64,000 nucleotides of DNA from Macrostomum lignano (taxonomy: Eukaryota). The stretch spans positions 1,116,001 to 1,180,000 of the forward strand of contig NIVC01000094.1 of NCBI GenBank assembly GCA_002269645.1, written 5' to 3'. Under the pieces are notes generated by a model. The model ran no database searches. It was not told the DNA's origin and saw only the letters and a list, made by a program, of their open reading frames with translations. Positions 1-64,000 of the stretch are shown piece by piece. The translations under genes were made by a program, and so were the position numbers. The stretch's first letter is position 1, and each line of letters begins with the position of its first letter.

Positions 1-3000
1 CGCATTTTTACACCTCGCACATCCTCATTTTTCTCAATTAACAAGTGAAATCTTTTCTTAAAGACTAATTGCTATTTCAGTTAAGCTAGTAGGTTTTTGG
101 TAATTAAATAATTCAATTTTGTCTATTTTCCAAAAAGTTTCAAAAAATGAATTAATAAAAATAAATTTGAATTATTTTAAGTTAATTGGAGTAAAATGTC
201 TAATAAGTAACCATAATTTTTTATTTTAAGTACATGTAGCTTTGGTATAAGTATTAATGTAATGAGTACTTAAAGTAAAATCAAGCAAGTTATAGTTTTC
301 AGAAATTATGCTACAAATAATCAAATATATACTAGTATCCGAATTCCTTTATTAAGGAACATGCAGTCGATATTAAATCCACAATTTGCTTTTTGGTTTT
401 CAAGGATAGTTCCCTGACTTTTTCTATTATTAGTTAGATTTTATTATATTTAATGTAAAAATGAACAATTCTATTCAAGGTAAAAATGAACATTCTTTAT
501 TTGTCGAATCATCTTGCCTTTGAAAAGATACATAGTGAAAACTTGATTTTTAATTCAACCTTTCAAGACTTATTTAGACTTCTTAATTCAGTGATTAGTT
601 AAACTGATCGAAGTTCTTTCGAGTGCATGCTATAATAATTTCGCACTTTTTCGCACACGATAATTTTAAATGTCTGGGATTTAGAGCAGAGTAACAAAAT
701 GCTGTGCTCAAAAACATTTCCTTTGTCAATTTCTTGTTCTTTTATTTTTGCAAAAGAAATTTAACTGCATATTTAAAATAAAAATGGAAGAACATTTTAT
801 TTTCTGTTTAATATTTTTGTCGTTTATTTTCCGCAACAAAGAATAACAAATAGCCTTGATTTCTTCTCAATTTCAAGTTTTCTTGTGGTTTTAGTAGCAG
901 CTTCTTACAGAAATTGTCGAAAGAATTTTTTTTGTACGATTATTGGTCGATGTATAAACTTTTTTTGCAATAACAAAAAGTTGTGACCTAGCTTTGAGAA
1001 CGACCCGTCTGTTCAGGCGAAGGCTTTTGAATTCGTTCAATTATACATTGGTTTTTCTTTGCTTACATTGTTGTTTAAATTTTTAATTTTCTTGGAAATC
1101 CCTCTATACCAACGCCACGTCCAGAATGTCTTATGCTTAAATGCTTATAAGCTTATCTGTGTTTTAAATTGTCAATGAAGTTTAAATTAAACTCTATGTA
1201 TTGATTTTGCTAAGCCGTATTAGTTAAACGATATTTTGTTCTTATTAACCTAATTAGTCAATTTTTAAAGTTAGCAATATAATAAGTAGCCATCAGTCGC
1301 AGAGAGTTTCAGTATTGACTCTGGTACAAATCATTAGAGTCAAAGAATGTATTATGCAGCGCTGTGCTAAGCCCCTCTCTATAAAACATTATAATCACAA
1401 AAATTTACAATTCATATTCCCATTCACATTTTCTACCAAAAAAAATTGTTGCTAAGATTTTCAAATAAGAAATTGCAACTTTTTGCATGCTTTTTAATTT
1501 TTTTTAGCATTTTAACAATAATAAACTAAATAAATCATACTTTTGTTGCCATTTTTCTTATATTTTTTCTATGCATTGCCATTATATTTTATAATAATAA
1601 AGCTTATCAATGTATCATGTTATAACAAAATTTCAAATTAGGGCCTAAAATTAAGTTAACAAATAAAGCTTGATCTATGTCATGCATTAAACAAGTATTG
1701 CACTTTTAACTCTTATCTAGGCAATGGTACAACCAGGGGGGTGGGGAGGTCAGTCACCCCCCCTACCCCTTAGGCAGAGACCCAAGTGCAATAGAAAGTT
1801 ACAAAAGATTGGGAAAGAAGTGAATCAAAGTAATCCATGCTCACATGCAAGCAAAAAAGTTCACAATTTTAATTCATTATTAAAGTTTATTAGTAAGAAG
1901 TTGTTACATTTGCATGATCATCTTTATAAACAAAGAGAATAATTATTAGGTGCATTAATAAATTTCCACAGTAATAGAAATTTTTGGCATGAGTATTTAA
2001 TTTTAAAAGTTACATGTATGAGGCATTTAGGTAAATTTTGATACATTTGTAATGTTTTAACTTTTTATTAGACTTATATTTTTGTTCTTTCTTTGCATTT
2101 TTGGTTATTGACATTCATTGCCATTGAAGTTAATAATGAATATGTCTTTTACCCACAAAATTATTAATACAAATTCATTAATCCATTAGTGCAAAAAAAT
2201 CTTTACATTTATTAATGGATTAATGCTTATTAATTGGACTAGTGCCCAACACTGCTTGTTATGCCTTATTAATTGGTATTATATCTATTTTCTATTATTT
2301 ATTAGCCACATTTTTCTGATGTACAATACTTTTTTAATTCTATTTTTCCTTTAATACAACAATCTTGTATGCTAAAACTTTACCAAATCATTTTTCTTAT
2401 TGCTAAGGCTAAGTGTTAATAATTAAGAATGCAATATACCTATAGGATAAAATATTAAAAAAATGCCAAGGTAAATTGTGCACTGTTATTGTACAACTAT
2501 ATTGAATTTAAATATGCTCCTTACTGCTTTTAAACATTGTATCAGTCATTTTTTAAATTCTTAATAGAAGACTATTGATTTTCATAGAATTCAATTAGTT
2601 CTTAAGTCCATTTCTATGTTTATAATACAATTTTAGCAATTGCACTAGCACTAGCAGTGTATATGTTTTAATGAACACAATAGAAATATACTTACTTGCT
2701 TTGCTAAAACTAAAAAAACAACTAGGGTTTGTATCTCAGGAGTGTGAATTTTTTATTTCTTTGAAAAAATTACTTCCTGAACAGTAGTAACATTGATCCA
2801 TTCCCCTGGCAACTTTTTTTCTGCGCCATTATGAAGCAATATAGGCAAACAAAATTTAATAACATCACATGCAGGCTAACTTTTTGTTGTGCACCTTCTC
2901 AAACAAAAATACAGTTGTCAGTCCTCTGCAACTTTGAGATATTCTACCACAATCTCAGATTTGATGACTGAATTCTTGAGAGACCAGCTGAGGATGTCTA

Positions 3001-3581
3001 GCAATTGAGGTTTGCCTACTGTTGAGGCTTGATCAATGAAACTAGAGAAATTCGCAACAGGGTGTCCATAGTCATCTGGTTTCTGGTGCCATCGTTTAAA
3101 GGTCCAGAAGCTCCGCCAGTAGCACAATCAGTAATTTGTCGGGGAGGATTTTAGAGGGTAAAGACCCAAGTGTGGGTGGAGATGGTGGCTCTGTATTTTG
3201 ATGAAAATTCGCTTGGTCCCTCCCCCCTTTGATTTTTTTCTAGTCTTCGCCCATTTTGGGTAAACGGCGGGAGTAAGTATGACTGTACTATAAAAGCTTA
3301 ATGCCTCGTCATCTAATTAGTGCTACGTACGTATTTTAGGCTGGGCATTTTTGCAACTTACCTTGTCTGAGCCTTTCGCCAGCCGGCCGGGTCGGCCGCG
3401 TGTTGCGCATGTATGCTTCCGACGCAGAAAAAATTGTCAGGGGAGTAGCAAACAAGTTTAAAGTGATATAATACTTATAAGTACGCTTGTAGTTTTAATT
3501 TAATGCTTTTCTTAGGCAACGAGTCACAGGAACAACTCCTCCCTCCTCCGATTTCAGTCTCAAAGTGGCCCCCAGCCCGCT

Positions 3582-4637
3582 ATGAGCAGCAGCCGACCCA
3601 AAGCGGTCTCCACGCGCAAGCGAATCCGCCGGGGCGGACCGCCCCCCTCCATCGCCGTCACGTTGCCGGTTGTGTGCTCGACTCCCGACCAGCAGCAGCC
3701 TCAGCCAGCCATCTTCACTGGCCTTGGCTTCGGCACCACCTCCGCCGCTGCCCCAACCTCGAGCTTCGTGTTCAACGGAGCCTCCGGCGCCAACAGCAGC
3801 ACCGGCGGCAGCAGCAGCGCCGCCTCCGCTCAGTCGCCAAGCAACAGCGGCAGCAACAACAACGCCGGTGCCGCTTTGCTGCGGCCGGGCGAACGACCGA
3901 CTCTGGCCGCCGCGGCAGCCGCAGCCGCCGCCTCCTACGCGGCCTCGGGCGCGTCGCCGTTCTCGTTGAACTTCAGCTCAAACAGCGGCCTCGCCGTGGC
4001 GCCGGGCATCACGAATTTCGCCGCCGGAGCCTGGAGCCCCTTCGACGCGGCGCGTGCCGCGGCCGCACTGGGTGGTCAGGCGGCGCCCAGCGGTGGCAGC
4101 GGCAGCGGCAGCGGCGGCGGCAGCGGCGGCGGAGATGCCAGAACAGCCAACGGCAGCCCTAAAAAGATTGCCAATAGAAAGTTGGCAGCTGCGCGAAGGC
4201 CCGCTGCCGCCGCCGCTGGCCCAGTGATGGGCGCGCCGCCGGCTCCGGCCGGCCCCCTGCTGAACGGTTCCCACCACCAGACTGGCCATCACCAGTCGCC
4301 CGCTCGGCTTCCCAGCTCGTCGGCATTCTCATCTGCGAATCTGCCGTTTAGACAGCCGCCTCCACCACCGCCGGCCTCGACGTCGCTGCGGCATCCTTCG
4401 ACATCATTGGCGTCCGCAGCTGCGCCCGGCTTCAGTGCCGAAGCTCCAGTCCTGCTGGCGCAGCTGGTCAAGCGCCGCTTACGCGATCTGGGCAGCGGCG
4501 GAGCTGCCGCCGAGGCTGTGTTCGCTGACGACGCCGCCGCTCCGCCCGAAGGCCGGCTGACAGCGCAGGCCGACTGGCTGGCCGAGAACGACCCCGGCGC
4601 GTTGTACAACGCGCTGGAAGAAGTCGGTCGCCAACAG
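3582..4637 (+). CDS. FAM193A: FAM193-family protein, exon 1 (Ser/Ala/Pro-rich N-terminus)
   Basis: ATG at 3582; 352 open codons ending at CAG|GTGAGA donor (phase 0), which splices in frame to 4894. ATG choice is inferred. Confidence 0.7.
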
Positions 4638-4893
4638 GTGAGAACTTTGGACGTTTTGTGTTGGGCATAAAAGCAGAAGGGTCAGGGAGCATCAGGTAAA
4701 AAAATTAGGCTATTCAGGACCCACACTTTGTGGACCTAAGTTTCAGTTGTCTATTTATTCAATCAATTGATTTAATATCGTCTAAACTAGTTTTGCTGAT
4801 GACCTATGATGTCAGCATTCTGTTGCTGCTGTTGTTGAATTCAAGGGTGACCTTCTAAAGTACACTCCATTCTCTATCCGCTCCGCTCTGCAG

Positions 4894-5139
4894 GTGCAAG
4901 AGGCCGGCTCCCGTCTGCTCAGCCAGCTGCGCGAGTCTGGCGTCTCCGGCCGCGACCAGTGCCGCGCCTTGGTCCGCTCGCTCTGCCAGGAGTTCGCCGA
5001 CCTGCGGGCGGCCGCCGCCCGTCAGGCATCCGCCGTGGCCAGACTGGAGTCCGGGCACCTGCTCAGCATGGACCTCTCCTGGCAGCTGTTGTGCGAGCAC
5101 TGGTTCCACTCGCTTGTGTACTCCTGCGACGAGTTGCAG
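4894..5139 (+). CDS. FAM193A: FAM193-family protein, exon 2
   Basis: ctctgcag| acceptor and CAG|GTAGGC donor, 82 codons. ARLESGHLLSMDLSWQLLCEHWFHSLVYS resembles the conserved LESGHL..W..H..LF..LV segment I recall from FAM193A. Confidence 0.85.
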
Positions 5140-5204
5140 GTAGGCGTCTTTGTAGTGCTGTTGCTTTGAATTGTCTCCTTTCTATGTAGCCGTAAGTACA
5201 TTTA

Positions 5205-5441
5205 TGTGACCTTCAATTTGTCTCTTTCCACTATGATGTATGTACATTAGTGTTACTTTAATTGTCAATGATGACTATCTGCATGTGCACCCGTTCGACC
5301 TTAATTGTCTCTTCATGATAAGTATCTACATGTGCACTAGTTTGACCTTAATTGTCTCCCTTATGACTATCGCTGTATGTGCACCAGTTTGACCTTAATT
5401 GTCCCCCTGATGACTATCTGTATGTGCACCAGTTTGACCTT
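5205..5441. repeat. Degenerate 45-bp minisatellite split by the Ingi-like LINE; resumes at 6812-6870
   Basis: Unit accagtttgaccttaattgtccccctgatgactatctgtatgtgc, with copies starting at 5383 and 5428 and continuing at 6812. Confidence 0.8.
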
Positions 5442-6811
5442 GTTGTTGTTGTTGTTAATTCCCGGCCGGGTTAATATCCGGGGGGCGGGTTTGCGCCCCT
5501 ACCGCCTGGAGGAAGTGCAGTGCGCGCGGGCCGTCGTCGTGGAGGATGGCCAGCGTCGGGTTCTCGCCCAGAATTTGTCGTCTGGTCTCGGTCGTGGCGC
5601 GACATTCCAGGAGCAGGTGTTTGAGGTCCTCCGGGGCCTCCCCGCAGGCCGGGCAGGTGGCCTCCGGTTCCAGCCCGATGCGGTGCCGATACTGTCGGAG
5701 TATCGGGCAGTTGCCAGAGCGTAGTTGGGCTAGCAGGACTCTGTCCTTACGGTTCATGGAGGTTTGCTGTTTGGGTCGTCGGCCGTTGATGCAGGTGCGG
5801 TGGGTGCTGCAGTGCTCGTTTGTCTCATACGATCGGATGAAGTCGTTGTGGGCCGTCGCCAGAATGGCAGAGCGTGCGCTGCGGTGATCCAGGGGTGCGT
5901 TGGTCTGATCAAGGGTGGCAGCAGCGCGGGCAGTGGCATCGGCGAGATCGTTGCGACGAAGGTCGCAGTGGCCCGGGATCCATTGCAGGGTCACGTGATG
6001 GCCAGGCGGGAGGCGTCCCAAGATGCGCAGTATGTCGCGGCAGCAAGGGGAGAGCCGCGGGCTTGGGCCGCCTTTGAGGCAGCGGAGCAGGGCCTGGGAG
6101 TCGGTCGCGCAGCGCAGCTCGCGGTTTCCCGGCCACGGCAGTGCGTCAAAAGCTGCTTGGAGGCCGAGCCTAAGCGCGCATTCTTCCGCACGGAAGGACG
6201 AGGTCAGGCTCCCCGCCGGAGCTCTCAGAAAGCGCGTCGACGAACCGCGGGTGTAGAGGACAGCTCCTGCTCCGCCGTTGGTGGTACCCCCTGCTGCCGA
6301 CCCGTCCGTCCAGAGTTCCAGGTCAGCGGGGGGGAGCGACGCTAGGGTCTCCAGCGCCGCGGCCCTGCGAACATGCGGTGGGTCGTCGCGTGAGCACTTA
6401 ACTATGAGGGCGTCTTGGATGTGAAAGCTGGTCGAGGATGACCACGGAGGCACCAGCTCGTTGTCGGTTTCGATTTGGAGCTCAGCCAGTCCGGCTCTGT
6501 GGGTCAGCTCTCTGGCACACCTGCGCCAACATCTGCGGAAGTTGCCGTTTCCGCCGTGAGCGCGGATGCGAGGAGTGACTTCTCTGTCGGCGATGTTGCG
6601 GAGCGGGGTGGCTTGGCGTTGGCGGAGCGTTTTGTCCAGGAGCGTCGCTGCCGCGGCCGCCGCACTGTGAGCCAGGGGTTGGAGTCCGGCTTCGATAAGG
6701 AGCGCGGCTGTTGGCGTAGATTTGCAGCATCCTGAGATGACACGGGCAGCCTCGTTGTGGGCAGATTCCACCAGTTGTCTGCAGGCGTCCGACGCGAAGT
6801 TTAACCAGGCA
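5442..6811 (-). mobile_element. 5'-truncated non-LTR retrotransposon, I/Ingi-like (RT C-terminus + RNase H + CCHC knuckle)
   Basis: Open frame to stop 5455-5457 with RNase H motifs WTDGS, RAEECAL, TDSQ, WIPGH...NDLAD and knuckle CPACGEAPEDLKHLLLEC. (CAA)4-5 tail follows the stop directly. 14-bp TSD accagtttgacctt at 5428-5441 and 6812-6825. Confidence 0.9.
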
Positions 6812-6885
6812 ACCAGTTTGACCTTAATTGTCCCCCCTGATGACTATCTGCATGTGCACCAATTTGACCCCTTGACTCTCTGCAG

Positions 6886-7321
6886 GCTGTGCAGCCGGTT
6901 CTGTTGGACAAGCTGCGACCAACCGAGGACGATGCATCTCTGGACGCCATGCAATCCTACCTGGAGCTTGACAACACTATGACGGAGGTCAGTAGCCGAT
7001 GGCGCGGCTCCCAGCAGCTGCTGGAGTCCTGGCAGGAGCTGCACCGGTGTCACCAGCCGAGGCAGAGACGCAGCCAGCACCTGCAGCACCAGCAGCAGCA
7101 CCAGTCACCGCAGCAGGCCCAGCCAAGCCAGCAGGACGGTCGCTTCACAGTGTGCGAGAAGTGCCATAAAACCCTGTGCGGCTGCTCGCACTGCTCTATG
7201 CACCGATTCACCTGCGGCCTGCACGCTCCGTCGATCAGCTGCTCTTCGTCCGACTCCGATAGGCAAGACGACGACGACGACGACGATGCTGTTGGCGAGG
7301 CAGACGGCGAGGACGACGACG
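6886..7321 (+). CDS. FAM193A: FAM193-family protein, exon 3, 5' part (interrupted by the RTE-like LINE)
   Basis: ctctgcag| acceptor, phase 0. Contains the Cys cluster CEKCHKTLCGCSHCSMHRFTCGL and ends at the left TSD copy. As assembled, the frame stops at TGA 7342-7344 inside the insertion. Confidence 0.85.
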
Positions 7322-9685
7322 GCAGCGGTGTCTTCGTAAATTGATGGTGTATCCTCCGTTGGTGTACGGCTAACCCGGCTCTCGACGCGCACACCTTCCC
7401 GCAGTTCTCGTAATTGCACCTGTACCCGGTCAGCTCCGATTCCACTTCTCCGGCTTCTCTTTCCTGTGCTGTTTCTTCCTCAGTCGTCTCTGCTTTCTTT
7501 CCTTTCTTCCTCTCGCTCTCCTCCAGCGCTCTTTCCCTGATGCGTAACTTCTTTCTCCAAGCCTCTCTATCGGTCACCAGCCTTTCGACCTCCAGCTCAT
7601 CGATTTCTGCCGTGCGCAGTAGCTTTCTCCATACCGAGATGATGGTCTGCCTTCTCTTCCGCGCTTTCTTGATGGTAGTCAGCTTCTTGCTCCAGCCGAG
7701 GACACATCTTTTGACGGTGCTGGTATCCGGGAGTCTGAGTACGTGGCCTAGCCTGCGCCAGTGGGCCGATTCGACTTTGGCGCCGATGCTTCGGACCCGC
7801 AGTTCGTTCCGCACGTCCCACATGTTCACTTTTTTTCTCTCCATTTCTTTTAGCGGTGGTTCGGTCTTGCTGCTCCACACGTACCGATAACGACGGTCCA
7901 TTGCCTGCTGCATCCGCTTAATTTCCGACTTGTGGAAGGGCCGGGCGCCTGCATTGAAGAGCATCGTGCTCTCAACACAGGTCTCTATGATCCTAGCTTG
8001 GGTGCGTTTGCTTAGTCGTGTTTTGCGTAGCATGCATTTGACTCCCGCCCACGCTTTGGCAGCTCTCTGCAGCCGCTGGGCGGTGTCCTGCTTTCTGCCG
8101 ATCCAGGTGCCCAGTATCCGGATGTTCTGACTCTCAGGTGTTCCTAGCTTAGCTCGCTCTTCCTTCTCATCGTTCGTCCGTTCTTCTAGGATTCCGATGG
8201 TCTCGATGACGGTTCTCGTCCCTTGCTCGATTTCCTCGGATCCCCCGACAATAGTGGTGTCGTCAGCGAACAGTACTTCTGTGATTGTTATCTCCGCCGC
8301 TTCTTCGTTGTAACCTCCCATCTTTTTAGGCGGTAAGCATTTGCCCGGTCGGCAAACCCACTTGATTCCGCATTCGGCCCCGGTGTTCTTCGCTTTTTCC
8401 ATGCGCCTCTCTTTTGCTATCCGTATCGCCGTCTGGTGATAGATGTTGAAGAGGATAGGCGATGTGGCGCAGCCTTCTCTCAGCCCGCGTTGTGGGTAAA
8501 ATTCGGAACTTGTCTCTGCGCCGCACCGTACCGTGTACGCGGTGTACTCGTGCAGGTCTGCCAGCTTTTTTATCGTGCGCTCCGGCATGTGCTGATGTTT
8601 CAGCAGTTCCCAAAGAGCCGGCTTGTTTACCCGCGGGTAGGCCTTCTTAAGGTCTAGCAAGACTAGGCTGGTATCCATCGACTCTGCCCATTCTGGGCTC
8701 TCTCTGATCTTCTCGGCGTCCTCGTTCAGTCTGAGTATGATCTGGGTCGCATCCATAGTGGACCGGCCGCTCCGGAAACCGAACTGGTTGTCGTCTAGCA
8801 GACCCATGTTCTCCGTCCATGAGCTCAGCCTCGTCGCCAGTATCCGAGCGAGTATCCTGCTTGCGACTGGTAGGAGGCAGATCCCTCTGAAATTATTGAG
8901 GTTCGTCCGATCGCCTTTCTTGTGGAGTGGCATGATTACACCTACTTTCTGGTCCTCCTCCCAGGTGTCCGCTGGGTTGTTCCAGATGTAGTGCACTACT
9001 TTCCGGACCTCCGCTTGGGCCATTGCGCACGCGCTGGTGATGTAGCGCATTCGGATGCCGTCTAAGCCCGGGGCCCCGTCTTTGATCTTTTTGATTTCGT
9101 CGTCGATCTCTTTGTTTGTTAGTGGTCTGGACAGCCGGTCATTGGCTTCCTCTATCGTAGCCTTGTCTACGCTTGGCTTTGGGGCTGACCTAATTAGATT
9201 GAGCATTTCCTCCTGGTCGTTCTCGAACCGTTGCTCCTGGATCTTTGACAGGTGATAGGTTTACGAAGACACCGCTGCCGTGCCTAAAGTGCAACGCTAC
9301 CTTCTTCACGGAGGCGACAAGAAAAAACCACCAGAAGAGGTGCGGAGGAGAGGAGCGATCGGCGAAAGAAGTCCACTGCGGAGAGTGCAACAAGTGGATA
9401 AGCAAGTCCAACCACGCGCGGCATAGGAAACGGTGCAAGGAGAACGGAAGGAAACCAGAGGCGGGCGCGACACCGGACGAGAGGGCAGAAGAAGCAGCAG
9501 TACCAACGGGGAGAGGCCAGCAGACGACGGGGATTACGGCGCGGATCTACAAGAGCGCCAGAGCTCCGTGCCCGGACTGCGGGAGGATGCTGGCCCGCAC
9601 GAACATGGCCAGACATCGAAAGACCTGCCAGTGAGTCGGCGGCAGAGCGTCCACGCCGCGAGGCGAGAAAAGGACTGAAGAAGAA
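7322..9685. mobile_element. 5'-truncated, 5'-inverted RTE-like LINE (7322-9259 on -, 9260-9685 on +)
   Basis: Minus-strand RT with NNFRGICLL, QFGFRSGRST, DLKKAYPRV, GLREGCATSP and LFADD motifs. Plus-strand 3' end with stop at 9632-9634 and tail gaagaagaa 9677-9685. 25-bp TSD gaggcagacggcgaggacgacgacg at 7297-7321 and 9686-9710. Confidence 0.92.
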
Positions 9686-9710
9686 GAGGCAGACGGCGAG
9701 GACGACGACG

Positions 9711-11363
9711 CGGGCTCAGACGATGAGGACGGGTCGGAAGACGGCTACTACTACGGATACAAGGCCGTCGGGCTGCCCGGCATCGGCTTGTCCGCCCCGC
9801 TGCCGTCCCACCCGATGACCCCGGCCGACTGCGTCCCGGCCAACTCCCGAGTGGCCTCGCCCGCGTCGCCTTCCTCGTCGGCGTCACCTCCGCCGCCGAT
9901 TCCTCCGCCGTCGCTGCCCATGCCGATGCCGCACCTGCCGCAGCCGATTCCGACCTGCGCCGCTGCCGCCGCTGCTTCTGCAAGTCAGCCGCTCGCCGCG
10001 CCAGCGTCTGCCGCTCCTTGCGGCCATCGCTGCTGCGGCGGCGACGGCGTTGGAGTTGACGACGAGGACGACGACGACGATGAAGACGACGAAGAGGATG
10101 ACGACGATGACGGGGGGTCGGGCGACTCGACTTGCCAGCGGGGCGGCGGCAACTCCAAGTACTGCGACTGCTGCTACTGCGAGGTTTTCGGCCACACCGG
10201 AGGCCAGCAGCCGCCCGTGCCGCCGAAATTCTTTGAGAAACGGGAACAGCTGCGGTTAAAACTGCAGAAGAAGAAGGAGAATGGCCAAAAGCAGCAACAG
10301 CAGCCGGATTCGCAGCCAAAAGAGCAGCAGCAGCAGTCAAAGAAGTCGAAGGTGCCAGATCGGACAGCCGACATCGACGAACTGGTGAAGTTCATTGAAG
10401 GCGACTCGTCTAAGAAGCCTTCTAGCGGAGCGGCGAATGGCTCCGTCGCTCCGGCCGCCGACAAGAAGATGACGAAACGCGAGGCCAAGAAGGCGCGCCA
10501 ACGGGCGAAAAAGGCGGAGGCAGCAGCAGCAGCAGCCGCCGCCACCGCCGCTGCTGCACGGTCGCCTTTGCCGTCTCCGCCTTCCTCGCCCCCGCCGGCT
10601 CCTTCAACGCTGTCTGTGGTGAAGCCGCCGACTCCAAAGCCGCAGCCGCCTTTGTCGTCACCGCGAGAGGCGCAGCCAAAGCAGCAGCAACAGCAGCAGG
10701 CCCAGCAGCAGCAGCCGAGGACGCAGCAGCGCGTGCTAGCAGACGCCAAGGCCTCTCAGACTCAAATCCGGACGGCGCAGTCCGCGCCTGCGAAAAGCAG
10801 CCGACCGCAACAGCAGCAGCAACAACAGCAACAGCAGAAGCAGCAACAACAACAGCAGCAGCAACAGCATAGTGCTGTTAATGGAACAAATCGAAGACCT
10901 CTTCAGCAGCAACAGCAGCAGGCGGGTAGCCGCGTGAATCACCGCCAACAGCCTCAGCGGCAGAATGGAACGGCTTCGTACGTTCAGCCAGCTGCTGCTG
11001 CGGCAGCCGCAGCCGCGCCTCCAAATGTCATTCGTTCCGCCGCTGGTGAGCGAAGAAGCCACAGGCAGCAGCAGCAGCTGCAGCAACAACAACAGCAACC
11101 TCGACAGCAGCAACAGCAGCAGCAACAGAGGCAACAACCTGTACAGCTGAAGCAGCACCGTCAGGCTGTCCAGAACCATCAGCAGCAGCAACACCAGAGA
11201 CAGCCGACGCGGCATCAGCCGGCTCAGTCGCAGCACAATCAGCACAGTCTGTTGCCGGAGCAGCAGCAGCACTATCAACAGCACTATCCGCCGCTAAGAA
11301 TTCATCAGCAACATCAGCAGAACTCTCGCGACAGAGAGTCCCGGAGTAAAATGGATGAAATTG
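9711..11363 (+). CDS. FAM193A: FAM193-family protein, exon 3, 3' part
   Basis: In frame with 6886-7321 once the insertion and one TSD are removed (g7321+cg9711-12 = Ala). Contains YCDCCYCEVFGH, REQLRLKLQKKK, IDELVKFIEG and AKKARQRAKK FAM193 motifs, then polyQ. Donor ATTG|GTGAGA (phase 1). Confidence 0.9.
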
Positions 11364-11523
11364 GTGAGAATTTTGGTGTCACTTTGCTGCTTAGAGAAGG
11401 ATTAGAGGAGTGCTGCGGGCACCCGGGCGAGCGGGCGAGAGTTTGAACGCGTTTACCCTATAGTTGCCCTGCCCCCTCTCCCTAGTCAGATTGTTAATGT
11501 TTCCCTCAATTGTACACTTTCAG

Positions 11524-11605
11524 AGGAAGTGTTTCGGCCCAGAGACGCCTCAGCCAACGGCTATCTGGATGACGATGTGGACCCGGTGGTCGAGCAGTTT
11601 AAAAG
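11524..11605 (+). CDS. FAM193A: FAM193-family protein, exon 4 (FAM193 C-terminal domain)
   Basis: tttcag| acceptor, phase 1 to phase 2. EEVFRPRD...VEQFK matches the VFLPKD...VEYFK pattern of the FAM193 C-terminal domain. Confidence 0.85.
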
Positions 11606-11639
11606 GTTTGCTTGCGGCCCTCAGCCTACTGCAATTGCG

Positions 11640-12110
11640 TCACCAACAGTGCAGAACCCCCACCCCCACCCCAGCAGTTTCGCCACCAACAATGCAGAAC
11701 CCCCACCCCCACCCCAGCAGTTTCGCCACCAACAGTGCAGAACCCCCACCCCCACCCCAGCAGTTTCGCCACCAACAGTGCAGAACCCCCACCCCCACCC
11801 CAGCAGTTTCGCCACCAACAGTGCAGAACCCCCACCCCCACCCCAGCAGTTTCGCCACCAACAGTGCAGAACCCCCACCCCCACCCCAGCAGTTTCGCCA
11901 CCAACAGTGCAGAACCCCCACCCCCACCCCAGCAGTTTCGCCACCAACAATGCAGAACCCCCACCCCCACCCCAGCAGTTTCGCCACCAACAGTGCAGAA
12001 CCGCCACCCCAGCAGTTTCGCCACCAACAGTGCAGAACCCCCACCCCCACCCCAGCAGTTTCGCCACCAACAGTGCAGAACCCCCACCCCTCCCCCCCGC
12101 AGTTTCGTGC
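11640..12110. repeat. 43-bp minisatellite filling FAM193 intron 4
   Basis: About 11 copies of gcagtttcgccaccaacagtgcagaacccccacccccacccca. Confidence 0.95.
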
Positions 12111-12187
12111 TGAACACGGAAGCGCCCAAGGAGCGGCAGAAGGTCCGGCTCGATCTGCACTCGCTATCGTTCAGCAAGCGAAAATAG
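12103..12187 (+). CDS. FAM193A: FAM193-family protein, last exon
   Basis: cccgcag| acceptor, phase-compatible. SFVLNTEAPKERQKVRLDLHSLSFSKRK* parallels the FAM193 terminal motif. Total spliced CDS without the LINE is 3558 nt = 1185 aa + stop. Confidence 0.8.
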
Positions 12188-13449
12188 CCAAACCGGCTGT
12201 TTCAGGCTCCACCAGTGTCTCAGCATAATTTTGAGCTAATTGATTGCGAATAAAATAATAGTTGCAGAGATCTCTGCCAGAAATATGATTATTACTCGTA
12301 TAATACGCTCGTAAGTGTAATTGCAGGGCATCCATGTTGGCAGAGCGCGCTTACCCAAATTTTTCAATGCCTTATTTCTATGAATTTTATTCTCAATCAA
12401 TCTTCCCCGTCGCCAGGTGTCATTCAAAATATTGAGCACTATTTACTATATTTATATATTGTTGCTTAAAATGCGTGTGTCCCAACTGTTATTTTTTACA
12501 TGTACCACATTAGTAATGATCAATTATGTGATGAAGAGCAGATTTCAGTTTTTGATTTTTTCCGCTCTATTTTAATTGGGCGATCCAATACACACACGCG
12601 CATATGCATATGAATGTCCTTGTAGCTATCGTTGGCTAGGCCAGTCTATTTATATTAGAATAAATATATTTATATTATGTAATCTTTATTCCTTCTGTTG
12701 CCTTACAGACTTGCGATATATATTATCTAATATTATTTATTATTTTATTCAATCGATAAAATCGGTCGCGCTTCTTCCCTCATCACGTTAGGCTTTCCCA
12801 GCTGCTAATTTGTGATCACGTGATCTATGTTACTCATTAATGTTGCTGTCTCTGTTTTTTTTGTTTGTTTTTTCCCCGGCTACACAGATCGGTTCTTTCT
12901 GTCAGTTCCTGCACTTCTCACGCCTCACTAGCTCCCCGTGATCTGCACTGAGCATTACTGAGCTGAAGCTTCAGTTCAATTTCATTTTTACCAATAAATT
13001 TGCCTCAATTTTGTCTTCTATTTTTTGCTCGAGTCAAGCGCCACTCGAAATAGCTGCCCCCGCCCCGCCACCAACCCCACCGATGAGCACCCTCTGAGTT
13101 GCGGTTCGAGGCGCGCGCTTTGAAATCTTTCTGCCTATTTGCTTTCTGCTCACTCATCACACTGAAAAGCCTGTAAATTGTTGTGAATTTGAGACAGAGA
13201 AATAAGAGAATGCAGAGTGATTTGATGTCGGTTTCTGTCAGACTTTAGTCTTGTATTATAAAATATAAATTATTCAATCCAGCCGAAAATAAACTCGATT
13301 TATGCGCGAAAATGGAAGTTGTACGTATCCGCCGCCGAATACTGGGCGTTTTAAATTTGTACTTTTGTATTATATTATATTATTGTGCGAACTAGGGCAA
13401 CCTTGGAAATCCTGGTCAATACAGTGCACCTATATATGCTATAGGCTTA

Positions 13450-13695
13450 GAGCAGTCACGTGACAATGTTCGCGACCTTTAGAAATATCTCAATCCCAGA
13501 GCCCTCTTGCTATTGGTTCACAGTAGTCACGTGACAATCATTTCGTCCAATAGCAAGTCTCAAACGCGGCTCTCTTGCTATTGGTTTACAATATTCACGT
13601 GACAATCATTTCATTCAATAAAAATATCTCGAACCCGGAGCCCTCTTGCTATTGGTTCAAAATAGTCACGTGATAATTTTCTCGTCCAATAGCAG
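13450..13695. promoter_or_regulatory. Four ~70-bp palindromic cassettes with CACGTG E-box and CCAAT boxes
   Basis: CACGTG at 13457, 13528, 13596 and 13667. The best copy has an 11-bp inverted repeat cttgctattgg/ccaatagcaag (13506-13557) around GTCACGTGAC. Lies ~240 bp upstream of ATG 13931. Regulatory role is inferred. Confidence 0.5.
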
Positions 13696-13930
13696 TACGC
13701 GCTGGCATGTTAATTTTTATTGGCTCAAAATAGTTACGGTACACGTTTCATTCAGACAAGATTTAATTAGTGCATGCTTTTACGAGCGTACAGTAAAAGC
13801 GGCCAATCGATTTTTAAAACACGATAATGTCTTCCTTACTCTACTATTGTCTAGTTTTAAGTAGTAGTGTACGCCAACATTGTATTTATAATAATCGGAT
13901 TTTCCTCCATACGATTGCATTGCAGCGGCC

Positions 13931-14281
13931 ATGTCCGCCCGCCCGTTCGGTGCCATTGTCAGCGCTGTATCCAGCGGACTGCTGAGCACAGCGCTCCGTC
14001 ATCCCAGTCAATTCGTCCAGCTTCCCTCTCGCCTCATCGCCGCTGCTCCAGCCCGTCAATTACAGACGTCGCAGTCGTACTCTTCTAAGCTGTCGAGCAT
14101 CGCAGTGTCCAAGAAGAATTCGCGCAAGGAGATCCAGAAGGTGCTGACCAGAATTCGCAAACGGGAACGCGAGGAGGCCCAGCAGCGACGCGAGTGGCAG
14201 CGCATGGAGGAGCAGCTGCGACAGGCTGAGCAGGCCGCGAACAAATATGATGTCGTGGAATCTGTGGATGAGAAAAAGTGA
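13931..14281 (+). CDS. Hypothetical 116-aa protein, possible mitochondrial presequence plus coiled coil
   Basis: ATG in gccATGt context; GC-rich island between AT-rich flanks. The first ~65 aa have no acidic residues and are rich in R/S/A/L; the C-terminus is charged and helical. No family recognised. Confidence 0.6.
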   Translation: MSARPFGAIVSAVSSGLLSTALRHPSQFVQLPSRLIAAAPARQLQTSQSYSSKLSSIAVSKKNSRKEIQKVLTRIRKREREEAQQRREWQRMEEQLRQAEQAANKYDVVESVDEKK

Positions 14282-14574
14282 CTTTTTAGCTGTTAGACAC
14301 AATAAGCAGATAAATTTGGTAACGTCAAAGTTTGTAAATTCTAGTGCCTACTGGCACTGTAGACCTTAGTAGTATAGTCGCATTTCTTGCTTTCTTTAGG
14401 CTGAGTTGATTATTCGCTGTACTTTGAATACTGTTTCATGTTAGATTTTCAGTATAATGCCTTCTGTAACATGGTATGAAATATATGAACTATCCTTTTC
14501 TAGGCTTTTCTGAGCCTGGTATGATGTCTTCGTGCAATTATTATTTTTTACTATTCAATCATAGACTCATTGGC

Positions 14575-14865
14575 CCGCTGCGCAGACCCACCCCACTCCA
14601 TCTGGCCTGCTGCGCACACCCACCCCACTCCATCTGGCCCGCTGCGCACACCCACCCCACTCCATCTGGCCCGCTGCGCACACCCACCCCACTCCATCTG
14701 GCCCGCTGCGCACACCCACCCCACTCCATCTGGCCCGCTGCGCACACCCACCCCACTCCATCTGGCCCGCTGCGCACACCCACCCCACTCCATCTGGCCC
14801 ACTTCGCACACCCACCCCACTCCATCTGGCCTGCTGCGCACACCCACCTCACTCCGTCTGGGCCG
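14575..14865. repeat. 32-bp minisatellite
   Basis: About 9 copies of catctggcccgctgcgcacacccaccccactc between the small ORF and HPDL. Confidence 0.95.
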
Positions 14866-14927
14866 CTGAACAAAAAACAGTTAGCGGTGCCTCGCTAAAG
14901 AAATTGCTACCAAAAGTCACTCCTCCA

Positions 14928-15385
14928 ATGTTTCCGCCGCTGGCGACTGGGGCGCCGGCCGCCTTATCGCAGCTGTCGCTGCGCGTCCACCACGTGGAGA
15001 TTCACACCAAGCGACTGGGTCGTCTGCTTGATCGCCTGTGCGCCGGCCTGAACTTCCGGCCGACCCTGGTGCACCCAGGCGGAGCGGGACACGGCGCCCT
15101 GGTCACCAAGGGCCGGGCCAGGTTCCTTCTGCGGCCTCTGCTGGGCCCCCAGACCGACAGCGTTGTTGACGTTGCTTTTGAGACGCCGCGCCTCGATCAG
15201 TTCGTTGCCGATCGGCGTCGCGCCGAAGTTGCCGTTGAGGCCGCCTGCGGCGCCGTGCCTGCGTTGCGATTTCAGTCGCCGGCTAGCGGCGGCCTGTGGC
15301 ACACCGTGCTGCAGCAGCGGCACCAGCGGCACCAGATGTCCAGGAGACAGTTTCTGGCGGCCTGCTTTCCCGACTTGGTGCCTGC
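14928..15385 (+). CDS. HPDL: HPDL-like dioxygenase, exon 1
   Basis: ATG 14928; VOC-fold N-terminal motifs HHVEIH...FLL...SVVDVAFE; donor GC|GTGAGT (phase 2). Start codon is tentative. Confidence 0.75.
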
Positions 15386-15517
15386 GTGAGTGATCGGCCT
15401 TGCTGGGGACTTTAAAAAGCTATTAAAAGAGTATAGAAGAAGGCGGGGCCGATTCTGAGGGAATGGCTGACATTGGACTGAAATTCAGCTCAGCGCATTG
15501 AATTTGCCTTACTGCAG

Positions 15518-15676
15518 GCAGCGCACGGAATCAGCTGATGCGGACCAGGAGGGGGAAGATGACGGTGGCGGTGCCTTCATCGATCACGTGGCCCTAGCCT
15601 GCCATGCCAGCGAGTCGGCCCGCATTCTAGCCTGGTATGAGAGCATCTTCCAGCTGCCCCGCTACAGGGTTAACAG
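15518..15676 (+). CDS. HPDL: HPDL-like, exon 2
   Basis: tactgcag| acceptor; IDHVALAC (first metal His) and ILAWYESIF; donor AG|GTATGC. Confidence 0.85.
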
Positions 15677-15684
15677 GTATGCGC

Positions 15685-15725
15685 CTGTCTGTCTGCCTGT
15701 CTGTCTGTCTCTGTCTGTCTGTCTG

Positions 15726-15776
<51 letters not shown>

Positions 15777-15898
15777 GTCTGTCTGTGTCTGTCTGTCTAT
15801 CTGTCTATCCGTCTTTCTGTCTGTCTGTCTGTCGGTCTGTCTGTCTGTCTGTCTGTCTATCCGTCTGTTTGTCTTTCGTCTGTCTGTCTGTCTGTCTA
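15685..15898. repeat. (TCTG)n microsatellite in HPDL intron 2
   Basis: Direct reading of the sequence. Confidence 0.95.
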
Positions 15899-15931
15899 CC
15901 CATGCACATCCGCATTACTCTGCTACTCCAG

Positions 15932-16071
15932 CACAGAAACGGAGGGTGGCTTCACCGTTCGCTACAAGGACTCCGGCATGAACTTGAAAGCCATTGCATC
16001 GAACGAGCCGCCGGACGCCAGGGACCACTACACCGGACTGAAGTTCGTGTTCGCCGAATCGCTGAACTCTG
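15932..16071 (+). CDS. HPDL: HPDL-like, exon 3
   Basis: ctccag| acceptor; G(M)NLKA...LKFVFAESL; donor G|GTCAGT (phase 1). Confidence 0.85.
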
Positions 16072-16192
16072 GTCAGTTTTTGTCGAGAATAATTTTTCCA
16101 CTTTTACATACTGGATATTTATCTAGTAAGTTCCCGATGGAATAAGTTTGAACAAGTTTGCTGGCGTGCATAATATCTATAAATGAGATTTT

Positions 16193-16312
16193 AAGGGTCA
16201 AAATGGCACAACACAGAGTCAAAATGGCACAACACAGAGTCAAAATGGCACAACTCAGAGTCAAAATGGCACAGCTCAGAATCAAAGTGACACAGATCAG
16301 GGTCAAAATGGC

Positions 16313-16345
<33 letters not shown>

Positions 16346-16820
16346 TAAACAGACAGACAAAATGGCACATCTGAGTCAAAATGGCACAGCTCAGAGTCAA
16401 AATGGCACAGCTCAGAGTCAAAATGGCATAACTCAGAGTCAAAATGGCACATCTCAGAGGCAAAATGGCACACCTCATAGTCAAAGTGACACAGATCAGG
16501 GTCAAAATGGCACAGCTCAAAGTCAAAATGGCACACCAGTGTCAAAGTGCCACAGATCAGGGTCAAAATGGCACACCAGAGTCAAAGTGACACAGATCAG
16601 GGTCAAAATGGCACACCAGAGTCAAAGTGCCACAGATCAGGGTCAAAATGGCACAACTCAGAGTCAAAATGGCACATCTCAGAGGCAAAATGGCACACCT
16701 CATAGTCAAAGTGACACAGATCAGGGTCAAAATGGCACAGCTCAAAGTCAAAATGGCACACCAGAGTCAAAGTGACACAGATCAGGGTCAAAATGGCACA
16801 GCTCAAAGTCAAAATGGCAC
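16193..16820. repeat. 21-bp minisatellite with embedded (ACAG)n in HPDL intron 3
   Basis: Unit gtcaaaatggcacagctcaga with gtcaaagtgacacagatcagg variants; (ACAG)n at 16313-16359. Confidence 0.9.
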
Positions 16821-16853
16821 CGCTTAGAATGAAAATGACACTGTCCCTCACAG

Positions 16854-17007
16854 GCCCCAACCAGATCAACACATTCCTGCGCGAGCACGGAGGCTCGGGT
16901 GTGCAGCACGTGGCCATTCATTTGGACAATTTTGTGCAGCAGGTGGCGGCCTACAGGCAACGCGGCGTGGAGTTCATGGACCCCCGGCTGCCTACTACAG
17001 CAAAGAG
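16854..17007 (+). CDS. HPDL: HPDL-like, exon 4 (1 nt short in C-run 16981-16985)
   Basis: NQINTFLREHGGSGVQHVAI (second metal His). One extra C is needed to read DPPAAYYSKE and reach the phase-0 donor GAG|GTATGC. Confidence 0.85.
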
Positions 17008-17192
17008 GTATGCTGGGTAGAAGACCATGCAGAAAAAATCGATAAATTAAAATTAAAATTGATAATTTATTAACTCGACTACTCTACTCGTAGTAGAAAA
17101 ATATGGAAAATACCTTTAATTTTCGCTTTGCTAACGATAGCGATATCAGTAAAAATTGAATACGAGCGTGCTGGATGTTCCCAACACTGCAG

Positions 17193-17320
17193 ATCGGCAA
17201 GGTGCAGCAGATTGCCGAATCCGGGCTCGATCTGCAGTCGGTGCGAGATAATCAAATTCTGGTGGACTGCGAGGCCGACGGAGGTGGCGGCGACGACTGC
17301 CCTGCTGACAGCAGAGACAG
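17193..17320 (+). CDS. HPDL: HPDL-like, exon 5
   Basis: cactgcag| acceptor; IGKVQQIAESGLDLQSVRDNQILVD; donor AG|GTGAGG (phase 2). Confidence 0.85.
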
Positions 17321-17387
17321 GTGAGGTGCACCTTATAGCCGGTGAGATACTACTAGGAGAGGTATTTGTTGTAGAATAGGGATTATC

Positions 17388-17790
17388 TTCTGTAGGGTAG
17401 GGAGGGATTATCTGCTGTAGGGTAGGGAGGGATTATCTGCTGTAGGGTAGGGAGGGATTATCTGCTGTAGGGTAGGGAGGGATTATCTGCTGTAGGGTAG
17501 GGAGGGATTAACTGCTGTAGGATAGGGAGGGATTAACTGCTGTAGAGTAGGGAGGGATTATCTGCTGTAGGGTAGGGAGGGATTATCTGCTGTAGGGTAG
17601 GGAGGGATTATCTGCTGTAGGGTAGGGAGGGATTATCTGCTGTAGGGTAGGGAGGGATTATCTGCTGTAGGGTAGGGAGGGATTATCTGCTGTAGGGTAG
17701 GGAGGGATTATCTGCTGTAGAGTAGGGATTATCTGCTGTAGAGTAGGGATTATCTGCTGTAGAGTAGGGATTATCTGCTGTAGAGCAGGG
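17388..17790. repeat. 25-bp minisatellite in HPDL intron 5
   Basis: Unit gggattatctgctgtagggtaggga, period confirmed at 17404/17429/17454. Confidence 0.95.
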
Positions 17791-17839
17791 ATGTGTTACC
17801 ATAGCAAAGGTAACTCCGCTAATTCCACTGCGGCCGTAG

Positions 17840-17996
17840 GTACCTGATGCAGGTGTTCACGAAGCCGCTGCTCAGCGAGGACACTTTCTTCCTGGAGCTC
17901 ATCAGCCGAGTTGGCGCTCGCGGTTTCGGCGCTGGCAACATATCGGCGCTGTGGCGCGCGGTGGAAGCCCACATGCTCAGCAGGGGGCAGCTGTGA
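17840..17996 (+). CDS. HPDL: HPDL-like, last exon
   Basis: [42 protein letters not shown] is the HPDL-type C-terminal motif with the metal Glu; TGA at 17994-17996. Corrected protein is 398 aa. Confidence 0.92.
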
Positions 17997-18554
17997 TTGC
18001 TGGAACTTGTGGGAGGAGAAGGGAACGGAGGAAGAACTCTGCTTCTAGGAGAAGATTTAATTGAATATTCTTTTGTGCTTCAGTTAATCTGACACTGTTC
18101 GCGCACAGGCTGATCCGCAGGGCATTTCCTAGCATGTTTTGCAACTAGCTGAATTTTTATTTTTCTTTGCCATAATTAACATTTTTAACAACCAAAAAGT
18201 GCTACTGATTCACTGGCTTTGTTTTTTCTCAAGTAGTATGTACCGCGTGCTCGCAAGCTGGTACAATCTCAGCGCATACACACACGGCTAGCCTTTACCT
18301 GATTATTCAGAGTTTCTGCCTTCTCTGTCCCCGCGTGTCTGCCTATGTTTAACCCATGTTTAAGCTTAATAATCAGCGGCTGCATCTCCGGTCTCGGGCG
18401 CCCGTCTGGCCCGCTGCATTCAGAATGGAATTCGAGCCTTCTGCTTTTGATACGAAACTCTGCATTCTGCTTTGGGACTGACGCGCTTTGTGCTTCTTTT
18501 GGGGGGGCTTCAAGATTCAACACACGTTATTATCGATATTTGTAGTCGGTTAAG

Positions 18555-20320
18555 ATCCTCAGTTGCTGGGCCAGCCTCCCAGATCCTCAGTGTCTGAGCC
18601 AGCCTCCCAGATCCTCAGTTGCTGGGCCAGCCTTCCAGATCCTCAGTGTCTGGGCCAGCCTCCCAGATCCTCAGTTGCTGGGCCAGCCTCCCAGATCCTC
18701 AGTGTCTGAGCCAGCCTCCCAGATCCTCAGTTACTGGGCCAGCCTCCCAGATCCTCAGTTGCTGGCCAGCCTCCCAGATCCTCAGTGTCTGGCCAGCCTC
18801 CCAGATCCTCAGTTGCTGGGCCAGCCTCCCAGATCCTCAGTGTCTGAGCCAGCCTCCCAGATCCTCAGTTACTGGGCCAGCCTCCCAGATCCTCAGTTGC
18901 TGGCCAGCCTCCCAGATCCTCAGTTGCTGTGCCGCCCTTTTAGATCCTCAGTTGCTGGGCCAGCCTCCCAGATCCTCAGTCGCTGGGCCAGCCTCCCAGA
19001 TCCTCAGTTGCTGTGCCGCCCTTTCAGATCCTCAGTTGCTGGGCCAGCCTCCCAGATCCTCAGTTGCTGGGCCAGCCTCCCAGATCCTCAGTCGCTGGGC
19101 CAGCCTCCCAGATCCTCAGTTGCTGGCCGCCTTTCAGATCCTCAGTTGCTGGCCAGCCTCAGATCCTCAGTTGCTGGGCCAGCCTCCCAGATCCTCAGTG
19201 CTGGGCCAGCCTCCCAGATCCTCAGTTGCTGGCCGCCCTTTCAGATCCTCAGTTGCTGGGCCAGCCTCCCAGATCCTCAGTGTCTGGGCCAGCCTCCCAG
19301 ATCCTCAGTTGCTGAGCCAGCCTCCCAGATCCTCAGTGTCTGGCCGCCTCCCAGATCCTCAGTGTCTGGCCAGCCTCCCAGATCCTCAGTGTCTGGGCCA
19401 GCCTCCCAGATCCTCAGTGTCTGAGCCAGCCTCCCAGATCCTCAGTGTCTGGGCCAGCGGCCTCCCAGATCCTCAGTGTCTGGGCCAGCGGCCTCCCAGA
19501 TCCTCAGTGTCTGGGCCAGCGGCCTCCCAGATCCTCAGTGTCTGAGCCAGCCTCCCAGATCCTCAGTGTCTGGGCCAGCCTCCCAGATCCTCAGTGTCTA
19601 GGCCAGCGGCCTCCCAGATCCTCAGTGTCTGAGTGCCGCCCAGATCCTCAGTGTCTGGGTCAGCCTCAGCCTCCCAGATCCTCAGTGTCTGGGCCAGCCT
19701 CCCAGATCCTCAGTGTCTGGGCCAGCCTCCCAGATCCTCAGTGTCTGAGTCAGCCTCCCAGATCCTCAGTGTCTGGGTCAGCCTCAGCCTCCCAGATCCT
19801 CAGTGTCTGAGCCAGCCTCCCAGATCCTCAGTGTCTGAGCCAGCCTCCCAGATCCTCAGTGTCTGGGCCGGCCTCCCAGATCCTCATGTGCTGTGCCGCC
19901 CTTTCAGATGCTCAGTTGCTGGGCCAGCCTCCCAGATCCTCAGTGTCTGGGCCAGCCTCCCAGATCCTCAGTTGCTGGGCCAGCCTCCCAGATCCTCAGT
20001 GTCTGGGCCAGCCTCCCAGATCCTCAGTGTCTGAGCCAGCCTCCCAGATCCTCAGTGTCTGGGCCAGCCTCCCAGATCCTCAGTGTCTGGGCCAGCGGCC
20101 TCCCAGATCCTCAGTGTCTGAGCCAGCCTCCCAGATCCTCAGTGTCTGGCCGCCTCCCAGATCCTCAGTGTCTGAGCCAGCCTCCCAGATCCTCAGTGTC
20201 TGGGCCGGCCTCCCAGATCCTCAGTGTCTGAGCCAGCCTCCCAGATCCTCAGTGTCTGGGCCGGCCTCCCAGATCCTCAGTGTCTGGGCCAGCGGCCTCC
20301 CAGATCCTCAGTTGCTGGCC
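18555..20320. repeat. ~28-bp minisatellite between the convergent HPDL and GPCR genes
   Basis: Core agatcctcagtgtctgggccagcctccc, ~60 variant copies. Confidence 0.95.
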
Positions 20321-20493
20321 CCCCAATTCCCTTGTGTACAGTTTTCTGTCATTAAAACTCCTGTAGATTTAAATATCCATAATTTGTATATTTTATAGTA
20401 ACAGTAGGCATAAAAAAAGTCAGACTCAAGCAGTCAAAACTGTACATGTCAGACTGGTGGGAATCGGACCCACTGGCCATTAGGCTTTGAATT

Positions 20494-20883
20494 TCACTTG
20501 GACGCTGCGGCGCCGGCGCTTGCCGCAGGAGCGGCCGCGCTGCGGGCCAGCCGGCTGGCCACCGTGCAGGCTGAGGCCCTCGCACTGGCCACCATCTGGC
20601 GCAGGTGCCTCCTGAAGGCGGCCACGTAGCGGAACACGATGAGCGCGTTGAGTGCGCCGGTCCACTGCAGCAGCAGCTCGCCGATGTCGCCAATGTTGAG
20701 CATGAGTCTGGTGGGCACCTGCTCGGATCCGGCCATCTCGATGGCGCCGTACATGCCGCGCACGCCGATCACCTTCGGCACGGTGGCCAGGAGGTAGACG
20801 GCGGACATCAGGATGACCGACACTGTCGGGCCGAGGTCCTCGCGCCGCTCCGATGACCGCTGGCCGACGATGTCGCCGGTCAC
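20494..20883 (-). CDS. Orphan rhodopsin-class GPCR, exon 2 (TM6-TM7, tail)
   Basis: cccgcccag| acceptor in phase 0; hydrophobic VSVILMSAVYLLATVP and GALNALIVFRYVAAFR (TM7/helix 8). Total ~401 aa. Confidence 0.82.
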   Translation of the reverse strand: MTGDIVGQRSSERREDLGPTVSVILMSAVYLLATVPKVIGVRGMYGAIEMAGSEQVPTRLMLNIGDIGELLLQWTGALNALIVFRYVAAFRRHLRQMVASARASACTVASRLARSAAAPAASAGAAASK

Positions 20884-21496
20884 CTGGGCGGGGATGGTTG
20901 AATCAATTAAATGAGTTGACAATAGGATTTTGCAATTGAAAATAATCAGATATTCTCAGAAGGGCTGTGGGGCACCATGGCGTACTCGTACTTTCTAATC
21001 ATAGTATTAATTATTATTTATTTATATTTAGATACTGAAAAAAAGAGCGGCACACACTGCCAATGGAGCTTGTAGTCTGGCGGCCGTAGACAGCAGAGGG
21101 GGGCGCGTTGACGCTCTCTCCACTATTCAGTAGTTAGGACAGTAGCATAATTTGCATGTGCAAAGATAAATTCTCACCAGAGCGAAAATCCCAAGTAGAG
21201 GAAAAGAAATTAATGCGAATACGCGAGTTTGTACTGTAAATGCCTGTTGGTAAAGCTGGACTTTCGTAAGACTAAACTCTATAATTATTACTATCATATT
21301 AAGGATCCGGACTCATTAAAAAAACGATTCAATAAATTGTAAAATTTAATCAATTATTTCGTCAATTGTGTACTACTTACACATCTGGTCCTAACAGTAG
21401 CGCACAAGTAAATTTGGGAAGTGACCAATCTAGCTATTGCCTGTGGTCTATGCGGTAGTTTAAAGCACACTTAAGTAGTCCGTGTATCCGACTCAC

Positions 21497-22312
21497 CCGA
21501 CATTTACGCCGCCGCAGTACCAGCGCCACTTTGACCGACATGACCAGATTAACAATCAGCGTTGCTATGGCGACTAGCAAAGACGCGTCGCCGATCAGCA
21601 GCAGGCGGAACAGCATGCTGACGTAGTAGGAGGCGCTGGGCGGCTCGAACAGCACGCCGCAAAGAATCCGGGTGGCGTTGCGTGGCCCGCCAGCCGGCCA
21701 GAACGTCACCTGTGTCCGGCCGAACATGGCCAGGCTGCTTAGCGACAGCACCATGGACACGCCGGTAGCGGCGGACACCGCGGCCACCGCCCGGTTGCGA
21801 CCGACGCCGCGCATCCGCAGCGGCGCCAGCACCGACAGGCAGCGGTCCAGCGCGTAGGCCAACAGCACCAGCGCCGTCGAGCCCGACAGGAATGACTGGG
21901 CGAACCGGGTGGCCCGGCAGCCGACGTCGCCGCCAGCGTTCAGCAGAAGGAATCCGTGCCGGCCGCCGGTGGCCCAGGGGAGGCCCTTGGCCAGGTGGAA
22001 CCAGCCGAGGCCCCACACCAGCGAGTGCAGCGAGTCCCAGACGCACAGGGTAGCCAGGTAGACTGAGAATCGCGTGGACAGGCGCATCCGGGCGGCGAAC
22101 ACGTGGAGCAGCAGGCCGTTGTTGACCAGGGTGAGGGTCAGCATCACCGGTAGCGCGTAGGCGGACATCACGCCCAGGATTGTGGCCGCGGTGCACCTGG
22201 CGGCGCCGGCCTCCGGTCGGCACTCGTCCAGTAGGTCGTGCAAGGAGTCCACGTAGTCGTAGTCGTCCGGCAAGCTGTTTGCTACTGCTGAGGGTGCTCC
22301 CGCGTTTTGCAT
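21497..22312 (-). CDS. Orphan rhodopsin-class GPCR, exon 1 (TM1-TM5)
   Basis: ATG 22312; TM1 LVNNGLLL, TM2 YLATLCVWD, TM3 C...ALDRCLSV (DRY-like). The KGLPWATGG loop resembles flatworm orphan Rho-L/PROF-type receptors (from recall). Donor CGG|GTGAGT (phase 0). Confidence 0.88.
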
Positions 22313-22344
22313 GCCGAGGTATCCAACACAATGATGCGGCGCAG

Positions 22345-22650
22345 ACGAGTCGAGTTCTGTTGCTATGGAAACACGATGGCGCAGCTCAGTTGCTATGGAA
22401 ACACGATGGTGCAGCTCAGTTGCTATGGAAACACGATGGTGCAGCTCAGTTGCTATGGAAACACGATATTGCAGTTCTGTTTCTATGGAAGCACCACGGT
22501 CAGGTTCAGTTTCTATGGAAACACAATTGTGCGGTTCAGTTGCTATGGCAACAAAATTGAGTCCAGTTGCAATATTACAATTTCGGTTGTTTGGTGCTGG
22601 CTTCTTTTGTTATTGAATCTCGATGATGCAGTACTGTTGCTATGGCAACA
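22345..22650. promoter_or_regulatory. 30-bp tandem array of RFX X-box-like motifs
   Basis: gttgctatggaaac at 22359, 22389, 22419 and 22449; gtttctatggaa(g/a)c at 22479 and 22509; gttgctatggcaac at 22539 and 22636. First copy is 47 bp upstream of the GPCR ATG. Confidence 0.6.
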
Positions 22651-23189
22651 CGTTCTAACCGCTGAAGGCCGGCAAGAAATGTGAACTTCAGCGCTGTCTG
22701 TCTGCATTGTTTATTAATATGGCCAGAAGGCAATCATCGTATGTCGCCACCGTCCTCCTTTCCCAGTCCCTCTGGTCACGCCTCTCCAGCAGATCGATAA
22801 GAGGGCAGGGCGATGCACTTCGGTCGCACCTGTGTACATGCTGGTCGAGTGCTGATAGGGAAAAGTGCGGCCACACAAGGGGTGTGGTGGGTGCCGATAA
22901 GCCCCGCCTCGAATAACATGCTGCCCAATAAACCCAGCTTCCGTGTAAGATTTGTTTAACAAAAAACTCCCCCGAAAAATTCGATATTGCACGTCTTGAC
23001 TCGAATCTCTGCGTTGGATTAATTGAGCGGCTATTTTCGAGCATTTATTTATGATTTATTTGCTTGGCGAACTTCTCAAATTTGAGAAACTGTGAAGGTC
23101 GAGAGAACGTTCAAACAGAGGTGATTTGAATAAAGTCCTACCGATGGTCTGATTTATAATACCTGGAGAGATAATCAATAGGATTGATG

Positions 23190-23790
23190 AGATCCGTGAG
23201 ATTCACTCATAAGATTGATGAGTTTAATGAGATTCACTCATAAGATTGATGAGATCATTGAGATCGAGATCAGTGACATGTTGACAGGGTTGATGAGATC
23301 AGTGAAATATTGATAAGATTGATATGAGATCAGTGACATATTGATAAGATTGATATGAGATCAGTGCCATATTAATTGATGAGATCAGTGCCACATTGAT
23401 AAGATTGATGAGATCAGTACCATATTGATAAGATTGATATGAGATCAGTGCCACATTGATAAGATTGATGAGATCAGTACCATATTGATAAGATTGATAT
23501 GAGATCAGTACCATATTGATAAGATTGATATGAGATCAGTGCCACATTGATAAGATTGATATGAGATCAATGACATATTGATAAGATTGATATGAGATCA
23601 GTGCCATATTGATAAGATTGATATGAGATCAGTGCCATATTGATAAGATTGATATGAGATCAGTGCCATATTGATAAGATTGATATGAGATCAGTGCCAT
23701 ATTGATAAGATTGATATGAGATCAGTGCCATATTGATAAGATTGATATGAGATCAGTGCCATATTGATAAGATTGATATGAGATCAGATC
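23190..23790. repeat. 31-bp minisatellite
   Basis: Unit gagatcagtgccatattgataagattgatat, decaying leftward. Confidence 0.95.
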
Positions 23791-25043
23791 AGTTAGACTT
23801 CGTGAAATTATTTCAACAGTTTCTGCTTCCTATTTACAGTAGTGCAGTAGGGACAGAATGCATAAACAAATACTGAAGCTATTTAAAAAAGTCAGTGCTC
23901 GGCAATAAACCTGACGTGCAACTATTTCCAAAACAATAAATTCGCCACAACGCCGTTTGCACTGAATTTTATTGCAGCCCTTAAAATAGCATCTGGTGGT
24001 TCGAGCTTGACAGCCTTTCACCTGCGGCTTTTGCTTGCAGAATTTCATCTTGCGCTTGAGCTCAAGTCGCTCTGTCCCTGTCTCTCCCGAACCGGTCTGT
24101 CGGCACTTTCTTATCTCGCTAAATTCGTCTTTTTTGTTATTCCGTTCATGGCGACATTTAAAAATAGCAAAAAAGGCGAGGTAGAGACTGAATGAGGCGC
24201 CAATGAGGCAGATGGAGGGAATGCGTTTTGCTCAAGACCTGATTGACAAGATGCGCAACTCTGCCCTGCCTGCATGGGTGCGCCCGCGCAGCTGGAAATT
24301 TTTTTTGTTTTTTTTGTAGCTTCTGCCTGCCCACCCCTCTGACTCAGTGGCGCGGTGCAACCCCAGTTGCTCTGCTATTATAAACTATTTCGATTCTTTC
24401 AAAAATTCCAAACAAGAATAATTGATAGCGAGACTAGTGCGGATTTTTCTAAGAAATAAACAAATAAATTCAGTTGTATTTCAAATCCGAGGCAAATTAA
24501 AGTCTGCGTTTAGAGAAAAATCATCAAATTTGTTTTTACGAGCATACATGTAATATACGCGTCAATTGATAAATAAAAGCAGAAAAAGAATAGAAATCAC
24601 AAAAAACATTGTTACAGAGGAAAATTTATTGGGAGAAAGTCCAGGCAGAGCTGAGCATTGGAGGAGCGACTTAGCTAATTAAAGGATGTTCTGTACTTTA
24701 TTAATAACCAATAGTCAGTTGGAGCCCTCTTTTATGCACCGTTGCCTTCGTCAAATTCCTATTCTAATGTTGGTTTCTTAGAATATTTACGCAACACCGG
24801 AAATTTTGATTAAATCATTACAAAATCGTTGTTACAATATTTCTGTGTAAAGCCAATTACATCGGGTGCAAATGGAATATTTGATTGGCCAATCAACCGG
24901 CCCAAGTGCTTTGGTGTTTAGATGGACCTACGGCTGAGAGAGAACGGCAGAAGACTGCCAATAAGTGTGCAAGTGGCTGTCTTCAAGTTACTCTACTTCT
25001 CAAGCAACAGAGGAAGGAGGGCAGGGGGACCCCGCGGTTCGTC

Positions 25044-26993
25044 TCACGTGCCGCCAAGCACTCGTTTCTGATTGTACGCTGAGCTGGAGCACCTGGCGCT
25101 GTGCAGAGAGCTCGGGCCGCCTGATCGCGCCGAGTCCGGCTGCTGCTGTTGCTGCTGTTGTTGCTGCTGCTGCTGCTGCTGCGAATGCGGCTGTGGATAG
25201 GACTGAGAGTGCGACTGAGCCTGATGCCTCGGCGACGTGGCCGGAGCTGGCGGCGGCGGCACCGGCGGGCCGTCCATCAGGCTGACTGGTGGCAGGAACA
25301 CGCCGGACGAGTACACCTTGCGGATCTGCTCCTGCCGCTGTCTGGCCGACCGCCCGGCGCCGGGGCGCGACGTTTTCGGACGAGCCGGCGCTGGATTTGG
25401 CGCCGCCGGCGGTGGTTGCGGCAGCGGGCCGGAGCGGCGCTGGCCGCCGTGCGAGTTCGAGTGAGTCGAGGAGCCGCCGAGGCCCAACGTCGGGCTGATC
25501 TGCTTGCCAGCTGCCGGGCCGCGCGAGGTGGCCGGGCGCGACTGCGAGCGGTGGCTGGAGAGCGGCTGTTGCTGCTGGTCCTGCGCCAGCGCGTCGTTCA
25601 TTCGCCTGGCCAGCCGCAGAGTCTCGTCAGCTTGGCGCTGCACCTGCTGGTACAGGTCGCGCGTCTCCCGCAGCATCGCTTTGAACTCGGACTCCCGCTC
25701 GCGCTCCTTGAACTTCTTCGACTTCGGACTGCCGGATGAGCCGCCACCGCCAGTTCTTGCTGTCGACTGCCTGATGGAGGAGATGCTGCTGCCTGTCAGG
25801 TCATGCGAGCTGGACTTTGCTGATTTTGCGTCCTTGTCGGCCTCCTTTGTCTTCTCCTTGTCCTTCTCTTTGTTCTTGTCTTTGTTCTTGTCTTTGTTCT
25901 TGTCTTTGTCCTTGTCTGTGTCTTTGTTCTTATCCTTGTCTTTGTCTTTCTCCTCACTTTTGCTATTTTCTGCTTTCGCTTCCTCATCGGCCTCCAGGCC
26001 TGCTGCGGTCTCCGGCTCGGACGGCGGCGGCGCTGGCGAATCGTCGTCGGCGTCAAAATCGTCGCCCAGGCTGTACTCGGACATGCAGTAGCGCCTGTAC
26101 TCCTCCAGCAGCATCTTCAGCATGATCTTGTCCGACACGGTGCCCTCGTAGATCCGGTTGCGCTTGTTGTTGTGCGAGTGCCTAGAGATCGCCCTGACCC
26201 GCTCGTACTCGCGCACGCTGCGCTGGATCTGCTTGTCAGGCGGCGGCTTCTGCGGCTGCTGCTGCTGCGGCCTGATCCGCATCGCCTGCACCGGGTTTTT
26301 GCCCCGCTTCTCCCAGAAGAATGGCACCTTGTGCGGCTTGTTGAGCCGGACCTTCGGCTGCTGCTGAGCCTGCAGCTGCGGCCTTGGCGACCGCTCGGTC
26401 TGGCTGTCTGTCGACATTGCCGCAGTTGAAGACGATGCCTTCTCAGCCTCGGCACCGCTGACGCCTTCCCTGTCCGTTTCAGGCGGCGGCGGCGGCGGCT
26501 GCTGCTTTAAGTCGGTGGTCGACGTTGTCATCACCGAGCAGGGCGGCTTCTTAGCGGGCGATCCGCTCACCTCGGTGATTGTTGCCGCCTCCTTTGTCTC
26601 CGGTATGGGCGGGGGTGGCGGCTGCTTCTGCTGTTGTTGCTGTTGTTGCTGGGCTTCCGAAAGCAGATTGGCACCGACGCTCTCCCGACGGGACAGCTGC
26701 CGGGACGGCCGACGGGACTGCGACCGCGACGTCGCCCCCTCTTCAGCCTCCTGCTCCGGCAGCACCTCCTGCTCATCATCGTAGTCCGCCACGTTTATCT
26801 CCTCGTAGTCGGCGCTGCCGCTGCCCTGCGCCTTCAGCTGCTCCTCTCGCTCCCGCCGGGCGATCATCTCCTCGGCCCGTCTAATCGCGTCCGCGTACGG
26901 CTGCGCGTTCACGCCTGACGACCCGGCCGCTGCCGATCCGGCCGCCGCTCCGCCACCGCTGACGCTTTTCCGTCGGCTGGCGAGACCGCCTGA

Positions 26994-27024
<31 letters not shown>

Positions 27025-29180
27025 ATTGCCGTCGTCAATCGCAGCGTCTGCCGCTCCTCCGGCCGGTCGGCCAGGCCCAGCTCGTGCGCGTACTGGCCGC
27101 CGTAGCGCCTGATGAACTCCTTGCACTCGCTGCTGCTGGTGAGGTCCAGCGCCGTCACCGGGTTGCCCTGCTCCGACACCGAGGCCAGGTTGACGTCCGC
27201 CCCGTAGCGCAGCACCGCGTTGCACATCTGTGTCTCGTTCTTGTAGGCGGCGATGTGCACGCAGGCCTGCTCGCTGACGTTCTTCGTGTCCAGGAGGGCC
27301 TTACTGTCCGCGGCCAGGTGCTTCACGGTCTCCAGGTGGCCCATGTGCACTGCCTCATGGATCGGCAGGTCGCCGATGGAGTTGCCCACCCAGAGGTTCG
27401 CACCGAGCTCGTTGAGCAGCTTCAGCATGATAATGAGATCCTTGGCGGCGGCGCAGTGGGCCGCAGTCCGGCCCTTCTTGTCTTGGTGGTCGATGTCCGC
27501 CCCGCACCTGACCAGAGCACGCACGCACTCCTCCTGGTTGAGCGTCACCGCGTAGAACAGCGGCGAGCAGTCGTTCTTGTCGCCGACGTTGATGTCGATG
27601 TCAACAGTGTCTTTTGCCATAAGCTCCACGATGTTGGCGTGGCCTCGGCTGGCCGCGCAGTGCAGCACCGTCAGTCCCGCCTTGTCGCCCAGAGCCGGCT
27701 TGGCGCCCTTCTTCAACAGCAGCTCGCAGGCGCGCTTGGCGCCGACGCTGCCGGCCCACATCAGCGGGCTGCGCTTCTCCGCGTCCAGGCAGTCGACGCG
27801 GCTGCTCCGGCCGAGCAGCATCTCCAGGATTCGCACCGGCCGGTCGTCGGTCGGCTGCGCGGTGCCGCACACCTGCGCCGCGTAGTGCAGCGGGTAGGCG
27901 CCGAAGATGTCCGGCTGCATCACCTTGGCCTTGTGGTCCAGCAGCGCTTTGAGCGAGTCGGCCTGGCTGCAGACCACCGCCCAGTGCACCGAGGAGTGCC
28001 GCTCGTTGTCCACGGCGTCGACCTCGGCGCCGCTCTGCAGCAGCAGGTGGATCAGCTTGACGTTGCCAGCGATGGTGGCCAGGTGCAGCGGGCTGTACCC
28101 GTCCGCGTCCTTCTTCGTGACGACCTCCGGCCGCTTGGCCAGCAGCAGCTCGGCGCAGGCCGTCTCCTCGCTCTCGGCGCAGTAGTGCAGCGCGTTCTTG
28201 CCGCCGTCGTCCACCTCAGCGGGATCGGAGCCGGCGTCAATCAGGCTCTGCGCCGTCTCGAACTCGCCGGCCTGGCAGGCCACCATCAGCGGCGTGGTCG
28301 GGTGGAACTCCTTGCTGGTGTCGGAGGGCGGCGGCTGCGCCCTGGCGTAGACCCGCACCATCTTTTTGAAGGTGCCGTTTGGATGGTCGGCCGCCCGGGC
28401 CTCCACCGACTTGTCTTTGTAGTCGACAATGTCAGGCCGGGCGCCCTTGCGCAGCAGCAACTCGAAGATGTCCGTCCGGTTGACGTACAGCGCGTAGTGC
28501 AGCGCAGTCCGGCGGTATTTGTTGTCCTCCTGCGTGTTGACCTGGACGCCGAACTCAAGCAACTGGTGCACGAACTCGTACGAGGCGATCTGCACCGCGT
28601 ATATCAGCGGGGTGGCGCCGCTGAGGCGCGAGGCGACGTCCAGCGCCTGCCGGCCGTGCGGTTCCGACCTGGCGATGACGTCGAGGCTCTCGGCGCAGCC
28701 CATCCGGATGGCCAGATGCACAGCCGACTGACCCTCCTCGTCCTGCAGCGCCGGATTGGCGCCCGCGTCTAGCGCGGCCTGCAGCAGCGACACGGGCGTC
28801 TGCGTGAGGATGCACCAGTGCAGCAGGGTCCGGCCCGCGCTGTCCTGGTGGCCGAGGCTGGCGCCCTTCCTGGCCAGCCAGCGCACGCACTGGCAGTAGT
28901 CATCGATGGGCATCTCCTGGGTCTTGCCGAGGGTGGCCTCGAGCTTCTTGTAGCTCTGGACCAGGATGATCGGCAGCGAGAAGCCGTCGCTGTACACGTG
29001 GCCGAACCGGAAATCAGCTCGATTGTCGTCTACCAGGTACTTGAACCGGTGCAGGTTGCCGGTCTCCAGGAGGCTGCGGGCCTCCTCCATCAGGTCCGGT
29101 GGCGGCAGACTGGGCGTCAAGGTGTGGCTGCTTCCCGACTCGCTGGTGTACTCGGTCACCGGCGTCAGAAGTCTCGACAT
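25044..29180 (-). CDS. Intronless ankyrin-repeat protein (~1378 aa), ~15-16 ANK repeats plus low-complexity/coiled-coil tail
   Basis: Single ORF with first ATG at 29180. Repeated G.(T/S)PLH.A...G....V..LL..GA motifs in two blocks; the second block is inversin-like in style, but orthology is not assigned. Confidence 0.9.
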
Positions 29181-31535
29181 TGCGATGCTCTGTGGCTGTG
29201 CGGTGCTGTTTAAATCTGGAGGGCTGGCTCCGGTTGCCAGTGACAACAGATAGGAAGGCTGAGGTGCTGCTTCAATAATTGACCACCGGGGCCTGTTTCA
29301 AGAGGGTAGAGAGAGGCGCACAAGTTTTCTGTAGTTGTAAACGACTGCCTTTCTCCCACTGTGCGTTGTTTTTGAGCTGGGAGGTAAATAATGGATGGGA
29401 TCAGGACTGCGGGCTGGCCGGCCTGTGCGCTCGCACCTCCATTGGCCTCGCCTGGGGGGATTTAAAATGCGTAGTTGCCAGCCGCGATGGGGAAGAGACG
29501 GAGGCTGAGAGCGCTGCGCAGATTCTTGAGACGAGAAATGGTGCTTAGTGGTGTCTCTTCCGCTCTCTCCTCTCTCTCTTGGATTCTCTGTGCTCATCTG
29601 CCCTACCGTCGCATTGCGCCAGAGCCTTTCTTAAAGGCTCAAAAAGCGCCCCGGCGACCAGCCAACCCCCTGCCGTCTCCCCCTCTCTGCCCAGCTGCTC
29701 AGTTGCGCCCAGCTGTGTGTCAAAACTCTGCATAGAGAGAGAGAAGCTGGTTTTGACAGCCGCAGAGCTGAGTTCTGATGGCGATGTTGAAAAGGCGTTT
29801 GAGACGACAAGAGGCTGCGCTGGCGCCTCTACCTCGCACAGGGCGGAGCTGCTGCACACTGCCTCCCCCCTGCACACTCCGCTGGGCTGGGACAGAGAAA
29901 GCATGAGTAGTTAGAGAGAGAGAGAGAGTAAGGCGAAGTGGCCGCTCTTTGCCGTTACTAGCTGAGTAGCTGCCGTTTTTACTGCCTCACTAATGCTCCA
30001 GCGCCGTGTTCTCTCCCTGTGCACAACTCTCATTTTTGGGCTACTCATCACCGTCTCACTTCTTTTCTCGGCCAATGGTCTCTTAGAATCGGTGTCAAAT
30101 TACCGAATTTTTCCTACTGTATGTACATACAGCTAATATTCGAACTGTCTGCCCTTGGGCAAACTGTGTGAAATGAAATGACTTCAATATCAAACTATCA
30201 ATACTGCCGGCCGGACCGTCTGCGCACTTCTGCTGCACTTTGCCGGCTTGCCGGGCGGCCTCCCCAGCTCAGCCCGACCCGCCTTGGCAACACGGGAAAT
30301 GGCGCGGGAAATGGCGCTCTATTTTTGGTGCTCCGGCTCGCACAGCTCAGACTAGCGGCTCACACCAACTTGGTAGTCATGACAACCGATTCTCCAGTGC
30401 CTCCAGCATCCTCCCTCCCGCATCTCCTCCCCGCTTTACAACTAAGAGTTGTAGAGGTGAATCTCAAGGTCTTAAATTTTCTACTTCCAATAGTCTATGG
30501 CGCGACAATGAATAAAAAATTAATTTGCGACATGTTCTCATTAATAAAAATGACTTGCGTGTCAGAATTTTGAGTGCTACTCGTACAGCCAGGGACGGTC
30601 ATTTTATTGACTTTAATGACCAGGCAGGAAAATGGCAAATCGGGAAGCCTTGTGCAGTTGGCAGTGTGTTTGCCTCGGTCCCGGGCAAACACTGCAGCTG
30701 AGGTGCTGGGAGGTGTGGCTAATAAAAAGTTCTGCTCATCGTGTGGCTCCACAGGGGCTGCCTTGAGCGATCGGATATGAGATGAGGCACGCCAGCTTCC
30801 GGGAAAGGCAGCTCAACGAAAGACGGGATCCTCGGCTCTGTTTCTCTTCTCTCTTTACTCTGCTCAACTCTACTCGTAGCTACCTCGGGCTTGCTACCTG
30901 TCTCTCCCAGCCTCCTATTCGAGAGGCCTCATCTCGACAGCGCCTCAGCCAGCATCTGCCGGACCTTCGCCTGGCTACATTTTCTCAGCATGCAGCGGCC
31001 ACTCAGCGACAGTGGGGGGGGGGTGGGGGTCGGGGGACACGCGAGCTGCGAAATCCTGCCAAGCCCCAGCCAGATCCCCGTCTTCCCATCCTGCATCCCC
31101 ACCAACCTCCCTGCCTGCGATCCATCCCGAGAGAAGCTGAAGGAGGCGCTCCCGGAGCTGCGCTTGGGGACGCGAGCGAGAGGGAGGGAGAGAGGATGGA
31201 GCGGGATGACTCGGATGCGGGGGTGGGACACGAGCTGGGAGCGAGAGCAAGAGAAAGGACAGGGGAGTTGAGCGATGGGGCGCCATAGGATGCTGGACTA
31301 AATCAACCCATCCCCCACCGCCACCGCCGCCCCGTCTTCCCAGGCCCCGCAGCTGCCACCGACGGTGCAGCAGAGCCGAGCTCAGCAGGCAGCAGAGCAC
31401 ACTCTCTACAGAGCAAATTTATCTTTAAATAAGCGACCGCGAGAAAAGCAGGAAGCCCGAGATACTTTGGAAGGCTCCCCCCACGTCTGAAATTTGACGA
31501 AAAATTTTTCCCGCATCGACTCGGCCCAGCCAGCC

Positions 31536-32762
31536 ATGTCGTTCGAGATCCCAGCTGGCCTGCCGCAGCTGCTCCAGGACTTCACGGTTGCCGTGCTCCG
31601 CTCCAGGCCCGGCAACCTGGTGACCTTCGCCTCCGCCTACTTCCGCCAGCTCGAGGCCGCGGCTGCCGCCAAGCCGCCCGACGGTGCCGCTGCGACGTCC
31701 AGAACTGCGGAGGCGGCGTCAGCGAACAACAGCGACGCGGACGACGAGGACGCGGTGGACTCCGCCTGGTCCGGCGTCAGCGGAGCCGGCGGCGGCGGGG
31801 GCGCCGGGGCCCGCCGGGTCAGCGTGGCTGCGCCCTCCTTCGACCCGGAGCTGCACCACGAGGACGAGGGCCAGCGGAAGCTGGTGCCGAAGAGCGATGA
31901 GCAGCGGCGCCGGCTGGCAGAGGCCGTGAAGCACATCCTGCTGTTCCGCAGCCTGGACCGCGCCAGCCTGGGTCACGTGATCGATGCCATGCAGGAGGCG
32001 CCGGTTCCGGCGGGCGAGACGGTCATCCAGCAGCACCAGGATGGCGACAATTTCTACGTGGTCGAGCGCGGAGTTTTCGACGCGTTCGTTGACGACAAAA
32101 ACGCTGAGGGCGGGCGGCGACACGTGCTGACATACAATAATGAGGGATCCTTCGGGGAGCTGGCCCTGATGTACTACTGCCCACGGGCCGCCACCATCGT
32201 GGCTAGAACTGACGGCGTGCTGTGGTCGCTGGACATGGAGACCTTCCAGCGTCGGGTGCTGACCGCGGCGTTTCGGCACCGGCAGAAGTACGAGGCCTTC
32301 CTGGCCGCGGTGCCGTTGCTGGCCGAACTGACGCAGTACGAGCGTCAGAACGTCGCCGACGCCATTCGCGAACGGGAGTTCAGCGACGGGGCGCCGATCC
32401 TGATGCAGGGCGACGTCGGCAACGAGATGTTCTTCATCGAGGAGGGCGGCGTCAAGGTGATGCGGCGCGGTGCCGACAACGGCCTGGAGACGCAGGTGAA
32501 CCAGCTGGGCAAGGGCGACTACTTTGGCGAGCTGGCGCTCATCACCAAGCAGCCGCGGGCCGCCAGCTGCTACGCCGTCGGGCCAACGAAGGTCTGCGTG
32601 CTGCACGTGACCGACTTTGAACGGCTGCTGGGCCCCTGCCTGGAGGTGATGCGGCGCAACATTGAGGACTACAGGAGGCAGCTGGGGGACATATTTGGGC
32701 ACGAGGACAATGTGCCGCAGCCGAGACTGCAACAGCAGCAACAGCAGCAGGTGGCCCAGTAG
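31536..32762 (+). CDS. PRKAR2: cAMP-dependent protein kinase type II regulatory subunit (intronless, 408 aa)
   Basis: RIIa D/D domain IPAGLPQLLQDFTVAVLRSRP..LV.F...YF; phosphorylatable inhibitor site RRVSV; two cNMP domains with FGELALMYYCPRAAT and FGELALITKQPRAAS. Confidence 0.95.
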   Translation: MSFEIPAGLPQLLQDFTVAVLRSRPGNLVTFASAYFRQLEAAAAAKPPDGAAATSRTAEAASANNSDADDEDAVDSAWSGVSGAGGGGGAGARRVSVAAPSFDPELHHEDEGQRKLVPKSDEQRRRLAEAVKHILLFRSLDRASLGHVIDAMQEAPVPAGETVIQQHQDGDNFYVVERGVFDAFVDDKNAEGGRRHVLTYNNEGSFGELALMYYCPRAATIVARTDGVLWSLDMETFQRRVLTAAFRHRQKYEAFLAAVPLLAELTQYERQNVADAIREREFSDGAPILMQGDVGNEMFFIEEGGVKVMRRGADNGLETQVNQLGKGDYFGELALITKQPRAASCYAVGPTKVCVLHVTDFERLLGPCLEVMRRNIEDYRRQLGDIFGHEDNVPQPRLQQQQQQQVAQ

Positions 32763-33019
32763 GGGAAGCGAGGATCCGTGAACTTGTATTAGAGTAATAC
32801 GGGCATGCAAATAATTATGGATTTTAATACAAATGCATGGCCCAATTGGTGAGTTGGGTGCCCGTCTTGTCGAGGCTTCAGGTCAGGTTTGGAAATTCTC
32901 TTCGAAGGGCAGCCTTTGCCATAGAATAACTACGTACAGATCGCGTTCATATGGCCGTTTTCTGATAGACGCCGCACTTTGTTCATTTAGTCCGTTTCTT
33001 ATTCATTTAACTGGTAGGA

Positions 33020-33560
33020 GGAGAGGACAGAGAGAGGAAAAGAGAGGGACAAAGCGGAGGGAGAGAAGAGAGAGCAGAATGAGAGAGGAGAGAGCGGAAG
33101 AAGAGAGGAGAGAACGGAGGGAGAGTGTGGAGGGAGAGAGCGGAGGGAGAGAGCGGAGGGAGAGAGCGGAGAGGAGAGAGAGCGGAGGAGAGAGCGGAGG
33201 GAGAGAGCGGAGGGAGAGAGCGGAGGGAGAGAGCGGAGGGAGAGAGCGGAGGGAGAGAGCGGAGGGAGAGAGCGGAGGGAGAGCGGAGGGAGAGAGCGGG
33301 GAGAGAGCGGAGGGAGAGAGCGGAGGGAGAGAGCGGAGGGAGAGAGCGGAGGGAGAGCGGAGGGAGAGAGCGGAGGGAGAGAGCGGAGGGAGAGAGCGGA
33401 GGGAGAGAGCGGAGGGAGAGAGCGGAGGGAGAGAGCGGAGGGAGAGAGCGGAGGGAGAGAGCGGAGGAGAGAGCGGAGGGAGAGAGCGGAGGGAGAGAGC
33501 GGAGGGAGAGAGCGGAGGGAGAGAGCGAGAGAGAGCGGAGGGAGAGAGCGGAGGGAGAGA
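33020..33560. repeat. GA-rich 14-bp minisatellite
   Basis: Unit gagagagcggaggg. Confidence 0.95.
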
Positions 33561-33929
33561 GCTGAGAACAGAGATCTGAATAGCGAGCTGTGTTTTAAAT
33601 TCATATTCCAAATAAATTAAAGTTTTTTGGCCACCCAGCAAGAGGCGTATTGTCATCAGTTTTGACGGTTATATTAATAAAATGCACAAATAAACAACTC
33701 TGTTTTTCCTTACTAATCATTCAATGAATTAATGAATGAACGAAATATTTTTAAGATTACTGAAGGCGAGATTGAAGAGCCAATCAGAAAGCAGCGAGGG
33801 AGAGAGAGAGAATAACAAGACTGAACTGGACAGAGATAGAGAGAAAGCAGAGTAAACAAAGACGAGTGAAGGTGAACTGAGAAATGACTAAGAATTGGCG
33901 CGCTTGCATGTCCCAGCGCTGGTTATTGC

Positions 33930-34192
33930 ACCACGGGTACACGTATAGGCCACCACGGGTACACGTATAGGCCACCACGGGTACACGTATAGGCCGCCAT
34001 GGGTACACGTATAGGCGCCACGGGTACACGTATAGGCCGCCACGGGTACACGTATAGGCCGCCACGGGTACACGTATAGGCCGCCACGGGTACACGTATA
34101 GGCCACGGGTACACGTATAGGCCGCCACGGGTACACGTATAGGCCGCCACGGGTACACGTATAGGCCGCCACGGGTACACGTATAGGCCGAA
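33930..34192. repeat. 22-bp minisatellite
   Basis: Unit ccacgggtacacgtataggccg, ~12 copies. Confidence 0.95.
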
Positions 34193-34394
34193 GCCAGGGA
34201 CAGACTTGCATAGCAGCAACAGGGATGCTTTGGGGCTCTGGAGAGGAGGGAACAGGATGGGGGGGTTGCAGAGTGCGAGACAAGGCGCAACTTAGGGGCT
34301 GAGATTGGGCAAGCGACCAGCTTTTCTCAAGAACTGGCAGAGGGGAGCGAATCCGAAAGGCGAAAGAAGTGTTAGAGGGAGAGTAAGGGAGAAA

Positions 34395-34850
34395 GCGAGG
34401 TAAGAGAGAGGGAGAGAGGCAGGGAAGAGGGAGAGAGCGGAGGGAGGGAACGGAGGAGAGGGAGAGAGGGAGAGAGCGGAGGGAGAGAGCGGAGGAGAGG
34501 GAGAGAGAGAGAGAGCGGAGGGAGGGAGCGGAGGAGAAGAGGGAGGGAGAGGAGAGGGAGAGGGTAGAGAGCGGAGGAACAGAGTGGAGGGAGAGGGAGA
34601 GCGGAGGGAGAGAGCGGAGGAACAGAGTGGAGGGAGAGGGAGAGAGCGGAGGGAGAGAGCGGAGGAACAGAGTGGAGGGAGAGGGAGAGAGCGGAGGGAG
34701 AGAGCGGAGGAACAGAGTGGAGGGAGAGGGAGAGAGCGGAGGAGAGAGCGGAAAGAGTGGAGGGAGAGGGAGAGCGGAGGAACAGAGTGGAGGGAGAGGG
34801 AGAGAGCGGAGGGAGAGAGCGGAGGAGCAGAGTGGAGGGAGAGAGCAGGT
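34395..34850. repeat. GA-rich degenerate repeat related to 33020-33560
   Basis: gagagagcggagg words with ggaacagagtggagg inserts. Confidence 0.85.
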
Positions 34851-35461
34851 GGAGACATTCACTAGGCTATAAAGACAGGCTTCAAAGACTCAAGTCCAGC
34901 GCTGTAGATCTGTCTGACCAGCCGCCTCAACCGACGCTTCTTGGTGCAGCTCAGGAACTGTCCCAGTAGTAACCAGTCTATTCCCACAAGGCACCTCTCC
35001 ATTTCACTCTCCAAGGTAAATTGATTCGAACATCTGGTACAAAAATTTCTCAGCCTGATCAGTTCGCCTCTGACGCACCGCACCTCCTGTCGAAGCCAGG
35101 CCAGTCGAGCCGGAGCAGCAAAGAGGGCCGAGGCCCAGCGAAGCGGAAGGAAGTCCCTCCCCCTCTTGGATCTCAGATCCCAGTTGATGAGGGCGGAATA
35201 TATCTCTCCAAGGCCTCCTGCCCTTCTTCATCAAGCCTGGACAGTTGGCCGAGGCTTCAACTACAAAGGCAAACGCGACAGAGTGCAGAATGAGCTCGAT
35301 AACTCAAAGTGACACCGAGGCGACCTTTTATTCCGTGTGACAGAGCCACTTGGGAAAATTGGCTTTTCTGTGGCGGGCTGGGGCTTTGGGATCGGGAGAA
35401 GGCAAGCTTGGGTGATGCACGACAGAGCAGAGCTGAGTATAGTGCTGATGGGGTGGCGTGC

Positions 35462-37175
35462 AGTATGATCTATCTGCAGTGTGATCTATCTGCAGTGTGA
35501 TCTATCTGCAGTGTGATATATCTGCAGTGTGATATATCTGCAGTGTGATCTATCTGCAGTGTGATCTATCTGCAGTGTGATCTATCTGCAGTGTGATCTA
35601 TCTGCAGTGTGATCTATCTGCAGTGTGATCTATCTGCAGTGTGATCTATCTGCAGTGTGATCTATCTGCAGTGTGATCTATCTGCAGTGTGATCTATCTG
35701 CAGTGTGATCTATCTGCAGTGTGATCTATCTGCAGTGTGATCTATCTGCAGTGTGATCTATCTGCAGTGTGATCTATCTGCAGTGTGATCTATCTGCAGT
35801 GTGATCTATCTGCAGTGTGATCTATCTGCAGTGTGATCTATCTGCAGTATGATCTATCTGCAGTGTGATCTATCTGCAGTGTGATCTATCTGCAGTGTGA
35901 TATATCTGCAGTGTGATCTATCTGCAGTGTGATCTATCTGCAGTGTGATCTATCTGCAGTGTGATCTATCTGCAGTGTGATCTATCTGCAGTATGATCTA
36001 TCTGCAGTGTGATCTATCTGCAGTGTGATCTATCTGCAGTATGATCTATCTGCAGTGTGATCTATCTGCAGTGTGATCTATCTGCAGTGTGATCTATCTG
36101 CAGTGTGATCTATCTGCAGTGTGATCTATCTGCAGTGTGATCTATCTGCAGTGTGATCTATCTGCAGTGTGATCTATCTGCAGTGTGATCTATCTGCAGT
36201 GTGATCTATCTGCAGTGTGATCTATCTGCAGTGTGATCTATCTGCAGTGTGATCTATCTGCAGTGTGATCTATCTGCAGTGTGATCTATCTGCAGTGTGA
36301 TCTATCTGCAGTGTGATCTATCTGCAGTATGATCTATCTGCAGTGTGATCTATCTGCAGTGTGATCTATCTGCAGTGTGATCTATCTGCAGTGTGATCTA
36401 TCTGCAGTGTGATCTATCTGCAGTGTGATCTATCTGCAGTGTGATCTATCTGCAGTGTGATCTATCTGCAGTGTGATCTATCTGCAGTGTGATCTATCTG
36501 CAGTGTGATCTATCTGCAGTGTGATCTATCTGCAGTGTGATCTATCTGCAGTGTGATCTATCTGTAGTGTGATCTACCTGCAGTGTGATCTATCTGCAGT
36601 GTGATCTATCTGCAGTGTGATCTATCTGCAGTGTGATCTATCTGCAGTGTGATCTATCTGCAGTGTGATCTATCTGCAGTGTGATCTATCTGCAGTGTGA
36701 TCTATCTGCAGTGTGATCTATCTGCAGTGTGTTCTATCTGCAGTGTGATCTATCCGCAGTGTGATCTATCTGCAGTGTGATCTATCTGCAGTGTGATCTA
36801 TCTGCAGTATGATCTATCTGCAGTGTGATCTATCTGCAGTGTGATCTATCTGCAGTGTGATCTATCTGCAGTGTGATCTATCTGCAGTGTGATCTATCTG
36901 CAGTGTGATCTATCTGCAGTGTGAACTATCTGCAGTGTGTTCTATCTGCAGTGTGATCTATCTGCAGTGTGATCTATCTGCAGTGTGATCTATCTGCAGT
37001 ATTATCTATCTGCAGTGTGATCTATCTGCAGTGTGATCTATCTGCAGTGTGATCTATCTGCAGTGTGATCTATCTGCAGTGTCATCTATCTGCAGTGTCA
37101 TCTATCCGCAGTGTGATCTATCTGCAGTGTGCTCTATCTGCAGTGTGATCTATCTTCAGTTTGATCTATCTGCAC
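35462..37175. repeat. Highly homogeneous 16-bp minisatellite
   Basis: Unit tgtgatctatctgcag, ~105 copies. Confidence 0.98.
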
Positions 37176-37729
37176 TCTGATCTGATGCACTCAGAGTGAT
37201 GTAAACTTGAATAGATATGCAACTTAAGCAAGAGGAAATGTATCTCAGTACGGAATCAAACCTCTTTAAGTTAATATTTGTTTGTCAATATCCGAGATCT
37301 AATAAGGGTAAGAAAGCTTCAATTTGAAAGGAGCAGTTTCAAACTGGCCTGTTTATGGCCTAAGTAAAAACTTTTTGTTCAAGCTGGATTTTCCTGCCTA
37401 CTCTGCCTCGTTTTGACCGACTTTAAGCCGAATGCTCCGTGTGCTCATAAAATCCTCGAAAAAGCATCAAATTTCTTTTTTTCATCGCAGCATAAAATTC
37501 TAGATTGGAAGCTCCTCTCCGCGAGAAAAACGTCCAATGCGAGCCTGAAATGCCCGACTGACATGCCAGATTCATTTGGGGATGGGGGATTATCGATGCG
37601 GTAATTTGCAGTTTTGCGGGATTCGCGTGATTGAGTGGCATTCTGAGGGGGACGGAGCTTGGGGCAGAGCAAATGTAAATCTCGGACAGTTCTGGCCAGC
37701 TGCAGACTCAATGATGGATCTCAGATCAA

Positions 37730-38400
37730 GGATTAGCATGGATTGCTAATCTAGCCAAAACCATCCATGATGAAGGATTAGAATGGATTGCTAATCTAGC
37801 CAAAACCATCCATGATGAAGGATTAGAATGGATTGCTAATCTAGCCAAAACCTTCCATGATGAAGGATTAGAATGGATTGCTAATCTAGCCAAAACCTTC
37901 CATGAAGAAGGAATAGAATGGATTGCTAATCTAACCAAAACCATCCATGATGAAGGAATAGAATGGATTGCTAATCTAACCAAAACCATCCATGATGAAG
38001 GAATAGAATGGATTGCTAATCTAGCCAGAACCATCCATGATGAAGGATTAGCATGGATTGCTAATCTAGACAAAAATCTATAGAATGGATTGCTAATCTA
38101 GACAAAAAATAAATGATGAAGGAATAGAATGGATTGCTATCTAGACAAAATCTATGATGAAGGAATAGAATGGATTGCTAATCTAGACAAAAGTCTATGA
38201 TGAAGGAATAGAATAGATTGGTAATCTAGACAAAAAATCAATGATGAAGGAATAGAATGGGTTGCTAATCTAGCCAACATCACGGATAGAAGGAATAGAA
38301 TGGATTGCTAATCAGCCAACATCATGGATCATAGGATTGAATGGATTGCTAATCTAGCCAACATCATGGATAGAAGGAAATGAATGGATTGCTAATCTAG
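37730..38400 (+). repeat. Dispersed minisatellite family A, cluster 1 (45-bp units)
   Basis: gatgaagga(a/t)tagaatggattgctaatctagccaaaaccatccat. Confidence 0.9.
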
Positions 38401-38839
38401 TCTATCTAGGATGAAGTGAGTCTGTTTAATATATATCTACTGCGACCCTTCCCACGCTCATAAGCACCCTCAGGTGTGTCAAAGGCCTGGTGATTTGCAA
38501 TACCTTTCCATATAAGCCCTGTGCCTTGAGGATGCTCGGATCAAATTTCAGCAGCCGAGCGCTGAGCTGAACAGACTGCACAGACTGCAGCTGTCAATCA
38601 GCCCGGTTTTGCTAATCATGGAGGGGCCGAGAAACTTCAAACGAAAACTTTTTCAAAGACGATGGCGTGTCTCGATCGTTTTTTATAATAAAATATTTGG
38701 ATAGATGACAATGACTTAAATTCTAACCAAACTACGCCTTCGAAACCTAATTTCCATACATATCGGTCTCCAACAACTAACCTGTTCCAGACATTGTGCT
38801 CCAGTACTACTGACTAAGTGAACTAACTGGTAATAATAT

Positions 38840-39810
38840 CATTGATCCCATCACAATCCTGTCATTGATCCTATCACAATCCTGTCATTGATCCCATCAC
38901 AATCTTGTCATTGATCCCATCACAATCCTGTCATTGATCCCATCACAATCTTGTCATTGATCCATCACAATCCTGTCATTGATCCCATCACAATCCTATC
39001 ATTGATCCCATCACAATCCTGTCATTGATCCCATCACAATCCTGTCATTGATCTAATCACAATTCTGTCATTGATCCCATCACAATCCTATCATTGATCC
39101 ATCACAATCCTGTCATTGATCCCATCACAATCCTATCATTGATCCCATCACAATCCTATCATTGATCCCATCACAATCCTATCATTGATCCTATCACAAT
39201 CCTGTCATTGATCCCATCACAATCCTATCATTGATCCCATCACAATCCTGTCATTGATCCATCACAATCCTGTCATTGATCCCATCACAATCCTATCATT
39301 GATCCCATCACAATCCTGTCATTGATCCCATCACAATCCTGTCATTGATCCCATCACAATCCTATCATTGATCCATCACAATCCTGTCATTGATCCATCA
39401 CAATCCTGTCATTGATCCATCACAATCCTATCATTGATCCCATCACAATCCTATCATTGATCCCATCACAATCCTATCATTGATCCTATCACAATCCTGT
39501 CATTGATCCCATCACAATCCTATCATTGATCCATCACAATCCTGTCATTGATCCCATCACAATCCTATCATTGATCCATCACAATCCTGTCATTGATCCC
39601 ATCACAATCCTGTCATTGATCCCATCACAATCCTATCATTGATCCCATCACAATCCTATCATTGATCCCATCACAATCCTGTCATTGATCCCATCACAAT
39701 CCTGTCATTGATCCATCACAATCCTATCATTGATCCCATCACAATCCTATCATTGATCCATCACAATCCTATCATTGATCCCATCACAATCCTATCATTG
39801 ATCCCATCTG
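38840..39810. repeat. 22/23-bp minisatellite
   Basis: Unit gtcattgatcccatcacaatcct. Confidence 0.95.
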
Positions 39811-40229
39811 TGATCCTAACGTCATCAGCGATCCCATTAGTGACTCCAAGACGTACCCTTCACTAAGTCGGAGCATAATTTAGCGTCAAATTTTCAGAAT
39901 AAAAAATACAGCAAAAATGAGGGAATTCACAGCGGCCTCCAGTAGACTCCAGGGAACCCATTCTCTCCTCCCCATCTCTCCTTATCGCCCTTGTCGGGAC
40001 AAGCAAATCGCATTAGGCCGGTGCCCGCTGGAATTCATGTGAGATCCGGGCCCTCCATCTTTTATTCTGCGGCCTGATGCAAAGTGGATGATTGGGATGA
40101 AAAATAATTTGCCCAATTTTATGATTCAATTTATGCCTAAATGAAATTCTGCAGCAGCCCTGCCAACTAGTAGCGCCATACAGTGCACGTGACTGTACTG
40201 TTATAGTGAGCCGTCTGCTAGAGTGACCA

Positions 40230-40485
40230 TCCTTCATCAGTGATGTTGGCTAGATTAGCGATCCATTCTATTCCTTCATCCATGTAGGCTAGATTAGCAA
40301 TCCATTCTGTTCCTTCATCAGTGATGTTGGCTAGATTAGCAATCCATTCTGTTCCTTCATCAGTGATGTTGGCTAGATTAGCAATCCATTTTAATCCTTC
40401 ATCAGTGATGTTGGCTAGATTAGCAATCCATTCTATTCCTTCATCCATGATGTTAGCTAGATTAGCAATCCATTCTATTCCTTCA
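40230..40485 (-). repeat. Family A, cluster 2 (42-bp units, inverted)
   Basis: Reverse complement of gatgaaggaacagaatggattgctaatctagccaacatcact. Confidence 0.9.
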
Positions 40486-41009
40486 ACTCTGACACTGTTC
40501 TGTCCAGAGCTCTGCAAGCCAGTAAAAGACTCAGTCCCGAAACTCCGAGTAGTAAGAGCTCCACAGCAGCTCAAAATTTATCACGAGCTCTCAGCAAAAA
40601 CAGCTTCATTATTCTAATCACGTTCCGCCTTCTAGTCTCGTGCCACCCCCCTCAGCTGGTCGATCTCAGTATGTCGTGAAAGCTGTCTGATTGCCAACAG
40701 CTTGCCCGGACCCTGGAGCAGCCGCCACCGCCTTCTTTCCCACTCCCAATGCGCCCCAAGATACTGAGAGTCTCATTCCCATCGTGCTAAGTTAGTGAAA
40801 ACTTCATAATCCAGTTTCAGGTGACGATTCCGTTGATACAAGAGCCACCGCTGCACTGCCTGCTAGGCTGAAGCAGGTGTCAATCAAAGTTTTGCTAAAT
40901 TTCTAAGCGCGTGTTGAAGTGGACTGAGAACTCGCCTTTTCTGCTCAAATGGGAAGAAATCCCCTAAACCCATTGGGCAAAGCACTGCATCACATTTTAC
41001 TATTCTTGC

Positions 41010-42340
41010 AATTCATCCATGATGTTGACTAGATTAGCAATCCATTCTATTCCTTCATCCATGTAGGCTAGATTAGCAATCCATCTATTCCTTCATCCAT
41101 GTTGGCTAGATTAGCAATCCATTCTATTCCTTCATCCATGTGGGTTAGATTAGCAATCCATTCTATTCCTTCATCCATGTAGGCTAGATTAGCAATCCAT
41201 TCTATTCTTCATCCATGTGGCTAGATTAGCAATCCATTCTGTTCCTTCATTAGGCTAGATTAGCAATCCATTCTATTCCTTCATCCATGTTGGCTAGATT
41301 AGCAATCCATTCTATTCTTCATCCATGTTGGCTAGATTAGCAATCCATTCTATTCCTTCATCCATGTTGGCTAGATTAGCAATCCATTCTATTCTTTCAT
41401 CCATGTAGATTAGCAATCCATTCTAATCCTTCATCCATGTAGGCTAGATTAGCAATCCATTCTATTCTTTCATCCATGTAGATTAGCAATCCATTCTATT
41501 CCTTCATCCATGTGGCTAGATTAGCAATCCATTCTATTCTTTCATCCATGTGGGTTAGATTAGCAATCCATTCTATTCCTTCATCCATGTGGGTTAGATT
41601 AGCAATCCATTCTGTTCCTTCATCCATGTTGGCTAGATTAGCAATCCATTCTATTCTTTCATCCATGTTGGCTAGATTAGCAATCCATTCTAATCCTTCA
41701 TCCATGTTGGCTAGATTAGCAATCCATTCTATTCCTTCATCCATGTGGGTTAGATTAGCAATCCATTCTATTCCTTCATCCATGTGGGTTAGATTAGCAA
41801 TCCATTCTATTCCTTCATCCATGTGGGTTAGCAATCCATTCTAATCCTTCATCCATGTAGGCTAGATTAGCAATCCATTCTATCTTCATCATGTAGATTA
41901 GCAATCCATTCTATCCTTCATCCATGTGGCTAGATTAGCAATCCATTCTATTCTTCATCATGTCATGTAGATTAGCAATCCATTCTATTCCATTCATCCA
42001 TGTGGCTAGATTAGCAATTATTCTATTCTGCAATCCATGTGGGTTAGATTAGCAATCCATTCTATTCCTTCATTCCATGTGGGTTAGATTAGCAATCCAT
42101 TCTATTCCTTCATTCGTGTAGGCTAGATTAGCAATCCATTCTATTCCTTTATCATGTTGGCTAGATTAGCAATCCATTCTATTCCTTTATCATGTGGGTT
42201 AGATTAGCAATCCATTCTATTCCTTCATTCGTGTAGGCTAGATTAGCAATCCATTCTATTCCTTCCATTCTATTCCTTCATTCGCTCAGGCAAGGTTAGT
42301 AATCGATTACAGATGATCGCTAGATTAGCAATCCACTGAA
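41010..42340 (-). repeat. Family A, cluster 3 (39-bp units, inverted, indel-rich ends)
   Basis: ggctagattagcaatccattctattccttcatccatgt(t/g). Confidence 0.9.
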
Positions 42341-42934
42341 GGTAGATGAATGTACTTTTTTGTCCTTTCCGTCAGTGAAGTTCATCAACAGCCGAGGCCG
42401 CTAAATAAGTAAAACACGAAGGACACTGCGATGAAAGAGTTGCTTTGTTAAAATCGTATAGTCTTTTTCTAAGAAATTTACTTTTTTACGTAAAGGAGAA
42501 AAAAGTTAAAAAGCCATTTTAGAAATGGACTCGCAAAATACAGGGATTTACAAATCCCCACTGCTCGGCCATTTTCAATCCCCCAGCGAATCCCACTTGA
42601 AAATCCGAGTTAAGAGCCTCGCTGAGGGGTTTGGCGAGCAAATGTGAATTGCTGGATTGATTAAAGGGGGACCCAGATAAGGGTGATGGAGCTTCCTCTC
42701 TATTTCTACCCTTCTTCCCATTTCCAGCTCAGTATGAGCAGTTTCTCGTTATGGAATCAAGTACAAATATAAATTTTTTTGAAAAAATCTCTGTCTCGAG
42801 TGGCTCATAAAACAAGCATATATGGATTTCGCTGATCCCCCTTTACAACTGCATTATACTAATGAATATATCAGATAGATGTACGAATTACTATAAATCT
42901 AATATACTTATGTTGTGAGTCAATTGCTTTTCTA

Positions 42935-43885
42935 GCTTGGCGCCATTTGATAGGCATCTAGCTTGGCGCCATTTGATAGGCATCTACAATAGCTTGGCGC
43001 CATTTGATAGGCATCTACAATAGCTTGGCGCCATTTGATAGGCATCTAGCTTGGCGCCATTTGATAGGCATCTAGCTTGGCGCCATTTGATTGGCATCTA
43101 GCTTGGCGCCATTTGATTGGCATCAAGCTTGGCGCCATTTGATAGGCATCTACAATAGCTTGGCGCCATTTGATAGGCATCTAGCTTGGCGCCATTTGAT
43201 TGGCATCTAGCTTGGCGCCATTTGATTGGCATCAAGCTTGGCGCCATTTGATAGGCATCTAGCTTGGCGCCATTTGATAGGCATCTACAATAGCTTGGCG
43301 CCATTTGATAGGCATCTAGCTTGGCGCCATTTGATAGGCATCTACAATAGCTTGGCGCCATTTGATAGGCATCTAGCTTGGCGCCATTTGATAGACATCT
43401 AGCTTGGCGCCATTTGATAGACATCTAGCTTGGCGCCATTTGATAGGCATCTAGCTTGGCGCCATTTGATAGGCATCTAGCTTGGCGCCATTTGATAGGC
43501 ATCTACAATAGCTTGGCGCCATTTGATAGGCATCTACAATAGCTTGGCGCCATTTGATAGGCATCTAGCTTGGCGCCATTTGATTGGCATCTAGCTTGGC
43601 GCCATTTGATAGGCATCTAGCTTGGCGCCATTTGATAGGCATCTAGCTTGGCGCCATTTGATAGGCATCTACAATAGCTTGGCGCCATTTGATAGGCATC
43701 TAGCTTGGCGCCATTTGATAGGCATCTAGCTTGGCGCCATTTGATTGGCATCTAGCTTGGCGCCATTTGATAGGCATCTAGCTTGGCGCCATTTGATAGG
43801 CATCTAGCTTGGCGCCATTTGATAGGCATCTAGCTTGGCGCCATTTGATAGGCATCTAGCTTGGCGCTATTTGATAGGCATCTAG
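42935..43885. repeat. 26/31-bp minisatellite downstream of the Cys-loop gene
   Basis: tagcttggcgccatttgataggcatc with an optional tacaa insert. Confidence 0.95.
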
Positions 43886-43991
43886 CTTGGTGCCAAAAGC
43901 AAAAATAAGCAACTCTGTTGCTAGGGGGCAAGTCTAATTTCGCATTGCTGTCGCATGGTGTTTAGAACAGCTCAGAAGCTCAGCAGGGGAC

Positions 43992-44384
43992 TCAGTGAGG
44001 ACTCATATGGAACTCGTTGCCGCTGAGCAGGATCCGCCAGTACACGATGTTCACCGCCAAAAACGAAGCGGGGAAAATGTAGCGCGATACCCGATCGATT
44101 CTGGACTCCGAATTCGGGCCAGTTGGTCGCAGCCTCTCCTTCATCAGCATGTACTTTCGATTGCCTTTAAGACAATTCAGAAACATGATGAGGCAGGAGT
44201 CCTTGGCGCCAGGCTCGGGGTCCACCGCTCGGGCCTGCCCGATGGCGGGGTCCGGCTGCAGCAGGCGGCCGTTCACCGCGCGCCGGAACTGCAACTGCGG
44301 CTGCTGTGACTCCACCGACTGCTGAGGCACCGCCTGGATCAGCGGGTTCTGGTCCTGGTCCGATGTGTCACCGCCAGCACCAGC
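43992..44384 (-). CDS. GABA-A/GRD-like Cys-loop channel, last exon (M3-M4 loop end + M4)
   Basis: SRIDRVSRYIFPASFLAVNIVYW M4 motif and stop. The tctaag| acceptor is in phase 0 but is a weak AAG site, so the 5' boundary is tentative. Confidence 0.85.
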   Translation of the reverse strand, partial: AGAGGDTSDQDQNPLIQAVPQQSVESQQPQLQFRRAVNGRLLQPDPAIGQARAVDPEPGAKDSCLIMFLNCLKGNRKYMLMKERLRPTGPNSESRIDRVSRYIFPASFLAVNIVYWRILLSGNEFHMSPH

Positions 44385-44434
44385 CTTAGAGCAGGGGTTT
44401 AGTTGAATATTTCTCTGTTGCACCCAATTTATAG

Positions 44435-46500
44435 ATCCCATCCTATTGATCCTGATCCCATCCTATTGATCCTGATCCCATCCTATCGATCCTGATCCCA
44501 TCCTATCGATCCTGATCCCATCCTATTGATCCTGATCCGATCCTATCGATCATGATCCCATCCTATTGATCCTGATCCCATCCTATAGATCCTGATCCCA
44601 TCCTATTGATCCTGATCCCATCCTATAGATCCTGATCCCATCCTATCGATCCTGATCCCATTCTATCGATCCTGATCCCATCCTATTGATCCTGATCCCC
44701 TTCTATAGATCGTGATCCCATTCTATCGATCCTGATCCCATCCTATTGATCCTGATCCCCTTCTATAGATCCTGATCCCATTCTATCGATCCTGATTCCA
44801 TCCTATATACCCTGATTCCATCCCATCGATCCTGATCCCATTCTATCGATCCTGATCCCCTTCTATAGATCCTGATCCCATTCTATCGATCCTGATTCCA
44901 TCCTATTGATCCTGATCCCATCCTATTGATCCTGATCCCCTTCTATAGATCATGATCCCATTCTATCGATCCTGATTCCATCCTATTGATCCTGATTCCC
45001 TTCTATTGATCCTGATCCCATTCTATCGATCCTGATTTCATCCTATAGATCCTGATCCCATCCTATAGATCCTTATCCCATTCTATCGATCCTGATCCCC
45101 TTCTATAGATCCTGATCCCATTCTATCGGTTCTGATTCCATCCTATTGATCCTGATTCCATCCCATTGATCCTGATCCAATCCTATTGATCCTGATCCCC
45201 TTCTATTGATCCTGATCCCATTCTATCGATCCTGATTTCATCCTATAGATCCTGATCCCATCCTATAGATCCTTATCCCATTCTATCGATCCTGATCCCC
45301 TTCTATAGATCCTGATCCCATCCTATCGATCCTGATCCCATCCTATTGATCCTGATCCCATCCTATAGATCCTGATCCCATCCTATCGATCCTGATCCCA
45401 TTCTATCGATCCTGATTCCATCCTATTGATCCTGATTCCCTTCTATTGATCCTGATCCTATTCTATCGATCCTGATTTCATCCTATAGATCCTGATTCCA
45501 TCCTATAGATCCTGATCCAATCCTATTGATCCTGATCCCATTCTATCGATCCTGATCCCCTTCTATAGATCCTGATCCCATTCTATCGATTCTGATTCCA
45601 TCCTATTGATCCTGATTCCATCCTATTGATCCTGATCCCATCCTATTGATCCTGATCCCCTTCTATAGATCCTGATCCCATTCTATCGATCCTGATTTCA
45701 TCCTATATACCCTGATTCCATCCCATCGATCCTGATCCCATTCTATCGATCCTGATCCCCTTCTATAGATCCTGATCCCATTCTATCGATCCTGATTCCA
45801 TCCTATTGATCCTGATCCCATCCTATTGATCCTGATCCCCTTCTATAGATCATGATCCCATTCTATCGATCCTGATTCCATCCTATTGATCCTGATTCCA
45901 TCCTATTGATCCTGATCCCCTTCTATAGATCATGATCCCATTCTATCGATCCTGATCTCATTCTATCGATCCTGATTCCATCCTATAGATCCTGATCCCA
46001 TCCTATAGATCCTGATCCCATTCTATCGATCCTGATTCCATCCTATAGATCCTGATCCAATCCTATTGATCCTGATCCCATTTTATCGATCCTGATCCCC
46101 TTCTATAGATCCTGATCCCATTCTATCGATCCTGATTCCATCCTATTGATCCTGATTCCATCCCATTGATCCTGATCCAATCCTATTGATCCTGATCCCC
46201 TTCTATTGATCCTGATCCCATTCTATCGATCCTGATTTCATCCTATAGATCCTGATCCCATCCTATAGATCCTTATCCCATTCTATCGATCCTGATCCCC
46301 TTCTATAGATCCTGATCCCATTCTATCGATCCTGATTCCATCCTATTGATCCTGATCCCATTCTATCGATTCTGATCCCCTTCTATAGATCCTGATCCCA
46401 TTCTATCGATCCTGATTCCATCCTATTGATCCTGATTCCATCCTATTGATCCTGATCCCATTCTATCGATTCTGATCCCCTCCTATTGATCCTGATCCGG
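44435..46500. repeat. 20-bp minisatellite with higher-order blocks (last intron)
   Basis: gatcctgatcccat(c/t)ctat(t/c/a); 20-bp register held for ~2 kb. Confidence 0.97.
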
Positions 46501-46659
46501 TCCAGTCATCCAGTTTCTACTCATCTTATTTGATCGCATTTCATTGACTAATTCTCTGTGTGATAGAGAAAGTCAATCTTGAACAGTAAAACGCCCTAAT
46601 CAGGCTACTACCCGAAGCCAGTAGTGCGATATGAAAAATCTGAGGAAAAAAACACCCAC

Positions 46660-46865
46660 CGGAGGAGGCGGCAAAGCCCGTTTCGGAATCTCCAGGTTGC
46701 CGGTCTTGGTGAAGTAGTTCACGCCCGCGTACTCCAGCAGAGCCGAGAACACAAAGAAGAAGCAGATCAACAGGAAGACGTCCAGAGCGGTGGCGTAGGG
46801 CACCTTGGGGATGCCGATGCGACCCGTGAGGGTGATGGTGACGCTCGTTAGCAGTGTGGTTATGC
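46660..46865 (-). CDS. Cys-loop channel exon (M2-M3)
   Basis: GITTLLTSVTITLTGRIGIPKVPYATALDVFLLICFFFVFSALLEYAGVNYFTK; cccag| acceptor and |GTGGGT donor. Confidence 0.92.
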
Positions 46866-46984
46866 CTGGGACGGGCCGCGGCGCAATATTGATTTTTCAG
46901 GCTTAACACACTTGGAAAAATTCAATTTGAAAGAGGGAAAAGAGAACGATAGAGTAGGAGACAGTAGAGAAGGGAAACTTTGAG

Positions 46985-49170
46985 ATGGTAGTGAATGGAG
47001 ACTGAGAGACGGTAGAGAAGGGAGAGTATGAGACGGTAGATAAGGGAGAGTATGAGACGGTAGATAAGGGAGAGTATAAGACGGTAGAGAAGGGAGAGTA
47101 TGAGATGGTAGTGAAGGGAGAATGAGAGATGGTAGAGAAGGGAGAATATGAGACGGTAGATAAGGGAGAGTATGAGACGGTAGATAAGGGAGAGTATGAG
47201 ACGGTAGATAAGGGAGAGTATAAGACGGTAGAGAAGGGAGAGTATGAGATGGTAGTGAAGGGAGAATGAGAGATGGTAGAGAAGGGAGAATATGAGACGG
47301 TAGATAAGGGAGAGTATGAGACGGTAGATAAGGGAGAGTATAAGACGGTAGATAAGGGAGAGTATGAGACGGTAGATAAGGGAGAGTATGAGAGGGTAGA
47401 TAAGGGAGAGTATGAGACGGTAGATGAGGGAGAGTATAAAACGGTAGATAAGGGAGAGTATGAGAGGGTAGATAAGGGAGAGTATGAGACGGTAGATGAG
47501 CGAGAGTATGAGACGGTAGATAAGGGAGAGTATAAAACGGTAGATAAGGGAGAGTATGACAGGGTAGATAAGGGAGAGTATGAGAGGGTAGATAAGGGAG
47601 AGTATGAGACGGTAGATAAGGGAGAGTATAAAACGGTAGATAAGGGAGAGTATGAGAGGGTAGATAAGGGAGAGTATGAGACGGTAGATAAGGGAGAGTA
47701 TAAAACGGTAGATAAGGGAGAGTATGAGAGGGTAGATAAGGGAGAGTATGAGACGGTAGATAAGGGAGAGTATGAGAGGGTAGATAAGGGAGAGTATGAG
47801 AGGGTAGATAAGGGAGAGTATGATACGGTAGATGAGCGAGAGTATGAGACGGTAGATAAGGGAGAGTATAAAACGGTAGATAAGGGAGAGTATGACAGGG
47901 TAGATAAGGGAGAGTATGAGAGGGTAGATAAGGGAGAGTATGAGACGGTAGATAAGGGAGAGTATGAGAGGGTAGATAAGGGAGAGTATGAGAGGGTAGA
48001 TAAGGGAGAGTATGAGACGGTAGAGAAGGGAGAGTATGAGATGGTAGTGAAGGGAGAATGAGAGATGGTAGAGAAGGGAGAGTATGAGATGGTAGTGAAG
48101 GGAGAATGAGAGATGGTAGAGAAGGGAGAATATGAGACGGTAGATAAGGGAGAGTATGAGACGGTAGATAAGGGAGAGTATAAGACGGTAGATAAGGGAG
48201 AGTATGAGACGGTAGATAAGGGAGAGTATGAGAGGGTAGATAAGGGAGAGTATAAAACGGTAGATAAGGGAGAGTATGAGAGGGTAGATAAGGGAGAGTA
48301 TGAGACGGTAGATGAGGGAGAGTATAAAACGGTAGATAAGGGAGAGTATGAGAGGGTAGATAAGGGAGAGTATGAGACGGTAGATAAGGGAGAGTATGAG
48401 ACGGTAGATAAGGGAGAGTATAAGACGGTAGATAAGGGAGAGTATGAGACGGTAGATAAGGGAGAGTATGAGAGGGTAGATAAGGGAGAGTATGAGATGG
48501 TAGATAAGGGAGAGTATGATACGGTAGATGAGCGAGAGTATGAGACGGTAGATAAGGGAGAGTATAAAACGGTAGATAAGGGAGAGTATGACTGGGTAGA
48601 TAAGGGAGAGTATGAGAGGGTAGATAAGGGAGAGTATGAGACGGTAGATAAGGGAGAGTATGAGAGGGTAGATAAGGGAGAGTATGAGACGGTAGATAAG
48701 GGAGAGTATGAGAGGGTAGATAAGGGAGAGTATGAGAGGGTAGATAAGGGAGAGTATGAGAGGGTAGATAAGGGAGAGTATGAGACGGTAGATAAGGGAG
48801 AGTATGAGAGGGTAGATAAGGGAGAGTATGAGAGGGTAGATAAGGGAGAGTATGATACGGTAGATGAGCGAGAGTATGAGACGGTAGATAAGGGAGAGTA
48901 TAAAACGGTAGATAAGGGAGAGTATGAGAGGGTAGATAAGGGATAGTATGAGAGGGTAGATAAGGGAGAGTATGATACGGTAGATGAGCGAGAGTATGAG
49001 ACGGTAGATAAGGGAGAGTATAAAACGGTAGATAAGGGAGAGAATGAAATGGTAGATAAGGGAGAGTATAAAACGGTAGATAAGGGAGAGAATGAAATGG
49101 TAGAGAAGGGGGAGTATGAAATGGTAGAGAAGGGAGAGTATGAAATGGTAGAGAAGGGGTAGTATGAGAC
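46985..49170. repeat. 24-bp minisatellite (intron between the M1 and M2-M3 exons)
   Basis: ggtagataagggagagtatgagac, ~90 copies. Confidence 0.97.
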
Positions 49171-49342
49171 AGTAGAGAAGGAAGGGTGGGCGATAGTTGA
49201 GAGAAGAAAGAAGACAGTGAATGGAAGAGGATATTGTAGTACTGGACAGAGAGGTGAGATCCTTCAGGAGAAGACTAGAAACCAATAGACGGATTTTGAG
49301 CACAGAAGAGACCAGACAGTTAATAAGTTGAGAAGTTCTCAC

Positions 49343-49495
49343 CGAGAGTAACCCTGCCTGGCGTGGCCTCTCTATTAATCCAAAAGGTGACCCAGGACAT
49401 GCTGACAGTCATGTAGGAGGGCAGGTAGATCTGCAGCAGGTAATAACCGATCATCCGCTCCAGAGGAATTGTCAGGCTGAGCACGTCCCGAGTTT
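49343..49495 (-). CDS. Cys-loop channel exon (beta10, M1, start of M2)
   Basis: [47 protein letters not shown]; ttacag| acceptor and G|GTGAGA donor. Confidence 0.93.
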
Positions 49496-49577
49496 CTGTA
49501 AAGTTTTGTGTACATGATGTTGCAGCTAACTCGTATCTAGGTGTAGTGCAACGACTTCTAGACTTTTTAATTTTTTT

Positions 49578-50570
49578 AATGTAATGAATCCGATATGTAA
49601 TGCATCCGATATGTAATGCATCCGATATGTAATGCATCCGATATGTAATGCATCCGATATGTAATGTATGCGAAATGTAATGCATCCGATATGTAATGCA
49701 TCCGATATGTAATGTATGCGATATGTAATGCATCCGATATGTAATGCATGCGATATGTAATGCATCCGATATGTAATGCATCCGATATGTAATGCATGCG
49801 ATATGTAATGCATGCGATATGTAATGCATCCGATATGTAATGCATCCGATATGTAATGCATCCGATATGTAATGCATCCGATATGTAATGCATCCGATAT
49901 GTAATGCATCCGATATGTAATGTATGCGATATGTAATAATACATGCGATATGTAATGTATGCGACATGTAATGCATCCGACATGTAATGCATGCGATATG
50001 TAATGCATGCGATATGTAATGCATGCGATATGTAATGCATCCGATATGTAATGCATGCGATATGTAATGCATCCGATATGTAATGCATCCGATATGTAAT
50101 GCATGCGATATGTAATGCATCCGATATGTAATGCATCCGATATGTAACGCATGCGATATGTAATGCATGCGATATGTAATGCATCCGATATGTAATGCAT
50201 CCGATATGTAATGCATCCGATATGTAATGCATCCGATATGTAATGCATCCGATATGTAATGCATCCGATATGTAATGTATGCGATATGTAATAATACATG
50301 CGATATGTAATGTATGCGACATGTAATGCATCCGACATGTAATGCATGCGATATGTAATGCATGCGATATGTAATGCATCCGATATGTAATGCATGCGAT
50401 ATGTAATGCATCCGATATGTAATGCATGCGATATGTAATGCATCCGATATGTATTGCATCCGATATGTAATGCATCCGATATGTAATGCATCCGACATGT
50501 AATGCAACCGATATGTAATGCAAATCCGGTATGTAATGCAAATCCGGTATGTAATGCAAATCCGGTATCT
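49578..50570. repeat. 16-bp minisatellite filling the 1077-nt intron
   Basis: gatatgtaatgcatcc / gatatgtaatgcatgc, starting immediately after the donor site. Confidence 0.97.
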
Positions 50571-50572
50571 AC

Positions 50573-50767
50573 CGCTTCCAAGCTTGGACAGTTCGTGCGA
50601 GAAAGCCACCCCCTCAGGCCGGAACAAGAACTGAGCCATGGCGGTGACCTCAACGCCAAGATTCTTGCTAGTAGAGTTGATCACATTGGCCGGGATCTGG
50701 TGCAGCGCCGACTTGGACTTGGCCTCTTCCCACCACACGTAGACCAGGTTTTTAGAGTCGTACGCGT
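50573..50767 (-). CDS. Cys-loop channel exon (loop B end, loop F, beta9)
   Basis: [12 protein letters not shown]...AMAQFLF; ttccag| acceptor and G|GTAGAT donor; phases 1/1 fit both neighbours. Confidence 0.85.
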
Positions 50768-51208
50768 CTGGAATCGTTTTTTATAATGCCTTTTTTCACG
50801 GTTCTCGGTATACTCGTAGTACTGTAAGTAGTGTAATTAGAACTCTGTGAAAATACACTCTGTGTTCGGAATTTCTACGGAGTTGGTTCGGTAGGGAACC
50901 TTTTGTAAAGGTTTCCTGTGATTCTCTTGTCTAAGGGGTATTGTGACTGTAATTCCTGTCTGTAGCAGTCCTGTCTGTGACTCTAACAACTCTGTAACTG
51001 TAACAATCCCTTGTTTGTGACTCTAACAGCTCTGTCTGTGGTACTGTAACAGTAATTGTGGTTGTAACCCCCTGTCTGCAACTGTGATCGTGACTTTAAA
51101 TAATCAGATTTTTCTGATAAAAACTTATGACCTGATCTTGCTACTGAATATAGTAGATAGTTTGCAAAATGCGTCAATAGACAAATGGGAAGCGACGCAT
51201 TGACTCAC

Positions 51209-51291
51209 AACTGCCAATGAGCAGCGGGCAGGCCTGCTTGTCGACTGGGAATTTTCTGAAGTCCATGAAGCAGACGGCCTTGATCGTCAGT
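51209..51291 (-). CDS. Cys-loop channel exon (Cys-loop)
   Basis: RLTIKAVCFMDFRKFPVDKQACPLLIGS, a C-x13-C signature; ttgcag| acceptor and T|GTGAGT donor. Confidence 0.95.
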
Positions 51292-51868
51292 CTGCAAAGG
51301 TTTGCGTTCCGTGAGGGAGGCAGCGGCTGAGAGGTGGTGTTTGGTTTATTAGACACCATCAATCATTTTCAATCGTTCCTTTTTTACCCCAAACTTAGCT
51401 GTTCGGTTCATTATACGAAGGTGTGGCGTTAAAAATCACACTGCATGACAATCAAGGCCAAAAGCTGCTATAAATTTATTGTCAAGAGTTACCCCCCCCC
51501 TTCCAGGTCAGATCGGAAGTTAATAGCATTGCAGAGATCGCAGGGTGAGGCACAGCAAACTGCAAACTGTTTGGTTGAGTTTTCGTGGGTTCAGTAATCA
51601 ATCTACTTGGGATATTGAGGCTTCAAGTGAGTTGCAGTGTGTGCTCATGATCTTTCCATTCCTTTGTTGAAACACTGAATTTAAGAGTTTTTTAAATAAT
51701 TGTAACAGTCGGATTTTTTAGGATCAGAGTTCTCGTTTTGATTTCATTTTTGTTTTAAAACTGCAACCCTTGTATCTGACTCCGTGTAAATATCAAGTGT
51801 GCTAAAGCCAAAAAAAATTGCTTAAGTCGAATTTGGTAAGGATTCCTGTAGTTCTCCATTCTCTGGAT

Positions 51869-52223
51869 CAGGGGTTAGGAAACTCCGGCCTGTGGGCTAC
51901 ATGCGGCCCGTCAAGCCTCTCTATCCGGCCCTCGGATCCTTTGAATCTTCACAATAGCAATCTGACCCGCCCAAGGTTTGTGTCTCTTCTCTCCCCTCTC
52001 CTCTCTGCTCTCTCCCCTCTTCTCTCCCCTTTCTCCTCTCTACCCACTCTCCTCTCTCCTCTTTCCCTTCTTCTCCTCCCTCTCTCCCTTCTCTCATCTC
52101 TTCCCTCTTCTCCTCTTGTCTTCTTTCTTATCTCTTCTCTCTCTCTCATGTCTCATCTATTCCCTCTCATTTCTTTAACTCGCTCATCTGGCCCTTGAGG
52201 AAAAATGTTTTGCCAAATCCCTG
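51869..52223. mobile_element. hAT (Charlie/MER58-like) MITE with internal CT-rich expansion
   Basis: Ends CAGGGGTTAGGAAACTCCGGCCTGTGGGCTACATGCGGCCCG and ATCTGGCCCTTGAGGAAAAATGTTTTGCCAAATCCCTG, forming imperfect TIRs. 8-bp flanks ctctggat / ctctatat each differ by one base from ctctagat, the Charlie-type nTCTAGAn target. Confidence 0.75.
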
Positions 52224-52438
52224 CTCTATATTGTGTAGAGAATATTGATGTACATTGTGAAGTCTCAATTCCCCGCTTCCTTTCTTTCCTTTCCCCCGGC
52301 ATAAATGTACATACATCCCTTCTGCCCTTAACCTTTCTTGAATCTTGGTAATGTACATCACTGAATGTACATAGTAGTAAAGTCATTCATTTCAACCCTC
52401 TCCACCCGATGCCAATAAATAGCAATTAGCAAGCCTAC

Positions 52439-52668
52439 CGCATAGAGAAGAACACGGTGCCATCCGCCTGAATCCTTAGCAGCTTGTTTGGCGTGGTAAT
52501 CACGTGCAGCTTGGAGCCCTTGCCATTGAAAAAGTACGTGTCCGGCCGCCAGATCTTGTCTAGCGTACTAATGCTAACTTTGATTTCGTCCTGGTTGACA
52601 AAATCCGCGTCGAACCGGAGCCGATTATCCACCCAGGACTGGCGGAAGTAGATTTCCATGGCGTACAT
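52439..52668 (-). CDS. Cys-loop channel exon (loops D, A, E)
   Basis: YAMEIYFRQSWVDNRLRF...IWRPDTYFFNGKGSKLHVITTPNKLLRI; phases 0/2 fit. Confidence 0.95.
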
Positions 52669-53992
52669 CTGGAAGTTGCCGTGGATTTATGTATTGATGC
52701 GAATCTACCTGCTTAATATGGCTTAGTCGGTGGTTTATACGGGTAAAGACGATCTTATTTAATCGATAATCAAGCTAAAATTTTTATGGCAGTGGATTAG
52801 CTTAGCTGTCAGTCAATACAGCATAATAAATTACAGTTGCCCGTATCATAAAATGGTTAATACTCAGCGAAAACTAACCACCCCCCATCAATGTAAACCA
52901 TGTTGCAATGGCATTCGCACATTGAACTGGCCGTCAAAGTCTCCAGACATGAACTCCATCGAGCATGTCTGGGACAGGCGGTTCTGAATGGCTGGCAGCA
53001 GCTGCCCTAAGAGTTCATCAGCCGGCTGGTGATCAGGATGCCACGCCGACTCGCCGAGTGACCGCACTTTTGTATGCTCGCGGTTCCTACACACGATACT
53101 AAAACTAGCCATTAAAGACATTCATTTTTGTGCCGCGTGACAGCGTGAGTTGGGGGGGGGGGGTTAGCTGTTGCTGAGTATAGTATGACTATGATAATTT
53201 TAAAGTACTTGTATTAATTAATTGACATTGTCGCGACTTTCTTAGTCATTTTTCATTTCATCTGCCTTTGGTCTGTATACTCTGTTTCTCTCATTCATTC
53301 TAGTAGTAGTCTTGTTATTCTTATCTCTTTCCCTCGCGGCCTTCTAATTCGCTCTTAAACTTGACCTCTTTCCTCAGTCATCCACTTCACCCCCCTCGTC
53401 TGTTTATCTGTTTTCCCCCTTTGTGCTAGTTCAGTCTTGTTATTTTTATCTCTCTCCTGTGGCCTTCTGATTGGCTCTTCAATCTGATCTCTTTCCTCAG
53501 TCGCGCCCTCCAACCCCTCGTCTGCGTTTTCTCTCCCTCTAGTTCGCTTGTTGTTCTTATCTCTCTCCCTCGCTGCCTTCTGATTGGCTCTTCAATTTGA
53601 CCAATTTTATATTTTCTCTGTCACGAACTTCACTCAATTTCCTATCTGCACCCAACTCACCCCTATTAAGTCTTACAAATATACGAGTACTGCGCCCACG
53701 GGTGAATAAAACCATGGTTGCGCCTCACTTACTGAATACTGAGTTCTAGTTCAGTTTAATCTATAATTTAGTATAAGCCAAGCAAATTTCTACCTATTCT
53801 TATTTCTTTGTAGATTTCTTCTAACATTTCCAATCCCAAATTAAAAGCAGTTGCTTTCTGAGCTTTCCTAGTTGTAATAATATAAAACAATTGAATATGC
53901 ATAGGTCCGTCTGGACTTTAGACACTATTAGCATCCTTCAACCCGCAACCCTGTTAATTCATCGTTGCTAACAGTGCTCACCATACACTCAC

Positions 53993-54063
53993 CATATTCT
54001 CTTCATCGATGGGTCCCAAATTTTTTATGAGCATGTTGATTGCCACCGCTGCTGGCTCATCGT
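53993..54063 (-). CDS. Cys-loop channel exon (beta1)
   Basis: DEPAAVAINMLIKNLGPIDEENM; cttccag| acceptor and ATG|GTGAGT donor; phases 1/0 fit. Confidence 0.88.
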
Positions 54064-54109
54064 CTGGAAGGTGGGTCGAGGTGACAAAGAATGAGCTATC
54101 TCATTAGCT

Positions 54110-54600
54110 TCACAAACTATACACTTCACAAACCAGACGATTCACAAACCAGACGATTCACAAACCAGACGATTCACAAACCAGACGATTCACAAACCAG
54201 ACGATTCACAAACCAGACGATTCACAAACCAGACGATTCACAAACCAGACGATTCACAAACCAGACGATTCACAAACCAGACGATTCACAAACCAGACGA
54301 TTCACAAACCAGACGATTCACAAACCAGACGATTCACAAACCAGACGATTCACAAACCAGACGATTCACAAACCAGACGATTCACAAACCAGACGATTCA
54401 CAAACCAGACGATTCACAAACCAGACGATTCACAAACCAGACGATTCACAAACCAGACGATTCACAAACCAGACGATTCACAAACCAGACGATTCACAAA
54501 CCAGACGATTCACAAACCAGACGATTCACAAACCAGACGATTCACAAACCAGACGATTCACAAACCAGACACTTCACGACCTAGACACTTCACAAGCTAA
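54110..54600. repeat. 16-bp minisatellite
   Basis: cacaaaccagacgatt, ~29 near-identical copies. Confidence 0.97.
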
Positions 54601-55357
54601 CTTTGGTAGACACTTCACTTCACAAGAAACTTTGTTAGAACTGTTTCCGGTTTTCGAACTTGCTTGTAGCTCGTAAAAGCCATTTTCTACTTACAAAGTA
54701 TTTATCAGCTTTAGCTCCTTGCTTCCGCGCCGGTGCCCAGAGAAATGGGGATGGGTTATTAGCGGCACGCTCAGGGTCAGAACAAGACAGAATCGCCACT
54801 GTCTGCTCAAGCCGCACAAATCAGAGCCATCCAGACAAACACGACAAGCCAAAGGAGAGAGAATGCGAGGAGCAGTTGAGGCCGCGGCAACGCAGTGAAC
54901 CGAGCCCCATCTCCGTTGAGCCAAATTGAATCTGCCGCCCAATCTACATATCCAGCCGACAGTTTTTCTCGCTTTCAGCCGAAAGATTTTGCAACTTTCG
55001 GCTTTGGCAACCTTCAAGGACTTTTTTGCCTGTTCTTATACCCCTTCTTCTCTCCTGGTGTCCCCCCCCCCCTGTCAGTCGAGTCTTGCCACTGCCCAAG
55101 TCATTCGCTTTTATGAGATTATGGCCGCATTCCCAAGTGTCCTCCTGTCTGCCTGCCAGCAGCCCCTTAAAAGCGTTGTCTCCGCCAATTCCGCGAATTC
55201 CCACCGCCTCCCCCCTCATCGTAAATGACCCGTCAGCCTCTGCGCGACTTCTCACGCATTAAGAATGGAATTTTGAAGTCAGTAGTTTGGGCACAGCCGC
55301 TAATGCGATTTTGGGACAGTTTTAACCTCCTAAGGTCCGGTTTTCTGCGATGCAATC

Positions 55358-56345
55358 TCAGGTAATGCATCTACCTCAGGTACTGCATCTACCTCAGGTA
55401 CTGCATCTACCTCAGGTACTGCATCTACCTCAGGTACTGCATCTACCTCAGGTACTGCATCTACCTCAGATACTGCATCTACCTCAGGTACTGCATCTAC
55501 CTCAGGTACTGCATCTACCTCAGGTACTGCATCTACCTCAGGTACTGCATCTACCTCAGGTACTGCATCTACCTCAGGTACTGCATCTACCTCAGGTACT
55601 GCATCTACCTCAGGTACTGCATCTACCTCAGGTACTGCATCTACCTCAGGTACTGCATCTACCTCAGGTACTGCATCTACCTCAGGTACTGCATCTACCT
55701 CAGGTACTGCATCTACCTCAGGTACTGCATCTACCTCAGGTACTGCATCTACCTCAGGTACTGCATCTACCTCAGGTACTGCATCTACCTCAGGTACTGC
55801 ATCTACCTCAGGTACTGCATCTACCTCAGGTACTGCATCTACCTCAGGTACTGCAGCTACCTCAGGTACTGCAGCTACCTCAGGTACTGCAGCTACCTCA
55901 GGTACTGCATCTACCTCAGGTAATGCATCTACCTCAGGTACTGCATCTACCTCAGCCACCTCATCTACCGCCGCCACCTCATCTACCTCAGCCACCTCAT
56001 CTACCTCAGCCACCTCAGCCACCTCAGCCACCTCATCTACCTCAGCCACCTCATCTACCTCAGCCACCTCAGCCACCTCAGCCACCTCATCTACCTCAGC
56101 CACCTCAGCCACCTCATCTACCGCAGCCACCTCATCTACCTAAGCCACCTCATCTACCTCAGGTACTGCATCTACCTCAGCCACCTCATCTACCTCAGCC
56201 ACCTCAGCCACCTCAGCCACCTCATCTACCTCAGCCACCTCATCTACCTCAGCCACCTCATCTACCTCAGCCACCTCATCTACCTCAGCCACCTCATCTA
56301 CCTCAGCCACCTCATCTACCTCAGCCACCTCAGCCACCTCAGCCA
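55358..56345. repeat. 18-bp minisatellite switching to a 9/18-bp variant
   Basis: caggtactgcatctacct, then cagccacctcatctacct after ~55950. Confidence 0.97.
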
Positions 56346-57179
56346 GCTAAAAGCAGCCTGACGCAGAGAAGCTCTGAGAGCAGTTCAGTGTCCGAATGGA
56401 AGCTTCTCAGCAGCCAGCAGCGAAATCCCTGACCAACACAAAATCGACCAACACAGAACCGACAACCGAGCGTGACCCGAGCCCCCCGTTGTGTGATTGA
56501 CTTTTTTTTCAAAATGCAGCAATCCAAAGCAGCTCTCAATCTTCTTTTAGCTCTCCGCGCCGCCTTCTCCTCCCTTCTCGACTGCCTTCTTCCGGATTTC
56601 CCGTTGCTCGACCTCGGCCTCTCACTCATGCTCCCACTCTCTCTCTCTCTCCTCCCATTTCCCCCTTTGCCCAGTCTATTTTGGCGAAGAAAAGGCACTC
56701 AGGGGCTCCTGCCGCTCCCTACCGCAGCGCCCGCTGACCTTCTGGTTCTGGCTCTTCTTTCGTTTCGCTCAATTTGCGTGCTGCGTCCGATGCCGCGCCC
56801 ATGGGCTGGCGGCGGCGCCGGGCGGTGGCAGACGAGCCCGAAACAAGTGCACTTGTTTTCCCCTGTCTCTGGGGCCCCCTATCTATGGGGCATTTTGCCC
56901 GTTGGCAGTTTTTTCCACCATTAAATTATGAATGGACCGAATTGAATGCATTGGGTGCCAGCGCGGTCTTATCGCGCCAGATAAAATTGAGAGGAAAAGT
57001 GCTTTGGCGCAGCAAGAATCCACGCAGATTTTATTGCATTTATCTATTGCTGCTTTTGCGTCGCATTTTCGGCAGTCAGGTCGGGTTGCAAAGCCGCTGA
57101 CATTGTTTACCTAAAATGCTGTTTATGTCTTAATATGCCTCCGCGACAAAGACCTCTGCGCCCTGTCACAGACAACTTT

Positions 57180-58120
57180 TCATCTACCACCTGACATCTA
57201 CTATCTGCCACCTGACATCTACTATCTACCACCTGACATCTACTATCTACCACCTGACATCTACTATCTACCACCTGACATCTACTATCTACCATCTGAC
57301 ATCTACTATCTACCACCTGACATCTACTATCTACCACCTGACATCTACTATCTACCACCTCACATCTACGGTCTGACAAACATCATCTGACATCTAAAAT
57401 CTATCACCTGACATCTACTATCTACCACCTGACATCTACGGTCTGACAAACATCATCTGACATTTACAATCTACCACCTGACATCTACTATCTACCACCT
57501 CACATCTACGGTCTGACAAACATCATCTGACATCTACAATCTACCACCTGACATCTACTATCTACCACCTCACATCTACGGTCTGACAAACATCATCTGA
57601 CATTTACAATCTACCACCTGACATCTACTATCTACCACCTCACATCTACGGTCTGACAAACATCATCTGACATTTACAATCTACCACCTGACATCTACTA
57701 TCTACCACCTCACATCTACGGTCTGACAAACATCATCTGACATCTACAATCTACCACCCGGCATCTACATGCACAATCTACTCACTGACATCTACTATCT
57801 CACATCTACCATCTGATACCTGAAATCTACCTTCTGACATCTACATGTACAATCTACTCACTGACATCTACTATCTCACATCTACCATCTGACATCTGAA
57901 ATCTACCTTCTGACATCTACCTTCTGACATCTACCTTCTGACATCTACCGTCTGACATCTATGGTCTGATAAACACCATCTGACATCTACCATCTGATCT
58001 GAATCTAACATCTACCGTCTGACATCTACGGTTTGACAGACATCATCTACCGTCTGACATCTACGGTTTGACAGACATCATCTACCGTCTGACATCTATG
58101 GTCTGACAGACACCATCTGA
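57180..58120. repeat. 21-bp minisatellite evolving into a 70-bp higher-order repeat
   Basis: ctgacatctactatctaccac; 70-bp period at 57481/57551/57621/57691. Confidence 0.9.
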
Positions 58121-59289
58121 TATCTGACGCATCAACATTCAATGATAATACTGTATAGCCCGCATCCATAATTTTCGCACTACTTCTCCAAGTCAGCTAC
58201 CCCAAGCAGGCAGTCTCACACCCCATAGTAAGGCTCGCAAACTTCAAGTTTCCGCCTAGCCGTGCAATATTGCAACTGACAGTCCGTCAATAACTGCTGC
58301 CCCCCCCCTGCCAGCAACTGCCAGCAGGGAGTGTTGCCAAACAAATTTGCACCATCAGCCAATAAATTCTCCCCACCCCTCCTTCCCTCTCTTGGGCCGC
58401 TAGCAGCTGCCGGGGGGAGTGGAAGGCAGACATGTTGCATGTGGGAGCCTCGGGCAGGATTACGCTGCAGACTTGGCCATCATCATAATCAGATATGCTA
58501 ATCCCTGACCAGCTTCCCTTCGAAGCGCACTTGATGAAGAATTTATCCCCAACACCCCCCCCCTCGACTGAGGAATTTCTGCCAGAGCTTTTCCCAGAAC
58601 CGGAAAAAGTCGTCCCAAGCAGCTCGATTGCTAAGCTCCGGAAGGGTGCACCACCTCACTCCGCGGCTGGGGAGTGATCTGAGTGGGATTTGGCGGCTAC
58701 CGTTATAATTAGGATGCATTGAGCATTGAGCCGCTGCTGAGCACCTATTCATATTTGATAATAATATATGATTTGCTGTGAGCTTTTTTCAGTTTCACGG
58801 AGTCTCTGCTTATTCACTTGATGATGCTGGCTCTCCTTCTCTCTTTCTTCCACCTTCTCCATCTCCCTTCTCCGTTTCCCCTTTTCCACTCCTCTCCCAC
58901 CATGGGAGAAGAATCTCTCCTTCTCCCATCTCCCCCTCTCCCCCCTCTCCCATCTCCCCTCTTCCATCTCTCCGTCTCCCTCCTATATCTTTCCAGTTCT
59001 CCCTTCCCTACTATCTCTCTTCTTTCACTGACTCTTCTTTCGATTTTCTTTGCTGCTAATCAGGCATATTTTTCTAAGCTCACATTTTTTGTCGAAAGTC
59101 CGTTTGAAATCTCTGAGAGAAATTCCTACGAGTAGGAAGTCTGCGAGCCAATACAGAGTCATTAATTCCTAAGCACGAGTGATCAGTTATTGCTTCTTAA
59201 ATAGCTTTGTGTGTGAATAAAGGATGAGTGGTACCAGCTTATTGCATTGGGACTCAGCTGATGCGAGCTAAATAGGGATATAAATATTG

Positions 59290-59490
59290 GTGCTAGTGTA
59301 CAGATATCCCTGCGTTAGTGTACAGATATCCCTGTGCTAGTGTACAGATATCCCTGTGCTAGTGTACAGATGTCCCTGTGCTAGTGTACAGATATCCCTG
59401 TGCTAGTGTACAGATATCCCTGTGTACATGTAAGTGTACAGATATCCCTGTGTAAGTGTACAGATATCCCTGTGCTAGTGTACAGATATC
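59290..59490. repeat. 22-bp minisatellite
   Basis: tagtgtacagatatccctgtgc. Confidence 0.9.
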
Positions 59491-60039
59491 TTTCATCATT
59501 TGCTGGTCTCAAAGTCTCTCAATCTGAGAAATTTTGATCTTTTTGCACTTTGTGAGACACTGTTTTCTACGAAACAGAGGAGCATTGTTCTCATATGCAT
59601 TGCAAGCAGCTTCACGTTTTTCTATAGTGACTGCCGGCTGACAAAGTGAGCTCCAGCTTAGTGCAGCCTCGATCCGTTCTCTGCGATTCCAATAGCTCAA
59701 TCTGCTGCACTGACCTCCTCAGCTACTCTTGGGACTGCGGACGGCTTGTCGAGATGTCACGCAAACCTTACTGACGAACCAAAACTCAATCACGATAATT
59801 ATTTAGCTTGGTCACATCTCCCAAAATCCTTTAATCTGGGGACGGTGCGCGCTGACTCATATTGTCGGTTTGAACAATGCGCCAATTAGGGGAATTGCCA
59901 TGCCTTTTGTTCTTTTGATAGGTTTGATGAGCTGACGGAATGCGATTTCAGCTGATTGGGGGCAGCAGGGATTTGGTGACCGCAATCCCTAATCAGTTTA
60001 CTGATATTCATATTTCATAATTAAATTATTGATTCAATC

Positions 60040-60195
60040 ACAGCCAATCACGAATCAGTCATCAATTCAATCACAGCTGATCATCAATCAGTCACCAATT
60101 CAATCACGGCTGATCTCATCAATCAGTCACCAATTCAATCACAGCTGATAACAACTCAGTCACCAATTCAATCACAGCTGATCATCAATCAGTCA
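60040..60195. repeat. ~35-bp degenerate repeat beside the exon donor
   Basis: caattcaatcacagctgatcatcaatcagtcac, about 4 copies. Confidence 0.8.
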
Positions 60196-60218
60196 TTGTC
60201 ATCCCCGAAGTGACTCAC

Positions 60219-60461
60219 CGACCACCTCCTTCTCCCCGGTGACATTGTTCTCTCTGATGTCCAGGCCAGGCCGCAGGTTGCTGTCGTAGCGGCTGCTGCT
60301 CAGCATGTGGTTGAGCACGTCCGTGATGCGCACCAGCTTCACCGTGTTGTTGCTGGGCGCCGCTGGCGCAAAAAACCGACCTTCTTCGGCACCTCCTCCT
60401 CCTCCACCACCGCCGCCGCCGCTGCCGCTGTCAGCTCGGCCACCGACGGGAGGAGAGGCGA
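60219..60461 (-). CDS. Cys-loop channel exon (N-terminal helix); upstream signal-peptide exon not located
   Basis: ITDVLNHMLSSSRYDSNLRP is the ECD helix motif; donor G|GTGAGT (phase 1). The acceptor at 60462-60464 is tentative. Confidence 0.8.
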
Positions 60462-61387
60462 CTGCCCGCATCGAAAATAAGACGCCACTAAACAGTGAGC
60501 GGGTTTGGCGAGTCAGTGAGTTCAGTGATTCAGTGATCTATTCAGCATAGAGTACATCTAGTACTAGATATCCTAAATTTCTTATCAACTACAGCAGGCA
60601 CCACTGACTCATTATTTGAGCGTCACCGCAGTTTCTTGGAATCCACCCCCCAAAAAGTCCCTAGAGTCCCAAAAAATCACCCATCAGAGATGATTGGATG
60701 CAGGTGAGAAAGTGAGTTAGAATTTCGCTTTGAGCAGGCACAGTGTCCTAGCAGACAGGTGTTGGGCCGGTATGGATCTGAAACATCCCAAAACTGTAAG
60801 TCCTCTGGGAAAGGTTGATCTTATAGAAATTACTGAAGATGGAGGATGAGGAGGGGAAGAAAAAGTGCGAAAGGGAAAATACGATTCCCCAAAGCGGGGG
60901 TGGGGGTCTAGCTGAGATCTAGGGGATCTGGGGGATCTGGGGGATCGGGGGGATCTGGGTCTCGGCACCGCTTGCAAAATTTCCCACCGCGAATTTTCCC
61001 GACAAATCCCAGCTGGCGGAGAAGCCCGGCTTGAAACAACAGAAACTGCCGCCTCCCCCTCTTCTTCTTTATTTCTCTCATTCGGTTTCTTTCGCCGATT
61101 TATGATATCCTCAGTTTCATAAATACCTCACACTATTTTAGCTCTCGATAATGTTGGCCTGTTGCAGTCCCCTGCCTCCGTCCCAATCTTGCTGCATCAA
61201 TTAATGGAAGGTTAATATGAGGCGAGGATTTAAGTTAATAGCCACGGTCACGAGTGTGCTTACCGCTGTGCACTCCGTGCGTGTGCTGGGTAGTGATGTA
61301 CCAAAGCTTGAAATATGTGCGAGATTGATAAGGAATTACTGAAGTTAATAATTGACCAGAGTTGCTAAAGATGCACGACCTTGTACC

Positions 61388-62545
61388 TTACATCACGGAT
61401 GAAGGAACAGAATGGATTGCCAATCTTGCCAACATCATGGATGAAGGAACAGAATGGATTGCCAATCTTGCCAACATCATGGATGAAGGAACAGAATGGA
61501 TTGCTAATCTAGCCAACACCACGGATGAAGGAACAGATTGGATTGCTAATCTACCCAACATCATGGATGAAGGAACAGAATGGATTGCTAATCTAGACAG
61601 CATCACGGATGAAGGAACAGATTGGATTGCTAATCTAACCAACATCACGGATGAAGGAACAGATTGGATTGCTGATCTAAGCAACATCACGGATGAAGGA
61701 ACAGAATGGATTGCTAATCTACCCAACATCATGGATGAAGGAATAGAATGGATTGCTAATCTAGACAGCATCACGGATGAAGGAACAGATTGGATTGCTA
61801 ATCTAACCAACATCACGGATTAAGGAACAGATTGGATTGCTAATCTAACCAACATCACGGATGAAGGAACAGATTGGATTGCTAATCTAAGCAACATCAC
61901 GGATGAAGGAACAGATTGGATTGCTAATCTAGCCAACATCACGTATAAAGGAATAGAATGGATTGCTAATCTAGACAGCATCACGGATGAAGGAACAGAT
62001 TGGATTGCTGATCTAAGCAACATCACGGATGAAGGAACAGATTGGATTGCTAATCTAGCCAACACCACGGATAAAGGAACAGATTGGATTGCTAATCTAA
62101 GCAACATCACGGATGAAGGAACAGATTGGATTGCTAATCTAAGCAACATCACGGATGAAGGAACAGATTGGATTGCTAATCTAAGCAACATCACGGATGA
62201 AGGAACAGATTGGATTGCTAATCTAGCCAACATCACGGATGAAGGAACAGATTGGATTGCCAATCTAAGCAACATCACGGATGAAGGAACAGATTGGATT
62301 GCTAATCTAAGCAACATCACGGATAAAGGAACAGATTGGATTGCCAATCTAAGCAACATCACGGATGAAGGAACAGATTGGATTGCTAATCTAGCCAGCA
62401 TCACGGATGAAGGAACAGATTGGATTGCTAATCTAGCCAACATCACGGATAAAGGAACAGATTGGATTGCTAATCTAGCCAACATCACGGATAAAGGAAC
62501 AGATTGGATTGCTAATCTAAGCAACATCACGGATAAAGGAACAGA
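61388..62545 (+). repeat. Family A, cluster 4 (42-bp units)
   Basis: catcacggatgaaggaacagattggattgctaatcta(g/a)(c/g)caa, ~27 copies. Confidence 0.95.
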
Positions 62546-63394
62546 ATGTTTATATGATATATTGAATCGCTGTGTACCGACGGAACAGACAAGCCAAGTT
62601 CAGGACCGAAGTTAAGCTGCACTGTGCAAATTGGCCAGAAAGTGGAAAAGTAGGAAAGCCGTAGCAGGGGGAACCCGATCCAATGGGCGCCGCTGGGTCC
62701 CACTGCTGATCCCAGCTCCCACTCGCTCAGTCTCTGGAAACTATTGAAAATCCCCAGATGGTTTGGCGGAACAGACAAGTCCAACAGCATGACCGAAATC
62801 CCCAGTTGGGAATATATTGGAAAATGGCTGACAGCTTTCTACTCTGACTTAGTGATGAAGAGAGCTTGGATGCTGCAGAACGGATATCGAAGCAGTTTCA
62901 AACTGTCGTACTGTTGCTTGAAATGACTGTCAGTATTAAAGAAGAAAATTCACAGGTGAAAGCGTCTATACTTAGTTGTTGCTAGTCTGTCTTTTGCCGT
63001 CACCTGTCGGAACACCTGACTGCTAGACAGTTGGGTGTTTTTGGGCAAGATATTATCTCTTTCCTACCTGCATCTCTTTGGATGCAGAAATGCTGCTCTG
63101 CGTTCGCGCGTTCCGCTCTCGAGCGCGCCAATCACCACCCCAACCAGCCTCCTCCTCCTCCTGGCTGCTTTGCCGTTCTTTTGGAGCATTTCCTGGGAAC
63201 AGAAGCCTACAGCAGCGGGCTCGCTGCAGCTATTGTTCCCGGGTACTTTGAGTAGGGAAGGGCAATATGCGTATTTGTAGCTCTAAAATGGCGCCCTGCA
63301 TTTCTAAAGCGTTTGGAGTGAGAAATTTGTTTTCATGACGTGTTTTGTTGTGCTGAAGTGTCTGAGAACTGCCAATATTGTCCGATTGCCTTAG

Positions 63395-64000
63395 TGTCTT
63401 AAGGGCACCGATACTGTGTCTTAAGGGCGCCGGTATTGTGTCTTAAGGGCACCGATACTGTGTCTTAAAGGGGCACCGATATTGTGTCTTAAAGGGGCAC
63501 CGATATTGTGTCTTAAGGGCACCGATACTGTGTCTTAAAGGGGCGCCGGTATTGTGTCTTAAAGGGGCGCCGGTATTGTGTCTTAAAGGCACCGATATTG
63601 TGTCCTAAGGGCAGCGATATTGTGTCTTAAGGGCACCGATATTGTGTCCTAAGGGCAGCGATATTGTGTCTTAAGGGCACCGATATTGTGTCTTAAAGGG
63701 GCGCCGATATTGTGTCTCAGGGGCGCCAGTATTGTGTCTCAGGGGCGCCAGTATTGTGTCTTAGGGGGCGCCAGTATTGTGTCTCAGGGGGCGCCAGTAT
63801 TGTGTCTCAGAGGGCGCCAGTATTGTGTCTCAGGGGGCGCCAGTAATTGTGTCTCAGGGGGCGCCAGTATTGTGTCTCAGGGGCGCCAGTATTGTGTCTC
63901 AGGGGGCGCCAATATTGTGTCTTAGGGGGCGCCAGTATTGTGTCTCAAGGGGCGCCAGTATTGTGTCTCAGGGGCGCCAGTATTGTGTCTCAGGGGGCGC
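63395..64000. repeat. 23-24-bp minisatellite running off the window end
   Basis: gcaccgatattgtgtcttaaggg grading into gcgccagtattgtgtctcagggg. Confidence 0.95.

Follow-up and report, generated by a model that had tools for sequence, protein, structure and literature searches.

Twin priming as the origin of 5' inversions in mammalian L1 was reportedly described by Ostertag and Kazazian in 2001, and the process is also the source of most small human inversions. 5' inversions are found in ~18–22% of human L1 insertions, and among human germline L1 inversions the two cDNAs overlap in 42%, by a median of 12 bp (quartiles 4–17), the length of the overlap resembling that of the target site duplication (TSD) (PMC12016303). 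The comparative retrotransposition study of Yamaguchi, Kajikawa and Okada (2014) reported 5' inversion solely for L1 in human cells and in a single insert of Nimb-2_DR in chicken DT40 cells, while ZfL2-1 gave no inversions; longer TSDs and overhangs went with 5' inversion, and inversions were taken by the authors to depend on both the LINE and the host species (PMC4245944). In the open literature that we searched, this one Nimb-2_DR cell-culture insert is the only non-L1 5' inversion, which agrees with the rarity outside L1 suggested by a first-pass annotation of the DNA studied here. Twin priming is documented almost only for mammalian L1.

The window, by which we mean the whole stretch of 64,000 nucleotides that was analysed, comes from contig NIVC01000094.1 of the flatworm Macrostomum lignano. 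Between its positions 7297 and 9710 we describe what is probably, judged from the arrangement of the sequence, a single twin-primed insertion of a young, APE-type, non-L1 LINE, found at one locus in one assembly.

Layout of the insertion in a host coding exon

The target of the insertion is a (GAC)n-rich stretch that encodes poly-Asp in a coding exon of a host gene. The features of the locus are as follows.

6884-6885, plus strand: putative splice acceptor AG before the host exon
6886..7321, plus strand: host coding exon, upstream part, with poly-Gln, Cys-rich and poly-Asp stretches
7297..7321, plus strand: 5' TSD copy, GAGGCAGACGGCGAGGACGACGACG, matching 9686-9710 at 25/25 positions
7322..9259, minus strand: inverted 5' arm, 1,938 bp, read as cDNA whose primer was the 3' end of the top strand
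7322..7340, minus strand: inverted copy of the segment common to both arms, 19 nt (22 with ACG 7319-7321), from the repeat search
7347..7424, minus strand: zinc finger 1, C2H2-type, YRCNYENCGKVCASRAGLAVHQRRIH, a weak zf-C2H2 match (residues 595-620)
8106..8924, minus strand: reverse transcriptase (RT) domain, Pfam RVT_1, E=7.3e-22, with the FADD motif inside
9260..9685, plus strand: direct 3' arm, 426 bp, read as cDNA primed on the RNA tail from the bottom-strand nick
9260..9281, plus strand: direct copy of the common segment, 22 nt, from the repeat search
9632-9634, plus strand: stop codon of the direct arm
9635-9676, plus strand: 3' UTR of the direct arm, 42 nt
9677-9685, plus strand: (GAA)3 tail of the direct arm
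9686..9710, plus strand: 3' TSD copy, immediately 3' of the GAA tail
9711..11446, plus strand: host coding exon, downstream part, which joins 6886-7321 in frame after excision

The two TSD copies, whose identity extends no further on either side, enclose an insert of 2,364 bp. Minisatellites fill the window and make raw counts of long exact repeats uninformative, and dinucleotide shuffles served as the null model for repeats instead: with 3 mismatches allowed, the TSD 25-mer is found at 2 sites in the window, against 0.00 expected in 100 dinucleotide shuffles. This single TSD pair lies around both arms, and neither arm is flanked by a further long repeat. Since the GA at the left end of the TSD may belong to the GAA tail and the ACG at its other end is common to the element, the true target duplication is 20-25 bp long. 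The window as a whole is extremely rich in tandem repeats, and less than 1 kb from the insertion it carries a LINE fragment (5441-6806) whose family differs from that of the element at 7322-9685.

The inverted arm is open for 645 codons without interruption, a stretch that begins a little upstream of the RT domain and reaches the linker following zinc finger 1, and its protein ends in ...HHQFTKTPL; the RVT_1 coordinates given above were converted from residues 95-367 of the protein starting at 9206. Zinc finger 1, whose Cys/His columns are invariant across 6 aligned sequences, sits at the RNA-3' end of this arm. Neither a tail nor a TSD of its own was found at the ends of the inverted arm, which terminates inside the ORF. 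The direct arm starts with FTKTPLP, continues with zinc fingers 2-4 and closes with a 3' end, ..GGCGA[CT]AAAA.AG(GAA)n, which it has in common with relatives of the element.

The two arms share the 22-nt segment TTTACGAAGACACCGCTGCCGT, present in inverted form at 7319-7340 and in direct form at 9260-9281 with 100% complementarity and found at only these two sites of the window (0.00 expected in shuffles). Nineteen of these nucleotides are an unambiguous duplication of the element, the figure rising to 22 when the common ACG is counted. This ACG (7319-7321) forms the last 3 nt of the 5' TSD and is complementary to the element RNA; we read it as the microhomology of the internal priming site, where at least 3 nt would match by chance in 1/64 of cases. 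At the inversion junction, 9259/9260, any filler amounts to at most 2 nt, and the inverted arm can be aligned with relatives (YHLSKI.. versus ..GHLEKI..) up to a point within 2 nt of 9259.

The first-pass annotation, made from the letters of the sequence, had claimed a perfect 25-bp TSD, a minus-strand RT segment of 1.94 kb, a repeat of 21-22 nt in inverted and direct copies, and an overlap of acg between the inverted piece and the end of the TSD, all of which are borne out by the coordinates above, the RT assignment through RVT_1 (E=7e-22 as rounded). Its plus-strand 3' segment of 426 bp likewise has the length, the stop and the (GAA)3 that were claimed, but the UTR, put at ~45 nt, measures 42 nt.

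Excision of the insert together with one TSD copy yields a continuous long host reading frame, ...DDDDDDDAVGEADGEDDDAGSDDEDGSEDGYYYGYK..., and the restored empty site would read ...GGCGAGGACGACGACG followed directly by CGGGCTC...; in the occupied state, the host frame runs into a stop, TGA 7342-7344. For this Macrostomum gene, the insertion is probably a null or truncating mutation. The host exon contains the motif CDCCYCEVFGH, also present in a protein with Pfam FAM193_C, and a search of the protein collection for an empty-site orthologue or allele of the host gene returned short motif matches alone. Taken with the geometry of the insert, the restoration of the host ORF points to one real insertion rather than to a misassembly or to two insertions.

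Order of the two arms in relatives of the element

When the locus was compared by tblastn with the 1,201-aa relative P0001, 9254->7347 aligned with aa 441-1078 and 9263-9625 with aa 1083-1193. This pattern of consecutive, non-overlapping arms was repeated for 4 other relatives (5 full-length relatives in all) and places the 7322 end at aa ~1078-1085 and the 9259 end at aa ~440 of the relatives. The FTKTPLP linker, which joins fingers 1 and 2, is single-copy in all full-length relatives. The layout that they imply is RT...HHQFTKTPLPCLKC...tail, collinear and inversion-free, with collinearity read from relatives that are only 41-47% identical. It had been claimed that the inverted piece ends where the direct one begins, and a collinear element had been proposed as the check; on the relatives, the arms are indeed adjacent segments and the linker is present once.

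Neither blastn nor tblastn found a further copy of the family in the window. In the protein collection, LINE hits reached no more than 46% identity, and proteins of the window itself were absent. Among 36 loci of relatives (4 long ENA contigs and 32 JGI/ENA metagenome contigs) we searched for 5' inversion as matches on both strands, with a count of 0/36 that says little on inversion frequency, since most of these contigs are 1-4.5 kb long. The truncated relatives P0005, P0036 and P0042 had been considered as inversion ends but are actually collinear copies with frameshifts. TSDs of collinear relatives measure 10, 10, ~13 and 17 bp (n=4); the 20-25 bp found here exceed this range of 10-17 bp, which fits the link of long TSDs and overhangs to 5' inversion (PMC4245944).

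Twin priming and rival explanations

Twin priming, the reading already put forward in the first-pass annotation, explains the locus best and brings together the one TSD pair, the sense arm with its tail, the tailless inverted arm, the microhomology and the consecutive order of the arms. Following the model for L1, the element's endonuclease would have made a bottom-strand nick at what became the TSD's left edge, and the ...CTC-3' end would have annealed to the RNA's (GAA)n tail to prime cDNA 1, which corresponds to the 426 nt at the 3' end of the element (9260-9685). The cut in the top strand would lie 20-25 nt downstream, a stagger unusually long for the lineage, and would have freed a 3' overhang ending in ...GACGACG-3'. 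The ACG of this overhang is complementary to the RNA CGU at the position of 9279-9281, and it is there that the inverted arm starts; a second reverse transcription would have proceeded from this point over 1,938 nt toward the RNA's 5' end (7322-9259). cDNA 1 passes the internal priming site by 19-22 nt, which produces the small duplication. The 3' ends of the two cDNAs would have been end-joined at 9259/9260, and gap filling would have duplicated the target.

For the overlap of 19-22 nt to arise, the second primer must have undergone strand displacement or a second template RNA must have been used; the overlap resembles the TSD in length, as in human L1 inversions. The inserted copy is without ~1.7 kb of the 5' end, endonuclease included, and on its sequence we consider it dead on arrival. 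With both arms still open reading frames and both repeats perfect, the event appears to be recent.

An identical product would result from dual priming, proposed for L1 (PMC2837659), in which the top-strand overhang would have primed a second RNA of the same family. The presence of 19-22 nt in both cDNAs is easiest to account for if the two reverse transcriptions never collided on one template, and because the 22 common nt are identical, the sequence alone fits the one-RNA and two-RNA versions equally. We nevertheless deem a second template unlikely, as the arms abut at almost one RNA position, which is expected for one RNA and a coincidence for two, and L1 inversions attributed to a single RNA often show such overlaps. 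An artefact of assembly, whether a mis-assembly or a chimeric read that created the inverted join, has to be considered in a tandem-repeat-rich window of a genome that is hard to assemble, but it is in our view very unlikely: the same host exon lies in frame on both sides, a perfect 25-bp duplication sits at the element ends, and the breakpoints show 3-nt microhomology and a 22-nt overlap instead of the kb-scale overlaps of assemblers. Moreover, the window offers no second copy of the family to mis-join, and palindromic read errors copy one segment both ways, not adjacent segments.

Inversions with staggered breaks leave inverted duplications at their breakpoints, as is known from Drosophila inversions. 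An ordinary 5'-truncated insertion of ~2.34 kb, whose 5' 1.9 kb was later inverted with one staggered break, would in this way acquire a small inverted duplication and reach the same final arrangement. Such a history is likewise very unlikely, because one breakpoint would have to fall by chance 0-3 nt from the 5' insertion junction (with an insert of 2.3 kb, on the order of 1 in 1,000) and the ACG microhomology at the edge of the TSD would become a coincidence, while the element and its TSDs are without signs of age. The neighbourhood does receive insertions, given the different LINE families at 5441-6806 and 7322-9685, and one could imagine that the same family inserted here twice, independently and side by side, in opposite orientation. 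This possibility is effectively refuted, since the minus-strand arm is without the 3' UTR and tail with which every TPRT insertion starts, the sole TSD pair encloses both arms, and in the element one arm follows exactly on the other.

If twin priming is the correct reading, a clean natural case from a remote LINE lineage, with a flatworm as host, would argue against the LINE and host dependence concluded in PMC4245944. The long TSD and the TSD-sized cDNA overlap match two quantitative patterns of L1. It is possible, and we propose it only tentatively, that twin priming is general for APE-type LINEs wherever the second nick yields a long 3' overhang, and that this GAA-tailed, apparently GAY-targeting lineage with zinc fingers is active and recurrently twin-primed in Macrostomum; this would provide a non-mammalian system in which to measure the dependence of 5' inversion on TSD length and the link between overlap and TSD. 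The target site hints that the lineage homes to GAY triplet repeats and hence to poly-Asp coding sequence, in which case acidic low-complexity exons would be at particular risk.

Affiliation of the element and comparison with known systems

By its sequence features the element is clearly not an L1, in line with what had been claimed for it: it has a GAA-repeat tail, a conserved 3' end and weak similarity to L1 ORF2p, the best match of P0001 to human L1 ORF2p in the PDB search (E=1e-10, 43 bits) being about equal to that to R2 proteins. Among relatives with a visible 3' end, 10/11 have tails of GAA repeats, L006 has (GATAC)n, and poly(A) is found in 0/11. Pfam detected RVT_1 and zf-C2H2 alone on the element proteins. 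C-terminal to the RT, the window copy and every aligned relative carry four C2H2/CCHC-type fingers; the ORFs of the relatives run to 1,200-1,300 aa, and some have an N-terminal 2A-like peptide. The label "RTE-like" given in the first-pass annotation is appropriate for the short 3' UTR, the microsatellite tail and the single ORF but not for the four C-terminal fingers and the 1,200-1,300-aa ORFs of relatives. A canonical RTE is a compact ORF of APE and RT and is not known to have a further C-terminal finger or nucleic-acid-binding domain, and the C-terminal zinc fingers of this element argue against a canonical RTE.

The likeness to RTE LINEs and RTE-related SINEs (BovB, plant RTE) lies in the very short 3' UTR and the microsatellite-like tail, and RTE-clade TSDs are mostly 7-15 bp long (PMC6007223). 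As in RTE, the first base of the TSD matches the tail repeat (here G or GA after (GAA)n), the relatives have a single long ORF with APE and RT, and TSDs of collinear relatives are 10-17 bp long; unlike in RTE, the relatives have four finger motifs after the RT, a length of 1,200-1,300 aa and, in some, the 2A-like peptide. With Ingi/Vingi (PMC3708506) the element and its relatives have in common the single ORF, the C-terminal C2H2-type fingers and, in some relatives, the 2A-like N-terminal peptide; no RNase H domain was detected, as reported for Vingi. The resemblance to Ingi/Vingi is one of architecture alone, and 2A peptides are also known from the CR1, L2 and Rex1 clades.

In the form of the insertion itself, the locus resembles mammalian L1 twin priming in its one TSD pair, the sense 3' arm with a tail, the RNA-3' end of the inverted arm at the 5' TSD, the microhomology at the priming site, the TSD-sized cDNA overlap, the long TSD and the truncated, dead product. 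It differs from L1 in its (GAA)n tail, where L1 has poly(A), in its conserved 3'-end motif and its four C2H2/CCHC-type fingers, in an apparently single ORF in relatives, in a flatworm host, and in a GAC-repeat coding target in place of TTTT/A. The Nimb-2_DR insert in DT40 cells (PMC4245944) is likewise a 5' inversion of a non-L1 APE-type LINE, and the study that reported it ties 5' inversion to longer TSDs or overhangs, in agreement with this locus; there, however, an engineered zebrafish element was introduced into heterologous cells, whereas the Macrostomum locus holds a natural insertion of a different lineage in its own host.

Anatomy of the insert

The 25-mer GAGGCAGACGGCGAGGACGACGACG is present at 7297-7321 and again at 9686-9710, with no third copy in the 64-kb window at up to 3 mismatches, while dinucleotide shuffles give an expectation of 0.00 occurrences. 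These target site duplication (TSD) copies enclose 2,364 bp of a LINE in two parts of opposite orientation.

Features of the insert
7322-9259, minus: inverted arm (5' part), 645 codons without interruption
in the inverted arm, minus: RVT_1 domain (Pfam, E=7e-22)
close to the inverted arm end, minus: C2H2-type finger (Pfam)
9260-9685, plus: direct arm (3' part), translated as FTKTPLPCLKC..., with three more CX2C...H...C motifs
3' end of the direct arm, plus: stop at 9632-9634, a 42-nt UTR, then the tail GAAGAAGAA

The arms share the 22-mer TTTACGAAGACACCGCTGCCGT, encoding FTKTPLP, which is direct at 9260-9281, inverted at 7319-7340, and found nowhere else in the window (0.00 expected). The final three bases of its inverted copy, ACG at 7319-7321, are also the final three of the 5' TSD. 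Since a terminal GA and, at the opposite end, ACG are assignable to the element, the effective TSD is 20-25 bp. The first-pass annotation had described the TSD, arms, and 22-mer positions accurately to the base, and two amendments are made here: the UTR which it placed between the stop and (GAA)3 is 42 nt long, not about 45, and its perfect 25-mer pair stands with an effective duplication length of 20-25 bp.

Arm collinearity and the interrupted exon

The reconstituted partial protein of 746 aa matches many relatives at 40-47% identity, which are 1,200 to 1,300 aa long, with the endonuclease at the N-terminus, an RT, and zinc fingers at the C-terminus. According to tblastn with five full-length relatives, the arms are consecutive blocks with neither gap nor repeat; in the 1,201-aa protein P0001, aa 441-1078 correspond to the inverted arm and aa 1083-1193 to the direct arm. 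The C-terminal alignment places the junction between fingers 1 and 2, in a linker that is single-copy in every aligned relative; none of the Cys/His columns varies. FTKTPLP repeated in full-length copies, which the first-pass annotation had regarded as a sign of two separate insertions, is not seen in relatives at this level of identity. Homology of the inverted arm with relatives reaches to within 2 nt of 9259, and therefore the inner junction is essentially without filler.

Removal of 7322-9710 (the insert and one TSD copy) fuses 6886-7321 with 9711-11446 in one frame (...DDDDDDDAVGEADGEDDDAGSDDEDGSEDGYYYGYK...), restoring a plus-strand host exon open for about 720 codons, with a plausible splice acceptor at its start (6884-6885) and a CDCCYCEVFGH...REQLR motif common to proteins carrying Pfam FAM193_C. 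The exon is rich in poly-Gln and poly-Asp. With the insert in place, the host frame meets a TGA stop at 7342-7344; this gene copy is probably truncated, which may be tolerated thanks to another allele or homeologue.

Such matched in-frame flanks, together with a perfect duplication at the element ends, would not be compatible with a mis-join or with two unrelated insertions. An assembly artefact is unlikely, given flanks that are in frame and homologies that are short, and two independent insertions are excluded, since a tail and a second TSD are missing: the inverted arm has neither of its own and is therefore not an independent target-primed insertion. An ordinary insertion inverted later through a staggered break is very improbable, as one breakpoint would have to lie 0-3 nt from the 5' junction. 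A variant of twin priming in which the second cDNA was copied from another RNA molecule yields an identical product, and we give it a small chance, if a somewhat better one. Twin priming on a single RNA probably accounts for the insert; twin priming predicts this geometry and simpler models do not. The support comes from one locus, compared with relatives at 40-47% identity.

A second LINE fragment and several host genes and repeats lie nearby.

Features of the surroundings
5441-6806, minus: second LINE fragment, unrelated, 5'-truncated, an ordinary uninverted insertion
5455-6771, minus: its ORF, with RNase H and zf-RVT domains
5441-5457: its (CAA)n tail, visible as (TTG)5
21434-22312, minus: rhodopsin-family GPCR fragment
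25044-29246, minus: ankyrin-repeat protein, 1,400 codons
31494-32762, plus: PKA type II regulatory subunit ORF, 422 codons
11641-12107, 14571-20312, 33044-37183, 37724-50558, 54109-58118, 61390-64000: minisatellite arrays

The second fragment has a TSD of about 13-14 bp (ACCAGTTTGACCTT) and sits in an intron, within a 47-nt tandem array that lies just before the interrupted exon; a 43-nt array (11641-12107) lies just downstream of that exon. Minisatellite arrays number more than 20 in the window; their periods are 13-46 nt, and some are longer than 2 kb. Around 37.7-42.3 kb, arrays related to one another run in opposite directions. Several arrays yield spurious long ORFs, e.g., 46922-49342 (24-nt period). 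Nearby host genes appear as long intron-poor ORFs. The PKA subunit shares 96% identity with a protein of Macrostomum lignano, the next matches also being from M. lignano, which places the window in that species or a close relative; this value, rather than about 100%, points to a homeologue, to a divergent line, or to a sibling species.

Lineage and target sites

Judged by its sequence, the element is not an L1. Human L1 ORF2p scores just 43 bits against full-length P0001, about the same as P0001 against R2 proteins. Two full-length relatives measure about 4.03-4.05 kb and have one long ORF each. In 10 of the 11 relatives with a readable 3' end, ...GGCGA[CT]AAAA.AG or a similar motif precedes (GAA)n, while the eleventh (locus L006) keeps the motif with a (GATAC)n tail; the window copy ends alike, in GGCGAGAAAAGGACT(GAA)3. 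The previous label "RTE-like" suits a UTR this short, a microsatellite tail, and a TSD starting with the tail's first base, a pattern reported for RTE-related retroposons (PMC6007223), whereas canonical RTE is not matched in the four C-terminal fingers or in ORF length. Some full-length relatives (P0007, P0009, and P0013) begin with a 2A-like motif for ribosome skipping (..IEPNPGP / ..VHPNPGP), followed by the endonuclease; P0001, the closest relative, has its endonuclease at the very start, after a 383-nt 5' UTR.

Target choice in the lineage seems to favour triplet repeats of the GAY/GAT type. Of 9 relatives whose 3' flank is visible, 7 have a GAT-rich triplet array directly after the tail (L001, 6640-6800; L002, 5780-5810; L003, 6270-6295; 3' flanks of L005, L006, L007, and L013), and all measured TSDs begin with G, mostly GA, as in the (GAA)n tail. 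The target of the window copy is a (GAC)n poly-Asp coding stretch (7267-7321 and 9686-9760). If the preference is real, acidic low-complexity exons would be favoured landing sites.

Probable twin priming and known 5' inversions

Twin priming leaves, on the top strand, the 5' TSD, the reverse complement of RNA a..b, then c..end, the tail, and the 3' TSD, with b adjoining the 5' TSD and close to c. In the insert, c precedes b by 19-22 nt. CGU at RNA position b can pair with the end of the overhang, ...GACGACG-3'; pairing stops after 3 nt, leaving a 3-nt microhomology (chance 1/64). Three steps are inferred rather than shown: which nick came first, copying from a single RNA instead of two, and closure at 9259/9260 by end joining.

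The mechanism is already known; the novelty lies in the element lineage, the host, and the natural origin of the event. The rarity of such cases outside L1, noted in the first-pass annotation, was borne out in the open literature searched (most subscription journals lay outside, and earlier reports may exist), where all but two of the papers listed on twin priming concern mammalian L1 or L1-mobilised RNAs. The two others are R2 papers, of which one names it solely as an L1 phenomenon and the other has the original paper among its references. The only non-L1 5' inversion found there comes from DT40 cells and is carried by one Nimb-2_DR insert; the study concluded that the occurrence of 5' inversion depends on both the LINE and the host species (PMC4245944). 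Among 36 loci of relatives no further inversion was found, and as these are mostly short contigs, the result tells little of the frequency.

At 20-25 bp, the TSD of the insert exceeds all others seen in the lineage; those of four collinear relatives measure 10, 10, about 13, and 17 bp. Yamaguchi et al. associated 5' inversions of L1 with 10-20-bp TSDs and argued that priming on the RNA requires a long overhang; ZfL2-1, with 5-bp TSDs, showed no inversions (PMC4245944). In human L1 germline inversions, the cDNAs overlap in 42% (median, 12 bp; quartiles, 4-17), in a distribution that resembles TSD length, a similarity left unexplained (PMC12016303). The insert shows the same likeness, its overlap being 19-22 nt and its TSD 20-25 nt.

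Follow-up and report, generated by a model that had tools for sequence, protein, structure and literature searches.

A 5′-truncated, 5′-inverted LINE in exon 3 of one of two FAM193 copies in Macrostomum lignano

A retrotransposon lying inside a conserved coding exon raises the questions of whether the host gene has been lost, how the element was inserted, and what would allow such a loss to be tolerated. We addressed these questions for a FAM193 family gene in the Mlig_3_7 assembly of Macrostomum lignano, using a 64-kb window that matches contig NIVC01000094.1 at 100% identity (positions 1,116,001 to 1,180,000; coordinates below are those of the window unless another contig is named). The original prediction for this locus was a recent retrotransposon insertion in a coding exon, creating a natural knockout allele. 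We consider it very probable that exon 3 of one FAM193 copy received a LINE through target-primed reverse transcription and that the loss is tolerated through an intact second copy.

The interrupted gene has five exons on the plus strand, with the insert in exon 3. Exon 1 (3582 to 4637; 352 codons, with the ATG at 3582), delimited by its ORF and a GT donor, is identical to NCBI protein BOX15_Mlig012213g4 (P0001), and exon 2 (4894 to 5139; 82 codons) has AG/GT boundaries. The part of exon 3 upstream of the insert (6886 to 7321; 145 codons plus 1 nt) follows an acceptor at 6886 (ctctgcag/G), and the downstream part (9711 to 11363), which is stop-free and in frame once the insert is removed, includes the KYCDCCYCEVFGH motif (about 10160 to 10200) and long Q/A/P-rich low-complexity stretches. 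Exon 4 (11524 to 11605), defined by its splice sites, contains the beginning of the FAM193_C domain, and exon 5 (12103 to 12187) contains its end and the stop codon TAG (12185 to 12187). All splice sites of the resulting 1,185-aa model are GT-AG, the acceptors reading ctctgcag, actttcag, and ccccgcag and the donors being of the gtgaga/gtaggc type. Intron 4 is filled by a tandem array of 11 repeats of 43 nt (11641 to 12107; TRF score 848) that is of unequal length in the two gene copies described below. Intron 2 contains on its minus strand a non-LTR retrotransposon fragment (5455 to 6771; Pfam RNase_H, 4e-9; RVT_3; zf-RVT). This RNase H and zf-RVT tail is older than the exon 3 LINE and unrelated to it, and is present in both gene copies, within a 99.3%-identical block shared with the second contig, NIVC01004544.1.

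The predicted assignment to FAM193 was borne out by matches to FAM193A_N, the CDCCYC motif, and FAM193_C. FAM193A_N (PF27002) is a precomputed Pfam match on P0001, corresponding to window exons 1 and 2. Residues 325 to 485 of the joined protein gave HSPs with the N-terminal regions of 10 FAM193 homologs (E = 1e-10 to 1e-16) that run unbroken over the exon 1/2 and 2/3 junctions; nine of the 10 proteins also align to the FAM193_C region of the window protein, and seven have a Pfam FAM193_C match. A scan restricted to the last 68 aa matched FAM193_C (PF15914) at the extreme C terminus, across the exon 4/5 junction and over profile positions 2 to 54 of 58, at 28.5 bits (cut-off, 27; E = 1.3e-6); the full low-complexity protein scored 20.8 bits, below threshold. 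Pfam searches with exon 1 alone or exon 3 alone returned nothing at E ≤ 0.01, and significance for FAM193_C was reached only after exons 4 and 5 had been added to the query. The central Cys-rich motif CDCCYCE(V/M)FGH sits between the N and C domains. A 107-aa window segment containing the CDCCYC region matched 105 representative proteins at E ≤ 1e-3, and FAM193_C was found in all seven of the long matching proteins tested. The order N domain, motif, C domain is kept in nine of the 10 homologs, the tenth (P0162) having no C-terminal HSP. The homology search succeeded with a masked 310-aa query; with the full 1,185-aa joined protein the candidate list filled up with low-complexity words and no match was obtained.

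The insert is flanked by an exact 25-nt target-site duplication, GAGGCAGACGGCGAGGACGACGACG, the left copy of which (7297 to 7321) forms the 3′ end of the upstream part of exon 3 and matches the right copy (9686 to 9710) at 25/25 positions. The 64-kb window contains this 25-mer at these two places only, and no such repeat is expected by chance, even with two mismatches allowed. The filled junctions read ...GGACGACGACG/GCAGCGGTGTC... on the left (7321/7322) and ...CTGAAGAAGAA/GAGGCAGACGG... on the right (9685/9686), and the empty junction reads ...GACGACGACG/CGGGCTCAG.... The insert proper is therefore 7322 to 9685 (2,364 nt); the originally predicted extent, 7322 to 9710, is equivalent but includes one copy of the duplication. 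Deleting the insert and one duplication copy (7322 to 9710) reproduced the predicted 2,089-nt exon 3, which is stop-free, and joining the five exons then gave the predicted 1,185-aa ORF. With the insert retained, the frame reads ...GEDDD-GSGVFVN and stops, as foreseen, at a TGA (7342 to 7344, plus strand) 7 codons into the insert, at residue 586. As judged from the sequence, the product of the filled copy would be limited to 586 aa, retaining the N-terminal FAM193 domain without the CDCCYC region or FAM193_C, and the premature stop would make this copy a knockout. Its mRNA, in which two exon junctions follow about 4 kb after the stop, would probably be degraded by nonsense-mediated decay.

The inserted sequence is a 5′-truncated LINE in two pieces of opposite orientation; the original prediction correctly placed a retrotransposon in the exon, and this two-piece structure had gone unnoted. 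The inverted 5′ segment (7322 to 9259; 1,938 nt; minus strand) contains the stop-free RT frame that had been predicted, 646 codons long, with Pfam matches to RVT_1 (5e-22) and zf-C2H2. In terms of the full-length protein, the frame extends from around residue 540 as far as the first of the C-terminal zinc fingers; it aligns with residues 542 to 1177 of a 1,288-aa homolog (P0013) at 44% identity, and its best PDB matches are human L1 ORF2p (4e-9) and the R2 RT (4e-7). The non-inverted 3′ segment (9260 to 9685; 426 nt; plus strand; ORF 9245 to 9634) encodes the end of the ORF, with its C-terminal zinc fingers, up to a TGA (9632 to 9634) that is followed by a 51-nt 3′ UTR. The 3′ end of the element is (GAA)3 at 9677 to 9685, a tail known from a single copy of this LINE family; it abuts the right duplication, with no poly(A). 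A perfect 22-nt inverted repeat (7319 to 7340 and 9260 to 9281; 100% complementary) has its arms at the left end of the insert and at the internal junction, the left arm consisting of the target ACG (7319 to 7321) and 19 nt of the element (7322 to 7340) and the right arm of 19 nt of the element (9260 to 9278) and a CGT (9279 to 9281) complementary to the 3′ end of the target. Both arms encode the peptide FTKTPLP. About 540 N-terminal residues are missing, including the AP-type endonuclease, which the full-length homolog P0013 carries as Exo_endo_phos and Exo_endo_phos_2 matches at residues 104 to 337. The endonuclease is absent because this copy is 5′ truncated, and its absence is not a family trait. 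Truncated, inverted, and devoid of endonuclease, the copy has consequently been unable to transpose on its own since insertion, and its stop-free RT frame speaks for youth, not activity.

A query joining the RT and zinc-finger regions retrieved 370 homologs that are 39 to 46% identical at 99 to 100% query coverage. Full-length homologs are 1,250 to 1,330 aa long and combine Exo_endo_phos, RVT_1, and zf-C2H2 domains, and relatives on contigs of 4.0 to 4.6 kb have one ORF of about 1,300 aa with several C2H2-type fingers. Homologs P0002 and P0013 align unbroken from the inverted piece into the non-inverted piece. Neither BLASTN nor TBLASTN turned up a further copy of the LINE in the 64-kb window or in NIVC01004544.1, and no family copy more than 50% identical was retrieved. 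Membership in the L1 clade was judged by a poly(A) tail, the presence of ORF1 and ORF2, and a C-terminal CCHC domain, and was rejected: the element has no poly(A), and its relatives appear to have a single ORF with several C2H2-type fingers. Cluster look-ups of the LINE homologs yielded no names by which to assign a clade.

The two-piece structure suggests a route of integration. The bottom strand would have been nicked at 7296/7297, and the 3′ end of the nicked strand would have primed cDNA synthesis from the (GAA)n 3′ end of the LINE RNA, extending only 426 nt. The top strand would have been cut 25 nt further on, and its 3′ end (...GACGACG) may have paired over 3 nt (ACG:CGU) with an internal stretch of the LINE RNA, priming a second cDNA of 1,938 nt toward the RNA 5′ end, that is, twin priming. 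Once joined, the two cDNAs would form an insert that is 5′ inverted and 5′ truncated, in which they overlap by 19 nt and which a 25-nt target-site duplication flanks. Features of twin priming found at the locus are a sense 3′ and an inverted 5′ segment with opposite-strand ORFs, collinear with the native element in homologs; the 19-nt overlap (7322 to 7340 and 9260 to 9278); and ACG/CGT microhomology (7319 to 7321 and 9279 to 9281), although a target microhomology as short as 3 nt could be coincidental. Such cDNA overlaps are typical of human L1 twin priming, with a median of 12 bp (PMC12016303). Twin-primed human LINE-1 insertions have been surveyed (PMC12016303, PMC2837659), and the mechanism is known from mammalian L1; when we searched the literature on non-L1 clades, we found no record of it for this type of LINE.

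The empty site anticipated by the original prediction occurs once on another contig of the assembly, NIVC01004544.1, where a single 25-mer (13874 to 13898) is present with no insert. The gene on this contig is collinear and has an intact 1,186-aa ORF, in keeping with the suggestion that a duplicate copy tolerates the insertion, and the two protein versions differ by four substitutions and two in-frame indels. The upstream part of exon 3 joins 9711 onward directly in NIVC01004544.1. This single exon there, and homologs that are collinear across the site, led us to reject two separate genes and to retain the predicted reading of both flanks as one exon of one gene. Mismatches between the loci amount to 1.16%, and there are large, kilobase-scale indels besides, the blocks present in one copy only being the 2.4-kb LINE and a 3.8-kb block; exons 1 and 2 are 100% identical. 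Loss of the filled copy would be tolerated because at least one intact copy remains. The insertion is younger than the split of the two copies, and the word "recent" in the original prediction holds in this relative sense only.

The second copy is probably a homeolog, or subgenome copy, from a recent whole-genome duplication rather than an ordinary allele, because the DV1 line is inbred and 1.16% divergence with large indels matches the published subgenome divergence. According to PMC10733133, subgenomes of M. lignano diverge by 1.1% in coding sequence and 2.2% genome-wide, and modelled within-subgenome heterozygosity is negligible in DV1. Blocks duplicated at ≥95% identity also make up 180 Mb of the M. 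lignano assembly (PMC5730564). We regard as unlikely the alternative that a single locus carries the filled and the empty site as its alleles, a heterozygous polymorphic insertion with NIVC01004544.1 as an uncollapsed haplotype. The contig with the empty copy is indeed short, at 42 kb, and stays collinear throughout the available stretch, exons 1 and 2 are identical, and the large-chromosome versions L1 and L2 are described in PMC10733133 as acting like permanently heterozygous alleles. Set against this are the high degree of inbreeding of DV1, with the negligible heterozygosity modelled there, and a divergence of 1.16% with kilobase-scale indels, which is the published between-subgenome value; for L1 versus L2, moreover, the choice between "allele" and "homeolog" is mostly semantic. 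The duplicate of the original prediction stands, and for its "allele" the term homeolog, or subgenome copy, is probably more apt. Two FAM193 copies were seen, as against the three expected from the literature for most of the genome. Exact-sequence look-ups of three window ORFs (a 718-aa RT-antisense read-through, a 151-aa truncated exon, and a neighboring 116-aa ORF; none on record) retrieved no third FAM193 copy, independent assembly, or transcript support, and the PMC10733133 supplement contains no scaffold-to-subgenome table.

Loss of function in the filled copy would itself be avoided if cryptic splicing (intronisation) removed the insert from the mRNA and left a near-normal protein and no knockout. 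Formally, 113 in-frame, stop-free GT/GC-AG pairs bracket the insert, among them 7327^9720 (GCG/gtgtct after 7327; gggctcag/ACG before 9720), which alters only ...DDDAGSDDE... to ...DDDGSDDE.... We nevertheless think such splicing improbable: every candidate acceptor lies in purine- or GC-rich sequence without a polypyrimidine tract, the candidate donors depart from the gtgaga/gtaggc type of the gene, and a 753-aa product of exons 3 to 5 is annotated on the intact copy with none on the filled copy. Still less credence is due to an assembly artefact, in which a mis-join or a chimeric long read would have put LINE sequence into the exon. As a PacBio draft of a polyploid, repeat-rich genome, Mlig_3_7 does have errors, acknowledged in PMC5730564 and in PMC10733133, but a mis-join gives no exact 25-nt duplication, no element 3′ end abutting it, and no twin-priming junction. 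An artefact was rejected on these duplication and junction signatures.

For users of M. lignano, the FAM193 gene on NIVC01000094.1 is the disrupted copy, its annotated model BOX15_Mlig012213g4 is truncated and chimeric, and knock-out or RNAi designs for FAM193 need to hit the intact copy as well. The locus is a clean, sequence-resolved case of transposable-element-driven divergence of very young gene duplicates and of a twin-priming-type 5′ inversion outside mammalian L1. No concept is changed, since exonic LINE insertions, 5′ inversions, and post-duplication redundancy are all well known, and the finding is ordinary for a repeat-rich species with a recent genome duplication. More tentatively, and with the balance somewhat against it, the LINE family may still be active, or have been active very recently, in the M. 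lignano laboratory lineage, with twin priming extending beyond L1 and the locus capturing early subgenome-specific loss. If so, a LINE family with an AP endonuclease, an RT, a C-terminal C2H2 array, and a (GAA)n tail would be defined, twin priming would operate in a non-L1, non-poly(A) flatworm LINE, and the locus would offer a dated view, in a single gene, of how a transposable element takes out a duplicate in one subgenome at the very start of rediploidisation after a whole-genome duplication.

The classic L1 insertions into exon 14 of human F8 are an example of exonic LINE loss of function. The FAM193 locus resembles such alleles in having a retrotransposon in a large coding exon and a stop a few codons into the insert, and differs in that an intact duplicate is present in the same genome, so that no phenotype is expected. 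The flatworm protein is like human FAM193A and FAM193B in its domain order, with FAM193A_N N-terminal, CDCCYCE central, and FAM193_C at the extreme C terminus, and in its similar total length. It is unlike them in being about 28 to 35% identical within the domains, in its very long Q/A/P low-complexity linkers, and in a FAM193_C score that barely clears the Pfam cut-off in the scan of the C terminus alone (28.5 against 27 bits) and falls short of it in the full protein (20.8 bits). As in the subgenome comparison of PMC10733133, the copies are about 98 to 99% identical at small scale and large indels dominate, whereas that study gives genome-wide statistics and, in its accessible part, describes no FAM193 disruption.

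Twin-primed human LINE-1 insertions, 5′ inverted and 5′ truncated, were reportedly described by Ostertag & Kazazian in 2001. The insert studied here is like them in its sense 3′ and inverted 5′ segments with a single target-site duplication around the whole, in a short cDNA overlap (19 nt versus the human median of 12 bp), in microhomology between the target 3′ end and the internal priming site, and in being immobile from insertion on. Unlike them, it belongs to an element only distantly related to ORF2p (E = 4e-9), whose relatives appear to have a single ORF of about 1,300 aa with a C-terminal C2H2-like finger array; it ends in (GAA)3 instead of poly(A), its 25-nt duplication falls near the top of the lengths known for L1, and its host is a flatworm.

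A LINE insertion does interrupt the third exon of the FAM193 gene. A gene model assembled using GT-AG splice sites contains five exons: exon 1 (3582-4637), exon 2 (4894-5139), exon 3 (6886-7321 and 9711-11363, split by the insert), exon 4 (11524-11605), and exon 5 (12103-12187). Excision of 7322-9710 produces a 2,089-nt exon 3 that is stop-free in frame 0 and exactly the 1,185-aa ORF of the original prediction, which had also claimed an exact target-site duplication. When the whole window was searched, the 25-mer GAGGCAGACGGCGAGGACGACGACG was found twice, at 7297-7321 and 9686-9710, in identical copies; no such duplicates are expected in shuffles, even with two mismatches tolerated.

The only protein matched by a masked exon 2-3 query was P0001 ([quoted passage not shown]), which has a precomputed PF27002 FAM193A_N domain hit. 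Pfam FAM193_C (58 positions, cut-off 27 bits) is matched at 28.5 bits by the last 68 aa of the joined protein; the match covers profile positions 2-54 and crosses the exon 4/5 junction. It had been considered that the sequences flanking the insert might be separate genes. On the downstream side of the insert, a 107-aa stretch surrounding KYCDCCYCEVFGH matched 105 representative proteins at E ≤ 1e-3, and FAM193_C lies at the end of all seven long matches scanned. With 9 of 10 such proteins, the joined protein gave HSPs in three places and in collinear order (aa ~325-485, ~722-754, and 1130-1185); the tenth, the FAM193 homolog P0162, gave only the first two. The first HSP is upstream of the insertion point (aa 579/580) and spans the exon 1/2 and 2/3 junctions, and collinearity on either side of that point therefore identifies both flanks as one gene.

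With the insert present, translation terminates after ...GEDDDGSGVFVN at TGA 7342-7344, residue 586, as proposed. Judged from its sequence, the disrupted copy could yield no more than native residues 1-579 followed by seven foreign residues, and this predicted 586-aa product would keep the N-terminal domain and lose the CDCCYC region and FAM193_C. Because two exon junctions follow the stop ~4 kb downstream, nonsense-mediated decay of the mRNA would be expected. Splicing might instead bypass the insert: enumeration of cryptic splice pairs near its boundaries gave 113 in-frame, stop-free GT/GC-AG combinations, and the pair 7327^9720 would give back near-native sequence. Bypass nevertheless appears unlikely, since every pair has a poor acceptor without a pyrimidine tract.

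P0001 is encoded on two contigs of GCA_002269645.1 (Mlig_3_7), NIVC01000094.1 (1.29 Mb) and NIVC01004544.1 (42 kb), from which the loci L001 and L002, respectively, were fetched. The window and L001 are 100% identical across 23,985 nt, which puts the window on NIVC01000094.1 from about position 1,116,001 and bears out the suggested M. lignano origin. L002 is collinear with the window, and window positions 7321 and 9686 correspond to L002 13898 and 13874, so the alignment blocks overlap by exactly the 25-mer. At this site L002 reads ...GCTGTTGGC GAGGCAGACGGCGAGGACGACGACG CGGGCTCAG..., with the 25-mer in single copy, which is precisely the empty site proposed. When the exons are mapped onto L002, the splice sites are unchanged and the 1,186-aa ORF is intact; relative to the joined window ORF it shows four substitutions, plus two in-frame indels that fall in D- and A-runs. 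Overall, the original prediction of a disrupted gene with an empty site in a duplicate is supported.

Database gene calls include a 753-aa product across exons 3-5 on L002 and none on the equivalent stretch of the window copy. The P0001 model (window 3558-13985; L001 10001-20428) links exons 1-2 straight to an exon at ~13926-13985, omitting exons 3-5, and this exon overlaps the start ATG of a small ORF located downstream (13931-14281), which is read in a different frame. The same model is found on the intact copy, where the 753-aa call is separate and nested, and it is apparently an artefact of annotating transcripts that are polycistronic or trans-spliced. Intron 4 is nearly all 43-nt × 11 tandem repeat (11641-12107, 95% matches), the array differing in length between the gene copies. 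Dense tandem arrays also occupy 14571-20312, in and around a neighboring glyoxalase-fold gene (L001 21386-24290, faint PF00903/PF13669) whose annotated product is 343 vs. 390 aa between copies: 32 nt × 9 (14571-14868), (CTGT)55 (15685-15897), 21/42/63 nt (16197-16841), 25 nt × 17 (17378-17791), and 28 nt × 62 (18553-20312). The hydrophobic segments of a 292-aa minus-strand ORF (21434-22312) resemble a multi-pass membrane protein or receptor.

Whether the empty site represents an allele or a duplicate was judged from divergence. The collinear chain of L001 and L002 contains 187 mismatches in 16,107 aligned nt (1.16%), and the large indels are the exonic LINE and a 3.8-kb AT-rich block, each in L001 only. 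This block, upstream of FAM193 (L001 3651-7449; window -2792 to 1006; ~28% GC at the window start), contains no ORF of at least 120 aa. The Mlig_3_7 assembly is reported to consist mostly of paralogous copies from three subgenomes (S, L1, and L2), with SNP rates of 1.1% for coding sequence and 2.2% across the genome; indels dominate copy divergence, and within-subgenome heterozygosity is negligible in inbred DV1 (PMC10733133). At this locus, two copies were found. Duplicated blocks at ≥95% identity total 180 Mb (PMC5730564). Given these data, an ordinary allele is less probable: the divergence and large indels most likely mark the empty-site copy as a homeolog or as the large chromosome's other version. 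The two copies do not differ at all in exons 1-2 and their 20-nt flanks (100% identity; window 3582-5139; L002 10025-11582), whereas exon 3 differs by ~1% and the whole locus by 1.16%; the identity may be due to chance, to constraint that is stronger there, or to gene conversion involving the duplicated copies.

Intron 2 holds an older, unrelated non-LTR retrotransposon fragment (5455-6771, minus strand; RNase_H, RVT_3, and zf-RVT in a 438-aa stop-free frame). A 47-nt tandem repeat encloses this fragment (5269-5441, the motif recurring at ~6812-6870). The fragment lies within a 99.3%-identical block common to both gene copies and is therefore older than their split, whereas the exonic LINE, found in one copy only, is younger. 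The 764 exonic LINE codons without stop or frameshift and the identical duplication copies are consistent with an age well under the 1.2% copy divergence, as an indication rather than a measured age.

The LINE insert is rearranged and is not a simple copy. In an inverted segment (7322-9259, minus strand), RVT_1 (5e-22) and the first C2H2 finger lie in a 646-codon frame free of stops, and a 3′ segment (9260-9685, plus strand) holds a tail of 124 codons with additional Cys/His fingers, TGA 9632-9634, and a 51-nt UTR terminating in (GAA)3. A perfect 22-nt inverted repeat (7319-7340 and 9260-9281), both arms of which encode FTKTPLP, links the segments. Native order was examined by joining the two pieces as protein, the query being the fragment present here and not a full element; 370 matches were obtained at 39-46% identity and 99-100% query coverage, and the LINE homologs P0002 and P0013 align unbroken over the junction (...HQRRIHHQF-TKTPLPCLKCNATF...). 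Full-length relatives (1,250-1,330 aa) encode Exo_endo_phos and Exo_endo_phos_2, then RVT_1, then zf-C2H2. The window copy starts at residue 542 of P0013 (1,288 aa) and thus is without the endonuclease and ~42% of the ORF. The closest solved structures to its RT are human LINE-1 ORF2p (4e-9) and R2 RT. The copy was incapable of transposing from the moment of insertion, and its intact frames point to youth and not to activity.

The insert structure suggests a mechanism. The LINE 3′ end adjoins the right duplication copy, which places the start of first-strand synthesis there; this cDNA would have ended after just 426 nt. At its left end, the insert is element sequence in reverse complement, starting exactly where CGT comes next in the element, and ACG forms the final three bases of the upstream target. 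The cut top strand could thus have annealed inside the LINE RNA and primed a second cDNA of 1,938 nt (twin priming). Exonic insertion of a LINE with 5′ inversion, cushioned by the redundancy that genome duplication leaves behind, is a well-known type of event; the host genome is mostly repeats. The 19 nt present in both cDNAs agree with published values for human L1 inversions, whose overlaps have a median of 12 bp and quartiles of 4-17 (PMC12016303). The sole mildly unusual point is that this textbook twin-priming signature occurs in a non-L1, non-poly(A) LINE of a flatworm.
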